DNA of 64,000 bases from the NCBI GenBank assembly GCA_963696385.1, contig CAVOKF010000002.1:1-64000 (forward strand), given 5' to 3'. Origin of the DNA: an uncultured delta proteobacterium. Lineage in GTDB: Bacteria; Myxococcota_A; Polyangia; Polyangiales; Polyangiaceae. The number at the start of each line of letters is the position of its first letter. Position 1 is the stretch's first letter. The position numbers and the translations under genes were made by a program. The notes under the pieces are model-generated. The model did no database searches, was not told where the DNA came from, and worked only from the letters and a program-made list of their open reading frames with translations. Positions 1 to 64,000 of the stretch are shown piece by piece.

Positions 1-1
1 C

Positions 2-598
2 GCGACGCTGTTCGCGTTGCTGGACACGGCCGTGGCGGACGCCCGGATCGGCGCCTGGACTTCGAAATACGAGCAGAAGTTCTGGCGACCGATCACATCG
101 ACGAACGCCAACAGCGACGGAAGCGTGACCAACGACTACGTCGTCTTTCATTCCTTGGCGGCGACACCCTCGCATCCGTCGAACACATCGGGACATAGCG
201 CGACGGCGGCCGCGGCGGCCGAGATTCTCCGGGCCTATTTCGGCGACAAAGTCCACGCGGATGGGAGCCCTGTCACGCTGGGGTCGCTGGCTTGGCTCGT
301 CGGGACCAACGACGGCACGGGCAACGTCACCACGCGGTCGGTTTCCACGTTTACGCAGATCCAGCTCGAGACCGGCGCAAGCCGGCTCTATCTCGGCGTG
401 CACTACGGATACGACAACTTGCAGGGGCAGCTTCTCGGTCTGGAGGTCGCGGACGCGATCCTGCGGTCGCGCGATCCCGCGGCGCAAGGCCTGAGAGCCC
501 CGGACTCTCCAGCCTCCCTGTTCAACCTGGAGCGAACGCTCTTGGCGCGACCGGATCTGTACGGGCTCTATGGGAAGGACACTGGGCCGCGGCGGTGA
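2..598 (+). CDS. Vanadium-dependent haloperoxidase / PAP2-superfamily protein, C-terminal part (5' end outside window)
   Basis: Motifs SKYEQKFWRP, PSHPSNTSGHS and SRLYLGVHY match the three PAP2/VHPO active-site segments. Confidence 0.8.
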   Translation, partial: ATLFALLDTAVADARIGAWTSKYEQKFWRPITSTNANSDGSVTNDYVVFHSLAATPSHPSNTSGHSATAAAAAEILRAYFGDKVHADGSPVTLGSLAWLVGTNDGTGNVTTRSVSTFTQIQLETGASRLYLGVHYGYDNLQGQLLGLEVADAILRSRDPAAQGLRAPDSPASLFNLERTLLARPDLYGLYGKDTGPRR

Positions 599-721
599 TG
601 GCCAGGCCGCCTCCAGTCAAGCCCGATTCCGACTGCCATGGCTGTCGCTCACCCTCTCACGCAGTCATGGCGACCCGCGGCGAGTAGGCGTCTGGAGGGC
701 GTCCCCTCGCGTCCGGAGGCG

Positions 722-1555
722 ATGCTCCACGGGCTGCTGCAAGTCGCGTGCGCCATGTGCTTCATCGGTCACGGTGCGTGGGGGGTCCTCACCAAGGCGG
801 GATGGCTGCCTCTTTATGGCGCGTTGGGTATCTCCCCGTCGGTGGCTTGGAAGACCATGCCCTTCGTCGGGGCAGTGGATATCACGCTGGGTGCGGCGGT
901 ACTGGTGTTTCCTTGCCGAGCGCTCCTCGGATACATGGTTCTGTGGACTCTATTCACAGCGCTCTTGCGGCCATGGGCTGGCCTGGGGTGGTGGGAGTTT
1001 TTCGAGCGCGCCGGCAACTATGGACCCCCCCTCGCCCTTCTCGTGGCGGCGAGCCAACCAAGCGTTCGTTGGTTCCAGCGGATCGAGGCCCGACCCCTGC
1101 GGCCCGCGGCGGTTGGCCGGGTGGCATGGGTTCTTCGGGTGTCCATTGCGCTTCTGTTGCTCGGTCACGGGGGGTTCGCACGGATTCAGGAAAAGAGAGT
1201 CCTCATCGACCACTGGCAGTCGATCGGGGTTCCTGCCGGCCGGGTGTTCTTGCACTGGCTCGGCGGGATCGAAATGGCGGTGGCCCTCGCGGTCTGCTTC
1301 TGGCCGTCGCGATTTCTCCTGTTGGGAATCGGCACATGGAAGATCGCGAGCGAGCTTCTTTACCCGATTTCGGGTCGTCTCAGGGACACGTGGGAGTGGG
1401 TCGAGCGCGGCGGAGATTACCTATGTCCGTTGGCGCTCCTCGCCGTCTTGGCTCTGCTGGACCGACACACGGCGAGCGACAGCGTAACGGCCGGGCGCGC
1501 CGTCGCCACGCCGGAAACGGCGCCGACGCCCTACCCATCCGGCCTGCATCGTTAG
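722..1555 (+). CDS. Membrane protein, DoxX-like, with internal duplication
   Basis: Several hydrophobic helices; two similar halves (FIGHGAWG...EFFERAGNY / LLGHGGFA...EWVERGGDY). Start could be 638. Confidence 0.6.
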   Translation: MLHGLLQVACAMCFIGHGAWGVLTKAGWLPLYGALGISPSVAWKTMPFVGAVDITLGAAVLVFPCRALLGYMVLWTLFTALLRPWAGLGWWEFFERAGNYGPPLALLVAASQPSVRWFQRIEARPLRPAAVGRVAWVLRVSIALLLLGHGGFARIQEKRVLIDHWQSIGVPAGRVFLHWLGGIEMAVALAVCFWPSRFLLLGIGTWKIASELLYPISGRLRDTWEWVERGGDYLCPLALLAVLALLDRHTASDSVTAGRAVATPETAPTPYPSGLHR

Positions 1556-1622
1556 CCTGGACACGTGGGAAGGGCGTTCCGTCGCCCCATTCGTCCGGAG
1601 TGCGTCACGAAGGAGAACGACG

Positions 1623-2575
1623 TTGGAAACGCGAAAATTGGTTCGCTGGCCGTGTCGGTGGTCGGGCTGGGGTGCAACAACTTCGGCGTGCGACTCGACC
1701 CGGCGCGCACGGCGCGAGTGGTCGACGCCGCGATCGATGTCGGAATTACGTTCTTCGACACGGCCGATCGCTACGGCGAGACGCGTAGCGAGGAGTATCT
1801 CGGGCGGGCCCTCGGCGAGCGCCGCAAATCCGTCGTCGTGGCGACGAAGTTCGGCTCGAAAGTCGATGACTCCCGGCAGGGCGCAAGGCCCGAATACGTG
1901 CGACGTGCGCTGGAAGACAGCTTGCGGCGCCTGGGAACGGATTGGGTCGATCTGTATCAATTGCACCGTCCGGACCCCGGCGTTCCGATCGCCGAAACGC
2001 TGGGAGCGCTGAACGATCTGGTCGCTGCGGGAAAGGTGCGCGAGATTGGGTGTTCGAACTTCACGGTGGAGCAGATCCGATCGGCGGAGGGCGGGCGCCC
2101 TCCGAGCGCTGCGCGGTTCGTCAGTCTCCAAAACGAGTACAGCTTGCTCCACCGGGAGCCGGAGCGAGCCGTTTTGGCAGAGTGCGTCGCGCGCGGTATG
2201 GCGTTTCTGCCGTATTTCCCACTCGCAAGCGGCCTGCTGACGGGCAAGTACCGGTGTGGAGAGGTCCCGCCCGCCGGAACGCGTCTGTCGGATCCGGCTG
2301 CACGATTCGCGACGAGGTTTCTGAACGAAGCGAGACTCACCCTTTCGGACCGGTTGGCCGCGTTCGCGGCGTCGCGGGGTCATACCCTGTTGGAATTGGC
2401 GCTTTCCTGGCTGGTCGCACGACCCGGCGTGGCTTCGGTGATTCCCGGCGCCACGACGCCGCAGCAAGTGCGATCGAACGTCGACGCCGCACGCTGGGAG
2501 CTCACCGGCCCCGACCTCGTTGAGGTGGATCGGCTGACGACGTCGCTCGACGCGGCATCGACGCACGCAGCCTGA
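1623..2575 (+). CDS. Aldo/keto reductase (apparent 1-nt frameshift just after the start)
   Basis: GLGCNNFG, FFDTADRYG, ATKFG, DLYQLH, PYFPLASGLLTGKY. AAGGAG precedes TTG at 1623 (METRK), which joins the main frame (IGSLAVSVVG) if one A is added in the A-run at ~1634. Confidence 0.9.
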
Positions 2576-2688
2576 GGTTACGACGACCGGCGGTGGCTGT
2601 CGTCCGACCTTGCGTATGCGTGTCCTGTATGATAGACGCGGCGACGGGCAAGGGCGCGCGCCGCGCGACCGAAGCGAAAGGTGAGAAC

Positions 2689-3411
2689 ATGAGTCGAGCA
2701 GAGAACAGTCTCGGTCCGGAAGCCGTCGCGTTCGTCAAGAGGGCCACTGAGGAGGCCGAGCTCGCGTTTCGAGTCTTTCGCGAGACGGGGACGATCACCG
2801 CCAATGGGACCGTGGGGTTCGTCGAGCGCATCCCGGGGGAGAGCAAGTTTGTCGCGATCCATGACCCGGGCCCCTTCGAGCGCGGGAAGGCGCTCGTGCC
2901 CCGCGTATTTGGCTTCGACGGCACCGCCTATCTCGGCGAGGCGGGTGGGGGCGGCCAGGGCCGCTACTCGAAAATCCTCGAGCAGCACCCCGACATCACG
3001 ACCGTTTCGCACGTCCATTCGCCGTATTTGGGTGCGTGGGCGCAAACCCAGCGGACCTTGCCCATTCGCTACGTACCTGTGCAGCGGTATCTTCTCAGCC
3101 GCGAGATACCGGTCTACTTGGATCGACGCCAGGCCGAGCAGGACTTCATTCTCGATCGGCTTCAGATCGATCCGCACACTCCGGCCATTCTGGAGGCGAA
3201 CGGAGGCGCGACGGTTTGGGGCAAGGGCGGTCTGCGCAAGACCGCCGAGTTCATTCTGATTCTCGAAGAAGGCGCGCGCCTTCAGCTCCTCGCCGAGAGC
3301 CTTGGTGGGTCGCGCGACTACGGTCCCGGGGTCCTGGCGCAGCAGTTCAAGATGAGCGGGTTGACCGAGCAGGCGCGCGCCTTAGGCTTCTTGCCGCATG
3401 CCGGCCATTGA
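2689..3411 (+). CDS. Class II aldolase/adducin family protein
   Basis: GTITANGTV, HPDITTVSHVHSPY motif; ~240 aa. Confidence 0.75.
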   Translation: MSRAENSLGPEAVAFVKRATEEAELAFRVFRETGTITANGTVGFVERIPGESKFVAIHDPGPFERGKALVPRVFGFDGTAYLGEAGGGGQGRYSKILEQHPDITTVSHVHSPYLGAWAQTQRTLPIRYVPVQRYLLSREIPVYLDRRQAEQDFILDRLQIDPHTPAILEANGGATVWGKGGLRKTAEFILILEEGARLQLLAESLGGSRDYGPGVLAQQFKMSGLTEQARALGFLPHAGH

Positions 3412-3506
3412 CCGAGAGCGTCGACGCTTTGAGCCTGGGTCCGGATCCGAAGATCGGGCCGTGACCACGAAACGACCTCCAAGGTTTCTCGATCGGAGAA
3501 AAATCC

Positions 3507-4577
3507 ATGACCGCGTTGGACACCCTATGGTTCACCCGCTGCCCCGTTCCCACGGCCACAGGCCTGGCCTACAAGCTTGGCTGGCTCGATGACGAGTTCA
3601 AACCAGACGGGATTCGGGTTCGAACCTTGCAAGATGCAGGCGGCGAGCTCGCCCGGCATCATTACGACCACGAGCTGCCAACGCTGATTCGCGAGGGCGG
3701 CAATCTTCTTGCTATCCCCGCGAAGGCGCAAGGAGCCCCGTCGCGGCTCGTCGGCCTGACATGGATCGACGAGTGGCAGTCGATCCTCGTGCGGCCCGGC
3801 GAAGCCATAACCTCGCCGGAGCACTTGAAAGGCAAGCGACTCGCGCTACCTGCCTTTCGTGCCTCCGACCTCGCCGAAAATCGCCGTGGTCGCAGCATTG
3901 CGCGAGGCATGAGCCTCGCGGGCTACAAGGGCGCGCTCGCGTCGGTCGGCCTGACGCTCGACGACGTTCGACTCGTCGAGGTCGGGCGCGGTGCTTCCGA
4001 CAATCGGCGCGACGGCCTCGGCGGGATCTGGGAGGGGCTCGATCCGCTCATCAAGGGCGAGGTCGACGCGGTCTACGTAAAGGGCGCTTCGGCGGCGGAT
4101 GCCGCACGCCGCCGTGGGGCCGTCGTCGGGATCGACCTCGATCGGCTTCCGGAACGCCGCTTTCGCGTGAACAACGGGACGCCGCGCCCCATCACCGTGC
4201 ACGAGAGCCTTCTGGCCGACCACTTCGACCTGCTTGTGCGCTTCCTCTACCAGACTCTTCGTGCTGCCGAATGGGCCAAGACCAACGTCGAAGGAGTTCA
4301 CAAGGTTCTGCAAGGTGAGACGCGCGCCAGTTCGCAGGGGGTCGAAGAGGCCTATCGCGGCGGCTTTCATCTTGCGCTTGCGCCGGACCTATCGAGCGAG
4401 CGCGTCGCGCTTTTCCGGCAGCAGAAGGACTTTCAGCTCACCTACGGTTTTCTCGATCGCGACTTTGATTACGATGCATGGATCGACGATCGACCCCTCC
4501 GGGCGGCGCAGGAGCGACTGCGGGCGCGCGCGGCGTCGAGAGGGCCTGTGCCGGAAAGTCAGGACCTCCGAGTCTGA
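3507..4577 (+). CDS. DszB-like desulfinase / sulfonate-binding-fold protein
   Basis: N-terminal WFTRCPVPTA plus HYDH...IREGGN, resembling the DszB Cys/His/Arg/Gly catalytic positions; no signal peptide. Confidence 0.75.
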   Translation: MTALDTLWFTRCPVPTATGLAYKLGWLDDEFKPDGIRVRTLQDAGGELARHHYDHELPTLIREGGNLLAIPAKAQGAPSRLVGLTWIDEWQSILVRPGEAITSPEHLKGKRLALPAFRASDLAENRRGRSIARGMSLAGYKGALASVGLTLDDVRLVEVGRGASDNRRDGLGGIWEGLDPLIKGEVDAVYVKGASAADAARRRGAVVGIDLDRLPERRFRVNNGTPRPITVHESLLADHFDLLVRFLYQTLRAAEWAKTNVEGVHKVLQGETRASSQGVEEAYRGGFHLALAPDLSSERVALFRQQKDFQLTYGFLDRDFDYDAWIDDRPLRAAQERLRARAASRGPVPESQDLRV

Positions 4578-4623
4578 GACGGCCGGTCGACGGGTTCCGC
4601 CCTGTCGGCGGCGACGCGCAGCC

Positions 4624-5079
4624 TCACAATGGAATGTGGCTGCCGATCCCGAGTTGGCGCGTATCGAGCCGGATCGCTCGCCTCGCCAGGAGCGCCGACC
4701 CGCCGGCGAGATTCACGGTGTCGTGCAGCTTTCCCACGGCAAAGAGCGACGTTGCGCCGCCGTCCAGGGCCGTCCGAAAGACCTGCAATGCGGACACGAC
4801 GGTGGCCCGTGTGTTCGGTTCGTCGAACGTCACCGTGTACACGGTCGCGTGGCGGGTCAAAGGCGAGGGATCGCTGTGGTGCCGCGGTAGGTTGCGAAAT
4901 AGTGTCTGCATGCCCGCTCGATCGTGATCGAGCCACACCATGTCGCGCCGAATCTCTGGGGCGTACGCCTGGAGGATGTAGCGAAAATCGGCATCGCAAA
5001 GGCTCAGAAAGCCTTCGAAATCGAGGTCGTCCAACAGAAGGCACGATCGGTACACGAGCTCTTCGACGACCGTTCTCAC
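4624..5079 (-). CDS. msmB: Methanesulfonate monooxygenase-like hydroxylase small (beta) subunit
   Basis: Ring-hydroxylating beta fold (ELVYRSCLLLD...AYAPEIRRDMVWL...LPRHHSD...LDTRQLGIGSHIPL); GTGA overlap with the alpha-subunit stop. Confidence 0.75.
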   Translation of the reverse strand: MRTVVEELVYRSCLLLDDLDFEGFLSLCDADFRYILQAYAPEIRRDMVWLDHDRAGMQTLFRNLPRHHSDPSPLTRHATVYTVTFDEPNTRATVVSALQVFRTALDGGATSLFAVGKLHDTVNLAGGSALLARRAIRLDTRQLGIGSHIPL

Positions 5080-6275
5080 GGGCCGCCTCGCTCGGCAAAC
5101 GGGTCCGAAGCCGAACGACCCATGCGCCGGCTCCACTCGGCGTAAAAGTGGCGCATTCCGCCTTCGTCGTGGATGGTCATGCCCTCTTCTCGTGCGTGGA
5201 TCAGCCAGCGAACGTCGGTCCCACCGTCACGCAGGGCCGTCCCTTGGCCCGTCACGGCGAGCAGATCTTCATGCAGGTTGCGACCGAAGGGTCCCCATAT
5301 GGCATTGTGATCGCGGATGCGAAGAGCGCGTTCTTCCCGAGAGTCCCGGGCCAACCCGAGACCTCGGAGCTCGATCATCGTTTCGTTGGTTCCGAGCGGG
5401 ATGGCGGTATCGATTCGAAGCACGGACGTGCGCAAGTTGAACGTCATGCCCGGGAAAATATCGACGAGGACCCACCCGCCGGCCGCAAGGCCCGGCCAAC
5501 CGATGCGCTCCTCACCGCCTTCGTACTGGTCGTACTTCACCTGCATCGACCCGACCGTCGCGTGTCCATTGGGAAAGGGCACGTACTGGCGTTCGAAGTA
5601 CCCCGGTTGCTGCATCCCGGTCACGCGATTGAAGTAATGAATGAAGTCGTGATAAAATTCGCTATTGGTATCGTGCCACAATTTGTAATTCGTGCGCACG
5701 ATGACTTGCTGGTAGTGAAATACTTCGAGCGGTTCGGCCCAGTGCGCAGCCAGCACGCCGAGCGCGTCGCCGAGAAACTCGCGCAGCCCGGGCCCCTCGT
5801 CGCTCACGTTCACCCAGACGAAGCCCCCGGGTCCCGTCTCCGATCGCACGGCCCGCAAGCCGACGTCGCGTGGATCGAGCCGGTCCTGAAAACCCTCTTT
5901 GCGCCGTGAGATCCCCGTGCAGTTGCCGCGGCAGTCGAAGCTCCACGCGTGAAAAATGCACGACAGGGTCCGAGCACTCCCCGCCGGACGATGGACGAGC
6001 ACGTTTCCTCGGTGCGGACAGATGTTGTAAAAAGTGCGGATCTGCCCGTCGTCGCCGCGGACCACGACCAAGTTCCTGCCGCCCGGATGACGGAACGTCC
6101 GGTAGTCGTAGGCGCGCGGAAGCTCGCTTTCGTGGCACGCGAGGATCCACGCATGCCCGAAGATTTTGTCCTGTTCTTCTCGAAAGATCGCTTCGTCGGT
6201 GTAGAGGCGGCTGTCCACGTAGTGCGTGCGGGGGAACTTCGGGCGCTCGGCCCACTGGGCGGCGTTTCGCGGCAC
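5076..6275 (-). CDS. msmA: Methanesulfonate monooxygenase-like Rieske hydroxylase large (alpha) subunit
   Basis: Rieske CPH-x17-CIFH, mononuclear Fe motif NSEFYHDFIH, WGPFGRNLHED; N-terminus (V)PRNAAQWAERPKFP is MsmA-like; GGAGG before GTG at 6275. Confidence 0.8.
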   Translation of the reverse strand: MPRNAAQWAERPKFPRTHYVDSRLYTDEAIFREEQDKIFGHAWILACHESELPRAYDYRTFRHPGGRNLVVVRGDDGQIRTFYNICPHRGNVLVHRPAGSARTLSCIFHAWSFDCRGNCTGISRRKEGFQDRLDPRDVGLRAVRSETGPGGFVWVNVSDEGPGLREFLGDALGVLAAHWAEPLEVFHYQQVIVRTNYKLWHDTNSEFYHDFIHYFNRVTGMQQPGYFERQYVPFPNGHATVGSMQVKYDQYEGGEERIGWPGLAAGGWVLVDIFPGMTFNLRTSVLRIDTAIPLGTNETMIELRGLGLARDSREERALRIRDHNAIWGPFGRNLHEDLLAVTGQGTALRDGGTDVRWLIHAREEGMTIHDEGGMRHFYAEWSRRMGRSASDPFAERGGP

Positions 6276-6675
6276 CTGAAACCTCCGGAGGCGATCCACG
6301 CGTACGATAGCATCGCGAGGGCGTTAAGCATCGCTTCCCCGAGGCGCGAACGCTGGCACGCGCGCGAGTCATGGCCATCCCCATTTTCCCGGGCTTGAAG
6401 ACCCGGCGGGGAAGTTGGCCGCCCCGCGCCCGCGAGCGGAGCTTCCCAGTGGCCGTTCGACGTCCCGCATGATAGACAGCGCGTCTGGGTCATGCCGGGT
6501 CCCGCGCCACGAGCCGCCTCGTTGCCGGGCGGGGTTCCGTCCGGATGGGCGGCTGGATCGGCTCGAACCGGCGGGCAGGGCGGAAAAAAGTAGCGCAGGA
6601 GACCCGTCGGGTCCGGCCGTCCCCACCGCGCACGATCAGGGCACCTCACGGACGAAGGGAGACCGCAAGGCCACG

Positions 6676-8424
6676 ATGGACGACAGCATCACGGACGCGG
6701 ACATCGTAGTGGTCGGAGGGGGCAGCGCGGGCTGCACCGCGGCCATCCGTGCGCAAGAGCATTTGCCGCGGGGCCGTGTCGTGCTCCTGGAGAAAGCGCA
6801 CATCAAACGCAGCGGCGCCATCGCCATCGGAATGGATGGCTTGAACAACGCAATCATCCCCGGTCACGCGACCCCCGAGCAATACGTAAAAGAGATCACG
6901 ATGGCCAACGACGGCATCGTCAATCAGGAAAGCGTGCTCGCCTACGCGCAGAAGAGTTTCGCGATGATTCAGAAGCTCGATCGCTGGGGCGTAAAGTTCC
7001 AGAAGACCGAGACCGGCGACTTCGACGTCAAGAAGGTCCACCACAACGGAACGTATGTGCTGCCCATGCCGGAGGGCTACGATCTCAAGAAGATCCTCAC
7101 GCGCCTCATCAAGCGCGCCGGCGTTCGCATCGCCAACCGCGTGATGGCGACCCGCCTGTTGACCGAGCGCGGCCGCGTCGCGGGCGTCTTGGGTTTCGAC
7201 GTTCGAGACGGGCACTTTTGCGTGATTCGCGCCAAGACCGTCATCTTGTGCTGCGGCGCGTCCGGGCGCCTCGGCCTGCCCGCTTCGGGATACCTCTACG
7301 GGACGTACGAGAACCCTGCCAATGCCGGGGACGGCTACTCGCTGGCGTATCACGCGGGCGCCGAGCTCACCGGCATCGAGTGCTTTCAGATCAACCCGCT
7401 CATCAAAGATTACAACGGTCCTGCATGCGCATACGTGACGGGACCGCTCGGGGGTCATACGGTCAACGCGCACGGTCACCGGTTCATCCAGAGCGATTAC
7501 TGGAGCGGGCAGATGATGCTCGAGTTCTATCGGGAGCTTCATTCACCCAACGGGCCCGTTTACCTGAAGCTCAATCACCTCGCCCCCGAGACGTTGACGG
7601 AAATCGAACGGGTGCTCCACCGAACCGAACGGCCGAGCCGCGGTCGTTTTCACGAGGGCCGCGGGACGCACTACGCGGACGACCTGGTCGAGATGCACAT
7701 CTCGGAGATCGGGCTGTGCAGTGGCCACAGCGCGTCGGGTGTCTGGGTCAACGAGCACGGCGAGACGACTGTGCCGGGTCTGTACGCGGCGGGAGACATG
7801 GCGTGTGTTCCGCACAATTATCTTCTGGGCGCCCTTACCTACGGCGAGATCTGCGCGGACCGCGCGCTCTCGTACATCGGCGGCGTGGCCGAGCCGGCAC
7901 TCGACGCGGAGCAGGTCGAGCGCGAGCGGCTGCGGCTGCTGAAACCTCTCGGCCGTGCAACAGGCATTCCGCATCACCAGTTCGAATACAAAATACGACG
8001 GCTCGTGAACGACTATCTGCAGCCTCCCAAGACGGCCGCGCGACTGGGCATCGGTCTCTCGCATTTCATGCGCGCCGAGGAGGAGCTCGAGCAGGTGGGC
8101 GCGGCGAATCCGCACGAACTCATGCGCGTCATCGAGTGTCACTTCATTCGTGATTGCGCGGAGATGGCGGCGCGCGCCTCGCTTTTCCGTACCGAGAGCC
8201 GCTGGGGACTCTACCATTACCGGCTGGACTACCCCGAAATGAACGACGATCAATGGTTTGTCCACGTGAACGTGGCCAAGGGACAGGACGGGCGAATGCA
8301 GCTTTTCACGCGGCCTGTGGCGCCGTACGTCGTTGCCCTGAGCGACGACGAAATGAAGGGCTATCACCGGCTGCGCATCGCGGCCCCCGCCGCGCCCGTC
8401 GAACGACGAGGAGCCGAAGCGTGA
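6676..8424 (+). CDS. FAD-dependent oxidoreductase, AprA/SdhA superfamily (AsfA-like)
   Basis: VVVGGGSAG FAD motif, RSGAIAIGMDGLNN, GLYAAGD, RTESRWGLYHYRLDYP. Confidence 0.85.
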   Translation: MDDSITDADIVVVGGGSAGCTAAIRAQEHLPRGRVVLLEKAHIKRSGAIAIGMDGLNNAIIPGHATPEQYVKEITMANDGIVNQESVLAYAQKSFAMIQKLDRWGVKFQKTETGDFDVKKVHHNGTYVLPMPEGYDLKKILTRLIKRAGVRIANRVMATRLLTERGRVAGVLGFDVRDGHFCVIRAKTVILCCGASGRLGLPASGYLYGTYENPANAGDGYSLAYHAGAELTGIECFQINPLIKDYNGPACAYVTGPLGGHTVNAHGHRFIQSDYWSGQMMLEFYRELHSPNGPVYLKLNHLAPETLTEIERVLHRTERPSRGRFHEGRGTHYADDLVEMHISEIGLCSGHSASGVWVNEHGETTVPGLYAAGDMACVPHNYLLGALTYGEICADRALSYIGGVAEPALDAEQVERERLRLLKPLGRATGIPHHQFEYKIRRLVNDYLQPPKTAARLGIGLSHFMRAEEELEQVGAANPHELMRVIECHFIRDCAEMAARASLFRTESRWGLYHYRLDYPEMNDDQWFVHVNVAKGQDGRMQLFTRPVAPYVVALSDDEMKGYHRLRIAAPAAPVERRGAEA

Positions 8425-8705
8425 GCGAAATCGACCATCGTGAGCGTGTCAAATCCGATCAGGCCAAGCGCATCGGAAATGCCCAGACGTCGGGACGATT
8501 CGACGTTCCGGTCGTGGTCGACCTCACCAAGTGCATCACCGGGTGCCGCATCTGCATCGACTCCTGTCCTGTCGACTGCCTCGCCGTGAATCCGGAGACG
8601 CACAAGGCCCACATGAAGCACGACGAGTGCTGGTATTGTTTGGCGTGTGAGCTCGACTGTCCGAAGGACGCGATCGTCGTGAAGATTCCATTTTTGCTGC
8701 GATAG
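8421..8705 (+). CDS. 2x[4Fe-4S] ferredoxin (AprB/AsfB-like)
   Basis: CITGCRICIDSCP and CWYCLACELDCP; GTGA overlap with the flavoprotein gene. Confidence 0.9.
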   Translation: MSEIDHRERVKSDQAKRIGNAQTSGRFDVPVVVDLTKCITGCRICIDSCPVDCLAVNPETHKAHMKHDECWYCLACELDCPKDAIVVKIPFLLR

Positions 8706-8707
8706 CC

Positions 8708-9697
8708 ATGGCTGTCGAAACGTCCCGCGACGCCATCCTCGAGAGGCTGCGAGATCCGGATCCGACCGTCCGGCAGCTCGCGCTCATCGAGCTCGAGGAC
8801 CTCGCATTCGAAGACGAGGAAACCGAACTGCTGGATGCCGTCGCACGGCGGATCGACGACCCGGACGATACGGTTCGCGCGCTCGCGGTCGCCCGGCTCG
8901 AGGAGCTCGGCGACCCGCGCGGTGTGCCCGCTCTGATTCGCGCCCTGGAAGACGCGGTCGAGGACGTCCGACGCGCGGCCGCCGCGGCCCTGCGCGATCT
9001 ACGGGGCGAGGCGGTGGGGTCGCTGCTCGTCTCGGCACTCGATCGAGCCGGGCCCTCGGCACGCGTTGCCTTGATCGTGGCGCTCCGCGAGCACAAGGAC
9101 GGACGCGCGCTCGGCGCGCTCGCTCTCGCCACGCGTGATCCGTCGCCGGATGTTCGGCGAGAGGCGGTCATCTCGCTCGGGTATTTGCGAAAGCCCGACA
9201 CGATCGAAGTGCTGCGCGCGTCCTTGCACGATTCCGAGCCGACCGTGCGTCGGGTCGCGGTTGGGGCGCTCGCATTCTTCCGCGACTCGGCCCTTCACGC
9301 GGATTTCGTGAAGGCGTTGGAAGACTCCGATTGGCAGGTGCGCCGCGAAGCCACCCTCGTGCTCGGGCGCATTCGTTCTGCCGAGGTACAGCCCGGTCTG
9401 GTCCGCGCGCTCTCGGACGACTACTGGCAAGTCCAGAAGGAGGCCGCCATCGCCCTCGGACACGCGGGTGCGCAAAGCGCGATTCCGGTCCTCATCGATT
9501 TGCTGGCGAGCGAAGTGCCCGACCTGCGCAAAGCCGCCGCCGGCGCCCTCGGCGAACTGTCCGCGGCGCAGGCCGTGCCCTCCCTCGAGTCCCTCTCTGG
9601 GAAGGACGCGGACGCCGAGGTGCGCAAGGCGGCCGTGCGGGCCCTTCGTGCCATTTCGGAGTCCGCCTGCCGAAGCCACAATCGCTTCCCCTCGTGA
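8708..9697 (+). CDS. HEAT/PBS-lyase repeat protein
   Basis: Repeated L-x-D-x3-VRxxAxxALG units throughout. Confidence 0.9.
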   Translation: MAVETSRDAILERLRDPDPTVRQLALIELEDLAFEDEETELLDAVARRIDDPDDTVRALAVARLEELGDPRGVPALIRALEDAVEDVRRAAAAALRDLRGEAVGSLLVSALDRAGPSARVALIVALREHKDGRALGALALATRDPSPDVRREAVISLGYLRKPDTIEVLRASLHDSEPTVRRVAVGALAFFRDSALHADFVKALEDSDWQVRREATLVLGRIRSAEVQPGLVRALSDDYWQVQKEAAIALGHAGAQSAIPVLIDLLASEVPDLRKAAAGALGELSAAQAVPSLESLSGKDADAEVRKAAVRALRAISESACRSHNRFPS

Positions 9698-9722
9698 CGT
9701 TCGGACGGCCCGCCGGCGTCGA

Positions 9723-10049
9723 TCAGTCCCCGGCATCGTCGCCGCTCGACGTGTCGGTGGCCGCATCACCGGACGGCGCCGCTGCGTCGCCGGAATCGGC
9801 CTGTGCTCCCGCATCCGCCGCGTCCTCCGCGGCCGCATCCCCGGAGGGTGCCGCCGCGTCGCCGGAATCGGTCTGTGCTCCGGCATCCGCCGCGGCCTCG
9901 GCGGCCGCGTCGTGGGCCGTTGCGTCGGCGTGTGCGTCCGAGCTCGCGTCGGGCGGCAACGGCAGGGTGTTGTCGTCGCCCTGGCAGCCCGAAAGCATAG
10001 CGGCGACGACGGTCAAAGCGGACCATCGCAAAACGAAGGGTAAGGGCAT
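9723..10049 (-). CDS. Small low-complexity lipoprotein
   Basis: Lipobox MLSG-C then D/A/S/G-rich tail; lies right downstream of the porin gene. Confidence 0.6.
   Translation of the reverse strand: MPLPFVLRWSALTVVAAMLSGCQGDDNTLPLPPDASSDAHADATAHDAAAEAAADAGAQTDSGDAAAPSGDAAAEDAADAGAQADSGDAAAPSGDAATDTSSGDDAGD
9759..9902. repeat. 72-bp tandem duplication (24 aa) inside the lipoprotein gene
   Basis: Units begin ggccgcatc at 9759 and 9831. Confidence 0.85.
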
Positions 10050-10090
10050 CGTCGTCTCCTTGGGGTCGAGCCAGTGCCGTCTCGCAGGCC

Positions 10091-11706
10091 TCAATAGACG
10101 ACCTGCGCGCGAAGAAAGATGATGTTTTCGGCCTCGCGATGGCCGATCGCCAGCTCCGCCGGCGTGCTGGCCCCACCCTGAAACTCGGTGTGATCCCAGT
10201 TGACCACGAACTTGGCGTTGTCGCTCCAGTACCAGTTGATCCCGGCCGTGACCTCCGTCGCCCCGTGAACCGATCCGGTCGGCGATGCAAAGTTGGGGAA
10301 TGCGTCGCGATCGATGCCAAGGTGACCCACTCGGCCGGCAATCTCGAGCGCTCCGAAATGGCCCGCCGCCGGCTCGACGGGCGTTTCCACGTGGACAAAG
10401 TCGTAGGATGCCTGCGCGCCGAACAGCAGGAAGGTGGCCTGGGCCTGGTACGCGTGGTTGCTGACCCAGGTGTTGGCGTAGCCTGCGCGCCCAACCTCCT
10501 GATCGGAGATGTAGTACTCGCCGAGGATGCCGAGCGGGCCGATGGCCTCGTACAAGTACGCGCCGTAGCGGTTGTGGGGGCCGTTCGCGACGACGGTGTT
10601 CGCATAGTTGGCCGTCGTGCCGGACGCGGCCGCAATGTAGGTGAAGTCGTTGATCTGTCCAGGGGTCTTGTATGCGGGAGTCGATGCCGGGTTGGTGAGC
10701 GAGGTATTGGTCGGGTTTCCGTGCACGCGCCCGAAGGTCGTGGAGACGCCCACGAAGAGTCGGCCGAGCAACTGGGGTCGGAGCAGTCTGAAGGGACGAA
10801 AGTAAGCCCGCCCTGCAAACTCCTTCGGGCTGTCGTTCGCGAGGTCCGCGCTGCCGTTGTCGGGCACCCCGTTGAAGATGCCGCCCGCATAGCCGAAGAT
10901 GCCTTGGAAGACATCGCCGTGGACCATGGCCCCGACGTCTCGATTCGGCGTGAGCAGCGTCGGCAGGCCGAACTCCACGAACGACAGGTTGGACGTCGGC
11001 TGCAAGCGCTCGAGGCCGAATGGCGGACGGAACTTGCCGAATCGAAACCTCAAGGCGTCGTCCAGATCGAGACCCAGGTAGGCATCCTGCAGAACGGTCG
11101 TTCCGCCTCCGAAGTCGGGGTTGACGAGGAACGACACGCCGTACGGCATGCTTCCCTCGATGTAGGGCTGGGCGCGCCGAATGAGAAATGTGTTGATTTC
11201 GGGACGCTGCGTGTTGTCAAACCAAAAGCGCCCATCGGCTTGAACCAGGGCTCGGAAGCGAATTTGCCACTGCTTGTCGTGGGAGCTGAGGCCGAAACCT
11301 CCCGGTCCGGCGGCAACCGAGGCCGGATCCCCGGGCCGCCCTTGGCGGTCGGCGTGACGCGCAACTCGCGGACTTCCGGTGCGGCTCCCGGCGGCGTCTC
11401 CGGAGCCGCGTTCGGAGACAAGACGACCGGGGCCGACTGCGGGGCCGCAGGGCTCTCCAACGCCGAGGGCAAGACCGGCACGGCCGAACTGCCCTCGGTT
11501 GTGGGCCTCGTTCGAGGCGGTTGCGCCGGTGCGACGTCAGGCGGCTGTTCCGGCCCTGGGGCTTGCGGTGCCGCCGCGGCGGTGCCGGACGAAACCGGCG
11601 AAGGCAGGGGCGCCGAAGCCGAGGCGGCCGCGCTCTGGGCGTGCGCCGGCTCGATCGTCGACCAAGCGAGAGTGAATGCCATGAACATCAAAAAAGAACG
11701 TGTCAT
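10091..11706 (-). CDS. Phosphate-selective porin OprO/OprP family (one apparent frameshift at ~11330)
   Basis: Signal peptide MTRSFLMF...AHAQ, Pro-rich linker, then FRALVQADGRF, LQDAYL, GKFRPPFGLERLQ, GINWY, C-terminal RAQVVY; frames join at a G4 run. Confidence 0.85.
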
Positions 11707-12172
11707 TCGGATTCCCCAGGACGGCAAGGGAGCAACGGTCGGAAAGCGAAGACCCGGGCGACGCAAACGCATGCCGCGTACCGGCCGAGGCCTCGCAAGG
11801 AAGCATCCGCTATAACAGACACGACGATCGATCGCCAAGAGGGATCGAACTCCCGGCGTCGACAACCAGGCCGGTCGCCAACCTCACGGGTCACCCGCGT
11901 CTCCTTCAAGAGCGCCACGAGACAAGAGCCACGAGATTTTCCGTGCACGACGGAAACGGAAAGGCTCCAAGTCCATCCGTGCATGGGGCCATCACGATGC
12001 GAGAGTCGACACCCTCGGCGTGAACGGTCCAGTCGTGACAAGGACCGCGGCGCACGCGCTCGAGCCTCGACCCGATCGCAGTGGGCTCGGAAACCAAGTC
12101 CAGTCTATAAGACCTGGCGAGGCACACCGCCGTTCGGCCGTGGTCTCCACGTCGAAAGGGCCGGAACCGATC

Positions 12173-12613
12173 ATGAATCATTTCACCCCCGTCGCATCGT
12201 CGCTCGGCGGTCTCTTGCTGGGCGTCGCGTGCTCCCTCCTTTTTGTCGCCAACGGCCGCATCCTCGGCATCAGCGGGATCCTCGGCGAAATTCCGTGGGT
12301 CACCGCAGACGAGCGGACGTGGCGCCTCGTGTTTCTCGCGGGTCTACTCACCGGCGGTTTCGCCCTGAGGCTCGTGGATCGATCGACCTTGGCATTCGCG
12401 TCCGAGCAAACGGCCGCTGTCGCGATTGTGTCGGGGCTGCTCGTCGGTTTCGGAACGCGCCTCGGCAACGGGTGCACGAGCGGCCATGGACTGTGCGGGA
12501 TCGCACGCCTGTCCAAGCGCTCGATCGTCGCGACGGGGGTCTTCATGGCGACGGGTGCGGCCACCGTGTTCGTCGTGAGACACGTGTTTCATCTCGGCGG
12601 GGGCGTATCGTGA
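12173..12613 (+). CDS. YeeE/YedE family sulfur-compound transporter subunit
   Basis: NGRILGISG, GLLVGFGTRLGNGCTSGHGLCG. Confidence 0.9.
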   Translation: MNHFTPVASSLGGLLLGVACSLLFVANGRILGISGILGEIPWVTADERTWRLVFLAGLLTGGFALRLVDRSTLAFASEQTAAVAIVSGLLVGFGTRLGNGCTSGHGLCGIARLSKRSIVATGVFMATGAATVFVVRHVFHLGGGVS

Positions 12614-13074
12614 TTCGGCTGGCCGTCAGTTACCTGAGCGGGGTCCTCTTCGCCATCGGCCTCGGCATCTCCGGCATGACGCACCCGTCCAAGGTGTTGG
12701 CCTTCCTCGACTTCACGGGCGCATGGGACCCGAGCCTGGCCTTGGTCATGGCGGGCGGCCTGCTCGTGAACTTCGTCTTCTTTCGGCTCGCCAGACGCAG
12801 AGGGGCGCCCCTTTTTGCACCCGCCTTCGCCTTGCCGGCCGCGCACTTCGTCGACGCATCGCTCGTCGGCGGCGCTTGCCTCTTCGGCATCGGGTGGGGA
12901 CTTGGCGGGTTTTGCCCCGGCCCGGCGCTTGTTTCCGCGGTCACCGGCGAGACTCCCGTTCTTGCCTTCGTCGGTTCCATGCTCCTGGGCATGACCGTTT
13001 TTGACGCGTTCGAGAAGCGCGCAAGTTCGAAAACGCTCGAGGCACGGCCTAGACCTGGCCTCGAGCCGCGCTAG
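12610..13074 (+). CDS. YeeE/YedE family partner subunit
   Basis: GLGISGMTHPSKVLAFLD, WDPSL, FGIGWGLGGFCPGP; GTGA overlap. Confidence 0.9.
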   Translation: MIRLAVSYLSGVLFAIGLGISGMTHPSKVLAFLDFTGAWDPSLALVMAGGLLVNFVFFRLARRRGAPLFAPAFALPAAHFVDASLVGGACLFGIGWGLGGFCPGPALVSAVTGETPVLAFVGSMLLGMTVFDAFEKRASSKTLEARPRPGLEPR

Positions 13075-13970
13075 CGGGGTGAGCCGGTGGCCATCCGACG
13101 CCGGTACGCCTCGACGAAGTCGGCGACCGCCCGGCTCCCCGCCGCGAACGACTTCTGGGCTTCTTCGTGCAGCAGCATCAGCGCTTCCATCTTGAGGGCG
13201 TTCGCGCGGTCGTCGTCGACAATCGCCGTCAGGGATCGGGGACGAGGCAGGTCGACGTCCAACACGGCTCGGACCCGCGTGGGGATGTGGCTCATCACGA
13301 GCAGCCGATCGGCGAGAAAGATGGCCTCATCGATGTCGGTCGTGACAAACATGTGGGTGGGACGCGCTTCCTCCCAGAGCCCGGCGTAGTACTCGAGCAT
13401 CAGTTTTTTGGTCATGGCGTCCAAGCCGCGGAAGGGCTCGTCGAGAATCATCACCGACGGCTTGTTGATCAGGGCTCGGGCCAATTCGGCCCTGCGTTGC
13501 ATGCCCCCCGAGAGCTGGGAGGGGTACTTCGCGCGGAACGCCCCTAAGCCGACCTTGTCGATCAGGCGCGAAGCGACGTCTTTCACCAAAGGGGTGCATT
13601 CCCCGCGAGCCTTCGGGCCATACAGGACGTTGTCGGTCGTCGTCATCCACGGGAACAGCGCCGTCTCCTGGAACATCACGAGCCGATCGTGTCCCGGTCT
13701 GTCGACGCGCTTTCCGCCGACGAGGATTTCGCCACGCGTCGGCTTCTCGAAGCCTGCGATCAGGCGGATCAGCGTGCTCTTGCCCACTCCCGACGGGCCA
13801 ATCATCACGGTGAACTTGTTTCGATCGATCGTGAACGAGCACCCCTTCACGACCTCGCGAGCCGCGCGACCGACCCCGTAGGTCTTGTCGACGTCCCGGA
13901 CCTCGATCTGGGCCGCCTCCGCGGCAACGCTCGAAGGCGTCCGATGAACCGCGCCCGTACGCTCGAGCAT
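13071..13970 (-). CDS. ABC transporter ATP-binding protein (TauB/SsuB-like)
   Basis: GPSGVGKST, LSGGMQRR, ILDEPF; H-loop reads VTTD. Confidence 0.9.
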   Translation of the reverse strand: MLERTGAVHRTPSSVAAEAAQIEVRDVDKTYGVGRAAREVVKGCSFTIDRNKFTVMIGPSGVGKSTLIRLIAGFEKPTRGEILVGGKRVDRPGHDRLVMFQETALFPWMTTTDNVLYGPKARGECTPLVKDVASRLIDKVGLGAFRAKYPSQLSGGMQRRAELARALINKPSVMILDEPFRGLDAMTKKLMLEYYAGLWEEARPTHMFVTTDIDEAIFLADRLLVMSHIPTRVRAVLDVDLPRPRSLTAIVDDDRANALKMEALMLLHEEAQKSFAAGSRAVADFVEAYRRRMATGSPR

Positions 13971-14848
13971 CAGCGCACCGCGAGCCAGGGGGTAAGGCTC
14001 GATGCAAGCCGGCGCACGACGGCGCTCGAGAGGGTGCCCGCGATGCCGATCGAAAGCATTCCCACGACAATCTGCGGATAGGACCCGCCGACGTACGAGC
14101 TCCAGATGAAAAAGCCCAATCCGCCACCGGACGCCGCCGAGCTGCCTCCACCGCCGCCGGAGATCATCTCGGCCGCTACGACCACCTCCCACGTGATGCC
14201 GATGCCGACCTCCATCCCGACCGCGAGAGACGGCAGGACTCCCGGCAGGATGAGGCGCCGGAAGACGTTCCAGCGCGAGGCGCCCATGGAACGCGCCGCC
14301 TGCAGGAACCGGACGTCGATGGCACTCGCCCCACCGAGCACGTTGATGACGATCGTGTAGAAAGCACCCAAGAAAATGACGAAGTCGATCGACAGCTCTT
14401 GGGTAGGCCAAAAAATGATCGATGCGGGCACCCAGGCCAGCGGCGGAATCGGACGCAAAAGCTCGAAAACGGGAAATGCGATGCCACGAAACACCGGCAG
14501 CGTCGCCATCAACAAGGCAAACGGAACCCCCACACCGACCGCGGCGGTGAAACCGATGAGGACCCGGCCACCGCTCAGGACCCAGCTTTGCCAATACCCT
14601 CGATCGCCGATCAGTCGACCCCACGCGATCCATACGGCGCTCGGCGCCGGCAGATGGCCGATCCACGGCAGGGGGTGGCCAAGCCAGGTCGCACGGCTGG
14701 CCCCGAGCTGCCAGACGACGAGGACCACGCAAAAGGACACGAGCGCACGACGGTGGGCGCGGGACACGAGGGCCGTAGAAGGCCGCCTCGCACGGCGGCT
14801 TCCGGATGGGCGATCCGGCGGAACGGTTGCGATGGCGCCGACGGTCAC
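13970..14848 (-). CDS. ABC transporter permease (TauC/SsuC-like)
   Basis: LRPIPPLAWVP, AARSMGA, VVVAAEMI. Confidence 0.9.
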   Translation of the reverse strand: MTVGAIATVPPDRPSGSRRARRPSTALVSRAHRRALVSFCVVLVVWQLGASRATWLGHPLPWIGHLPAPSAVWIAWGRLIGDRGYWQSWVLSGGRVLIGFTAAVGVGVPFALLMATLPVFRGIAFPVFELLRPIPPLAWVPASIIFWPTQELSIDFVIFLGAFYTIVINVLGGASAIDVRFLQAARSMGASRWNVFRRLILPGVLPSLAVGMEVGIGITWEVVVAAEMISGGGGGSSAASGGGLGFFIWSSYVGGSYPQIVVGMLSIGIAGTLSSAVVRRLASSLTPWLAVR

Positions 14849-14852
14849 AAGC

Positions 14853-15697
14853 CTAGCCTTCCCGTTCGCCGAGCTCGAAGGCACGCCGGGCCTCCTGCTG
14901 TACGGTTTCCGCCGTCTCCCGCACGAGCTCACGGTAACGCCGGGTCCCGAGGACGCCCGGGTCGCGAGGGTGCGGAATGTCCACTTCGAGAATTTTTTGG
15001 GCCGGCACGGTCTTGATGTCATCACAACCACCTTGTGCCCAAGGAGGATCGCCTCCTCGAGATCGTGCGTAATGAAAAACATCGTGACCTGATTTCGAGC
15101 ATACATTTGGAGCAATGCATCGTGCATGACCGACTTCGTCAGTGAGTCCAAAGCGCGATACGGCTCGTCGAGCAGGAGCACGGTCGGGTCGTTCATTAGC
15201 GCCCGCACGATTTCGATCCTGCGCTTCACTCCGGACGACGTCTGCCCGGGATAGGCGTGCTCGTAGCCGGTGAGGCCGGCATCCGCCATCCTCTGGCGGG
15301 CCTTGTCGTAGGCTTCTGCGCGGGTCATGGTCTTCTGGACCATCGGTCCGAAGGCGACATTCTCGAGGTTCGTCTTCCACGGGAACAGCGCGCCGTTTTG
15401 GAATACGACGACGCGGTCGGGGCCCACGTCCGCCTGGCTCTGGCCTGGCCCGCAGAGCACCCTGCCGTCCAGGGTGATCGCCCCGGCCGTCACGCTGTGG
15501 AAGCCCGCGATGCTCTTGAGCAGTGTCGTTTTGCCGCAACCGGAGGGTCCGACGACGATGCAGATCTCTCCAGCCGCGATATCGAGCGAACAGTGGTCCA
15601 CCACCAGAACCCGTGCGCCGTCCGGATCGTAGACCTTGACGACGTCGTCGATCCGGATCGCGCCCCGGCGCGCGCTGGAGATCGCCGGGGCGATCAT
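14853..15697 (-). CDS. ABC transporter ATP-binding protein (frameshift in A6 run at ~14995)
   Basis: GPSGCGKTT, LLDEPY, ITHDLEEA; C-terminus ILEVDIPHPRD continues in the adjacent frame. Confidence 0.85.
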
Positions 15698-16566
15698 CAC
15701 CGACCCTCCATCGCCAGCTCCTTCGCGCGCCAGGCCATCCATCGATGGCCGACGAGTCGAACCGCCGCGCTCGTCGCGGTACCCACCACGCCGAGCGTGA
15801 TCATGCCGATGACGATGGTCGGATACTGCACCATCGTGTACGAGGTATTGATGACATAGCCGAGGCCGAACTGACCCGACACCATCTCCGCCGCGACCAG
15901 GGAGAACCACGCCACGCCGATGGAGATCTGCAGTCCCGTGAAGATGAAGGGCAGTGCGCCGGGCACGATCACATGACGGAAGACCTGCCACCGCGAGGCG
16001 CCCAGACAACGGGCGGCGAGCACGAGAGTCTCGTCGATCGACCGCACCCCCAGCACGGTGTTCAGAGCGGTCGCGAAGAAGGACGCGAGGAAGGTGAGAA
16101 AGACGACCGGCGTTTCCGACCCCGGGAACAGGATGATCGCAAGCGGCACCCACGCGAGAATGGGGATGGGGCGCAGCACCTCGAAGACGGGAAACACGTA
16201 CTCACGAAACGTCGTCGACCCACCCATCAGCAGGCCTACGGGCACGCCCACGGCGGTCGCGAGGAAAAAGGCGATGCCGATGCGTCGAAGGCTCGCCGCG
16301 ATGTGGCTGTAGTAGATGGGGGTGTGAATCGACAGACCGAAGGTCGGGTCTCGGCTCAGCCACTCGTGCACGACCTGTGTGAGCCCCGGCATCTCGCGGA
16401 AACGAGGCAGCCTGAGCACCTCCACCGCGAGGTACCACCCGCCGAGCAGCAGGGCATAGCCCACCAGCATCCCGTAGAGGTGCGGATGTCTGAACCACTC
16501 GGCAACCCGAAAGTGAATCCGCCCGAGGTGGGTCATCCGTGCATCGCGGCCGCGTTCTTCGTTCAT
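15697..16566 (-). CDS. ABC transporter permease
   Basis: LRPIPILAWVP, AARCLGA, LVAAEMV. Confidence 0.9.
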   Translation of the reverse strand: MNEERGRDARMTHLGRIHFRVAEWFRHPHLYGMLVGYALLLGGWYLAVEVLRLPRFREMPGLTQVVHEWLSRDPTFGLSIHTPIYYSHIAASLRRIGIAFFLATAVGVPVGLLMGGSTTFREYVFPVFEVLRPIPILAWVPLAIILFPGSETPVVFLTFLASFFATALNTVLGVRSIDETLVLAARCLGASRWQVFRHVIVPGALPFIFTGLQISIGVAWFSLVAAEMVSGQFGLGYVINTSYTMVQYPTIVIGMITLGVVGTATSAAVRLVGHRWMAWRAKELAMEGR

Positions 16567-16587
16567 GTTCTTCGGGTTCCGGTGTTC

Positions 16588-17787
16588 TTAACGAAAGGCC
16601 GTCTGGGGAGCGGCCCGGATCTCGGCGACAGGCTTGACGAACCCGCGCTCTCGAAGAATCTCATCGGTGAAGTGCGACACAATCGCGTCTTTCGGCAGCT
16701 CCGGTATGCCGATGCTTTTGACCTCGTAGAGGAACGCGGTCGCGGCCTGGAGGAGCGCGAGCGACTGAGGCGTGAACCCGAAAGGGATGGTCATGCGCAC
16801 CGACGAACCCCCGGCGCTTTCGGCATACGTGCCGAAAAGCGACTGCCACATTTCTCGCTCCTCGAAGCCGGTGGTCTGCTCCTTGGCCATCCGCGCGACG
16901 TCTCGCGAGTTCTTGGGATCGGCGAGAAAGATCTCGGCATCGAGCTCCGCCCGGAGCCATCCCGAAATGACGTCCGGACGCTGCTCGATGAGGTCGGCAC
17001 GTGCGTCGATGAACGCGCCGTCGGCCTCGTCCACGTCGTTGCCTGTCGCGACGCGCCGGGCGAGCCCCTCGGCGACGAGCCGCGAAGCGGTCGGCTCCCA
17101 AACGACCGCGGCGTCGAGTTTGTTGACGCGAAACCCGCTCGTGATGAGCTCGATGCTTTGGTTCAGGTAAGCCGCGGGCGTGATCTTCTGTTTGGCGAAC
17201 ACCGCCCGGGCGAAGCGGTCCGTGCAGCTGCCTTTCGGCACGGCGACCGTCTTGCCATCGAGCCATTGAAGGGCGGCCTTCGGATCCGAAAACGTCGGCG
17301 CATCGTTGCGCGTGAAGAACACGTTGCACTGGTCCCGACTCAACCCGATATGGGCCACGATGCGGATATCGGCAACCTCTCGCTTCGTGGCCCCGACGAT
17401 CGCGGGCATATCGCCCACGTAACCGATCTGTTGCTTGCCTGCCAGCATCGCGTTGATGAGGATCGAGCCCTGCAAGCCGATGTTGAACTCGACCGTCGAT
17501 CCGGCAGGCAGATACTTCTTCCACAGCGCCCGCCCGTTGAGCACGACGCCCGACCACGCCTCCGAATAGTAGGGTTGATACCCCACGACCAGATGAATAG
17601 GCTCGCCCGGCTTGCCGTAGGAGGCGAGTCCCGGCGAATTTTCCTTCGCCGATGAACCCGCGGCACTCGCTTGGGGGTCGGCGCTCTTTCGGCTGCATGC
17701 CCCGGCGAGGGCGACGACCAGCAAACCCAAACCGAGCCGTGCGAAGGCAGACGTTCGAGACGAGGGCGACGGCGACACGGCAGCCAT
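16588..17787 (-). CDS. ABC substrate-binding lipoprotein, sulfonate/nitrate/taurine class (MsmE-like)
   Basis: Lipobox LAGAC, IGYVGDMPA, VAVPKGS, DAAVVWEP; heads the SBP-permease-ATPase-permease-ATPase operon. Confidence 0.85.
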   Translation of the reverse strand: MAAVSPSPSSRTSAFARLGLGLLVVALAGACSRKSADPQASAAGSSAKENSPGLASYGKPGEPIHLVVGYQPYYSEAWSGVVLNGRALWKKYLPAGSTVEFNIGLQGSILINAMLAGKQQIGYVGDMPAIVGATKREVADIRIVAHIGLSRDQCNVFFTRNDAPTFSDPKAALQWLDGKTVAVPKGSCTDRFARAVFAKQKITPAAYLNQSIELITSGFRVNKLDAAVVWEPTASRLVAEGLARRVATGNDVDEADGAFIDARADLIEQRPDVISGWLRAELDAEIFLADPKNSRDVARMAKEQTTGFEEREMWQSLFGTYAESAGGSSVRMTIPFGFTPQSLALLQAATAFLYEVKSIGIPELPKDAIVSHFTDEILRERGFVKPVAEIRAAPQTAFR

Positions 17788-17947
17788 GGATCACGCCGGG
17801 CGATGACGTTCGAATCGCCGACGCGAGCAGACGTCTCATATAGTAGACACGCTGTCAACCGATCCAGCGGACCCGAGCGGCGGGACCGTCCCTCTGCGGC
17901 GTTCGGCCCTGCAACGGGCTGCGCCCCGAAAAAAATGTTCGCCGCTT

Positions 17948-20900
17948 CTAGGGCTTCCGCAGTCTCTGAATGGATCCGTTGCCGGCGCCGGTTCCCTGGT
18001 TGGCCCAATACACCGCCGTCGCGTCACCGGCGATCGCGACCGGCGTTTGCCCAACACCGACGGTAACCACCGTGCCGCCCGCGACGGGAGCCCGCTCCAC
18101 TCCGGAGCTGTCGATCCAGTAGACGTTCGTCCCGTCCACGTACAGCGGCCCCGGCGCGGTCGTGCTTTCCAAAGTCTGCGCCGTCGTCGCGAGCGACGTC
18201 GCGACACGTTGGAGTACATCGCTGACGTTATCGGTCCAATACACGTAACCGCCCGCGACGCCGATGCCCAGCGGACTCACGGCGGCCGCCAGCGATGTGG
18301 GCGTGCCACCGGCGAGCGGCTCGGCCATGACCGCCCCCGTGCCCAAGTCGGTCCAATAAATATTGGTGGCGTCGGCGGCCAAGCCCTTGGGGACGCAAGG
18401 CCCGGTGGTGAAGGCCGGGGGTGGCGTCGCGCTGGGCATCTGGAGCGGCTGGAAATAGAGCGTGGCGCCGCATTCGCCGACAATGGGGTTGAACAGGACG
18501 GAATAGAGATTCGCGCCGGTCGCCAGCACGCTCTGCATCGTGACCGGTACGCCGCAGTTCTCGATGGACCACTGCGTCGTCGCCGGGCCGCCGGTGTCGA
18601 GCGCCGAAAGGACGGCCGCCGACCCCAACAATGGATCCGCGCACGCGAGGTTGTTCGCCCAATACGTGTACGTCCCGTCGTTGGTGATGTACGGGCTCGC
18701 GTTGGTCGCGCTGCCCAACGTCCACGTCGTGCCGCCGGTGACTTTGACTCCCTGGACCGCGCCGGCCGAGTTGGTCCACATGACCTGCGTGCCGTCGCTG
18801 GTGAGCGCGGTCGGCTGAGCCGTCGCCGGCACGATCGCAATGGGCTGACACTCGCCGTCCAAGCACTCTCCGCCCAAGCAGTTGTGTTGGCACGCCCCGC
18901 AATTCGTCGACGAGGTCAAGAGGTTCGCCTCGCAGCCGTCCGAGGCGAGGCCGTTGCAATTGCCGAAGCCGGGGTCGCACGTTGCGACGGCGCACGCGCC
19001 GTCCGTGCACGCGGACGTCGCGTTGGCCAGGGCGCACGGCGTGCAGAGAGTGCCGCAGGTGTTCACACTCGTGCTGCTCGCGCACGCACCCGAGCAAATG
19101 TGGTAGCCCGCGTCGCACGCCGCGATGGCGCATACGCCCGTCGCGCACGTCGCCGTGGCGTTCGGCTGCGTGCAGGCGACGTTGCATCCGGCGCAGTTGG
19201 CGTTCGTATCGAGCGGAGTCTCGCAGCCGTCCGAGGCAAGGCCGTTGCAATTGCCGAAGCCGGGGTCGCATGTCGCGATGGCGCACGCGCCGTTCGTGCA
19301 CGCAGACGTCGCGTTGGATAGGGCGCACGGCGTGCACGAAGCCCCGCAGGTGTTCACACTCGTGCTGCTCGCGCACGCACCCGAGCAAATGTGGTAGCCG
19401 GCGTCGCACGTCGCGATGGCGCACACGCCCGTCGCGCACGTCGCCGTAGCGTTCGGCTGCGTGCAGGCGACGTTGCATCCGGCGCAGTTGGTGTTCGTAT
19501 CGAGCGGAGTCTCGCAGCCGTCCGAGGCAAGGCCGTTGCAATTGCCGAAGCCGGGGTTGCACGTCGCGATGGCGCACGCGCCGTTCGTGCACGCGGACGC
19601 CGCGTTGGCCAGGGCGCACGGCGTGCACGAAGCCCCGCAGGTGTTCACACTCGTGTTGGCCGCGCACGCACCCGAGCAAGCGTGGTAGCCCGCGTTGCAC
19701 GTGACCGCGCAGGTGCCTGTGGCCGTGACGCACGCCGCCACGCCGTCCATGGCCGGCGGGGGACACGTGCTGCACGCGACGCCGCCCAGTCCGCATTCGG
19801 CGGTCGTCTCGGCGGCGACGCACCCGTCGGCATTGCAGCATCCGTCCGGGCAGGACGCCGCGCCGCATGCAACGCAGGTTCCGTCGGAGCAAACCTTGCC
19901 GGTCCCGCATGGCTTTCCCTGGTTGACAGCGTTTCCGGCGACGCAATCGGGGCCCGACGAGCAGGACATCGTCCCGCTCCGGCACGTGTTGCCCGTGGGG
20001 GTGCATAGCGCGTTCGGCGTACAAGAAACGCAGTTGCCCGCGCCGTCGCAGACACCGCTCGGGACCGTCGCGGTTTCACAGGCCTTGCCCGCCGCGGCGT
20101 TCGTGGTCTGGTCCGTGCACGTCGGCACGCCGGCCGTGCACGCCGTAACGCTGCCGAGGTGACAGGGATTGGTCGCCGGTGCGCAGGCTGCGCCGACCGT
20201 GCACGTGCTGCAAACGCCGCCGTAGCAATACACCCCCGTGCCGCACGAGGAACCTTCGACCGCGTCTCCGACCGTCTGACACGTGGCCACGCCGGAGGAG
20301 CAGGCATACGCCTTGCGAATGCAAGGCAGTGTCGGGTCGGAGCAATCGCCCCCGGCGTTGCACGCGACGCACGCCCCGGCCGCGTTGCACACGAACGTGG
20401 CCGTTCCGGCGTCGACCGCGACACCCGCCTCGTCGGGCTGGGAGCAGGCCGTGCCCGCCTCGATCAGCTCCGTCGCAATCGGACTGCAGACCCGTCCGCC
20501 GTCCTCGCACACGTACGAACCCGACTGACACGACGAAAAGGCGCACGATCCACCCGGTGTGCACGTGGGCCCGATCGGCACGACGTCGGGCTCGGCGGAT
20601 GCATCCCCGGGTGCCGTGCCGTCCGGTGCGGCTTCTTCTGACCCCGTTTCGGCGGTCGCATCCGGCGGCGCTGCGGGCCCGGCTTCGACCGTCGCGTCCG
20701 GCATACCCGCTTCGAAGTCGTTCGGCGAGTAGGGGGGCAAGGTCGAAGCATTCACCGAATCCGCACCGCAGGTTCCCGAAGCCGGTTGACAGCTCTCGGT
20801 CTGCGGATCCGGGCAGGTCGTGTGAAGCTGGCCGGCGCAATTCGAGGAAAGCAAGACCACCAGCTCGGCGACCCGATCCTCGGGCACCTGAACCTCGATC

Positions 20901-21295
20901 ACGCGGTCGAGCACGGGCGCGTTGCCCAACATCGCCGTGATCGTGATGAGCGCCACTTCGTTCCCGCTCTTGCCGGCGGCGATGGAGACCGTCCCGGGCA
21001 GCGTGCCCATCTGAACGGGGATGGAAACGTCGGTGAGGGTCCGAAACGTACCGGCTTCGCCTTGCTCTTCTTGGATGTCGACGGTGATCGAATCGAAGGC
21101 CGTCCCCTGCTTCATGTTCGTTTCGAGGATCAGCTCCAGACCGCCGGCCTGAAGGACCTTGCTCGAGCAGCCCGTCACCAGGGCGGCAAGGATCGCGACG
21201 CTCGCGAGTCGGTGCAGCACGCCGACGCACGGCCCGATGACGGTCGGACGGACGCTCGCGAAAGCCCCGACGACTGCACGCAGCACCCCAATCAT
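17948..21295 (-). CDS. Large Cys-rich repeat lipoprotein with C-terminal beta-propeller-like domain
   Basis: Lipobox LVTGC, many Cys repeats (GNCNGLASDGCE), C-terminal (V/I)YW(T/A) repeats; start uncertain. Confidence 0.8.
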   Translation of the reverse strand: MIGVLRAVVGAFASVRPTVIGPCVGVLHRLASVAILAALVTGCSSKVLQAGGLELILETNMKQGTAFDSITVDIQEEQGEAGTFRTLTDVSIPVQMGTLPGTVSIAAGKSGNEVALITITAMLGNAPVLDRVIEVQVPEDRVAELVVLLSSNCAGQLHTTCPDPQTESCQPASGTCGADSVNASTLPPYSPNDFEAGMPDATVEAGPAAPPDATAETGSEEAAPDGTAPGDASAEPDVVPIGPTCTPGGSCAFSSCQSGSYVCEDGGRVCSPIATELIEAGTACSQPDEAGVAVDAGTATFVCNAAGACVACNAGGDCSDPTLPCIRKAYACSSGVATCQTVGDAVEGSSCGTGVYCYGGVCSTCTVGAACAPATNPCHLGSVTACTAGVPTCTDQTTNAAAGKACETATVPSGVCDGAGNCVSCTPNALCTPTGNTCRSGTMSCSSGPDCVAGNAVNQGKPCGTGKVCSDGTCVACGAASCPDGCCNADGCVAAETTAECGLGGVACSTCPPPAMDGVAACVTATGTCAVTCNAGYHACSGACAANTSVNTCGASCTPCALANAASACTNGACAIATCNPGFGNCNGLASDGCETPLDTNTNCAGCNVACTQPNATATCATGVCAIATCDAGYHICSGACASSTSVNTCGASCTPCALSNATSACTNGACAIATCDPGFGNCNGLASDGCETPLDTNANCAGCNVACTQPNATATCATGVCAIAACDAGYHICSGACASSTSVNTCGTLCTPCALANATSACTDGACAVATCDPGFGNCNGLASDGCEANLLTSSTNCGACQHNCLGGECLDGECQPIAIVPATAQPTALTSDGTQVMWTNSAGAVQGVKVTGGTTWTLGSATNASPYITNDGTYTYWANNLACADPLLGSAAVLSALDTGGPATTQWSIENCGVPVTMQSVLATGANLYSVLFNPIVGECGATLYFQPLQMPSATPPPAFTTGPCVPKGLAADATNIYWTDLGTGAVMAEPLAGGTPTSLAAAVSPLGIGVAGGYVYWTDNVSDVLQRVATSLATTAQTLESTTAPGPLYVDGTNVYWIDSSGVERAPVAGGTVVTVGVGQTPVAIAGDATAVYWANQGTGAGNGSIQRLRKP
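18929..19699. repeat. 291-bp (97-aa) tandem repeat, ~2.6 near-identical copies
   Basis: tggtagcc anchors at 19101, 19392 and 19683. Confidence 0.9.
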
Positions 21296-21759
21296 GTCGA
21301 ATCCCGGTGATGGCCATGGACCGCGCGCCGGGTGCTTCGGCGCGTTGCCCGTCGGACGTCCGGTTCGGTCGCCGGCACATGGCCGTCGGGACCGCGAAAA
21401 CAAGACTGCCATCGCAAAGCGCTTTTCCCCGTGATGTTTTCCGTGGCGGACCAATCCCCCACTCCCGTCAGGAAAAGGACTCTGCCCGGCACCGCCGGAC
21501 GCGTCAAGGCGACGGGGGTCCCTCGAACGGGTGACTCCCCGCCGATGGGGATCGGAAAGCGCGTGCCCTTTTTGTGCCGAAGCCCTTGTGCGTGACGGCT
21601 CGCAGTGCTTCGCTAGCACGTTGTGGTTTGGGGTCGCGCCAACGAGCTGCCGGGGCTCGTTGCGCGCCCGTGGCTGGTGCTGGTGGTCACCTTCTCGCCG
21701 GGATGTTGGGGCAGCCCGCAGTCGACGGACTCCAAATCGGACTCTGAACCGGTGGCGTG

Positions 21760-22147
21760 GGCAAGGGTTTTCGCGCAGAGAGTTTTCTTTTTTTCGTTTC
21801 GGAGTGAGCTGGGTTCTTAGAATTCAATGGACGTTTCCCTTCTCGGCGCTTGAGGGCGCCGGAGCACGGTGACAGTAAGGGGAGCGCTCCGAACGCGCGG
21901 CTTGGCGAGCTACCTCTCGATTGACTCTTCACGTTCATCGGGCAGCGAAGTTCGCGTCCAAGGCCCGAGACGTAGATTTGGATTCGAAGCGGTGGAACGA
22001 GACGCAATTTTTCGCACGAAGTACAGTCACGTCTCCACCGGAGCGGAGATCGCAAGAGCTTCTACCAATTTGTCGCGTTCAACGTTCCTCCAGATGGGGT
22101 GCTCTTAGGCTACGCGCTCAAGGCGCATCGGAGACAGTCGTGACGAT
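21760..22147 (-). ncRNA. Candidate bridge/seek RNA region (3' noncoding end of the IS1111-type element)
   Basis: ~390-nt noncoding stretch between the stop codon and the IR, with hairpins (e.g. ctccgctccggtggag, cggcgccctcaagcgccg); position expected for the IS1111 group; boundaries unknown. Confidence 0.55.
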
Positions 22148-23299
22148 TCATGTCATGGCGACGTCCTCCGAAATCTTGTTGCGGCGAGGAGCCCGCCGTT
22201 GGAGTTTCTTGGCGGAGCGTTCGAGCGCCTCCGCATTCGCGTTTTTCGAACGAGCCTCTCTGCGAGTGCCCTTTGCGCTCGCCTTGGCCTGTCCCACCGG
22301 ATCGTAAGCGGTGCCGTCGCGCCACATCGCCCAGAGGACGCCGGCGAGTTTTCGTGCGATGGCGATGACGGCGATTCTCTTGCCTCGCGTCTTGGCGATG
22401 CGGTCGCCCCACTGGCGAATCGGGTCGTCCATGTCGCGTGACCTGAGGATGAGCCACGCCGCTTGGACGAGCATTTTTCTCGCATACGTGTTGCCCTGCT
22501 TGGTGATCGAGCCCAGGCGCCGCTTTTCAGGTCCGCCTGTCGTCAACTCCGACGGCACCAAACCAAGGTACGCTCCGACTGCCTGCGCATTGCGAAAGCG
22601 CTTCGCCTCGTCGATCACCGAAACGAAGGTGGACGCCACGATAAGGCCGACGCCAGGAGCGGTGGCGAGAAGTTTCGTGATGGGCTCACGCATCGCCATT
22701 TCCGAAAGCGTCCGTTCGACCTTGGTGAGCTCTTCTTCGACTCCGACGAGCACGGCAAGGAGCGGCGCGATGAGCGTGCTCGTCGCGTCGTCGAGCGAGC
22801 TCTCGCGAACCTTGTTCACAAAGTTCTCGGTTGTGCATGTGGGAAGGAGCACGCCTGCCGCGCGCCCGAGCCCGCGTATCGTCGTCACATACTGCGCACG
22901 TGTTTCGACCAGCGCGCCGCGCACGCTCAACTGCGCGCGCAGGGCTCGGCGGGCGGGAGACAGAATGTGCGCCTCGGGGATCCGTCCTTGGTCTACGGCA
23001 CGTGCGGCCGCCTCAGCATCGAGAGCATCGTTTTTGCGCTTGTGATGCGCGACGCCCATCGCACGCACCCGCGTCGTATCGATCATCTTCGCATCGTGCC
23101 CCCACGACGTGAGGGTATCGTGCACGTGCCATCCTTCACGCGACGCATCAAACGCAATCCGCGCAGGTGGACAGTCGGGGCCGATTCGCGACTTGAGTTG
23201 GTCCAGCCTCTTCACAGAGGTCCGATCGATGACCTCTCCGTTCCGTATCTCGCAATACGCAATGTGGCGCGCTCCAAGATCCAATCCTATGCTCCGCAT
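22148..23299 (-). CDS. IS110 family DEDD recombinase/transposase
   Basis: IGLDLG, KRKNDALDA, LLATAPGVG, YLGLVP...GSITKQGN...ARKLA. Confidence 0.95.
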   Translation of the reverse strand: MRSIGLDLGARHIAYCEIRNGEVIDRTSVKRLDQLKSRIGPDCPPARIAFDASREGWHVHDTLTSWGHDAKMIDTTRVRAMGVAHHKRKNDALDAEAAARAVDQGRIPEAHILSPARRALRAQLSVRGALVETRAQYVTTIRGLGRAAGVLLPTCTTENFVNKVRESSLDDATSTLIAPLLAVLVGVEEELTKVERTLSEMAMREPITKLLATAPGVGLIVASTFVSVIDEAKRFRNAQAVGAYLGLVPSELTTGGPEKRRLGSITKQGNTYARKMLVQAAWLILRSRDMDDPIRQWGDRIAKTRGKRIAVIAIARKLAGVLWAMWRDGTAYDPVGQAKASAKGTRREARSKNANAEALERSAKKLQRRAPRRNKISEDVAMT

Positions 23300-23702
23300 G
23301 ATCGATCTCCCTTCGGCCCCCACTTCGCTTTGTGCCTTTGAGCACGCGGGGGTGTCGGATGGATAATCCAGCGGGAGGTCGGTCGCTATTTTCGATGACC
23401 GACGACCGGCACGGGGGCTGCTCTCGAGACGCCCCGCGATCGATCTCGAGGCTGCGGCACCCGTGCCGGGCGGCGTGCCGGGCGGTCCAGGACGCGCCGC
23501 CACCGGTTCATCTAATCTTTCGCCGCTCGGTGACAACGAACGCCCCTAAGACGCGATATGTTTCCGCGGTGGCTTCCGCGGGCTCTTCGTCGACCGACGT
23601 GCTTTGGGCTTACTACTCGCCTCCGTTGTCTGCGGCGCGGCTTCCTGCCCCAGGGAGCGATAACGGGACCCTCTTGACGAAGAGCCGGCGTAGCAACGAG
23701 GC

Positions 23703-23990
23703 TATGACTATGGCAGCGGGGAAGGACAAGGCGGATTCGCTTGCAGCTGGGGACATTCACTTGCTTCAGGAGAGGCTGAAGGCCAAGGTGCTCGAGGAGT
23801 TCTACGCCTCGCTCCTGGACGGGGGCGATGAGGACGACGGACTTCCTCCAACGGAGCTTACGCTCGCGAAGCTGCCGGGTTTGCCTCACGTCAAGATCGT
23901 AATCAACAAGAACGAAGGGGTACACAAGGAGCCGCACTTTCACATCGTCATCAAAGATGTCAGCGAGGCCAGTATCGCGATTCGCGACCC
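23703..23990 (+). pseudogene. DUF4160-like protein truncated by an IS
   Basis: EGVHKEPHFHI motif; frame runs into the IS inverted repeat at 23989. Confidence 0.5.
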
Positions 23991-25132
23991 GTGGTGGCTA
24001 CTTCGGCGATCGGCTGGGATTCCCAGGGCTCGGCTATCTCTAGCGGACCATGTTTGCCGGCATGACCATGCTCGCCGCCGCCGTCGTCGGCTTGCTTCGG
24101 TCGCGACGGTCTTTGCTCGCTGAGGTCGCCTTGCTGCGCCACCAAGTCGCCATTCTGCAGCGGTCGGTCGCCAGGCCGAGGGTGACCCGACTCGACCGGA
24201 TCGTGTTGGTCGCGCTCGCGGCCTTGACGCCGACGTGGAGGAATGCGCTGCGCATCGTCCAGCCCGAGACGCTTCTTCGCTGGCATCGCGCCGGCTTCAG
24301 GGCCCTGTGGCGCTGGCGGAGCCGACCGCGCTCCGCAAAGCGCCTCCCCGCCGAGACCGGCGCGTTGATTCGCTCGATGGCGTCCAACAACTCGACGTGG
24401 GGGGCGGAAAGAATCCGCGGAGAATTGCTCAAGCTCGGGATCAAAGTCAGCAAACGCACGATCCAGAGGTACATACGCGCAGCCCGGCCGGGCAGACCGC
24501 ATGGGCAGCGCTGGTCCACGTTCTTGCGAAACCATGCCCGCGAAGTCTGGGCGTGCGACTTTCTGCAAGCCTACGACGTGTTCTTCCGCGCGATCTTTGT
24601 GTTCGTGTTCATCGAACTGGCCTCGCGCAGAATCGTGTTCGCGGCGACGACCCGTGCGCCGTCCCAGGCGTGGGTCACGCAGCAGCTCCGCAATGCAACG
24701 CCGTTTGGCGAGGCCCCGAAGTTTTTGATTCGCGATCGAGACGACAAGTTCGGGCCCAACTTCGACGCCGTCGCTCGCGCGAGCGGCATCCGCGTCCTCC
24801 GCACGGCCATGCGCGCGCCGAACATGAACGCCATCTGCGAGCGTTTTCTCGGGTCGCTGCGTCGCGAGTGTCTCGACCACGTTATTGTGCTGGACGACGT
24901 GCACCTGCAACGCGTCGTCACGGAGTACGTCCGCTACTACAACGCCGCTCGGCCGCACCAAGGGCTCCGCCAGCGGATCCCGGTGCCCCCGAACGGCTCC
25001 GCGGCCGCCGCTCGCACTACAGCGGAAGGAAAAGTCGTCGAACTCCCGGTGCTCGGCGGCCTGCACCACGACTATCGCCGGGCCGCCTGATCTCCGCGAT
25101 CGTCCGTTGGATCCTTCAAGTAGCCAGCACGG
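23989..25132 (+). mobile_element. IS with rve-type transposase
   Basis: Inverted repeats ccgtggtggctactt (23989-24003) / aagtagccagcacgg (25118-25132), 14/15 match. Confidence 0.75.
24050..25090 (+). CDS. Integrase-core (rve) DDE transposase
   Basis: WGAERIRGEL, WACDF, LIRDRDDKF, NAICERFLGSLRRECLD, LGGLHHDYRRAA. Confidence 0.9.
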   Translation: MFAGMTMLAAAVVGLLRSRRSLLAEVALLRHQVAILQRSVARPRVTRLDRIVLVALAALTPTWRNALRIVQPETLLRWHRAGFRALWRWRSRPRSAKRLPAETGALIRSMASNNSTWGAERIRGELLKLGIKVSKRTIQRYIRAARPGRPHGQRWSTFLRNHAREVWACDFLQAYDVFFRAIFVFVFIELASRRIVFAATTRAPSQAWVTQQLRNATPFGEAPKFLIRDRDDKFGPNFDAVARASGIRVLRTAMRAPNMNAICERFLGSLRRECLDHVIVLDDVHLQRVVTEYVRYYNAARPHQGLRQRIPVPPNGSAAAARTTAEGKVVELPVLGGLHHDYRRAA

Positions 25133-25424
25133 CTCCGACCCCTCATCGATGACTTCTTCGCGTGGGTCGAGCGACACCGCGCCCTTCTGGCCGCCACGCG
25201 CGGGCTGCTCGCTTCATCACCGATTTTGTCTCGAAGAACCGAACGCCTCCGACGAGGTCCCGCGGCGGTCGACGACAAAACCGACGTCTTGATCCGCGAG
25301 CTCGAAGCCCAGCATGGGGATGCGCGCCGATCGCTGCGTCGCCTGCCTCCTCGCCTGCCGCGCTACACCCCCCCGAGCAGGCCGCCGAGGTGCCGTTTTG
25401 CCCCGCCGTGATAGATTCTCGCGC

Positions 25425-25610
25425 ATGAACTCGAGGCGTCTCAACGGAAGCAATGGCACGACGCGCAAGGGCACCAAGGCGCCCAAGCGCCGGACAGGCC
25501 TCCCGACGAAGGCGCAGCAAGCCGCGCGTGCGAAGATCCTCGCTGAGGCTGGGTTCACGGCAACGCCAGAGGAGATCGAGGCGACCGAGCGAGAGCTGCG
25601 CCGCGGATGA
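25425..25610 (+). CDS. Putative antitoxin
   Basis: 61-aa ORF with ATGA overlap onto the PIN gene. Confidence 0.55.
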   Translation: MNSRRLNGSNGTTRKGTKAPKRRTGLPTKAQQAARAKILAEAGFTATPEEIEATERELRRG

Positions 25611-25984
25611 GCTTTAGCGGGATCACCGCCGACACCGGGTTCCTCGTTGGGGTTGAGCGATCCAAGCAGCGCGCGCTTCTTCCGTTGAAGGTCGCGATCG
25701 GACGAAAGCTCCGCATCTCGGTCCCTGTCGCCGTCGTGGCCGAGTGGTGGCGCGGAGGGCCTCGCCAGGCGCGGATTCTGAAGGCGTTCGAGGTGGAACC
25801 CATGACGGAGCGGATCGCCAGGAGCGCTGGCGAGGCGATCGCCGCGGTGCCTGGCGCGACCGTGGTCGACGCAATCGTCATGGCATCTGCCGCCGCACGC
25901 GGCGGGGTTGTCTACACGTCCGACTTCGACGACCTGAGCCGCCTTTGCGGCCACTTTCGCGAGGTTCGCGTCCTGAGCGTCTAG
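25607..25984 (+). CDS. PIN-domain (VapC-like) toxin
   Basis: ADTG...VVAEWW...VVDAIV...YTSDFDD acidic tetrad. Confidence 0.85.
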   Translation: MSFSGITADTGFLVGVERSKQRALLPLKVAIGRKLRISVPVAVVAEWWRGGPRQARILKAFEVEPMTERIARSAGEAIAAVPGATVVDAIVMASAAARGGVVYTSDFDDLSRLCGHFREVRVLSV

Positions 25985-25989
25985 CCGGT

Positions 25990-26215
25990 TCACCAAGGGA
26001 CAGTACGACCAAGGCGATCAAGATACTGCAGGCCAGGCGTTCCGAGCTTCGAGACCAGTACGTTTACGAGGCTCGGCACGCTCTCCTCAATGCTGAGAGG
26101 CGCGTATCCGGACCTCCTAAATCCGTACGGACCCAGCCCGGGGCCATCAGCACCATCGCACGCGGCGTCCCGTGTTGCCGGGCCGCGAAGCTCCGCATGG
26201 AGCTCCGACGGCACC
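25990..26215 (-). pseudogene. Short-chain dehydrogenase C-terminal fragment
   Basis: MAPGWVRTDLGG and YLDRLGRTVPW in different frames. Confidence 0.65.
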
Positions 26216-26333
26216 CCTTACGCGTACCATTTTTAGTACGTCCCGCAAGGTCCGTCGCGTGCCGAACGAGTTTTTGGCCACCGCCGGCTCTCGCGGCAAC
26301 CTCGACGGTACGCATGCGGCGTGCGGGCGCTCT

Positions 26334-26600
26334 TCAAGTCGCCAGCGGGGCCAACTTTTCGGGCTCGAGCCGGGAGATACCGAGAGGAGCGAGCACGGCA
26401 TTCAGCTGAGCGATCGTCACGATCGCCGGGGCTGTGATCTCGACCCCAATCGGTGTCGCCTCGGCATCAAAGTCGAGTCGCAAGCCATTCCCCTGGTTGG
26501 ACGTTCGAGCGACCTTTGCGCCGCGGGGCCGCGGCAAGTAGAGGTACGCGGCCAGTGGCTTTCCCTTTCGGAAAGTGACCTCGAGGTAGCGATGCTTCAT
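26334..26600 (-). CDS. DUF2283-like small protein (putative antitoxin)
   Basis: AAYLYL...GLRLDFDAEATPIGVEI. Confidence 0.7.
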   Translation of the reverse strand: MKHRYLEVTFRKGKPLAAYLYLPRPRGAKVARTSNQGNGLRLDFDAEATPIGVEITAPAIVTIAQLNAVLAPLGISRLEPEKLAPLAT

Positions 26601-26695
26601 AGGTTCACCGGATAGGCCGTCACGACCACCAGAAGATGATCCATTTCGTCGGGTTCGACAACGACCTCCAACGCTACGCCCTTGTGTCCGCATTC
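26597..26695 (-). pseudogene. DUF4258-like toxin C-terminal remnant
   Basis: Minus strand reads EVVVEPDEMDHLLVVVTAYPVNL* with ATGA overlap onto the DUF2283-like gene. Confidence 0.5.
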
Positions 26696-26991
26696 ACGGG
26701 CGCGGACTTCCGCTGCGGATCGCGCTGCCGGCCGTGACGCCACCCGCTTCGATCAGGTCGACAAGGTCGGCTAGGAGCCCGCGTACGCGAACCGCGTCGA
26801 TGTCGACCAAAGCAAGCGCGGCACGGGCGAGCGCAAGCGCGCGGAGACGATGGATCGAATCGTCTGGCGAATCGTCCGGGCGATCTGAGCGACTAGGATT
26901 CGCGGGGTTACGCACGGGGTCGAGCGCGACCTCGGAGAGCCCATCCGTGACGATCCGCTGCAAATCAGGCCGAATCGGTGATTTCGAGGGT

Positions 26992-27037
26992 GGCTCATAA
27001 CCCGAAGGTCGCAGGTTCAAATCCTGCCCGCGTAACT
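26992..27037 (+). other. 3' half of tRNA-fMet(CAT): att-site remnant
   Basis: GGCTCATAACCCGAAGGTCGCAGGTTCAAATCCTGCCC; no 5' half upstream; acceptor strand degenerate. Confidence 0.85.
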
Positions 27038-27042
27038 AATAA

Positions 27043-27055
27043 AATCAAGCACTTA
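27043..27055 (+). promoter_or_regulatory. IHF-consensus site beside the att remnant
   Basis: AATCAAGCACTTA matches WATCAANNNNTTR. Confidence 0.55.
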
Positions 27056-27185
27056 CGTTGCAGTCCCGAAGTGCTCGCCGGCGTCCGTTGACGCCACGTT
27101 GCCATGACCGTCGGCGATCGCGTCGTTCGTATCCCCTCGGCGGTTGCCGTGCTTGAAGGGGTGCGAATTTTCTGGCAGGCGCCGG

Positions 27186-28050
27186 CTAGCGTTGGGTGCT
27201 GGGAGAGTGGTGGCTGCCGGCGCGTTCGTCGAGCGCGCAACACCGTTTGAAGTTCTTGCCTGAGCCGCATGGGCAGGGCGCGTTGCGCCCCGGGGTGGTC
27301 GCTCGAGTTTCACCGCGGGAAGCCGCATGCGCGACAACGACCCGCCGGACTTCGTCGTGACGCCGGGTCAGCTCAACACTGTATTGAGCCCAGAGGGGAT
27401 CGAACAATTGCGCGGCCAACGGCGACGATGCCTTCGAATGAGGCTTGCCGGATTGCAGGTCGATCCGTAGCTGGCCCACCGGTCGGGTAGGGGCGGCGTT
27501 GAGGTCGTGGAGCTGAACGACGATCTCACGGCAGGAGCACGCCGCGTTGGGGCAGTGCTGATCGGTTGCCCAATACATGCGTCCGTGATGCCCGACAATC
27601 AGATCCCAATCGTGGGGAAACAGCCGGTCGTGCGGGATCATCGCACCGGGTTGAACGCGGTTGAGCGCGGCTCGGTACGAGCTGCGATCGCGTTGTGCGG
27701 CCCAGCGCAGCGCGCGTCGCCGAAACAGGTCGAGCTGAGATGCCAGGGCGGCGACGATCCACGGATGCTCGGCGAGGTAGCGCTCGGCGGCCGCGTCGCG
27801 TGGGTCGCACTGACCGGTCGTGAGCGACACGGCAGCGTGAACGCGTTGGAGCTCGACCATGGCGGGTCCCCCGTCGTGCCGCTCCAGGACGGAGCGATAC
27901 GAGGACCGGATCGCCGGCCGTAGCCACGTCGGCGGCCATTTCAACGCACACGCCCCGGCCGCAAGCCGGCATCGGCTCGTAGGGCGGGCGCTCGTGCAGG
28001 ACCAATGGGCCGCCGCCGTCGAGCACTCGGGCCGTCGAGTCGGTCGTCAT
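27186..28050 (-). pseudogene. SEC-C motif protein, frameshifted
   Basis: PGRNAPCPCGSGKNFKRCC, HCPNAACSC; N-terminus in another frame. Confidence 0.65.
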
Positions 28051-28114
28051 CCCGGCGACGGTGAATGGGTCGGCCGTGAGCGTCAAGTCCGAGCGAGAAG
28101 CCGCGAGCGTCGGA

Positions 28115-28330
28115 CTACGCCGCAGCGGCCGGAGCGGCACGCTCGGCCTGCAAGGCGGCATACGTCTCGGGCAAGAGTGCGGTGAGATCCTTTTCGCCGC
28201 CGAGGATCTTCGCGAGGGTTTCGCGCAGGTAGCGGCGCGGCTGGATGCCGAGCTTCTTGCAGGTGACGATCAGAGTGAGGGCGGCGGCGGCGCGGCCCGC
28301 GCTTTCGTCGTGGCCTACGAATAGCATGGG
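28115..28330 (-). pseudogene. IS66 transposase C-terminal fragment
   Basis: LFVGHDESAGRAA...LIVTCKKLGIQPRRYL...LLP. Confidence 0.8.
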
Positions 28331-28434
28331 GGCGCGCACCGCCGGTCGGCCTTGCGGGCCCGTCGAGAGCGACACCGGCGTGGATGTTCGCGATGCGCGG
28401 CCCTCGATGCACCCCGGCGGTGCAGTTAGGACCG

Positions 28435-28495
28435 ATGACGGAGCGAACCGCCATGAGACAAGTGAAGGAAGTTCTACGATTGCGTTTCGAGCGAA
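28435..28495 (+). pseudogene. IS21 istA N-terminal fragment
   Basis: ERTAMRQVKEVLRLRFE resembles the IstA start. Confidence 0.5.
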
Positions 28496-28572
28496 TCGAC
28501 AGATCGCCTCGGCCGTCGATGCCGTCCAGTCGACTGGCGAACGAGCCCCTCCGACGGTACTTTCTCCTCACC

Positions 28573-28800
28573 ATGGCAAACGCGGCTAGAGGCGTGCTCC
28601 GCGGAGTGACGATCACGCTCGACGCGCCAGTTCCTCCGCTTGAGGGGCTACGCGTGAGGCTCGTCATTGAGCCGGAAACAGAAAGTCACGAAAACGGAGA
28701 CCTGTCGCCTGCGGAGCACGCGGTTTTGCTCCGCGAGTGGGCGACGCGGGGGCCGCAGGGGCCGATCGACGACGACGAGGACTTTCCCGAGCCGCCGTGA
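28573..28800 (+). CDS. Putative antitoxin
   Basis: 75 aa, beta-rich N-terminus (GVTITLDAPV..EGLRVRLVI), acidic tail, GTGA overlap with the toxin gene. Confidence 0.65.
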   Translation: MANAARGVLRGVTITLDAPVPPLEGLRVRLVIEPETESHENGDLSPAEHAVLLREWATRGPQGPIDDDEDFPEPP

Positions 28801-29120
28801 TCGAACGGGGTGACATCCGCTGGTTCCGATTCGAGCGGCCCGACAAGCGACGGCCCGTGCTCGTGCTGGGCCGACGGGCAGCGGTACCGGTGGTCTCTCA
28901 AATCGTCGTCGTTCCACTCTCAACGAGTATCCGCGGGCTTCCCGGCGAAGTCGTGCTCGACGAACGTGACGGGCTCGCAGTGCGGTCGACTCTGAAGGTC
29001 GAGTGGATCCGTGCTGTCGAGCGGGCTTCGCTAGGTCCCAGAATTGCTGGGCTACAAGCCGATCGCTGGCCTGAGGTTAAGGATGCCGTGGTTCATGTGC
29101 TCGGGCTTGACGAGCCGTAA
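28797..29120 (+). CDS. PemK/MazF family endoribonuclease toxin
   Basis: RGDIRW...DKRRPVLVL...VVPLSTS. Confidence 0.9.
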   Translation: MIERGDIRWFRFERPDKRRPVLVLGRRAAVPVVSQIVVVPLSTSIRGLPGEVVLDERDGLAVRSTLKVEWIRAVERASLGPRIAGLQADRWPEVKDAVVHVLGLDEP

Positions 29121-29346
29121 TGCAAACCACCCTTCTGGGCGAAACCTTCGGGACTTTCGCCTGCGTTTTGTCCGTTGACCGGACGTTGCCATGCTGATCT
29201 CAAATCGCGTGATGTCGCGTGACGACCCCTGATGCTACGATGGCGACGAATCCCGCGTCTTTTCGTGGTGTTTTGAATGAATACCGATGTTTACGAAGCT
29301 AAACGAAATACATACGTTGGTACTTAGGGATTCGGGATCCGGCGCG

Positions 29347-30090
29347 CTACGGTGCAAGTGCGAGCGGCTCGAGGCCCATAGCGAGACGTCCGCGCTTGCG
29401 ATCGCGGGCGGGATGGGCGCGGCGAGCGTTGGAATCGAGGAACTTGAGCGCTTCGGCGAGGGCACGACGCAATTGGCGCGGTGAGTCGAGGAGGCCGCGG
29501 AGGACATCGTCGAAGTAATGCTTGCCGGACGCGGCGGCTCGCCGGGTCGAAAGCTCCACCCCCAGCGACGCTTCCGCGAAGTGTGCGAGTGAACGTTTCA
29601 GAAGGGCTGCGAGCAGGCTCGCCCATATCATCGCTTTCGCGATAGCGGCCTTGCCCGTATCGAAAGCATGAAGGTTGGCGTGGGATTTGAACTCTTTGAA
29701 CAGGAGTTCCACCTGCCAGCGGAGGCGATACAAGCCGGCCACGTCGGCGGCGGAGAAGCCGTTGCGAGCGAGGTTGGTGTGCAGGTACACGAACGTCTTG
29801 GCGTTGCGCTGGCCGCGCTTGTAGATCGCTACAATTCGCCCGCGATACACGAATGACTTTGCCTGCCATTCGATGTCGAGATCGACCGTGTGGGCCGGAA
29901 GCCGGTCCCAGTTCAACGTTTGGCAGAGCAACCTGGGGATGGGTTTGCCGGCGCTGTCGAAAGCGGCCCGAAGGGTGGGTCGAATCTTCTTGGTGCCGCG
30001 GACGATAAAGGCGCCGCCCGCTTGATCGACGTCGAAAAAGAATTTTTGCTCCTCGTACCCTCGGTCGGCCAGAAATCGAACCGCATCACG
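29347..30090 (-). pseudogene. IS4 family transposase, 5'-truncated
   Basis: LADRGY, LHTNL, YRLRWQVELLFKEFKS (YREK motif). Confidence 0.85.
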
Positions 30091-30211
30091 ATCGGTCCCG
30101 ACCAGCTCCGACGTCTGCGGGTGGCGAGGATCGCCTTTCCGCGCGACATCATTGCCGCGCACCACCGCCGAGGTGCGAGTGTCAAGGCTGTTGCCGCGAG
30201 ATCCCTTTTTC

Positions 30212-30699
30212 TCACGGTCTTCGCTCGGCCGCTCGGTCCGCGTCGTTCTCCCCCGCAGCCGCCGCCACCGCAACAAGTTCGCCGTCATCGCCAATCGTTT
30301 CGTGCGGCAAGTCGTCAAGGAAACGCCGGCCGCCAGAAAATTGTTCGGCCACGTGCTCCACGAACTGCCGATAGCGGCTCTCGGCACTCGCTCGCGCGGA
30401 CTTCTTGCCATCTTCGGGAATGCTCGGTGTATGCGCAAACCACACGCGAACGAAGACCGCGAATGCCTCCGACAGGAGTTCGACGTCGCGCTGGTTGCGA
30501 GCCAGGGACCGAGTCGGTCCAGGCGTCGCAGGACGAGCAAGGCGTCGCTCGTTCCGTCGAGGTATTGCCGGATGGCGGTTACGACGGAAGCACTCACCGT
30601 CACGTCGCTCGCCGCACAGAATTGCGCAAAGGCGCTGGGCAAGCTCCCTTCCACGTACGGCAGCAGCCGCACGCGGCCGTGACGAACAGTTTTGCTCAT
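30212..30699 (-). pseudogene. ICE/T4SS-associated CopG-like protein, frameshift at ~30500
   Basis: LLVLRRLDRL / RDVELLSEAFAVFVRVWFAHTP...RYRQFVEHV resembles the CopG-family gene next to traG/trbB. Confidence 0.65.
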
Positions 30700-31319
30700 A
30701 GCGTTGTCTCCTGATTGACGGGGCGAAGTTCGGCGTCGGCCTCTTGAGCCGCACGCGTCGTATGATCGTGAATGGCAAGTGCTCGCCCGACGTCTCAGCG
30801 ATGGCGCCTGCTGCCACCTCGCGCGCCGACGTTCGCGCGCCGCCGCCGCATCGGTGATGGCGCAGGAGGGCGGGCGCACGCCATTCGACGATAGGGATCC
30901 ATAAGATCGATCCCCAGGGCGAGGGTCGATGGGCCACGATCCGACGAGGCCCAGGCCACGCCGATCTCGGTAGGATAGTGAAGCTCAACGACGACGTCTC
31001 GGTCGATACCCAGAGTCCGGCGAGAGAGCGCACCAGCAACAACAAAACGCGTCAACGCGCGCATGGGTTCTCCCCGTGGCCTGAGAACACTCGCCCCGAG
31101 TCGGAGCGCCCCTCGCACGGAGGTGACGTCGCTCGGGAGCGACGGCCCATCTGAGTCGGCTATTCGCATTTGTCAAATGCGATACCGATCCGATTCACTC
31201 CATTCGCTCGTAAAGCGACTTAGGTCGACGCGGTGGACAGCGCTCGCTCGCCTTCCGATGCGGCGATGTTCGCGTGTTCGGGGCGACCCGGGGGGCGGGT
31301 GGGCAGGAATTGCTGACCG

Positions 31320-31340
31320 CCTGGTGAATCATTCACCAGG
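31320..31340. promoter_or_regulatory. Perfect 21-bp palindrome (putative operator)
   Basis: CCTGGTGAAT-C-ATTCACCAGG, intergenic. Confidence 0.5.
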
Positions 31341-31689
31341 TGCCTTCCAAGACCATCACGGCCGCGAGCCTCATGATATGGCGCACGACTTGCCATTAGG
31401 GAGTCATGATTCAAAACGCGATTCGCGGACCGCCCCCCGGCGGCATCCGCATTAGGGCCCCCACCTAGCCGCGCGTGCTGACCCCAGCACGCTCTCGAAC
31501 CGAAGGCCGGCGTTTCGATCAGGCCAATAGCAATTAGCCACGATCGACGCTGGACAGGCGCGTACGGGCTTTTTTTGTGATGGCGGGCCGAGTTTTGTCC
31601 TTTTCATCAATCGATTCGGCAAGGCCGATTTTTCGCCTCGCGGGACAGCGGCCCCCAGCCCATGACCGTCCCCGGGATCAGAGGGAGCC

Positions 31690-32259
31690 ATGAAGGTCAC
31701 AGTCGAGTTGTCGCACGACAGCGTGGCGGCGCTTGCGGACGCGCTGGCGGCGCGCTTGAAAGACGCGCCCAAGCTCGCCGTGGAGACTTCCGTTCCCGCG
31801 GGGTTCGTCTCGCGCACCGAGGCGGCTCGGATCGGAGTCGAGCGCAAGGTCTTGATCCGCGCCGAGCGGTCGGGACAGCTGCAAGCCTTCAAACCGGGTC
31901 GCGTCGTGGTGTACCGGCGGCGGGATGTCGAAGCGCTGGTCGAAGCTCACGCGGTGTCGGGCTTTCTCAAAGGTTCCGATACGGAGCCAGAGGTTTTCCG
32001 TCGATTCCTTCGAGAGAGCCTTGCAAACCGCTCGGCAGCGCAAGCGGGGGCGCTGATGGTCAAACGTCTTCCCCGACTTCGTGCGTTAACATTGTCAGCG
32101 CTTGTTCGGATGCGGCGTCGTCATCGCCGCTTCGACCTACTGCGGGGTGTAACGCCGTGCACGTTCGGCCCTTCGGGCACAAACCGTCGGGCAAGAGCAA
32201 AGCGAGACGAGCGCCGCACCATTCGGCACCCAGGTTCTTCGATCTGGTTCCAACAGTGA
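31690..32259 (+). CDS. Excisionase-like HTH protein (C-terminus probably read-through)
   Basis: GAGGGAG RBS; FVSRTEAARIGVERKVLIRAERSGQL...YRRRDVEAL. Confidence 0.6.
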   Translation: MKVTVELSHDSVAALADALAARLKDAPKLAVETSVPAGFVSRTEAARIGVERKVLIRAERSGQLQAFKPGRVVVYRRRDVEALVEAHAVSGFLKGSDTEPEVFRRFLRESLANRSAAQAGALMVKRLPRLRALTLSALVRMRRRHRRFDLLRGVTPCTFGPSGTNRRARAKRDERRTIRHPGSSIWFQQ

Positions 32260-32389
32260 GCGGCCCAGCCCGGTTCGTTCGTCAGCGGCGCCTACGCCCC
32301 ACCCACCGTGATCACTCTATCGAACGGCACCAACACGTTCGCAACCCGGCGGTCGATCGTCTCTCCCGCACGTGTCGAAAATTGCCTAG

Positions 32390-34260
32390 CCCTACTTTCG
32401 CAAAATCGCGACGCGGAGCGAGGCATTGCCGTCACGGGAGGCTTACGTTTGCGGCGTTTTCTCTTTCCATCGCTGGCGACACGGGATAGTGGAAAGAAAT
32501 GCACTTCACGGAGAAGCTCGTCAATGGCAACCGTTACCGCATCGCTGCGCAAGCGGTCTGGGACGCAGCCGCCGGGCAGTCGTATTCTCGGCAGGCCATC
32601 CTTGGACCGGCGGAGATGCCCGTGAGCGTGAAGCTCGCACAGCTGCGGACGGTGGGCCGACGTCCTATCGGCGACGTTGGGGCTCTGGTCTGGGTGGCGG
32701 AGCAGTTAGACGTCGTCGGCACGCTCAATCGTGCGTGCGGCTGGAGTGGAGGAGCGAAGAGCGTGAGCCTTGGTGAAATGGTGCTCGCGGTTGCCGTGCA
32801 GCGAGCGTGTTCACCCGCCGCGAAGTGCCACCTGAGCGCATTCTTGTCGGATGCGATCCCGCGGGTGTCCTGCCTTTCTGCGAAGTCGTTCACCGGACAG
32901 GAATTCCATCGCCTTGCAGCGACGGCGACTGACGCGCAGCTGGAGACGGCGCAGATCGAGTTGGCCCGGGCCGCAGTGTCGAAGTTCGACCTCGGCACGA
33001 ATGTGCTCGCGTTCGACACGACGAATTTTGACACGTACATCGCCACAACAACCGAGGGAGATCTGGCGCGTCGCGGGCACGCAAAAAGCAAACGCGCTGA
33101 CCTCCGCGTAGTGGGTCTTGGTGTACTCGTGACCGAGACTGGACACGTCCCGTTGCTTCACCGGACGTATGCTGGCAATGCATCCGACCATACGGTTCTG
33201 GAAGACTGCCTCGGTGGACTGGCACGGCTCCACGATGCTTTGGACGCGGCCGAGGAACGCAAGCAACCGGGAGAGCGAACGATCGTGCGCGATGGTGGCT
33301 CCTGGGGCGAGCAGACGGAGCTGAATCTCGATGTTGCTGGCTACTACACGCTCGTGTCATTGCCGCTCGGCACGAAGGCCGCTGAGAAGGCGCTCGCAGA
33401 AGCAGCGGGCCGCGGAGCGATGAAGCCTCTGTCAGGCCGACTCCGTCACGTGCGCGCCGCACGTCTTCGCACGTCTGTCGGCGATCTTGACCGAACGCTG
33501 GTTGTGGTCGACAGCCAGGAACTTCTCGCCGGGCAGAAGCGCGGAATCGCAGCGGCCTTGAAGAAGGCGAAAGTCGAGTTGGCGAAACTCGAGCGACGCG
33601 TAACTGCTGGGCGCATCCGACGAGACGCTCTGCAGGCCCGTATCGCCAAAACGCTTCGACGTGAACACCTCACATCCTTCGTGGTCACCCACGTCGGCGG
33701 CACCGAGGACGCCCCAACGTTGCAGTGGAGCGTCGACCCCATCCGACGACGCGAGCTCGAGCGAACACGCCTCGGCAAACGGGTGCTCTGCACCGACAGA
33801 CACAGCTGGTCCAATGAACGGATTGTGACCGCTTGCCGCGGTCAATGGTGCGTCGAGGAGGTCTTCCGCCGATCGAAGAAGGGCGGCGTGGTTCCCTGGG
33901 GACCCTCGCACCAATGGGCCGACACCTCCCTGCGCCTGCACACGTTTGCGACCGTGCTCGGCCTGACGCTCGTTAGCCTTGCCCGGATCGCGATGGGCAC
34001 GACGAAGTCAGCGCGAGCGATGATGAAGACTCTCGCAGAGATTGAGGCAACGCAGGTGAGAGCCACTGGCGGGGGAATGGGCCGTCGCCCGACCTGGCTG
34101 CTCCCGCCCGACATTACCCCGTGGCAAAAGCAGGCGATCGAAGTCTTCGAGCTTGGACGTTGGATGCCTTCACTTCTTTCCACTATGCCGTCACGTCGCA
34201 AACGGGCTGCAATTCACGAGGCGGCGTAACCTGTTTCGCCGCCCGAATGCGAAAGTAGGG
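32390..34260 (+). mobile_element. IS1634-family element, complete
   Basis: TIR CCCTACTTTCGCA / TGCGAAAGTAGGG; CTAG duplicated at 32386-32389 and 34261-34264. Confidence 0.9.
32499..34229 (+). CDS. IS1634 family transposase
   Basis: FDTTNF, RGHAKSKRADL, YAGNASD, VRDGG, RGQWCVEEVFRRSK. Confidence 0.9.
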   Translation: MHFTEKLVNGNRYRIAAQAVWDAAAGQSYSRQAILGPAEMPVSVKLAQLRTVGRRPIGDVGALVWVAEQLDVVGTLNRACGWSGGAKSVSLGEMVLAVAVQRACSPAAKCHLSAFLSDAIPRVSCLSAKSFTGQEFHRLAATATDAQLETAQIELARAAVSKFDLGTNVLAFDTTNFDTYIATTTEGDLARRGHAKSKRADLRVVGLGVLVTETGHVPLLHRTYAGNASDHTVLEDCLGGLARLHDALDAAEERKQPGERTIVRDGGSWGEQTELNLDVAGYYTLVSLPLGTKAAEKALAEAAGRGAMKPLSGRLRHVRAARLRTSVGDLDRTLVVVDSQELLAGQKRGIAAALKKAKVELAKLERRVTAGRIRRDALQARIAKTLRREHLTSFVVTHVGGTEDAPTLQWSVDPIRRRELERTRLGKRVLCTDRHSWSNERIVTACRGQWCVEEVFRRSKKGGVVPWGPSHQWADTSLRLHTFATVLGLTLVSLARIAMGTTKSARAMMKTLAEIEATQVRATGGGMGRRPTWLLPPDITPWQKQAIEVFELGRWMPSLLSTMPSRRKRAAIHEAA

Positions 34261-34275
34261 CTAGGCTCGCTCGGG

Positions 34276-34992
34276 ATGACAGGTGGGCGTGTGGTGCTTC
34301 GCTATTTCCCTGTGCTCGGCCGCGCGCAGGCGCTCCGCCACGCATTGGCCGATGCCGGAATCGCATTCGAAGACGTGCGCGTGCCGCCGGCAGAATGGGC
34401 GCACGTTCGTCAGGACCCCGCGTTCGGGGGTTCGTATCGTGCGCTTCCGACGCTGTCGTGGGGCGATGCGACCGTGTCGGAGACGCTGCCGATCGCGTTT
34501 TTCGTGGCACGGCGCTTGGGGGAGTACGCGCGCCTGAGCGACGAGGCCATCGCGGCTCGCGAGGCCGCCTGCTCCAGTAGCTACATCGACGTGATTCTGC
34601 GTCTTGCCGACGTGATTTATGCGGATGTGTTCTATCCCGGAGCCGATGCAGGCCGCAGCTTCGCGGCGATCGCGTCCCGCATCGTGCAGAAATTGGAGCT
34701 TCTGGACGGGCAAATGCCAGATGGAGCGTGGATCGGCGGTGACACGCCGGCGGTTGCCGATTTCTTCGTAATCGAGGCGTTCGAAAGCGCGCGATACGTT
34801 TTGGGCCCCGCGCGCGACGCGCCGTTGCGCGAGCGCCTGCCGCGGCTCGCGCGGCTTGCCGACGCGCTTCGCGATCGGCCCCTGCTGGTTGGCGCGATGA
34901 AAAGCCGTCCGGCCCGGTTCACGGCGCGCCCGGACGAGGATCGCGTGATCGAGGCCTTGCGCGCGGTCGATCTCGGGTCCGTGGGCCTCTGA
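34276..34992 (+). CDS. Glutathione S-transferase family protein
   Basis: LRYFPVLGRAQALR, LPTL..SETLPI, WIGGDTPAVADF. Confidence 0.85.
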   Translation: MTGGRVVLRYFPVLGRAQALRHALADAGIAFEDVRVPPAEWAHVRQDPAFGGSYRALPTLSWGDATVSETLPIAFFVARRLGEYARLSDEAIAAREAACSSSYIDVILRLADVIYADVFYPGADAGRSFAAIASRIVQKLELLDGQMPDGAWIGGDTPAVADFFVIEAFESARYVLGPARDAPLRERLPRLARLADALRDRPLLVGAMKSRPARFTARPDEDRVIEALRAVDLGSVGL

Positions 34993-35004
34993 GGAGGGCG
35001 GGCT

Positions 35005-36348
35005 ATGCCGAAGGAACGTCGCGGGACGGTCGAATACGACGCCAAGAAAGGCTGCTACCGGATCCGGCTTACGCTCAACGACGGCAGCCGTCCGTGGGTG
35101 GACCTGACCCCGACCGCCCGCTCGGCGCTGGCCGAGAAGCGAGCGCGCGAGGTGGCGGTGCAGCGCTCGAAGATCGCGCGACAGGAGAACCTTCGCGCCG
35201 AGGACTTCGGCTTGAAGCCTCGGGCGGAAAAGGTCGACGCACTGGCGGCTCCGGCTACGGACGTCATGGAGCGGTGGCTCGAGGCGTGGACCCAGCACCG
35301 ACAGCGGCGCGGCCTATCGACGGCGAGCGAATCGGAGCGCATGTACCGACGGCACGTGGCGCCCGTCATCGCGACCCATGTGCGGGTGTGGACGGGCGAC
35401 GACTTCCGGCGTCTTTCCCGGACACTCGACGAGAAAGTTCGGACGGGCGAGCTGTCTTGGAAGAGTGCACTCAATGTCTGGGGCGTGGCCACCAAGATGG
35501 CGACCGATGCGGCGAGCTCAAAGCTCGACGAGATTCGGTGCCGATCGGACGATCCCTCGCACAGGGTCGAGGGGCCGGACCGGGGCGTCCGCAAGGTCAA
35601 GCAGTATCTCTATCCGTCGGAGCTCTTGACGCTGGTCGCGTCGGAGCGGGTGCCGATCCGATGGCGGCGACTGTTCGCGCTCGCGGTCTACTCGTACGCG
35701 CGTTCGGGCGAGCTCGAGGCACTCGAGCGGTCCGACGTCGACTTGGAGCACGCCACCGTGCACGTGCACCGGAGCGTCGACCGGGTGCGCAACAAGGGCA
35801 AGGTCAAGTCGACCAAGTCGGCGGTCGCTCGCCGTATCCCGATCGAGCCGGAGCTCGTGCCGCTGATGCGGGTGTTGGTCGCGGAAACGCAGAACCGAAT
35901 CTTCAAGATGCCGTCGGTGGGCGTGCTGTCGTCCAAGTTGAAGCACTACCTCGCGCAGGCGGGGGTGCAACGCTCCGAACTCTTCACGAGCGATGCGACG
36001 CGCAAAGCCATCACGTTCCACGACTTGCGGGCGACCGGGATCACCTGGTGCGCGGTGCGCGGCGACGATCCGTTGAAGATCATGCAGCGGGCCGGACATG
36101 CAAGTTTCGAGACGACCCGGGGCTACATCCGGGAGGCGGAAAACCTCCGCTCGAGCTTCGGTTCGGTCTTCCCTGCCCTACCGAAAAGCCTGCTCGAATC
36201 GTCCGTGGAATCGTCCCGAGGGAGGCCAAAATCACCTAACCAGATGAGTTCATTAGACAAATCGAGTGGAGCTGACGGGAATCGAACTCGACCATGCGCT
36301 TTCCGGGAAAACCGAGCGACTTCGCGAACTTGGCCACTAACAGGATGA
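35005..36348 (+). CDS. Tyrosine recombinase (phage-type integrase)
   Basis: ARSGEL (R), TKS (K), FHDLRAT (HxxR), GHASFETTRGY (H,Y); GGAGG RBS. Confidence 0.95.
   Translation: MPKERRGTVEYDAKKGCYRIRLTLNDGSRPWVDLTPTARSALAEKRAREVAVQRSKIARQENLRAEDFGLKPRAEKVDALAAPATDVMERWLEAWTQHRQRRGLSTASESERMYRRHVAPVIATHVRVWTGDDFRRLSRTLDEKVRTGELSWKSALNVWGVATKMATDAASSKLDEIRCRSDDPSHRVEGPDRGVRKVKQYLYPSELLTLVASERVPIRWRRLFALAVYSYARSGELEALERSDVDLEHATVHVHRSVDRVRNKGKVKSTKSAVARRIPIEPELVPLMRVLVAETQNRIFKMPSVGVLSSKLKHYLAQAGVQRSELFTSDATRKAITFHDLRATGITWCAVRGDDPLKIMQRAGHASFETTRGYIREAENLRSSFGSVFPALPKSLLESSVESSRGRPKSPNQMSSLDKSSGADGNRTRPCAFRENRATSRTWPLTG
36266..36290 (-). other. tRNA/tmRNA 3'-end fragment (att core) inside the integrase 3' end
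   Basis: Minus strand CGAGTTCGATTCCCGTCAGCTCCAC = T-loop plus acceptor strand. Confidence 0.65.
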
Positions 36349-36383
36349 AAACACTCCGGAATGCTCGTGCCGTCTCGATCCCT

Positions 36384-36779
36384 TCAGTTCCCTCTCGTTC
36401 CCTCTCTGGCTGCAGAGTCGGAGCAACATGAAGGGGGATCCGTTACGACCTGCCCATCCGCGACCGGCGCCACCACGCCCCGCTGCCGAGCCTTGCGGCC
36501 TCGCCGGCCCGGATGTGCTTGGCGAAACCAGTGCTGCCGGTCGCGGTTGTTCTGCCGACCCTCCACCGTCGTCGCTTCCAACCGCCGCGCCGTGCGACAG
36601 ATCCGCGCGCGCCCTACCCCTTGGCACGCCTCGCTGCAGTAGCGGCGCTCGCCGAACCGATCGCACCTGGCGCACGCGTAGAACCCCTCGCCGCAGGCCC
36701 CACAGCACGCAAAACGAAGCGGCTGCTCGACTCCCTCATGCTCGTGCACGCGTCCATTCCACGGACGCGTGATGCGCAC
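36384..36779 (-). CDS. Small Cys-rich hypothetical protein (mobile-element associated)
   Basis: CGAC..FYACARCDR..RRYCSEAC. Confidence 0.45.
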   Translation of the reverse strand: MRITRPWNGRVHEHEGVEQPLRFACCGACGEGFYACARCDRFGERRYCSEACQGVGRARICRTARRLEATTVEGRQNNRDRQHWFRQAHPGRRGRKARQRGVVAPVADGQVVTDPPSCCSDSAAREGTRGN

Positions 36780-37285
36780 GGGTTGACCCGGCGCTTGCTC
36801 TCAGGCACCGTCCGCGGCGTCCAGAGCCGCGTCCGCGTCTGGGCCGAAGGCTCGGGGTTGCCGCCCTGGGCCTTCACTCTTTTGTGCGTCCATTTCGTCG
36901 CGCCTTCTACGCCAGCACGCGCGCCGACACGAGCGGGGACCCTTCCCGCCGGCTCTCACGCAAGAGGATGGCCTTTGCGACCCGTCCTGAACGAATGCTC
37001 GGGCGTCCTACGCCCTGACGCGTCCCGGATCAGGCGGTTCTTCGCGTCGCTCTACAGACCCCCTTCGATTCGAGCTCGCTTCGTGTGCCGTTGCGCTTTG
37101 CCGCCGACTTGCGAGCCTGCTAGTGGCCACCGGACGCCACGAGACATCTCGCAGTTTCGCGCTATCCGCACGCGGCGTCGCGAGAATCTTGCGGCGAATG
37201 CGCAGACCGACCGGGCTGACGACCACGCCTCGAGGGTGCGCCAGCGGGCTCGTTTGCAGTACAGGCGCACACAGAGCTCCGAGGC

Positions 37286-37750
37286 TCAGCGCCCGTCGAC
37301 GAATTGACGGAACCGGCCGTCGCGAAAGGCGAGGGCCAGCTCCTTGCCTCGTGCAGCAGCGTTCGTTAGCTCAGTACGCGCGAAACCTTGCCGAAAGAAG
37401 TCGTTGAACCCAGCGACCCGGTGCAGCGCTTCCTGATCGCCTTCCACGAATCCCATGCTCCAGTTGCCGAAGCTGCGCTGAGGCAGGCTTCCTTGCATCA
37501 GCACGAGGATGCGATCGTGACGGGGATCCGCGGAGATATTCCGATAGAGGCCAGTCACCGCCGGCTCGAGGCCTTCCAAAATTTGGAAGAACGATCCTTG
37601 TCGATGCACGAGCATGCCGCTCACGCCGAGCCGTCCGTTGTTGGCTCGCGCATCCGTCAGTAGGACCGTCAGATCCGCGGCGCTAAACGGCTTCTTGGCC
37701 GCGCTGACATAGATGATCTGGTGCAGCTCCGGGGGAGGAACAGGATTCAT
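37286..37750 (-). CDS. Stand-alone BLUF blue-light sensor
   Basis: IIYVS, ARANN..GVSGML, FFQILEG, DPRH, FGNWSM. Confidence 0.92.
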   Translation of the reverse strand: MNPVPPPELHQIIYVSAAKKPFSAADLTVLLTDARANNGRLGVSGMLVHRQGSFFQILEGLEPAVTGLYRNISADPRHDRILVLMQGSLPQRSFGNWSMGFVEGDQEALHRVAGFNDFFRQGFARTELTNAAARGKELALAFRDGRFRQFVDGR

Positions 37751-38011
37751 GGTCGAACCTTCGCCCGTGAGGGACCGATGCCGGCGGCTCGGCGGCCATC
37801 TGCGGGGTTAACGCCCGAGGCGGCAGTCGACTTTAGAGCGGCCAGGAATTCGCTCGAGCAGCCGGGGGGACTTTGCGGGAGACAGGGGGCTACCGCCCTC
37901 GGCCTTGCGAAGAAACCGGACGATGCGGTGGCCACGAGCCCCATGCGAAGTCGATATTTTCGCAAGGCATCGGTCTTGCGTTCGATCGGCGCAACTTTGG
38001 AGGCCGCTCGG

Positions 38012-39328
38012 ATGCAACGGACCGCGACATCTCGGCTCGCAGCCTGCCTGGTGCTGCTCGCGGCCCATATTGGAGCGAGCTGCGGCAGCGCGAGCTTATC
38101 GCATAGCGGCGCCGCCCCGAGCGGCGTGGGCGAAAGCGATGTTGCGAGCAGTAGCCTAGCTATAGCCTGTTGCGAAACGGGCGGCTGAGGCGCTTTCGCA
38201 ACAGGCTATAGCTAGGGACGCAGGACAGCAGCGGCTCCGGCGGCGACGCCAGCGCGAGCGACGGCACCGCGACGTTCGACGGCGGAACCGGGGCCGGCAA
38301 CCCGTATGGTCCTGCAGCACCGGCATTCCCGCGCAGGGCCAAGCGGCCGATGTATCCAATCCGACGACGGTCGTTTGGCACCGGGAGTCCCGCGAGTTGC
38401 ACCTTTGACGAGCTCGGCGCGGCTGTCCTTCAAGGTGGCATCATCACTTTCAATTGCGGCCGCGCTCCGGTCGTCATCGCCGTGACTGCCACTCTGAACG
38501 TCCCGATCGACCGGAACACCGTCATCGACGGCGGAAACCAGGTCACACTCGACGGAGAGAATCGGGTGCGAATCATGAGCTTCAATAGCCCGGGCTGGAT
38601 GACCAACAACTACGGATTAACGCTCCAGCACATCTCGCTCGTCAACGGCAAGACGACGCCCACCCAAGCGATCCCGGTAGCTCCGGCGCCTTGTTCTCAA
38701 GGGTGGGACGACGGACAAGGCGGCGCCGTGTATCTGCGTGACGGCAGCCTCACGGTCATCGACGCTACGTTCGCGAACAATCAGGCCGCGCCTCTCGGGC
38801 CGGACACGGGCGGGGACGCGATTTACGTGAACGGATGCAAAACCGGGGCATGGATCGTGAGCAGCACGTTCACCCACAACACCGCGAGCAACGCCGGAGC
38901 CGTCGGTGGCCTCGATGCGGAGCTCGACGTCTACGACAGCCTATTTACGAGAAACCAAGCCATCGGCAACGGCGCCAACGACCACGACCCATCCACGTGC
39001 TCGGCCATGAACAACGGCCAAAACGAGGTCGGGTCGGGCGGAAACGGCGGCGCCGTGTACAGCGACGGAGACTCGAAGAACATCACCCTTTGCGGAGACG
39101 CCATCCAGGACAACAGCGCAGGGGTCAACGCGTTCGGGGGAGGCCTCTTCTTCACGAGCGACGACATGATGGGCACGCTCGCCATCGTGGACTCGACGAT
39201 GACGGGGAAATACGGGCGGTTCCTGGACGAACGTCTCCTCGGGCCCCGTGACGAACGCGGGAACGGCGATCGGGGTGAACGCGAAGAGCATCACGGTGAC
39301 CCATTCCACGCTCCAAGGGGAGCCGTAG
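38012..39328 (+). pseudogene. Secreted beta-helix (Pmp-like GGA[IV]) lipoprotein, disrupted
   Basis: Signal peptide ...GASCG, GGAVY/FxxN repeats; 56-bp insertion at 38160 plus further frameshifts. Confidence 0.7.
38155..38216. mobile_element. Miniature hairpin insertion with CTAG duplication
   Basis: 23-bp perfect arms cctagctatagcctgttgcgaaa / tttcgcaacaggctatagctagg around a 16-nt loop. Confidence 0.8.
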
Positions 39329-39899
39329 GTCGGGTACCGGCGTCGCGCGCTCGATGGGACCTGAACTGAAGGAAAGGACCGTCGAGCGATCAAGGAAGCG
39401 TGCTTGCCCGACCAGGCCCCCGGCATCGGGCTGGAGGAAACGAGCGGCAATCACGTCGGCGGAGTCGTTCTCTCGGCGGTGTTCGAGGACCTTGGTCCGC
39501 CCAGCAACAGGACCGAATGGCAGGAACTCGACGTCGCGCGCCCTTTCATCGAGCGGCGTCGGAGCGTGGGCTCCGACAACTCCACCGGCAACCGCGATTG
39601 AGGGATGCGTCGCCGCGAAAGCCCCCAGTAGTCCGGTCGCGGGACGTGTCGTGACTGCATTTCCCGATCTCAATACGGAGAACGCGGCGAAAGTCGTCTC
39701 CATTGGCCCGATGCTGCAAGGGCTCGCCAAGCCCGTCAACGACCTTTAGCGCGGCGCGCTGGTGGACGACATCGTCTACACGATTGCGTTCACCGTAGCG
39801 TGTGTGTGAATCGACTGATTCGCTCGCTCAATCGCCGGTCAGGTAGGCGAGAGGCGCGGGCGGTGGAGGTCGTCGCTTGGCCGTATCACGTGCGACGAG

Positions 39900-40200
39900 T
39901 ATGCACTTCAGCAGAGTTTCGAGGGCGCTCCCGTACAGGAGCATGTCGGCCGGGAACGAGAAGGTCGGCGTGCTCGCCTTGTCGAGTGCCGCGACGTACT
40001 CGAGAGTGAGCTTCACGTCGAGCGCGCCGACGTTGTCGTCGAGCTGCGCCATCGTGCGCGCGCCGATGCTCGTCGAGGTGACGCCCGGCCGATTCTGGAC
40101 CCAGAAGAGAGCGATGCGAGGCGCGGTCGTGCCTATCTCCCTCGCGATGCTCTCCATGAGGTGGAGGAGGTCGAAGGTGCGATCGTCGAGGTAATTCGTG
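39900..40200 (-). pseudogene. Aldo/keto reductase C-terminal fragment
   Basis: IALFWVQNRPGVTSTSIGARTMAQLDDN. Confidence 0.7.
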
Positions 40201-40214
40201 ACGCGCGCGCCGCG

Positions 40215-40480
40215 GCCCGCCTCGCTGTTGGCCAGTCCGAGACCCCATTCAAGTGGGTGTGAACACCACTGCCGTTTGCTGGCGGAGCACGAGCACCGGC
40301 GTCGCTCGTTACGTGGTTTACATACGGACGAAAGCGACCCACCGCCACCAGGTACTTGTCTATCCGGAACCCACTCACCGTCGCGGGATCTGTCAAATTC
40401 GTCGGGCCGCCGCTAGTACCTCGATTCCGCGGAATGGAAGGGTCGTTTTCCGCGATATTCCCGACGGGATCGGGTGGTCT
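40215..40480 (-). pseudogene. Formylglycine-generating-enzyme (SUMF1) domain fragment
   Basis: ATVSGFRIDKYLVAVGRFR. Confidence 0.55.
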
Positions 40481-40514
40481 CACCCCTCCGTTTCATGGAA
40501 TCGGGGTACTAGTG

Positions 40515-40994
40515 CTAGTCGCCGGCTTCCGCGGCGAGGCGCCCTTCGGCATTCTCGCGCGGGCCGTACGCATCGACCAAGGCGCCTGCCTTGCCCAGTC
40601 CGAAGGGCATCATGTTCACGTACACGCTCTCGTAGTCGCCGGGCCGAACGCGGTACGTCTCGTGCCAGATGCCGACGTCGCCGTTCGTTCCGACGAGGCG
40701 GTTGAAGGTGCGCCATGCCGGAAGGTGCTCCGCGGTGCGGCTCTTCGCATAGCTCATGAGATGGCCTATCGATCTCCAGTACGACACCATCAGCGTCGTT
40801 CTTCCGAAGAACGACTCGGCGCCCAAGAACCCGAGATCCGGATTGCGCGCGAGCTCGGCGACCATTCGAGGCATCGCCAAGGCGACGCGGAGCCATTGGT
40901 GGACCTTCCACCACCGATTGACGCGCATGCCGATGAGAAAGACCACGAATTCACCCTGCATCCGTCCCGCCAGTCGCTTTTGGATCGTCGCCAT
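40515..40994 (-). CDS. DUF4188-like (monooxygenase-fold) protein
   Basis: FVVFLIGMR, YWRS, HLPAW, VGIWHETY. Confidence 0.8.
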   Translation of the reverse strand: MATIQKRLAGRMQGEFVVFLIGMRVNRWWKVHQWLRVALAMPRMVAELARNPDLGFLGAESFFGRTTLMVSYWRSIGHLMSYAKSRTAEHLPAWRTFNRLVGTNGDVGIWHETYRVRPGDYESVYVNMMPFGLGKAGALVDAYGPRENAEGRLAAEAGD

Positions 40995-41028
40995 GGGAGC
41001 CGCCCTTTCGCCGTTAACAGCGTTCACT

Positions 41029-41643
41029 TTATTGCTGAAGTGGAGGTTCCGCAGCGAGCCCCGCGACGAGCTGTTCGGTCGCTCGCTCGTACAGGCGGAC
41101 GAACTTTGCCTCGCTTCCGACGCGGACCAGGTGTCCGGTGAGCCAGAGTGACACCAGGCCGTGCACGTGTGCCCAGATGACCGTCGCGACGTCGTGGGCG
41201 TCTGCCTCCCTAAGCACCCCCGCTGCCATGCACTCTCGAACGCGATCCACCAAAAACTGGAACGTCGGCTCCGGTGCTCTCGCCTTCACGATGGGTCGTG
41301 TCTTCTGAAAGTCCAAGGCCTCGCCCATGAAAAGGACGCGATAATCACGAGCATTCTCGATACCGAAGCGCAGGTATTGTTCGGATGCACCGGCAAGCCG
41401 CCGGCGAGGTGTGGGCTCCGACAAGGCGCGCACGAGGTACGAATAAAAGATCTGGAGACCTGCATCGCACACCTGGGCGAGAAGAGCTTCCTTTCCGTCG
41501 TAGTGCCGGTAGATCGCCGCGGCCGATACGCCGGCCCGGCGCGCCACCTCCCGCAGCGAGAAGCGAGCGAATCCCTGTTCCAGGTAGAGATCGCGGGCTT
41601 TGGTGAGCAGGCGCGCCTTCGTTTCGTCACCGCCAAACGACAT
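41029..41643 (-). CDS. TetR family regulator (WHG-type)
   Basis: SLREVARRAGVSAAAIYRHY; WAHVHGLVSL. Confidence 0.92.
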   Translation of the reverse strand: MSFGGDETKARLLTKARDLYLEQGFARFSLREVARRAGVSAAAIYRHYDGKEALLAQVCDAGLQIFYSYLVRALSEPTPRRRLAGASEQYLRFGIENARDYRVLFMGEALDFQKTRPIVKARAPEPTFQFLVDRVRECMAAGVLREADAHDVATVIWAHVHGLVSLWLTGHLVRVGSEAKFVRLYERATEQLVAGLAAEPPLQQ

Positions 41644-41680
41644 GTGAACGGTGTTTACATAACCGGCCAGCCGTCGTCAA
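41642..41680 (-). promoter_or_regulatory. Promoter and operator of tetR
   Basis: TTGACG-17nt-TAAACA then 8 nt to ATG; palindrome ATGTAAAC-acc-GTTCACAT; second copy GTGAAC-gct-GTTAAC at 41013-41027. Confidence 0.65.
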
Positions 41681-41699
41681 GCCAGGTTGGGAAGGGCCG

Positions 41700-42000
41700 T
41701 ATTTGCCGTGACCCGGCCCGATATGCGGTGCCTCGAGCTACTCCGCGTTTGCATGCCAGAAGGAGTGCGCTGGACGACGCCAGGGGGCGGGCCGACGCTT
41801 TGGCTGGAGCTTCCCAAGGCGGTGGCCCTGAACCGACTCGGAGCGCGTCTTCATGACCGCGGAGTGAGCATCGAGTCGACGACGACCGCGTTCGAAGGCG
41901 AGCCGCATCTGCATGGCTTTCGCGTGAGTTACGCCTTCCTCCCACCTGAGACTCTCGAGCGGGCCGTCGAGAATCGTCGGAACGGCGAGCGCCGAAGAGC
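41700..42000 (+). pseudogene. PLP aminotransferase/MocR C-terminal fragment
   Basis: MPEGVRWTTPGGGPTLWLELP...FRVSYA. Confidence 0.6.
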
Positions 42001-42054
42001 TCTCTCACGAACTGCCGCGCCGCGGACGTGAAAGAGACTGCGGAGCGCCACCGG

Positions 42055-42340
42055 TTACCTGGGTATTTGGTTCCATGACTCCGTAGACGACCACGTTCTC
42101 CATCCTTCGGCGGAACCGCCCGAAACGGACGAGAGGGTGCCTAGCACCCAGGCATGGGGTACGTCACTCTCCCGACCGAGCCGACGTGCCTCCACGAAGA
42201 ACGGGCGCCTGACGGTCGTTGACCAACCACGCGGGCGAAAGAAGTCGAACCCATCCGGGGGCGCGAACTTCCATTCGGCGTTCGCCTGCGCCAGGACCTT
42301 GCCCCAGGCTCGCATGTTCCGCTTGAGGACCTCGGGCGCG
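42055..42340 (-). pseudogene. SAM-methyltransferase-like C-terminal fragment
   Basis: ANAEWKFAPPDGFDFFRPRGW. Confidence 0.35.
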
Positions 42341-42349
42341 TCATTGGGT

Positions 42350-43459
42350 TTACCCGATTCTTCGTCGAAACAACCATGCCGCCGCGGTCAGCGTGACGGC
42401 AGCGATGCAGAGCAAGGGCCACGTATTGTTGACCACGTCTCCCGGGCCCATTCCTTTCAGAAAGATGCCGCGCGCAATCACGAGGAAGTACCGGAGCGGG
42501 TTGACGAGCGTCAGCGGCTGCAGCCACGACGGCGTGCTCTCGATGGGCGTGGCGAAGCCCGAAAGGAGCGTTGCCGGGGCAAGGAACAGAAACGCGCCGA
42601 GGATCGCCTGCTGCTGCGTCGCTGAGAGCGCAGAGATGAAGAGCCCGACGCCAACGACCGACGCGAGGAAGAAAACCGCGCTGCCGTACAGGAGCAGCAC
42701 CGATCCGCGCATCGGCACGCCGAACCCGAACACGGCGACGACCACGTAGAGCGTGATGTGGAGGAATACGAACGCGAGCGGAGGAAGCACCTTGCCGAGC
42801 AGAATCTCGTGCGTCCGCAAAGGCGCCACGAACAGCTGGTCGAACGTGCCAAGCTCACGCTCGCGCGCCACCGAGAGCGCTGTGACGATCAGCCCGATCA
42901 GTTGAGCGATGATCGGGATGAGCCCCGGCAACGTGAACCACCTGAACGTAAGGTTCGGGTTGAACCAGTTTCGCGCGACGACGTGCGGCGTGCTCGCCAA
43001 ACGGTGCGCGCGCTCGTTCTCGTCAGCGATGTAGGAGGTGACGATCTCGCCGAGGTACCCGTTGACGATTTGCGCCGCGTTCGAGCGGCGCCCGTCCAGA
43101 AGAATCTGCACGGAGGCCGGGCGACCGGCGACCAGATCGCGCGAAAAGTTCGGCCCGACATCGATGGCCGCGATCGCACGCTCCTGGTCGAGTGTCGCCC
43201 GCAGCTCCGACGGATGGTGCACCGGCACGACCGTGCGGAACGTGGGAGAGCCTTCGATGCGTCGAACGAGCTCGACGCCAGCCGCTCCTTCGTCGCGGTT
43301 GAGCCCCACTACGTCGACGTTCTTGACCTCCAGGGTGGCGGCAAACGTGAAGACCACGAGCTGGACGAGCGGTGGCACCACGAGAATGAAGCGACTCTTC
43401 GGATCGCGCAGCACCACGAGCAGCTCCTTCACGACGAGGGCGACCAGCCGCGTCCACAT
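42350..43459 (-). CDS. ABC-2 exporter permease (YbhR-like)
   Basis: LVVKELLVVLRDP, LSVARERELGTFDQL, LLSGFATPI, NPLRYF. Confidence 0.9.
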   Translation of the reverse strand: MWTRLVALVVKELLVVLRDPKSRFILVVPPLVQLVVFTFAATLEVKNVDVVGLNRDEGAAGVELVRRIEGSPTFRTVVPVHHPSELRATLDQERAIAAIDVGPNFSRDLVAGRPASVQILLDGRRSNAAQIVNGYLGEIVTSYIADENERAHRLASTPHVVARNWFNPNLTFRWFTLPGLIPIIAQLIGLIVTALSVARERELGTFDQLFVAPLRTHEILLGKVLPPLAFVFLHITLYVVVAVFGFGVPMRGSVLLLYGSAVFFLASVVGVGLFISALSATQQQAILGAFLFLAPATLLSGFATPIESTPSWLQPLTLVNPLRYFLVIARGIFLKGMGPGDVVNNTWPLLCIAAVTLTAAAWLFRRRIG

Positions 43460-43462
43460 CGT

Positions 43463-44411
43463 CAGGCCACCCGCTTTCTCGTCGTAAGGACGGCAAGCAG
43501 GAAGAAGAGCACGCCGTAAAGCGTGAGGACGGCAGCACGATGGCTGATCCCGAGTCTGCAGAGTGTATTTCTCGCTGGGGATGTATGGCCCTTGTTCCTG
43601 AGGAGCATTGCGAGCCCCGCGCGATCGACCGCCGGCGGTACTCCGCCTCGTCCATGAAGTGCGTCGTGACCATGACGGCAACGCCCTTCTCGACCAAGCT
43701 GTTGATGTGTGTCCAGAACTCGCGCCGGGTGATCGGATCGACGCCGGACGTCGGGGGGCCATCGAACAGGAGCTTGCCGCCGTTGAGCAAAAGCACGCGA
43801 TCGCAGGCCTCCGCCTCATCGAGGTACGACGTCGACCAGACCACGCCCACCCCCTCGCTCTTCAGGCCGCTCACGATGCGCCAGAGCTCGCGGCGCGAGA
43901 TGGGGTCGACGCCGACCGAAGGTTCGTCGAGCAGCAGAAGCCGGGGTTTCCGAATGAGCGCGCACGCCAGGCCAAGCTTCTGCTTCATGCCGCCGGAGAG
44001 CTTTCCCGCGTGGCGCGATGAAAAGCGCTTCAGATCGGTGAACGAGAGCAATTCCTCGAAGCGCGGTTTCCGGTCGGCGACGGGCAATCCGCGCAGGTCG
44101 GCGTACAGACGCAGGTTCTCCACCACGCTTAGGTCTTCGTAAAGGCCGAAACGCTGCGGCATGTATCCGATCGAGGCATGGATCCGGTCGGCATGACGGG
44201 TGGGATCGAAGCCCAAAACCTCGAGGCAGCCGTCCTCGGCTACGAGCAACCCGGCCATGATGCGGATGAGCGTCGTCTTGCCCGCCCCGTCCGGCCCCAC
44301 CAATCCCGTGATTTCCCCCTCGAAGACCGTTCCCGACACCGTGTCGAGAGCAGGAGCTCCGACGCCGAAACGCTTGACGAGTCGGTCCATCCGAACCAGG
44401 GGCTGCAACAT
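43463..44411 (-). pseudogene. YbhF-like dual ABC ATPase with internal deletion, plus tail remnant of a YbhS-like permease
   Basis: First NBD complete, fused at DGPP|TSGVDP to the end of the second NBD; LTLYGVLFFLLAVLTTRKRVA* at 43463-43535. Confidence 0.8.
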
Positions 44412-44415
44412 CGGC

Positions 44416-45420
44416 TCACCCTTCGCCCGTGGTGATCTGCAGAGTGACGGGCATACCTTGGCGCAACCCGGGATCGGGCTCGTCGACGATGACGCGTAGC
44501 CGGTAGACGAGATCGGTCCGGAGGTCCGGGGTCTCGACCGACTTCGGTGTGAACTCGGCCGTTGGAGAAATGAACCCGACGTGACCTCGATAGCGGTGCG
44601 AAGGGGCCGAGTCGCTGGAGACCTCCACATGCGAGCCGGGATGGATCCTGCCGAGCTCCGTCTCTGCGACGTACGCCCGCACCCACACCGAATGCGTCAG
44701 CGACAGGACGTAGACGATGTCGTTGGGGGCGACGATCGCGCCCGGCTCTCGCACCCGCGAGATCACGACGCCGTCCGACGGAGCGATGAGTCGCGAGTCG
44801 TCGAGCGCCGTCTGAGCCGACGCAAGGCGAGCGCGCGCCAAGGCAAGGGTGGCGCGCGCCGCGGCGATGTCCTCGGCCCGAGTTCCCTGCACGAGCAAGC
44901 GCAGCGAATCCGCCGCCGATGCGACTCGGGCGTCCGCCTGGCGGCTGGTCGAGACGGCGTTGTCGCAGTTCGAGCGCGAGAGCGTACCGTCGTTCACGAG
45001 CCTTTCGGCGCGTCGGAGCTCGAGGCGGGCGTTATCCTGAGCCGCTTTGGCTTCGTCGACCGCAGCTTTCCCACGAGCGATCTCTGCCGGTCGAGAGCCC
45101 GCGATGAGCTTCTGCAGGTTCGCGTCTTGAGCGTCGACATCGGCCCGATCGGCGCGAAGTTCATCCTCGAACGTTCGCGGGTCGAGGACCGCCATGGGGG
45201 CTCCTGCGTTCACGCTCTGACCCTCTTCGAGTTGCATTTGCTGGATGCGACCGGCAACGCGGAAGCCCAGCTCGACCTGCCGGATGTCGACGTTGCCGTA
45301 GAGGATCAGGAGGTTCGAGGCAACGCTCTTTCGACCGAGGCGACCGGTGCTCACCGACCAGATCCCAACGATCGCGATCGTCACCCCGAGCAGCAGCGCG
45401 ACTCCCTTGCGCGCCTTCAT
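44416..45420 (-). CDS. HlyD-family periplasmic adaptor (YbhG-like)
   Basis: YGNVDIRQV, APSDGVV, SPTAEFTPKSVET..LVYRLRV. Confidence 0.9.
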   Translation of the reverse strand: MKARKGVALLLGVTIAIVGIWSVSTGRLGRKSVASNLLILYGNVDIRQVELGFRVAGRIQQMQLEEGQSVNAGAPMAVLDPRTFEDELRADRADVDAQDANLQKLIAGSRPAEIARGKAAVDEAKAAQDNARLELRRAERLVNDGTLSRSNCDNAVSTSRQADARVASAADSLRLLVQGTRAEDIAAARATLALARARLASAQTALDDSRLIAPSDGVVISRVREPGAIVAPNDIVYVLSLTHSVWVRAYVAETELGRIHPGSHVEVSSDSAPSHRYRGHVGFISPTAEFTPKSVETPDLRTDLVYRLRVIVDEPDPGLRQGMPVTLQITTGEG

Positions 45421-45643
45421 CGCTTCCCTTGCCCGGGACGGACAGCGCCGGACGCCGCGTTCCAGCACTCGCTCCAGCAGCGCCAAACGTACCATTGGCC
45501 AGCGATGGTTGCAACTTCGCGCGCGTTGCCCGTCATTGCTTCGAGCGTGACGCAGGGGCGGGCACGGACGGCCGTTTTCCGGACGCGATCCAATTCGCTC
45601 AGCAGGTGGCTTTCGGCTAAGAATCTGTGCAGGGGACACCGTC

Positions 45644-46613
45644 GTGGAGTGCAACGTTCCGGTCACCGTTCGGACTCTTGTGTTGGTTCTGCTTGCGCCC
45701 CTGATGGCATGCGGCGGTCGCACGGGAGGGTCGCTAGGGACATCCGGCAGCACGTCGGCCGGATCGAGTGCGGCGAGCACGGGCTCTGTCTCGAGCAGGG
45801 GCTCTGTCTCGAGCATCGGCTCTGTCTCGAGCACCGGCTCTGTCCCGAGTACGGCGGCCCCTGCGGGGACCAGCGGCATCGGCACGGACGATGGCGGGTC
45901 GGGCACTGACGGTGGCAGTGATGGCGGCTCGGATTCGAGCATCAGCGCTTCCTCGAGCCTCACGGACGCCGCTGATGACGCTCTCGCCTGCAGTACGCCC
46001 CCGCCGGGCTGTGCTCGGACCCAAAATGCCGAAGTGTGCGGCCCTGGCTTCGTCTGCTGATCCGTCGCAGGGTTGCACCGCCACGGCGTGCACTTGCGAT
46101 CCGTCGGAGGGGTGGTTCTGCACCGCGGACTGCGGTGGGGGTTCTTGCATTCCCGTCGATGCGGCAACCCCCGGTGCTTCATGCCCGACAGCCCAGCCGG
46201 CGATGGGGAGCACGTGCGTCGGCCCAATCGCGTGCTCCTTCCCCGGCCTCTGCGGGTCGGTCATCTTCGAGTGTGGCACAACGCAGTCGTACTGGGCCGT
46301 GGCGACTACTGCGATGTGCAACGGCGCATGCCCCGCTGCAGAGCCCAAAGTGGGCGACCCGTGTATGGCCCCAGCAAAGTGCAGCTACACGTCGGCGTGC
46401 GGCGCCAACGATACGGTCTTTTGCAACGGAACGGGGACTGTTTCGATGATCATGGCGGGGACCTGTCCGGCGTGCCCGAGCCAAGAGCCGGCGCCGTTCT
46501 CGTCCTGTTCCGTCGCCCAGCAGTGCATGTTCACGAATGCGTGCGCGGGCACCGACGTCGCAACGTGTTCGAAAGGTGAGTGGAGCGTCCTTCGAGGGGA
46601 TTGCGAGATGTAA
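45644..46613 (+). pseudogene. Cys-rich lipoprotein, frameshift at ~46057
   Basis: Lipobox LMACGG, Ser/Gly linker; CPxxxPxxGxxC repeats continue in another frame. Confidence 0.65.
45782..45853. repeat. 4x18-bp tandem repeat (GSVSS[T/R/I])
   Basis: ggctctgtctcgagcaNN x4. Confidence 0.9.
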
Positions 46614-46636
46614 GCGCCGCGGCCGCGAAGCGCTGC

Positions 46637-47653
46637 TCAGGCCTCCGTGCTCACGACGGGAGAAACCGCCTTCGGCTTGCCGTCGAGCAGCTCAATCGAG
46701 CGGAGCCTCGCGTCGAGACCAGGGGCCGGGTGCACGGTGATCAGCTCGTCCGCGTCCGAGTGATCGATGAACGCGGCGACGTAGGCGTGCACTTCGTCGC
46801 GCGTGCCGACCGCCGCGTACGTCATCATCTGCTGGAGCTGCGCTCCGGCGGGGGATTCGATGAGCTCGTCCGCCTCCTCGTCCGTGAGCGTCCGCCCCTT
46901 CCCGAGGAGCAGGCGGACGCGCATCCGCTGCACAAACCGAAGCTGCTCGTGCGCCCGCTGCGCCGTGTCCGCAGCTATGACGGTGAGCCCGGGGATAACG
47001 TACGGAGCCGCGAGCTGCCGGGATGGGCGGAACTCACGACGGTAGAGCGCGACCGCGTCGACGAGGTCGTGCGGCGCGAAATGCGACGCGAACGCGTAGG
47101 GCAGACCGAAGGTTGCAGCCAACTTTGCGCCAAAGAGAGACGAGCCCAGGATGTACAAGGGTACCTTCGCGCCGCGACCTGGGATCGCGTTCACTCCGGG
47201 CACGCGCGTCTCATCCGCGAGGTAACCCTGAAGCTCGAGCACGTCTTCGGGGAACCGGTCGGACGCCGAGGCGGCGCGACGAAGCGCGTGCGTCGTCGTG
47301 AGATCGGTTCCCGGTGCGCGCCCGAGGCCGAGGTCGATGCGACCGGGATAGAGCGCCTCGAGCGTTCCGAACTGCTCGGCGATCACGAGCGGCGCGTGGT
47401 TGGCAAGCATGATGCCCCCCGCACCCACCCGTATGGTCCGCGTCTGCGATGCGACATGGGCTACGAGGATGCTGGTCGCCGAGGAGCCGATGCTCGCCAT
47501 GTTGTGGTGCTCGGCGTACCAGACTCGTTGGTAGCCGAGCTCCTCGGCGCGCTGCGCGATGGATACACTCGCACGGAACGCATCGCGCGCCGTCTGGCCC
47601 GGACCGATGATCGCGAGATCGAGGAGCGACAGAGGAACGGATCGACCTCTCAT
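46637..47653 (-). CDS. LLM-class (luciferase-like) flavin-dependent oxidoreductase
   Basis: [32 protein letters not shown]. Confidence 0.92.
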
Positions 47654-47954
47654 GACCATCCATATTAAGCATGAGTGGAGCGCCGCGGGGCCGATTAGGG
47701 CTGACGATACTACGCCCACCAGTTCTCGACGGCCACTCCATTTGAGGCAAGGAAGGCACCGGCGCATCTCGGTAGCGCGTCACAGGAGGCGAGTCGGCTC
47801 ACTGCACAACTCGCCGAGCACGGGGCGCGCGGACACGGAAACGGGCCCACAAGCTCCTCTTCGACGACAGCGCTCCGCAGGGACTGATCGACTTCTTCGC
47901 CGGCACCTCCACGCGGGCGCAGTCCTGATGAAACACCCGTGCCGAGGGAACACT

Positions 47955-49229
47955 TTGGTCTACGACGTGATCATCGCCGGGGCCGGCCCGGTCGGCCTGT
48001 TCCTGGCCTGCGAGCTTCGGCTCATGAAGCTCTCCGTACTGGTGCTCGAACAACAGAAAGACCCCCACTCACCGCTGAAGCGGCTTCCGTTTGGACTGCG
48101 AGGGCTCTGGGGCCCAAGCATCGAAGCTTTCTACCGGCGCGGGCTTCTGGAACGGATTGCGGCCGAATCGCGTCCCGCGGGTGCGCCCGGCCAGTCGAGC
48201 CAGCCGACACCCGGGGCAGCGCAGCGCGGGCCGGCCGGCCACTGCGCGGGCATCCAGTTCGACCGCAGCCTCATCGACGCGGGGCGGTGGACGTATCGAC
48301 TGCCGGGCCCGTCCTCCATCCAGCTCGGGAGCGCGATGGAGCAACTCGAGCGCGTGCTCGCCGCTCACGCGATCTCCGTCGGCGTCGAGCTCCAACGCAG
48401 CCGCGGCGTCGACGGCTTCGAGACTTCGAACGATGAAGTTACCGTCTGTTCTGGCGAAGAGCGCTTTCGCGGGCTATTTCTCGTGGGCTGCGACGGCGGC
48501 CGCAGCACCGTCCGCAAGCAAGGTGGCTTCGAGTTCGTCGGTACCGATCCCGAGTTCACCGGATATTCGGTCCACGTCGACATTGCCGACCCGGAGAAAC
48601 TCCGCATGGGCCGGCAAGCGACCCCGACGGGCCATTACACGCAAGCGCAGGCAGGGTTCTGGCGTTTGCCGACTTCGACGGCGGCTCTTCCCACCGCGAA
48701 GAGCCGATCACGCGCGAGCACGTGCAAGCGGTGCTGCGGCGCGTGTCCAACACGGACGTAACCCTCACGGCGTTGCACCTCGTCTCGACATGGACCGACC
48801 GCTCGCTCCAAGCCACGACCTACCGCAAGGGACGCGTGCTCCTGGCGGGACGCCGCGCATGTGGACAAGGCTTGAACCCCGGGCTCGGAGACGCCATGAA
48901 CCTCGGCTGGAAGCTCGCTGCGACCGTCCGGGGGGATGCCCCCGATGGCTTGCTCGACAGCTACACCACGGAGCGGCACGCGGTCGGAGCGCGCATCCTC
49001 GCTGTTGGACTTCGACCGGCAGCCGTCGCTAAAAGCGCTTGATGGCCTTTGGGGCGACCATGTCAAGTACGTGGCGAGCGACGCCAAGGAGCGCCTTGGC
49101 CTCCGCGCGCTGCTCGTGCGTCCTGATGGATTCGTTGCATGGGCGTGCGATACGACTCCCAGTCCCGAGGAAGTCGCACGAGCGGCGGTGAGATGGTTCG
49201 CGAGCCGCGAACATTCACGCCATCAGTAG
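47955..49229 (+). pseudogene. FAD-dependent monooxygenase, frameshifted and internally deleted
   Basis: DVIIAGAGPVG, VGCDGGRSTVRK, GQGLNPGLGDAMNLGWKL, LLVRPDGFVAW spread over three frames; GDAAH motif lost. Confidence 0.85.
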
Positions 49230-49571
49230 CTGACAGGAAGCCGTTCGGCTGAAAGGACTACCGCGGCGTGCGAGCTGGCGATGCGAGGCACACCTTGGGG
49301 CACCGTGTCGGCGGCAACAACACTGTGTCGGCGGGCACGGGACCACTCCCCGTCCTGCGGCGGCGCGGGGAGAACGCACGCGCCGCCGTTTTGATCACGA
49401 AACGTTCGATCGCCGGCCACTTACGCGAACAGGATGCATCCTTCCGAAGCTCTCCCCCGCGCGCGCGGCGTTGCCAACGACCGCGCGGCTCAGCCTTTCC
49501 CGCCTGGCGGCGACCCGACGCGGCGCGCTGACCGACGCCATCGCGGGACGCCGGGCGTAAAAACGCGAACC

Positions 49572-51191
49572 GTGGTCCGCTCGATCCCATCGGCCCTCGT
49601 TGCACTGCTCACGGCAGCCGGGTCGCCGGCCCGCGCGCAGGCCGCGTCGGACGCCGGGACGAAAACGCTGATCGATTACTTTTTGCCGACGCCGATCATC
49701 TGTCCGCTGACCTCGAACACATGGGGCGCGGCTTCGGTTCTTCCGCGGGACATTTGCAACGGCCTCGAAGACTCGACCAACATGACGTGGCAGTACTGGG
49801 ACGGGAAGATCTTGGAAAATACGGACGGGAAATTCCACATTTATGCCGGGCGCTGGCCTCAGGACAAAGGCTTTGCCGACTGGCCTCAGTCCGTCATCGT
49901 CAAAGGCATCAGCAACGACACGGTTGTCGGATCGTACGTCCCAAGCACCAGTGCTCCTTTCACCGGCAAGGAGCAGAACGTGACGGGCATCGTTCTCAAC
50001 AATGGGAGCTTTGCCCTCATGGATAGCCCGGGCAACATCTATACGGCGACCTCGCTCGATGGTCCGTGGGCGTCGCAGGGTGTCATCTCCATCACGGCCA
50101 ACGGGTTCCCCATCGCGACGCAGACCACGGAGAACCAAACGATCTGGCAGAGCGCTCAGGGCAGCTTCCTCATCATCTCAAGGAACTTTCAGGTGATGGT
50201 GAGCAGCGAGAACATCCTCGGCCCGTATGTGATCCAGACGACCATTCCGGATCTTCAATCCGAGGGTTACGAAGACCCGGTGGTCTGGTGCAGCGGCGGG
50301 CAGTACCACCTGGTCGCGAACATGTACAACGCCCGCAAGGCGTATCATTTCACGTCGCCCGATGGCATTCACAACTGGACCAACAAGGGATTGGCCTACG
50401 ATCCGACCACCGATTTCGTGCGCTACACGGACGGAACGGTCAACAACTGGTACAAGGCGGAGAGACCCGGTGTGTTCTTGCAAGGGGGCCACGTCGTCGC
50501 CTTCAGTCTGGCGGTCGTCGACGTGGACAAGACGCTGGATCTCGCGAATGACAACCACGGAAGCAAAGTCATCGTCGTACCGTTCGACGGAGTGTCCCTC
50601 GATCGCGACGACCCAGGCCCCGGAAGCGCGGGTTGCCCTCTCGAGCCGGACGACGGCGGCAGCATCGACGCAAGCTATTACTCGGGCAGCGGCACCGACT
50701 CGGGCGGCGGGAGCTCGGACGCCGCCCAAGCGGAATCGAGCGCCGCCGACGCAGGCGCTTCGACCGGCTCCAGCGGGCTTGCCGACGCGTCCGAGCGCGT
50801 GGATGCCACGGCCGCGGGTGGCCCCATCGTCGACGCTGCTTTGTCCGACGAAGTCGGCGCGCTTGCAACGGCCGACGCTCAGGGCGGAGGCTCACAGGGT
50901 GGCGGATCGCAGGGTGGCGCAGATGGCGCGGGAGGCGCCCTCTCGAGCGACGGCGGGGGGGTCACACCTCCCAGCGCGAGCTCGAATGCGGGGGGCTGTT
51001 CGTGCCGAACGAGCGAAGGCGGTGGCGCGAACGGCGCGTTCGGGGCACTCATGATGGGCGTAGCGTTTGCCGTGTGGCGGAGGCGGTGGCGTGGCGTGAA
51101 CACGCTCTCAGCGGGGCACACCGGGCTCGGGGGTGACGGCGGCGAGGAGCGCGGGACGTTCCGGCGTGGCGCTCTCTCGCGAGAAGCCTAA
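49572..51191 (+). CDS. Secreted GH43-like beta-propeller glycosidase with MYXO-CTERM-like anchor
   Basis: YWDG, YEDPVVW, KAERP; low-complexity linker; GGCSC...hydrophobic...WRRRWR. Confidence 0.7.
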   Translation: MVRSIPSALVALLTAAGSPARAQAASDAGTKTLIDYFLPTPIICPLTSNTWGAASVLPRDICNGLEDSTNMTWQYWDGKILENTDGKFHIYAGRWPQDKGFADWPQSVIVKGISNDTVVGSYVPSTSAPFTGKEQNVTGIVLNNGSFALMDSPGNIYTATSLDGPWASQGVISITANGFPIATQTTENQTIWQSAQGSFLIISRNFQVMVSSENILGPYVIQTTIPDLQSEGYEDPVVWCSGGQYHLVANMYNARKAYHFTSPDGIHNWTNKGLAYDPTTDFVRYTDGTVNNWYKAERPGVFLQGGHVVAFSLAVVDVDKTLDLANDNHGSKVIVVPFDGVSLDRDDPGPGSAGCPLEPDDGGSIDASYYSGSGTDSGGGSSDAAQAESSAADAGASTGSSGLADASERVDATAAGGPIVDAALSDEVGALATADAQGGGSQGGGSQGGADGAGGALSSDGGGVTPPSASSNAGGCSCRTSEGGGANGAFGALMMGVAFAVWRRRWRGVNTLSAGHTGLGGDGGEERGTFRRGALSREA

Positions 51192-51475
51192 CGCCGGCGC
51201 CGCCTCGTCGCGCGAACCCGTTTCCGCGCCTCCTCACTGCTCGCTCATAGATCCGATCGTCGCGTAACTATCCAATCAGGCGGCAATTGCTCTCTTTCGC
51301 CTGGGAGGTCGTCTCGCAGGCGTGCGCTCGAGGCGCCTGAGTCGTCGTTCGGTCTCGCGCACTTCGGTTCACGAGCCGGTCGCCCCTCGGCCACTAACCG
51401 AACGCGCCGACAAACTTGGGTCATGGCCGACGATGAGCACCCGCTTGCGCGGTCGCGTGGAGCCGAAGAGGCGAA

Positions 51476-53944
51476 TTGAATAAGGCGAAAGTTGTTGCTC
51501 TTACGGTGCTTGCCCTCTTGAACGGGGCGTTCTCGTCCGCCTGCGGCTCAAGCTCCATGGCCAGGTCGGGTGGCTTGTCCGGACCGGCCGATTCCGGTAA
51601 CGGCGACGGGGTCGGTCCCGGCGGAGGCGAAGGCGGTGCCCAGAACCATGATGGCGGTTCCAGCGGCGCGGGTGGTCTCGATGCGAGTGCGGACGCCACC
51701 GACGGAGCCGTGGCAGCCGACGGCGCAGCGGGTGCGTCCGCCACCGACGGAGCGGCGGCCGACAGCGCGGCGGGTGCGGACGCCACCGCGGGGGGTTCGG
51801 ACGCGGCCTCCACGGCGTCGACCCTTCGACAGACAATAAACCTCAATCAGGGCTGGACGTTTCAGCTCGGCGACTACGCGGGCGCACAGGCGAGCACGTA
51901 TGACGATACCGCCTGGAGCCCCGTCAACTTGCCGCACTCGTTCAGTCTGCCCTACTTCATGTGGACGCAGTTCTACGTTGGCTACGGGTGGTACCGGAAG
52001 CACTTCACCATGCCGGTGGAGTGGTCGGGCAAGAGCCTATCTCTCGAGTTCGAGGGAGCGTTTCAAGACGCGGAAATTTACGTCAACGGCCAGCTCATTG
52101 GCGAACATCTCGGCGGGTATACCGGGTTTTCCTACGACATCACTAGCGCCGCGGTGGTGGGCGACAACGTGGTCGCCGTGAGGTTGAACAACAACTGGAA
52201 TGCCGAACTGGCGCCGCGGGCGGGGGACCACGAATTCAGTGGGGGCCTCTACCGTGACGTTCACCTCGTCGTGACCGATCCGCTGCACGTGACGTGGTAC
52301 GGCACGTTCGTGACGACGCCGACCGTGTCGGCGACGTTGGCCACGGTCAATATCCAGACCGAAGTCCAAAACGCCAACTCGGTCGCCAAAAGCTGCACCG
52401 TCCAGACCGACATCGTCGACGCGACCGGAACGATGGTGACAAGCGTGACCTCGACCCAAATAGTTGCGGCCAACACGACCGTCACGTTCAGTCAGACCAC
52501 ACCGACGATCGCCAATCCGGCGCTCTGGCATCCCGACCACCCGACGCTCTACCAGGCCGTCAGCACCGTCTCGGACGGGGCGACGCCCGTAGACAATTAC
52601 ACCACGAATTTCGGCTTCCGATGGTTCAGCTGGAGCGCCAGCACCGGCTTCACGCTGAACGGTTCGCACTACTACATTCACGGCGCGGACGTGCATCAGG
52701 ACCACGCCGGGTGGGTGGACGGCGTGACGAATGCCGGTCTGGTCCGCGACGTGACGATGGTCAAAAGCGCGGGATTCAACTTCATCCGAGGCTCGCACTA
52801 CCCGAAAGACCCTGCGTTTGGAGACGCCTGCGACGAGCTCGGCGTGTTGTTCTGGTCGGAGAACAATTTCTGGGGTGCGGGGGCTGGAACGGGGGAGGGG
52901 ACCTGGATGACGGCCGGCGCCTACCCCAACAACACCGCCGATCAGGCACCCTTCGAAACGAGCGTGCTCAATAGCCTCACCGACATGATCCGCGTCCATC
53001 GAAACCATCCGAGCATCGTGGCGTGGAGCATGTGCAACGAAGTCTTTGCGACGGCTTCGGCGACCATCCCGCTCATGAGAGCGTTGCTGTCGAAAGAGGT
53101 CGCGCTGGCACACCAGCTCGATCCGACACGACCTGCCGGCATCGGAGGCGCCCAGCGGCCGGAGGGCGCCACGACGCGTATCGACTTGCTCGGAGACATC
53201 GCCGGATACAACGGCGACGGCGCCGTGATTGCCATGTTTCAAAACCCGGGCATCGCCAACGTCGTGACGGAATACGGCAGCGTCGTCGCGACTCGACCGG
53301 GAGCGTACGATCCCGGCTGGGGTAACCTAAGTTCGCAGTTGACGAACGGCTTTCCGACAGAATTCGCGTGGCGCAGCGGGCAGGCGCGGTGGGCCGCGTT
53401 CGACTACGGAACGCCCTATGGCACCGTCAATTCGGAGACCGGAATCATCGATTACTTTCGGCTGCCGAAGCGCGCCTGGTACTGGTATCGCAACGCCTAT
53501 GCGAACATTCCGCCGCCGACGTGGCCGGTCAACGGTACGCCGGCCGCGTTGCAGCTCACGGCCGACAAGTCCACACTCGCCGCCGCGGACGGCACGGACG
53601 ACGCGCAGTTAGTCGTTACGGTTCTGGATTCCACCGGAGCCCCCATCAGCAACAACGTGACCGTCACCCTAACCGTCGAATCGGGCCCGGGCGAGTTTCC
53701 GACGGGGCCCAGCATCACGTTCACTCCGCCGTCGAGCAGCCCGCAATCGGACATTCAGATTCTCGACGGGCGGGCGGCCATCGAGTTTCGCAGTTATTAC
53801 GCGGGCACGACGGTCATCAACGCGACGTCTCCCGGACTCATGGGCGCTAGCGTCACCATCGTAACGCAGGGCAGTCCCGCCTGGGTGGCGGGCGTCACTC
53901 CGCCCACGCCCGCGCGACCGTACGCTCGGTACACGGCAAATTGA
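51476..53944 (+). CDS. Glycoside hydrolase family 2 lipoprotein (beta-galactosidase-like)
   Basis: GWYRKHF, LEFEGA, GGLYRDV, GFNFIRGSHYP, RNHPSIVAWSMCNE, VTEYG. Confidence 0.92.
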   Translation: MNKAKVVALTVLALLNGAFSSACGSSSMARSGGLSGPADSGNGDGVGPGGGEGGAQNHDGGSSGAGGLDASADATDGAVAADGAAGASATDGAAADSAAGADATAGGSDAASTASTLRQTINLNQGWTFQLGDYAGAQASTYDDTAWSPVNLPHSFSLPYFMWTQFYVGYGWYRKHFTMPVEWSGKSLSLEFEGAFQDAEIYVNGQLIGEHLGGYTGFSYDITSAAVVGDNVVAVRLNNNWNAELAPRAGDHEFSGGLYRDVHLVVTDPLHVTWYGTFVTTPTVSATLATVNIQTEVQNANSVAKSCTVQTDIVDATGTMVTSVTSTQIVAANTTVTFSQTTPTIANPALWHPDHPTLYQAVSTVSDGATPVDNYTTNFGFRWFSWSASTGFTLNGSHYYIHGADVHQDHAGWVDGVTNAGLVRDVTMVKSAGFNFIRGSHYPKDPAFGDACDELGVLFWSENNFWGAGAGTGEGTWMTAGAYPNNTADQAPFETSVLNSLTDMIRVHRNHPSIVAWSMCNEVFATASATIPLMRALLSKEVALAHQLDPTRPAGIGGAQRPEGATTRIDLLGDIAGYNGDGAVIAMFQNPGIANVVTEYGSVVATRPGAYDPGWGNLSSQLTNGFPTEFAWRSGQARWAAFDYGTPYGTVNSETGIIDYFRLPKRAWYWYRNAYANIPPPTWPVNGTPAALQLTADKSTLAAADGTDDAQLVVTVLDSTGAPISNNVTVTLTVESGPGEFPTGPSITFTPPSSSPQSDIQILDGRAAIEFRSYYAGTTVINATSPGLMGASVTIVTQGSPAWVAGVTPPTPARPYARYTAN

Positions 53945-54145
53945 GGCTGCGACGGGTCCGCTGGCGGCTAGGGGCGCAGCGGCCAACAAGGCCCGCGGTC
54001 ATCGCAAAAACGGGTTGTGAACTGACCGGCTTCGCGTCTCAAATGGGTCGACCCGTTTGAATCTGGCTGAACAAAGTCTCCCCTAGACTAAGAGGCCTCG
54101 CCGACGAGAGGGTCGTTTCGTCCGAAAGAGGCAGCGTTGTCACGC

Positions 54146-54814
54146 TCACGTTCTGACCTGGGTGGCCTTCGACCGTGGCGCAGGCGTGGAGCAGGTCGAG
54201 CAGGGCGCACCGCTTCCGTGCTGGATATTGTTCCGAGTCGGCTCCGCACGTAGCGTGCCACGGGACGGCTGCTCCACCATCTGGCCGAGGCGCGCGTAGA
54301 TGAATCGGAACGTGGGCGGCGCTCCTTCGAAGCACCAACGGACCCAAGCCTCGCCCTCGGCCCAGGCCTTCCGCGCGGAGACGTTCCGAATCACCCACGC
54401 CATCGCCGCCTCCGACCACTTTTCAATCGTCCCCCCAGGCTCGGGAAGGAGCTGACCGCCGACGACGACCATCACGCAATCGCCCAACCGCCCCTCGGCC
54501 TCGAGCACCTCCACCGTTGCCTTCGTGAAGATCGAACGGACCGCGTTGTTGGCCGGCTGGCCCTTGGCGTGGCCGAACGGGAGCGCGCTCGAAGCGTCCA
54601 CGATGGCGTCGGGGCGCGACGAGCGAACAACCGCAGACACGGCCGCCGCGTCGCAGAGATCTCCCTTGATCAGCGTCACCATCGCACGGAGCGCCTCCGG
54701 CACCTTGTCGGGATTGCGCACGAACGCCGCGACCGTCCAGCCCCGCTCGAGCACGCGCTCCATCACGAGGCGTCCGGCCTTGCCCGTAGCCCCGCAGATC
54801 AACATGGTCCCCAT
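54146..54814 (-). CDS. NAD(P)H-binding (flavin reductase-like) protein; C-terminus possibly disrupted
   Basis: LICGATGKAG...FVRNPDK...GDL. Confidence 0.65.
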   Translation of the reverse strand: MGTMLICGATGKAGRLVMERVLERGWTVAAFVRNPDKVPEALRAMVTLIKGDLCDAAAVSAVVRSSRPDAIVDASSALPFGHAKGQPANNAVRSIFTKATVEVLEAEGRLGDCVMVVVGGQLLPEPGGTIEKWSEAAMAWVIRNVSARKAWAEGEAWVRWCFEGAPPTFRFIYARLGQMVEQPSRGTLRAEPTRNNIQHGSGAPCSTCSTPAPRSKATQVRT

Positions 54815-54836
54815 CGGAGCCTCCGCGTGAATCGTT

Positions 54837-56730
54837 TCACACCCACTCGAGCTTCTCGAGGTCGGCGAGCAATCCCGGTCCGGTCGGCTGCCAGCCCAGC
54901 GCCGCGCGCGTCTGCTCGCTCGCCGAGCGGATGTCTTCGCCTGCGAGCGCGCCCATCCACCCGAAGTAGCCCGGTGCCTCGTCGGGCGTGATCGAGCGAA
55001 CGGGCACTCGCAGTCCCTTCCCGAGGACGTCCGCGATCGCGCGCAGTTGCACGCCTTCCTCGCCCACGGCGTGGTAGCGCGCCATCGCGTTCTTCTCAAG
55101 CGCGCGCCGGTAGAGGCGCGCCACGTCGTTCACGTGCGCTGCCGACCAGTGGTTCGAGCCATCGCCGACGTACCCCACGAAGCCCTTTTGGCGCGCGACC
55201 TCGATCACGAACGAGACGAGCCCCGCGCGGCGCGTGTCGTGCACCTGCGGCAGTCGCACGATCGCGACACGCACCCCGCGCTGCGCCACGGCATCGGCGG
55301 CCCGCTCGGGCGTGCGCGGGAATCCTCCGTCGGAGGGCGGCGCGTCATTCTCGGTCGCGGGCCGACCTGGGGTCCTGACCATGCCCACCCCCGAGGTCAC
55401 GATCAGCAGCTTCTGCGTGCCCGCGAGCGCTTCGCCCAGCGCCGCGATCGCCCGCTGCTCGTTCGCGCAATTGTCGGCGAACTTGGAGAAGTCGTGATCG
55501 AACGCGAGGTGGATCACCGCGTCCCTTCAGCGGCGCCCTCGTTGTGACCCACCCCGCGGCGGGATCGTGAGCCAGGGGGGCCGGTGAACGGTGGCCCTCT
55601 GGCGGCGTGATCGTGATCCACCTGGTTGCCCAATAGCAAGCCGTCGAATAGGGCCGGCGCGGGCTCGGGCACGCGCTCTGCATCGAGCCTCTTGCGACCC
55701 AATGAAGTGCATAGCCATGATCGCAGCGCGAGGAGCGGGGCCGTGTTGCCGCGTGTTGCCACGTGGCAACGCCAGGCCGGTGCACGGCGCCCTTCCAGGT
55801 GTGCACGATCCCAGCGAGCGACGAGCTCGTTCGTCGGCTGCGAGTGGTCGTGGCATGCGACGTGCGTGAGCAAATTCCATATTTTATGAAGCAATATCCA
55901 ATACATAGATAGCCCTCCCGCCGCCACCCGGTCGGCCCGTCGAGAGTCGCAGTCGATCTGCCGTTTGCTTCACGAGCACACGCTGCGGCCCAGCCCTTGC
56001 CGCGCGTTGGAGGTGTTGGCGAATCGACGTTCGAACAGGCCATCTTCGACTGTTGACGTCGGCCTCGTGCGGCGCGGTTGCCCTTGTTCTTGACGGAGCC
56101 AGCGCGCAAGGGCTTGCGCTCGGGATTCTAGAGTCAGCGTGCAGCGCGGCTCGGCACTGCCGGGCGCGCGGGTGCGCAGAGTCCTACCGGCGTCTTGCTT
56201 CGGGGCTCCCACTGCCGAGGCTCTCGCGACGCTGTCAGCGCCCTCGCGATCGGATCACTCTCGCGATCCAAGTAGACCGATTTCGAGAGAAGCGACGACG
56301 ACCAATCTCCGAGCGCGCACGAAAGCGAGCCGCGATGACGGCTACGCGGGAACGGCTCCGGCTGCGAAAGTCAATGCGCGTATCCCACCGACCGGACCCG
56401 GCCGTCCACCGCTGACCTTGGCGGTAGACGGGTGGGTCACGATCCCGCCGCCGCCGGCGTTGCGCTGGGACCATGACGTGGATCACGAGAACGCCCGGAA
56501 GTGGATCACTTTAAAGGCGCCGCTGAAGCCGCGTCCGCATGCGCGGCCGGAATTGAGAGTGTCTCGGGCCGAGTGAGATCGCCACGCGCCACTTCCGCGC
56601 CCGCAAGCGCGAGCGCCGCTACCGACGAGTCGGAGCGTGCGAGCCCGACGACCGCATGCCCTGCGCCCTTCAGCTCGCGGACGACGGCAGAACCGATAAA
56701 ACCAGACGCACCGGTGACGAAGACACGCAT
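54837..56730 (-). pseudogene. SDR/NAD-dependent epimerase split by a 1-kb insertion
   Basis: MRVFVTGASGFIG...HADA|VIHLAF; removing 1012 bp restores an 882-nt ORF. Confidence 0.9.
55525..56528. mobile_element. Non-autonomous 1004-bp element with IS21-like ends
   Basis: TIR CTTCAGCGGCGCC / GGCGCCGCTGAAG, 8-bp TSD CCGCGTCC (55517-55524, 56529-56536), repeated GTGA(T/C)CCAC motifs, no transposase. Confidence 0.88.
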
Positions 56731-56742
56731 GCGGACCTCCTG

Positions 56743-56791
56743 ATGTCAGACGCTGACATTCGACTAACATGTGATGTCAGTGCCTGCAATC
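56743..56791. promoter_or_regulatory. TetR operator pair between the divergent SDR and tetR genes
   Basis: ATGTCAG-acg-CTGACAT (56743-56759) and a degenerate copy GATGTCAG-tgc-CTGCAATC (56773-56791). Confidence 0.7.
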
Positions 56792-56807
56792 AGGTAGCAT
56801 GGGGACG

Positions 56808-57443
56808 ATGGCGCGCTGGGAGCCCGACGCACGCGGACGGCTGGAGAAGGCCGCGATGGAGCTCTTTCAAGAGCGTGGGTACGTGGAGACGACGGTCGAG
56901 GAGATCGCGACGTGCGCCGGCCTCACGGAGCGGACCTTCTTCCGCTACTTCGCCGACAAGCGCGAGGTGCTGTTCTCCGGGTCGAAGGAGCTCGAGAAAG
57001 GCATCGTGGACGGCATCGAGAGCACCTCCCGAGAGGCAGGTCCGCTGGAGGCCGTCGTCGCCGCCTTCGAGGCGGCAGGCGCTAAGCTCCAAGACCGCCG
57101 TGACATCCGCTTCGTTCGAGCAAGGTACGCGCTCGTCACCAACCATGCGGAGCTCCAAGAGCGCGAGCTCATCAAGCTCGCCTCACTTGCGATGGCGGTC
57201 ACCAAGGCGCTTCGTGTGCGGGGAGTCCCCGAGCCTGCCGCAAGCCTCGCTGCCGAGGTGGGCATCGCCGTCTTCAAGGTCGGCTTCGAACGCTGGGTCA
57301 ACGAGAGGAAGCCGAGCGACCTCGCAGCACAAATCCGCGCGGCGGCGGACGCCCTCAAGGCCGTCGCTGCCGCACGGAACGCACCGACCAAGCGCCCAAG
57401 AAGGAAACCCCGCGCCGCGCGTAGCGGGCTCGGCAATCGGTAG
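56808..57443 (+). CDS. TetR family regulator
   Basis: TTVEEIATCAGLTERTFFRYFADKREVLF. Confidence 0.92.
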   Translation: MARWEPDARGRLEKAAMELFQERGYVETTVEEIATCAGLTERTFFRYFADKREVLFSGSKELEKGIVDGIESTSREAGPLEAVVAAFEAAGAKLQDRRDIRFVRARYALVTNHAELQERELIKLASLAMAVTKALRVRGVPEPAASLAAEVGIAVFKVGFERWVNERKPSDLAAQIRAAADALKAVAAARNAPTKRPRRKPRAARSGLGNR

Positions 57444-57475
57444 CAGAAGCCTGGATCGGACACCGTCCTTGACCT

Positions 57476-58270
57476 GTGCTCGCAGATGGCCGGAGGAAAT
57501 TCGGGTCCGTTGCTCGTTGCCATCGTTGTTTCGGCAGCTGCGACCGCGGCGGTCGCCCGCCCCGCTCGTCCGCAGACTACCGCGATTTCGTGCGTCTTTT
57601 CCCCGAACTCTGGGTGCCCGAGGGGCCGTCGTCCGCGGAGCGCTTCGCCGAGTGGATCGCTCCCCCCCACGCTCTGGTGTTGCGCGACGGCGACGCGGTC
57701 CTCGGGTTCGCATGGGCGCGCCCGCGTGGCGACCGGCCGCACGTCTCAATCGTGATCACCAATCCGGCGCATCGACGCCAGGCAGTGGCGCGCACGCTGA
57801 TGACGGCCGTCCCGGAGCAGGGCCGTGCCGCGGGCTTTCGGCGGTGGATGCTCAACGTCAAACCAGACAACACGGCGGCCCGAACGCTCTACGAGCGCTG
57901 TGGCATGAGCGTCGTGCTGGCGTCGGTCTATCGCGTGGGCGGATGTGGCGCGGATCGAGCCCCTGGCCGGAATCGTTGCTCGCCCGCTGCCACCGGCCGA
58001 CAATGCCCGGTTCGAGGACGCTCTGGCGCTCTCTCGCGGCGAACCCTCAGACTATCGCGCACCAGCGGGGCGCGCCTGGTGGGTGCAGAAGGTCCCGACG
58101 GCCCGGTCGGCGTCGTCGCGTACGACCCGATCCACCCAGGAGTTCCGCTGCTGCGGGTCCGCTTGCCGCGTGCTGCTCGACGCCATCCGCCGCTACGCCC
58201 ACCCGGACCACGACTGCGGTTCAGAGTCCGATTTGGGGTTCGTCGACCGGGCGCGAGCCCGACGAGCTAA
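57476..58270 (+). pseudogene. GNAT acetyltransferase, degraded
   Basis: NPAHRRQAVARTLM...LNVKPDNTAARTLYERCG; frameshifts downstream. Confidence 0.65.
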
Positions 58271-58381
58271 TGGTGACCGCCAGATTTTCGACCCCGCCGC
58301 CCGCCTCCGCTCGTTCGAGATCGTGGCGGAAGTCGCGCGGGGCGTGAGAACGATTTTCGCGTCGTATCCGCAAATCGGCTC
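58224..58381. repeat. ~158-bp MITE/REP-like element
   Basis: Ends GAGTCCGATTTG / CAAATCGGCTC; related copy on the minus strand ending at 21744. Confidence 0.6.
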
Positions 58382-58711
58382 CGGGCGACGATGGCCAAAG
58401 CAAACTCCATGGCATTCCGAGTCGAATTCGACGGCACGCACCCTCTTCGGGCCTCTCGGACCCCCGACGAGCTTCCGACGGTCGAGTCTTGCGCCGAGTC
58501 GCCCTTCATGAAGTCCCCGCCCGCGCCGTATCCTCCCCGGGGGCAGAGATCGATGCCCGCTTGCGCGGACCGATCGCTTGCGGATCGAATGGACCTGTCG
58601 CCGCCGCAGAACAAGCGGAGTCCGTGGTCACAGGAAACCAAACGGAGTTCGGCCGTTTCGGTTTGTGGAAAAAAGTTTGTGAAAAAAACATCGGAGGCGG
58701 CGAGAAGCAGG

Positions 58712-59347
58712 ATGCTGACGGCAGCTTGGGATGTGGGACGCCTCATCGAGCTGCGATTCTCCGGAAGCCCGACCCTCGAGGACGTCGCGCAGTTCGAGCG
58801 CGACTCGCACGCGTGCGTGGTGTCCTGCGTCGCACGGACCAAACAGCCCGTGGTCGTATGCACCGACATTCGGGCGACGCAGTTGTTCCGACCCGCGGTG
58901 ACAGACCGACTGATTCAAACGATGCGGGGGAACAATCGGATGGTGGAACGAAACGGCATGCTCGGCAACGGCAGCGCGCTGATGGCGCTGCAGATCGTCA
59001 GGCTCACCAACGAGGCGGCGGGCGACCATCGAAGACGCATTTTCGAGGAATTGGAACCGCTGCTCGATTGGCTCGCTGCGTCGTTGACGGCCGAAGAGCA
59101 GGCCGGAGTGCGCCATTTCTTGGCTGGGCACGAGATGAGCGGGACGGGACAGGAAACAACTACGACAGTCGCGACGGGCAGGGATAGGCGCACGCCGCGC
59201 CCGTTCCCCCACTCCCGAAGTCGTCTCTTCCCAGACTCGAGGCCGCAAGGGAACGCGCCGAGCATGGCGATCGAGCTCAAGGTGGATGTCGGCCGCCTTT
59301 CGCGGGGACTTCGGAAACGAGCCAAAATCGGCCCACGGTTCGAGTGA
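58712..59347 (+). CDS. Hypothetical STAS/SpoIIAA-like protein
   Basis: GRLIELRF...VVCTDIRA...ALQIVRL...RRIF..LLDWL pattern. Confidence 0.5.
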   Translation: MLTAAWDVGRLIELRFSGSPTLEDVAQFERDSHACVVSCVARTKQPVVVCTDIRATQLFRPAVTDRLIQTMRGNNRMVERNGMLGNGSALMALQIVRLTNEAAGDHRRRIFEELEPLLDWLAASLTAEEQAGVRHFLAGHEMSGTGQETTTTVATGRDRRTPRPFPHSRSRLFPDSRPQGNAPSMAIELKVDVGRLSRGLRKRAKIGPRFE

Positions 59348-59451
59348 AAACGAACGCCCCAAAGGGATTCTACGTTAACTCACCGTCTCGCTGGCCTCTT
59401 CGTCGACCGGCAGGCGTGCATCCGACGCACGGTCAGCGTCCAGCCCACGGT

Positions 59452-61260
59452 CTACCGAAGGCCCGGAAGGACCTGCGTACCCTCAATCTGGACGGCCGTC
59501 AGAGCGGCCGGGTTGAGCCCCAGGAGGGCGAGGATCGTCGGTGCGACCTGGGTAGTCTCGACGGAGGTGGACTCGACCCGAACCGGTATGCCCGGGCCGC
59601 TGACAACCATCAGGACGTGTGTGTCGCCCGTGTTCATACCACCGTGCTCGGCGAGCTTGGTCGGCCCCGAGTAAACGATGCCCACCTGGACCTTGCCGAA
59701 GACGTCCGGGTAGTGGCCATTGTCAACCGGGACGCCGAAGAAGTTGGCGGCCTCAGCGCCGACCCAGATCTGCGCGAGGCCCGAATGCTGGACGGTGACG
59801 GGGTTCTTGTTGATGTCGAAACCCGCAGCGGTGTGGTTCCACAGATAGCTCTTGACGAAGTCGCAAGCGGCCTGCGAGTTGTCCGACAGGTAGGACTGCC
59901 ACAGGTCGTCGTCGGTTCCGGCAACGATCAGGCTCGTGTTGCTCGGGTGCGTCTCCGCCCAGGCGGCGTTGATCGCGCTGATGATCGGGCCGTCCTTGAC
60001 GGTGCGGAGCTGGTTCGGATCCAGCGGCGACTGGCCGTGCTTGGCCGTGACGATGATCGTCGTCGAGCCCGCGAGGCCGTCCTTGTCGATCGTAGAAACC
60101 ATGCGGCCAAGTTGAGCGTCGACGTAGTCGAGCGCGCTCGAGAGGACGGGGCCGGGAACGAGCTGACCGTTGACGAACTGGTACCCACCTGCCTCCGGAG
60201 CGCTGGTGGTGAAATTTCCGTTCGCGTCCGGACCGATCAACGTCGTCGGAGTCGAGGGGATCTTCTCCGCGACCGAGACGGTCTGGAAGTTCATGCCGAA
60301 GATCGCCGGGGTGCCGACGTGGGTCTTGCCCGAGTGGTCGAGACCGTCGATCTCATTCAGGATGGCCTGGACCTTGTAGCCGTCGTACTGCTTGGTGGCG
60401 GCGTCGATGTGCGCCCAGTCGTTGTCCTGCGGGTAAGGGACACCGTTCGGCATGACAGCCTGCGAGTCGATCTCCGGCGAGAAGAGGTCGTCAATGCTCT
60501 CGCCGTTCGAGCCCGGACCATTGAACGACGCGTAGATCTCGTGCTTGTCAGACCAAGCGGTGCGCAGGCCGGCGTTGTGGATGACCTGGAAGATCGTGTT
60601 GTCGCCGAGGTAGTCCCACGGAGTGATCGGCTCGCAGGTCTTCGGGTCCACTGGGAACGTGCCCGGGTTGAGCGACGTCTTCGGGTCGAACTTCAGGTTC
60701 ATGATCGCGGCCGGGTTGGTGTCAAGGCCGTTGGCGAAGATCGAACCGTCCTCGTCGAACGACGGGAAGGTGCCGTTCGCGGGATTGATGAAGTCGAGAA
60801 CATTCGCCAGCGCGTCATCCGGCGAGTCATAGATGACGTCACCACCGGTGGCCGGCTGGCCCGGGGTGCAGGCAGCGCCCCCCTCGTCGACCTCGTGGCT
60901 GTACTCAACGTCGTAGTAGACGCCCGTCGATTTGGGGTTACCGCCGGTCATCAGCGCGGTGCCACCCGGGTCGGAGTCCGACGGGTTGGAGGTCGCCGCA
61001 TTGGTGTACTCGCTGCCAGAGTGAACCAACTTGGCAAGCGTCGAGTTTGGGTGGTTGGCGACGTACCAGTCAAGGTCACTCTGGTGCATGCCATCGATCG
61101 AAATCAGCAGCACGTGCTGGTGGCGGTGGCCCTGGTCCTGGCAGTCAGCCGCGATCGCCTGCGTCGAGGTGCCCGTGATTTCTTCGCCGGCGCCGGCGTT
61201 CGAGCTGCAGGCCCCGACGAGGCAAAGCGACAGCAGCGGCAGAGTAGTTCGAATGCGCAT
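59452..61260 (-). CDS. Alkaline-phosphatase-superfamily phosphodiesterase/nucleotide pyrophosphatase lipoprotein
   Basis: Lipobox LVGAC, VLLISIDGMH, IIVTAKHG, AEHGG, QVAPTIL. Confidence 0.85.
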   Translation of the reverse strand: MRIRTTLPLLSLCLVGACSSNAGAGEEITGTSTQAIAADCQDQGHRHQHVLLISIDGMHQSDLDWYVANHPNSTLAKLVHSGSEYTNAATSNPSDSDPGGTALMTGGNPKSTGVYYDVEYSHEVDEGGAACTPGQPATGGDVIYDSPDDALANVLDFINPANGTFPSFDEDGSIFANGLDTNPAAIMNLKFDPKTSLNPGTFPVDPKTCEPITPWDYLGDNTIFQVIHNAGLRTAWSDKHEIYASFNGPGSNGESIDDLFSPEIDSQAVMPNGVPYPQDNDWAHIDAATKQYDGYKVQAILNEIDGLDHSGKTHVGTPAIFGMNFQTVSVAEKIPSTPTTLIGPDANGNFTTSAPEAGGYQFVNGQLVPGPVLSSALDYVDAQLGRMVSTIDKDGLAGSTTIIVTAKHGQSPLDPNQLRTVKDGPIISAINAAWAETHPSNTSLIVAGTDDDLWQSYLSDNSQAACDFVKSYLWNHTAAGFDINKNPVTVQHSGLAQIWVGAEAANFFGVPVDNGHYPDVFGKVQVGIVYSGPTKLAEHGGMNTGDTHVLMVVSGPGIPVRVESTSVETTQVAPTILALLGLNPAALTAVQIEGTQVLPGLR

Positions 61261-61734
61261 CGGTGATCTCCTTCTTGCATCATGTGTGCGGTGCCCTCGC
61301 GCTTTGTAGTCGGCTCTGTGTGACGACGATGTGCCGATGCAGCAAAAACAAGAGGGCCAGATCGGCGTGCAATTGTCACCGAAAGGCGGTTTTCGTGGAC
61401 CACGCGGCAGTTCGTGCTCGACAGCGACCCGAATGACGAAACCCTTGCGCAGCTCGGGGGCGCGCCTCACCGTCGTCACCCCCTTGGTTTCTCCGACCTT
61501 GCGCGGGCCGCCGCTTCTACTGCGAGGGACTGGGCTTCGAGTTCGACGGATGGTTCGTCGTCGTCGAGGGCTCGTACACGGCGACGCTCAACGGCAAGGA
61601 AGTCCGAGTCGGGGCCCGGCAGAAATGCTCCATCCCCAAGGGCACCCGAATCGCAGGCCGAGTCACCGCCGGGACGAGGATGGTTCACGCGTTCGGTGAC
61701 CGAAGAGCGGAGCGTAGATGAACCGCGCCGGGCC

Positions 61735-62060
61735 TAAGCCTAAGGCATCCCGAACGAGCCACACAGGCGAAGAGCACGACGACCAACGAGGCGAGCAGCG
61801 TCGCACGACCGAGCGAGCTTGCGAGCCGCCGAGCGCCGGCTCGCGTCGAGAGCACGTCATGTGCCGCCTTTAGCGCCACGACGACAACGACGGCGGATGG
61901 CTTGTAGGCGAGGGTCCGTCCGAAGTCCGATGCCCAGAAGGCTGCCACACCCAACATCGACAGGCTAATCCCGCGCATCGCGAGGTTGATGGCGCCGGTT
62001 GCGAGGAGCAGACCGATGCAAATCCAACCGAGCGTCCGGAACCGCAGACCCATCTTCTGG
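61735..62060 (-). pseudogene. CopD/DUF4149-like membrane protein fragment
   Basis: GLRFRTLGWICIGLLLATG...FGRTLAYK...AHD. Confidence 0.55.
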
Positions 62061-62599
62061 CCGCTCTGGCGCTTTGGGCGATTTCCCAGTCCCGCTCGGT
62101 TCCAAGCACGAACGCCACTTCGAGCGGCGAGGGCGCGAGTCGCGCACGGGCGGAAAAAATCACGCAGGGGCATCGAAGTCCGTTCCTGCGCTGGTTGCGC
62201 TGGTCCGATCGCGGTCAAACGACCACGGCTGAGGGATGGGATGCCAAATTGGCGCGGTTGCACGGACCACGAACGCCCCAAAGGCGTTATATGTGACCGC
62301 GGAGGTTTCCGCGGCTCTTCGTCGACCGATACCCTTTCGCCCGGCTACTCGCTCGACGCTGAGTCCTGGCGGCACAAAGAGGCCCAGCAGCGCTCTCGGT
62401 CCAAAAGAAACCTACGGACGACGACGCCTGACGGCGTCCGGATGCGCCCCGCGGTCGGCGACCGCCTCTCCGCGGGGCGTCCTTGAATTCGAAAGTTCCG
62501 TCACTCGGGAAGGCTTACCTTAAAGCAATCCCAGATGCCATTGTGGACATCGTACTCGCAAGAGCCTGAGGAGCAGTCGCTATCGTTTACACATACGTC

Positions 62600-63080
62600 G
62601 CACGCCGTGTGGCAGTAGTTCGCGGCCTGGCCGCACGCGTCGCCGTCCACGGACCGCCGTCAGAGCTCTCCCAGCATCCTACGGACGGAGGAGGAGCCGG
62701 AGGAGTCGCTGTGCTCGTCGTGCCAGGCGCCGGGAGGCCCGCATCGGCGCGCAGCGCGAAGCTGTCGCAACCGGCGCCGCCGCTCGGCGAGCACCATCCA
62801 CCTGGCCCGCAATCGGAGTCGACGGTGCAGTTGCCGCCCGCATAGCAGAGGTTCGGCGCGGAGGTCGATGTTGAGGGGCGACAGACGCAAGGTCCGACGT
62901 GACAGTAACGACTCCGCCTTTGCTGACTTGAGCGACGATGCGGTGCGGCTGCATGTGCCACACAACGACACCGCCGATCGTGCGGAGGAGCGACGGCAGC
63001 GTAAGCCCCATCGGTCCTCAAGCCGTAGCGCTCAGCAACTCGCTCGATTGCCTTTGCGGCCCGCCCCGTTGGGGCACCCT
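62600..63080 (-). pseudogene. Cys-rich secreted protein fragment
   Basis: NLCYAGGNCTVDSDCGPGGWCSPS. Confidence 0.4.
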
Positions 63081-63088
63081 GGCGCCCC

Positions 63089-63473
63089 ATGGTCCTCGAG
63101 GTCACCGGGCTCGAGAAGCGCCTACGAGGGCATCGTCGCGGTCGCCGGGGTGAGCTTCTCCGTCGCGGCCGGGGAGATCCCGGGTCTGGTCGGACCCAAC
63201 GGCGCCGGCAAGACGACGACGCTCCGCTGCCTCGGGGGCATCCTCCGGCCGAGCGCGGGGACCGTAAAGGTGGCTGGCAGGGACATCGTCGCCGATCCGG
63301 TGGGCGCCAAGCAGCACCTCGCGTTTCTGCCCGACGAGCCGCGCCTCTTCGAGTATCTGTCCGTCCGCGAACACCTGAACCTCGTCGCCCGCCTGTACCG
63401 CGTCGCCGGCTGGGAGGCGAAGGCGGACGCGCTGCTCTCCGAGCTCGAGCTCGCCGACAAGCGGGACGATTGA
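63089..63473 (+). pseudogene. ABC ATP-binding protein, truncated
   Basis: GPNGAGKTT, FLPDEP; stops before the signature motif; frameshift after MVLEVTGLEK. Confidence 0.8.
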
Positions 63474-63754
63474 GCAACTGCGCCGATACGCCTCGACGCT
63501 CATCGCACGCCTCACGGACGCAGTCGCACAATCGCCTATTATTTAGTTAGGTTAAATTAAGAGTCTTCGATCAGCCCATCCGACTTCAACTTGGTCAGCA
63601 TCGGCTCCATGTCGCTCCACTCGAACCGAGACCCGTCGTCGCGCCATCCGAGGCAATCGCCAGCGACGAACTCCCTCTCGGCGAGCAATCGCTGCACGAA
63701 CGGGATCGCCTCGCCGACCAATTCGACGGCGTGACTCGTCCCCACCGCAAGACA

Positions 63755-64000
63755 CCCAGCGACGCTTCCGCGAAGTGTGCGAGCGAGCGTTTCAGAAGGG
63801 CTGCGAGCAAGCTCGCCCATATCATCGCTTTCGCGATAGCGGCCTTGCCCGTATCGAAGGCATGAAGGTTGGCGTGGGATTTGAACTCTTTGAACAGGAG
63901 TTCCACCTGCCAGCGGAGGCGATACAAGCCGGCCACGTCGGCGGCGGAGAAGCGCTTGCGAGCGAGGTTGCTGTGCAGGTACACGAACGTCTTCGCGTTG
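63755..64000 (-). mobile_element. Second IS4 transposase fragment (near-identical to 29561-29806)
   Basis: YRLRWQVELLFKEFKS; about 8 mismatches in 246 bp by eye. Confidence 0.9.

Follow-up and report, generated by a model that had tools for sequence, protein, structure and literature searches.

An AsfAB-HEAT module linked to a Rieske oxygenase that lacks its usual electron-supply genes in a putative myxobacterial sulfonate-utilisation island

How does a two-subunit Rieske oxygenase obtain its electrons when the genes that usually supply them are missing from its surroundings? Classical Rieske-oxygenase chains comprise a reductase of the FNR or glutathione-reductase type, with or without a [2Fe-2S] or [3Fe-4S] ferredoxin. 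The question is raised by positions 3.5–17.8 kb of the window (the whole stretch of 64,000 nucleotides analysed), which appear to form a sulfonate-utilisation island of a Polyangiaceae-type soil myxobacterium, a sulfonate being the presumed substrate.

The oxygenase's large (alpha) subunit is encoded at 5076..6275 on the minus strand (399 aa, MsmA-like; Pfam Rieske and Ring_hydroxyl_A in the 5076–6299(−) frame). Its start was placed at 6275, residue 9 of the long ORF being the first residue in 11 of 11 aligned homologues. The small (beta) subunit, at 4624..5136 on the same strand (Pfam Ring_hydroxyl_B and SnoaL_4), probably starts near 5076, overlapping the alpha stop, to judge from homologues of 153 aa. 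Beta followed alpha in all 80 genome loci, and the two are encoded together here too, as a unit that, as first described, converges with a DszB-like gene on the plus strand (3507..4577). The product of the latter, a cytoplasmic protein of sulfinate desulfinase-like type that has the fold of solute-binding proteins, matched DszB (PDB 2de2/2de3) over its full length (E 2e-11) with the CPVP Cys motif aligned, and its NMT1 and SsuA-family matches were weak. This gene, which does not belong to the conserved core of the module, occurred in one of the 80 alpha loci, that of the window itself.

The preliminary description named the oxygenase pair msmAB, and relatives of alpha are annotated by JGI as 'methanesulfonate monooxygenase large subunit'. 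The Rieske motif of the window alpha is CPH-X17-CIFH, of the ordinary CXH-X17-CXXH type found in all 12 aligned sequences, and alpha was 49% identical to P0242, the representative of the nearest X26-spacer cluster, whose motif is X26. The long spacer, CXH-X26-CXXH, is described as conserved in all proven MSA degraders in the accessible part of the source (PMC4433239). MsmA identity was consequently rejected as an over-call and the msmAB name was dropped; since alpha does not carry the X26 signature, methanesulfonate as its substrate is a guess only. The oxygenase is better placed, on sequence grounds, as the putative closest sister family of methanesulfonate monooxygenase, with its substrate likewise presumed.

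The earlier observation that no Rieske ferredoxin or FNR-type reductase lies in the window extended to its entire contig (C2), on which neither a further Rieske domain nor an NAD_binding_1 or Fer2 domain was found. Nor were MsmC/MsmD-type genes found with betaproteobacterial queries in the rest of the genome (6.94 Mb, 96.4% complete): tblastn with the reductase and Rieske ferredoxin of Glaciimonas gave no match to the catalytic domains, the best protein match to that reductase reached 21 bits, and no Fer2 match fell in the same frame as a NAD_binding_1 match. The alpha carriers G137 and G178 had no Fer2 match beside a NAD_binding_1 match.

On the other side of the oxygenase genes, Pfam and model matches bore out the reported trio of flavoprotein, 2×[4Fe-4S] ferredoxin and HEAT protein, which is covered by RNA-library contigs. 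The first gene (6676..8424, plus strand; Pfam FAD_binding_2 and Succ_DH_flav_C in the 6415–8424(+) frame) encodes an AsfA-type FAD flavoprotein of 582 aa from the fumarate-reductase/APS-reductase superfamily. It starts with ATG at 6676, its match to NF006131 begins at ORF residue 88 and scored 990 bits (cut-off 587), and it was 63–68% identical to Pseudomonas, Burkholderia, Cupriavidus, Variovorax and Acinetobacter loci. In the flavoprotein tree, these proteobacterial sequences formed a sister clade to Myxococcota/Verrucomicrobiota, with a Planctomycetota row inside the Myxococcota group. The AsfB-type ferredoxin (8421..8705, plus strand, 94 aa; Pfam Fer4_7 and 4Fe-4S dicluster in the 8154–8705(+) frame) starts with GTG at 8421, in a 4-bp overlap (GTGA) with the flavoprotein stop; this start was common to 8 of 8 Myxococcota homologues inspected, and eight Cys were invariant in the alignment.

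The third gene (8708..9697, plus strand) encodes a HEAT-repeat protein of 329 aa (Pfam HEAT_2, 243 bits). Among the 80 nearest flavoprotein loci, 78 had a ferredoxin gene after the flavoprotein and 73 a HEAT gene within 6 kb of it; HEAT accompanies AsfAB as a constant third component of the module. The protein matched positions 620–896 of the curated fused model NF010374, and in 9 of 9 long relatives HEAT and the flavoprotein formed one fused protein, the fusion being seen in Streptomyces. These fusions suggest that HEAT binds AsfA. Only FAD_binding_2, Succ_DH_flav_C and generic FAD folds were matched by Pfam in the flavoprotein, with no NAD(P)H-binding domain; AsfA is therefore unlikely to be an NAD(P)H reductase, the more so because its solved relatives are fed through a ferredoxin subunit.

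The divergent intergenic region between the alpha start and the flavoprotein ATG (6276..6675) measures 400 bp, as first stated, given the refined starts at 6275 and 6676. Within it, a block of about 30 nt (about 6456–6485) was conserved in a pairwise alignment with locus L002, whose own gap is only about 184 bp; no Rfam family and no sigma-70-like site were found in the 400 bp. Beyond the trio lies a phosphate-selective-type (OprO/P family) anion porin gene (10091..11865, minus strand; Pfam Porin_O_P), split into two frames in the assembly and joined by one extra C after 11328 in RNA-library contigs (2 runs). Porin homologues occurred in 6 of the 80 alpha loci, all of Myxococcota type. Two small membrane proteins follow on the plus strand, a YeeE/YedE-type Sulf_transp protein (12020–12613) and a DUF6691 protein (about 12619–13074), both identified by Pfam and conserved in L002. 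Finally, 13095..17787 on the minus strand encodes an MsmEFGH-like ABC importer (Pfam) with an NMT1-type binding protein (16588–17787), two permeases and two ATPases. Its parts were 59–73% identical to those of the transporter encoded after the oxygenase genes in Glaciimonas (L053), and an assembly indel after 14409 was seen in 3 RNA-library runs.

The loss of the usual partners followed the phylogeny of the oxygenase. Of 162 distinct alpha loci, 128 had a gene for an FNR-type reductase immediately behind beta (≤2.5 kb after alpha) and 9 had the trio; 5 had neither despite room, and 20 were too short. In the alpha tree (76 of 162 rows), a branch with 99% support separated two clades: a Myxococcota clade of 25 rows (9 trio, 12 short, 4 neither, no reductase) and another of 51 rows (42 reductase, 8 short, 1 neither). 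Because all trio-linked loci fell into one clade, the swap from reductase to trio appears to have been one evolutionary event; and because the importer was orthologous in both clades (57–67% identity for the binding protein), only the electron-transfer genes seem to have been swapped. Only 4 conservative positions separated the two alpha clades, with no sign of a re-modelled partner surface.

In a sample of 251 genomes of the class, 6 carried alpha; 5 of these, and 0 of the 245 non-carriers, had the flavoprotein, with the two genes 0.9–6.7 kb apart on one contig. The suggestion that trio and oxygenase co-occur across genomes was thus upheld for 9 distinct Myxococcota loci and 5 of 6 carriers, and together with the negative search for MsmC/MsmD-type genes this means that the idea withstood both refuting conditions set at the outset, but the association proved one-sided and limited to one clade. 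None of the 80 nearest flavoprotein loci had alpha or beta, two complete Sorangium genomes contained the trio and no alpha, and the proteobacterial orthologues had their own reductase and ferredoxin and no trio.

Where the linkage exists, it was kept through at least five gene orders. The trio is divergent from and adjacent to the oxygenase genes in the window and L002; divergent from a transporter-alpha-beta operon in L005, L206 and L210; part of an alpha-beta-porin-trio series on one strand in L004 and L011; convergent, beyond the transporter, in L003/L173; and placed ahead of the oxygenase genes on one strand (flavoprotein-ferredoxin-HEAT-alpha-beta) in L251, L181 and L182. In the tight operon of L251, the HEAT frame ends at 9995 and the alpha match starts at 10001. 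Recurrence of the cluster in related genomes and metagenome contigs indicated that it is not a chance juxtaposition.

We therefore consider it likely, with a probability of roughly three in four, that trio and oxygenase belong to a single pathway. The anion porin and the MsmEFGH-like importer would bring in a small sulfonate, whose C–S bond would be split with O2 by the oxygenase, releasing sulfite. In the reading that we find most likely, AsfAB, held together or targeted by HEAT, would pass electrons from a presumed source through its two [4Fe-4S] clusters to the alpha Rieske centre, which would entail contact between ferredoxin and oxygenase. This role of AsfAB as electron donor is plausible but unproven, and we rate it somewhat short of even odds. 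It had been proposed at the outset that the pair either feeds the oxygenase or handles the released sulfite; linkage and partner loss speak for such a joint role, the direction of electron flow remains conjectural, and the sulfite option was weakened by the residues described below. In either case, an oxygenase that has shed its usual electron-supply genes and is linked to the widespread AsfAB-HEAT module offers a concrete handle on the function of that module.

A rival reading, rated only slightly lower than the donor role, keeps both in one pathway or regulon with separate chemistries: AsfAB-HEAT would be a substrate-converting enzyme for an imported organosulfur compound, and the oxygenase would perform a second or parallel desulfonation, sharing the importer and drawing on an unlinked general reductase. 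Elsewhere, the trio forms a canonical operon (GntR-AsfA-AsfB-binding protein-permease-ATPase-HEAT) that includes an importer and no oxygenase. The solved relatives of AsfA (8a8o, AprA) convert substrates and receive their electrons via the ferredoxin subunit, which would fit AsfA acting on the imported compound itself, and AsfA of oxygenase-linked loci was not separated from Sorangium AsfA in the tree, giving no distinct subtype. The oxygenase can also exist without an adjacent partner: in L189, which encodes alpha-beta-transporter, 10 kb of surroundings hold no reductase and no trio, and in L252 the flavoprotein is on a different contig from alpha, whose own contig measures 51 kb. Likewise, in two Polyangiaceae MAGs X26-type msmAB had no msmCD nearby, and the trio was on another contig. 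As a general reductase, the own genome offers a 511-aa fusion of Rieske and pyridine-nucleotide-disulfide-reductase domains (G000:C7:1281816-1283351), a type encoded by 46 of the 251 class genomes, including 4 of the 6 alpha carriers. However, this fusion lies in a housekeeping context and was not found in the other two carriers (G205 and G250). Separate chemistries also leave unexplained why the absence of the dedicated reductase and ferredoxin coincides exactly with the trio-linked clade and is seen nowhere else, and why a tight flavoprotein-ferredoxin-HEAT-alpha-beta operon exists.

It is improbable that AsfAB instead acts as an APS reductase in reverse, oxidising the released sulfite in place of SoeABC-like, TauE or SorAB genes. 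The AsfA family resembled AprA and MtPAPSR more than it did succinate dehydrogenases: the closest structure to the flavoprotein was the MtPAPSR alpha subunit (PDB 8a8o_A), and the flavoprotein aligned full-length with its structural relatives (221 bits as a single sequence, 270 bits as a profile). The equivalent of AprA Asn74 was invariant in AsfA-type sequences. SoeA-like genes (22 of 80 alpha loci) and TauE genes (28 of 80) occurred in no Myxococcota-type locus, and the partner-less L189 carries SorA-like and cytochrome c genes. Against this, AprA positions 260 and 265 (the R-x4-R segment; numbering counted on the alignment), which we take to be catalytic arginines, correspond to invariant Phe237 and Leu242 in 12 of 12 AsfA-type sequences aligned to 8a8o_A and 2fja_A, and this replacement of the AprA/MtPAPSR arginines weakens a sulfite-oxidising role. 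The flavoprotein scored below the aprA cut-offs (NF005331, 289 vs 557; TIGR02061, 175 vs 642) and the ferredoxin below that of aprB (TIGR02060, 25.7 vs 136), its matches to AprB and MtPAPSR beta being weak. Pfam found no sat or cys genes in the window, and in proteobacterial clusters the sulfite genes were accessory and the reductase constant. Moreover, as far as the accessible part of the source goes, an asfA mutant remains able to use aliphatic sulfonates, from which sulfite is likewise released (PMC4267179).

The two roles could be combined in a single joint reading, which we regard as very unlikely, in which AsfAB-HEAT is a new kind of Rieske redox partner fuelled by the oxygenase's own sulfite. 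The AsfA flavin would oxidise sulfite via an N5-sulfite adduct of the kind formed in APS reductase, with water and not AMP as acceptor, and the two electrons would travel back to the Rieske centre by way of the two [4Fe-4S] clusters. In this scheme desulfonation would proceed without NAD(P)H (R-CH2-SO3− + O2 → R-CHO + sulfate), which would explain both the missing NAD(P)H domain and the replacement of both the reductase/ferredoxin and the sulfite-oxidising genes.

The least probable explanation is that MAG incompleteness or mis-binning removed the partners, or that the oxygenase genes are relics. Both genes are absent from 16 other genomes of the same family and mobile-element genes lie at 24–36 kb, which leaves room for transfer or mis-binning of the contig. 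Indel errors occur in the assembly, contig C1 ends in a 99.4% inverted copy of window positions 633–5709 with alpha cut at residue 190, and G137 has a split alpha and a TGA in its flavoprotein. Against this, the genome is 96.4% complete, long contigs from several MAGs and metagenomes show the same lack of partners, and aligned alpha homologues were 66–85% identical with all Rieske ligands kept and 200+ invariant columns.

Several known systems resemble parts of this locus. With MsmABCD and MsmEFGH of Methylosulfonomonas methylovora M2, Marinosulfonomonas and Filomicrobium it shares a two-subunit Rieske hydroxylase adjoining an NMT1-type ABC importer, but it has the X17 spacer and neither msmC nor msmD, whereas proven MSA degraders have X26. 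The short-spacer 'MsmA-like' clusters of Methyloversatilis universalis FAM5, Methylibium, Thiobacillus and other Betaproteobacteria are closer, with alpha 64–71% identical and beta and the five-gene importer orthologous; their proteins are annotated as MsmA without proof, according to the accessible part of PMC4433239. In these clusters, beta is directly followed by genes for a Fer2-FAD-NAD reductase and for a Rieske ferredoxin that carries a fused cNMP-binding domain, and a SoeABC-like molybdoenzyme and TauE are often added; the window lacks all of these and carries the AsfAB-HEAT trio in their place. Unlike classical Rieske-oxygenase chains, the locus pairs the oxygenase with an AsfA-type flavoprotein without an NAD(P)H reductase domain and with a ferredoxin of the 2×[4Fe-4S] type. 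The pair shares an alpha FAD subunit and a beta subunit with two [4Fe-4S] clusters with MtPAPSR (8a8o) and dissimilatory AprAB (1jnr/2fja), whose context is sulfate activation and not, as here, aerobic sulfonate uptake.

The trio itself resembles AsfA/AsfB of P. putida S-313 (asfRABC), where a flavoprotein of the same superfamily is followed by a small 2×[4Fe-4S] ferredoxin in a sulfonate-importer context; the 63–68% identity refers to loci of genera with reported asfA and not to the S-313 sequence itself (PMC4267179, PMC2864759, in their accessible parts). The same parts of these sources report that the S-313 asfA mutant lost growth on aromatic sulfonates only, and PMC4267179 that asfA serves aromatic and not aliphatic sulfonate use and is induced by sulfate limitation. 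In contrast to the S-313 asf locus, the window has no adjacent LysR or GntR regulator, its importer is of the two-permease/two-ATPase type, and its module is linked to a Rieske oxygenase, a link that the literature searched does not describe for asf loci.

All five genes of the arrangement set out in the preliminary description proved real and were confirmed with Pfam and NCBIfam. The small (beta, 4624–5136) and large (alpha, 5076–6275, its start placed by alignment with 11 homologues) subunits of a Rieske oxygenase lie on the minus strand and converge with a DszB-like gene (3507–4577). Across a divergent gap of 400 bp, the plus strand carries an AsfA-type flavoprotein (6676–8424), an AsfB-type 2x[4Fe-4S] ferredoxin of 94 aa (8421–8705), whose GTG start overlaps the flavoprotein stop, and a HEAT-repeat protein (8708–9697), hereafter the trio. 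The rest of the island, up to 17787, comprised an OprO/P-type porin, a YeeE/DUF6691 pair and a five-gene NMT1-type ABC importer, followed by unrelated and mobile-element genes. A 72-bp tandem repeat (2.1 copies, 89% matches) occupied 9759–9908, within the very GC-rich stretch that separates the HEAT gene from the porin operon. A second oxygenase-rich stretch (40515–48761) encoded an af470-like monooxygenase, an ABC-2 exporter with HlyD, a luciferase-like monooxygenase and an FAD_binding_3 protein.

The genome comprises 6.94 Mb in 8 contigs (96.4% complete), and the window covers positions 1–64000 of contig C2. Since the stretch beyond the island (24050–36348) includes an integrase-core gene, a DDE transposase and a phage-type integrase, and alpha and the flavoprotein were both absent from 16 other genomes of the family in the class sample, the island may have been acquired horizontally, or the contig may have been mis-binned. 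The end of contig C1 of the same genome (G000:C1:407040-412023; locus L170:7041-12024) carried an inverted copy of window positions 633–5709, 99.4% identical, which covered the AKR, aldolase, DszB-like and beta genes and residues 190–399 of alpha, where alpha is cut. Adjoining it were genes for a sulfate-type binding protein, a PALP enzyme (CysK-like) and a hexapeptide transferase (CysE-like). Strain variation, a genuine duplication and an assembly overlap are all possible origins of this copy.

Neither an Rfam scan of positions 1–20000 (E ≤ 0.1) nor a promoter and terminator scan of the divergent gap returned anything. A block of ~30 nt at about 6456–6485 was nearly identical in locus L002, despite gap lengths of 400 and ~184 bp, and may be a putative operator; its core, GTCTATCA, resembles GntR/HutC-type half-sites. 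GntR-UTRA regulators precede asfA in other phyla, and none was present in the window cluster. RNA-library contigs from four peat runs (≥95% likeness), in which DNA can also be present, covered parts of the flavoprotein end and of the ferredoxin, HEAT, porin, YeeE and importer genes, and a single contig spanned 8113–8949. Cover of alpha and beta was confined to a 50-nt piece with unlike flanks, an absence that carries no weight. These contigs had one extra base after 11328 (two runs), 14409 (three runs) and 17889 (one run); the first joins two porin frames and the second falls at the overlap of two long importer frames. The window assembly probably contains single-base indel errors.

The name msmAB, under which the oxygenase genes had been described, was too strong. 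In the accessible text of PMC4433239, the Rieske motif CXH-Xn-CXXH of all organisms with proven growth on methanesulfonate contains a spacer of 26 residues (X26), and the MsmA name of the short-spacer (n = 17) proteins from Methylibium, Methyloversatilis and Thiobacillus comes from automatic annotation only. The window alpha and all 11 aligned relatives had the X17 spacer. A search of 1.84 billion cluster representatives gave P0242 as the best full-length relative outside alpha's own family (49% identity), and its spacer was X26. Because of this difference from both the proven degraders and P0242, the window oxygenase is, judged from its motif, assigned to a sister family of MsmA rather than to its established members. 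JGI names the alpha family 'methanesulfonate monooxygenase' and gives the MsmA label both to P0242 and to more distant X17 clusters, and genes called 'msmA' in soil metagenomes belong for the most part to a short-spacer family. On the function of this family, a search of the accessible literature returned nothing beyond PMC4433239. The importer and the relatives point to a small sulfonate as candidate substrate.

The flavoprotein scored 990 bits on NF006131, above the cut-off, and fell below it on the aprA models. Among genome loci of the best 80 of at least 595 relatives, identity was 78–79% with Sorangium and 63–68% with Pseudomonas, Burkholderia, Cupriavidus, Variovorax and Acinetobacter, proteobacterial genera in which asfA has been reported (accessible parts of PMC4267179 and PMC2864759, the former citing Vermeij et al., 1999). 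The ferredoxin followed the flavoprotein in 78 of these 80 loci and a HEAT gene lay within 6 kb in 73, the other seven being cut contigs; alpha or beta occurred in none. The usual operon runs GntR, flavoprotein, ferredoxin, NMT1 binding protein, permease, ATPase and HEAT, without an oxygenase and often near sulfate-starvation genes. HEAT and flavoprotein were fused in all nine long relatives, mostly from Streptomyces, as in the curated model NF010374. This AprAB-like module with HEAT is very common (6576 database proteins match at E ≤ 0.001) and occurs in Pseudomonas, Burkholderia, Acinetobacter, Sorangium, Verrucomicrobiota, Planctomycetota and Streptomyces. A reading of the HEAT protein as a deoxyhypusine-hydroxylase-like diiron hydroxylase was dropped, as its sequence had none of the His-Glu motifs of such enzymes. 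A type 2A encapsulin (SrpI-like) and a cysteine desulfurase directly follow alpha-beta in one Myxococcales MAG (L007:6988-8887) and in Acinetobacter precede the asf operon (L137:4348-7225), tying both to sulfur-starvation loci.

Neighbour genes around alpha were scored by targeted tblastn. In the genome loci of the best 80 of 361 relatives, a Fer2-FAD-NAD reductase directly followed beta in 68 and a Rieske ferredoxin was present in 61; the 12 without reductase comprised eight Myxococcota-type loci and four contigs ending soon after beta. After three scans (best 80 per scan, out of 361 genome and 307 metagenome loci) were pooled and duplicate alpha sequences and matches shorter than 370 residues removed, 162 loci remained, with the reductase in 128, the trio in nine, neither despite room in five, and 20 too short. 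The alpha tree, built from all 34 non-reductase rows and every third reductase row (76 in total), split into two clades at 99% SH-aLRT: a Myxococcota clade of 25 rows (nine trio, 12 short, four neither, no reductase) and a proteobacterial clade of 51 (42 reductase, eight short, one neither). Three of the 'neither' loci in the Myxococcota clade (L172, L175 and L180) appear to end where their nearest relatives have the trio; L252 was truly unlinked, its flavoprotein lying on a different contig of the same MAG.

The linkage was kept through at least five gene orders, including a one-strand flavoprotein-ferredoxin-HEAT-alpha-beta operon in L251, L181 and L182. An apparent HEAT-alpha fusion in L251 (709-aa frame, 9107–11236) was rejected, the frame running across a run of N within the ferredoxin gene and its middle not being HEAT-like; likewise, the actinobacterial origin that a DUF222 gene suggested for L177 was rejected because the 100% identical L251 is a Myxococcales MAG. 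In the class sample of 251 genomes, alpha was found in six and the flavoprotein in five, all five also alpha carriers with the genes 0.9–6.7 kb apart, a co-occurrence count that is not independent since the carriers are kin. In the sixth carrier, at 82% completeness, alpha lay on a contig shorter than 2 kb. In carrier G137 (G137:C3:1015386-1020474), the alpha match was in two pieces (residues 2–221 and 219–395) and the flavoprotein match had an in-frame TGA, which may reflect joint decay or assembly error. Betaproteobacterial clusters carried a cyclic-nucleotide-binding domain C-terminally on the Rieske ferredoxin and N-terminally on the first permease (L053:12606-13511, 15004-16389; L014:12663-13502, 14802-16166), and had a DMSO-reductase-family trio (SoeABC-like by architecture) and TauE upstream.

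The proposal that the AsfAB pair feeds the oxygenase electrons in place of MsmC and MsmD withstood both searches that bear on it. No msmC or msmD orthologue was found in the rest of the 96.4% complete genome: none of its seven Rieske domains was a small MsmC-like ferredoxin by homology, and neither of its two NAD_binding_1 proteins had a Fer2 domain. The trio was linked to the oxygenase in other genomes, in nine of the 162 pooled loci, all of the Myxococcota clade. The support is gene context from one clade, and we put the probability that AsfAB is the redox partner of the oxygenase at about 0.4.

Several observations weigh against this electron chain. On the alpha tree, the swap from reductase to trio is one evolutionary event; the oxygenase has a far narrower distribution than the trio, which two complete Sorangium genomes carry in the absence of alpha, and the AsfA of oxygenase-linked loci was not distinct from that of Sorangium. 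The oxygenase of L189 had neither partner nearby and adjoined SorA-like and cytochrome c genes and a second Rieske alpha. A partner-switch signature on alpha amounted to four clade-discriminating positions, all conservative, with no re-modelled surface. A complex prediction of one alpha (A1) with the ferredoxin (A3), run without controls, scored 0.00 and 0.00 and counts neither way.

It is only slightly less likely that AsfAB serves the same pathway with separate chemistry and the oxygenase draws on a generic donor. In the accessible descriptions, the enzymes related to AsfA take up electrons via their own ferredoxin subunit, and Pfam gave no NAD(P)H-binding domain in the flavoprotein. A possible general, not specific, donor is a 511-aa fusion of a Rieske domain and a pyridine-nucleotide-disulfide reductase, encoded in the window's genome among sigma-70, PhoU and HSP20 genes and present in 46 of the 251 class genomes, including four of the six alpha carriers. 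Carriers G144 and G205 had some Fer2/FNR fusions elsewhere in the genome; G137 and G178 had none. Genuine X26 MsmA occurred in two Polyangiaceae MAGs (L309, G258:C25:163000-182000; L310, G259:C321:5000-24000), 51–52% identical to the window alpha, following a binding protein-permease-ATPase set and adjoining SsuD-like and acyl-CoA-dehydrogenase-like (SfnB/DszC-type) genes. There, no msmC or msmD lay within 19 kb and the trio was on another contig, which can be read as compatible with either explanation. Sulfite handling by AsfAB is improbable: the best structural matches are to the APS-reductase-like PAPS reductase 8a8o and to AprA, and the AsfA-type sequences retain the equivalent of AprA Asn74, whereas all 12 of them have Phe237 and Leu242 in place of the two arginines of the active-site R-x4-R segment of AprA/MtPAPSR.

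AsfAB has been a marker for bacterial desulfonation in soils since 1999, and we know of no demonstration of its biochemical role or of an oxygenase partner. A search of the accessible literature found no paper combining asfA with msmA or Rieske; the arrangement is new, built from known families. If AsfAB is the donor, it would represent a new class of Rieske-oxygenase partner, and the compact five-gene operon of one lineage provides a defined gene set with which the question of donor versus enzyme in its own right is directly testable. The importer is orthologous between the two clades, and the Myxococcota clusters constitute a natural experiment in which oxygenase and importer stay constant: where proteobacterial clusters combine them with the classical reductase and ferredoxin, those of Myxococcota have AsfAB and HEAT instead.
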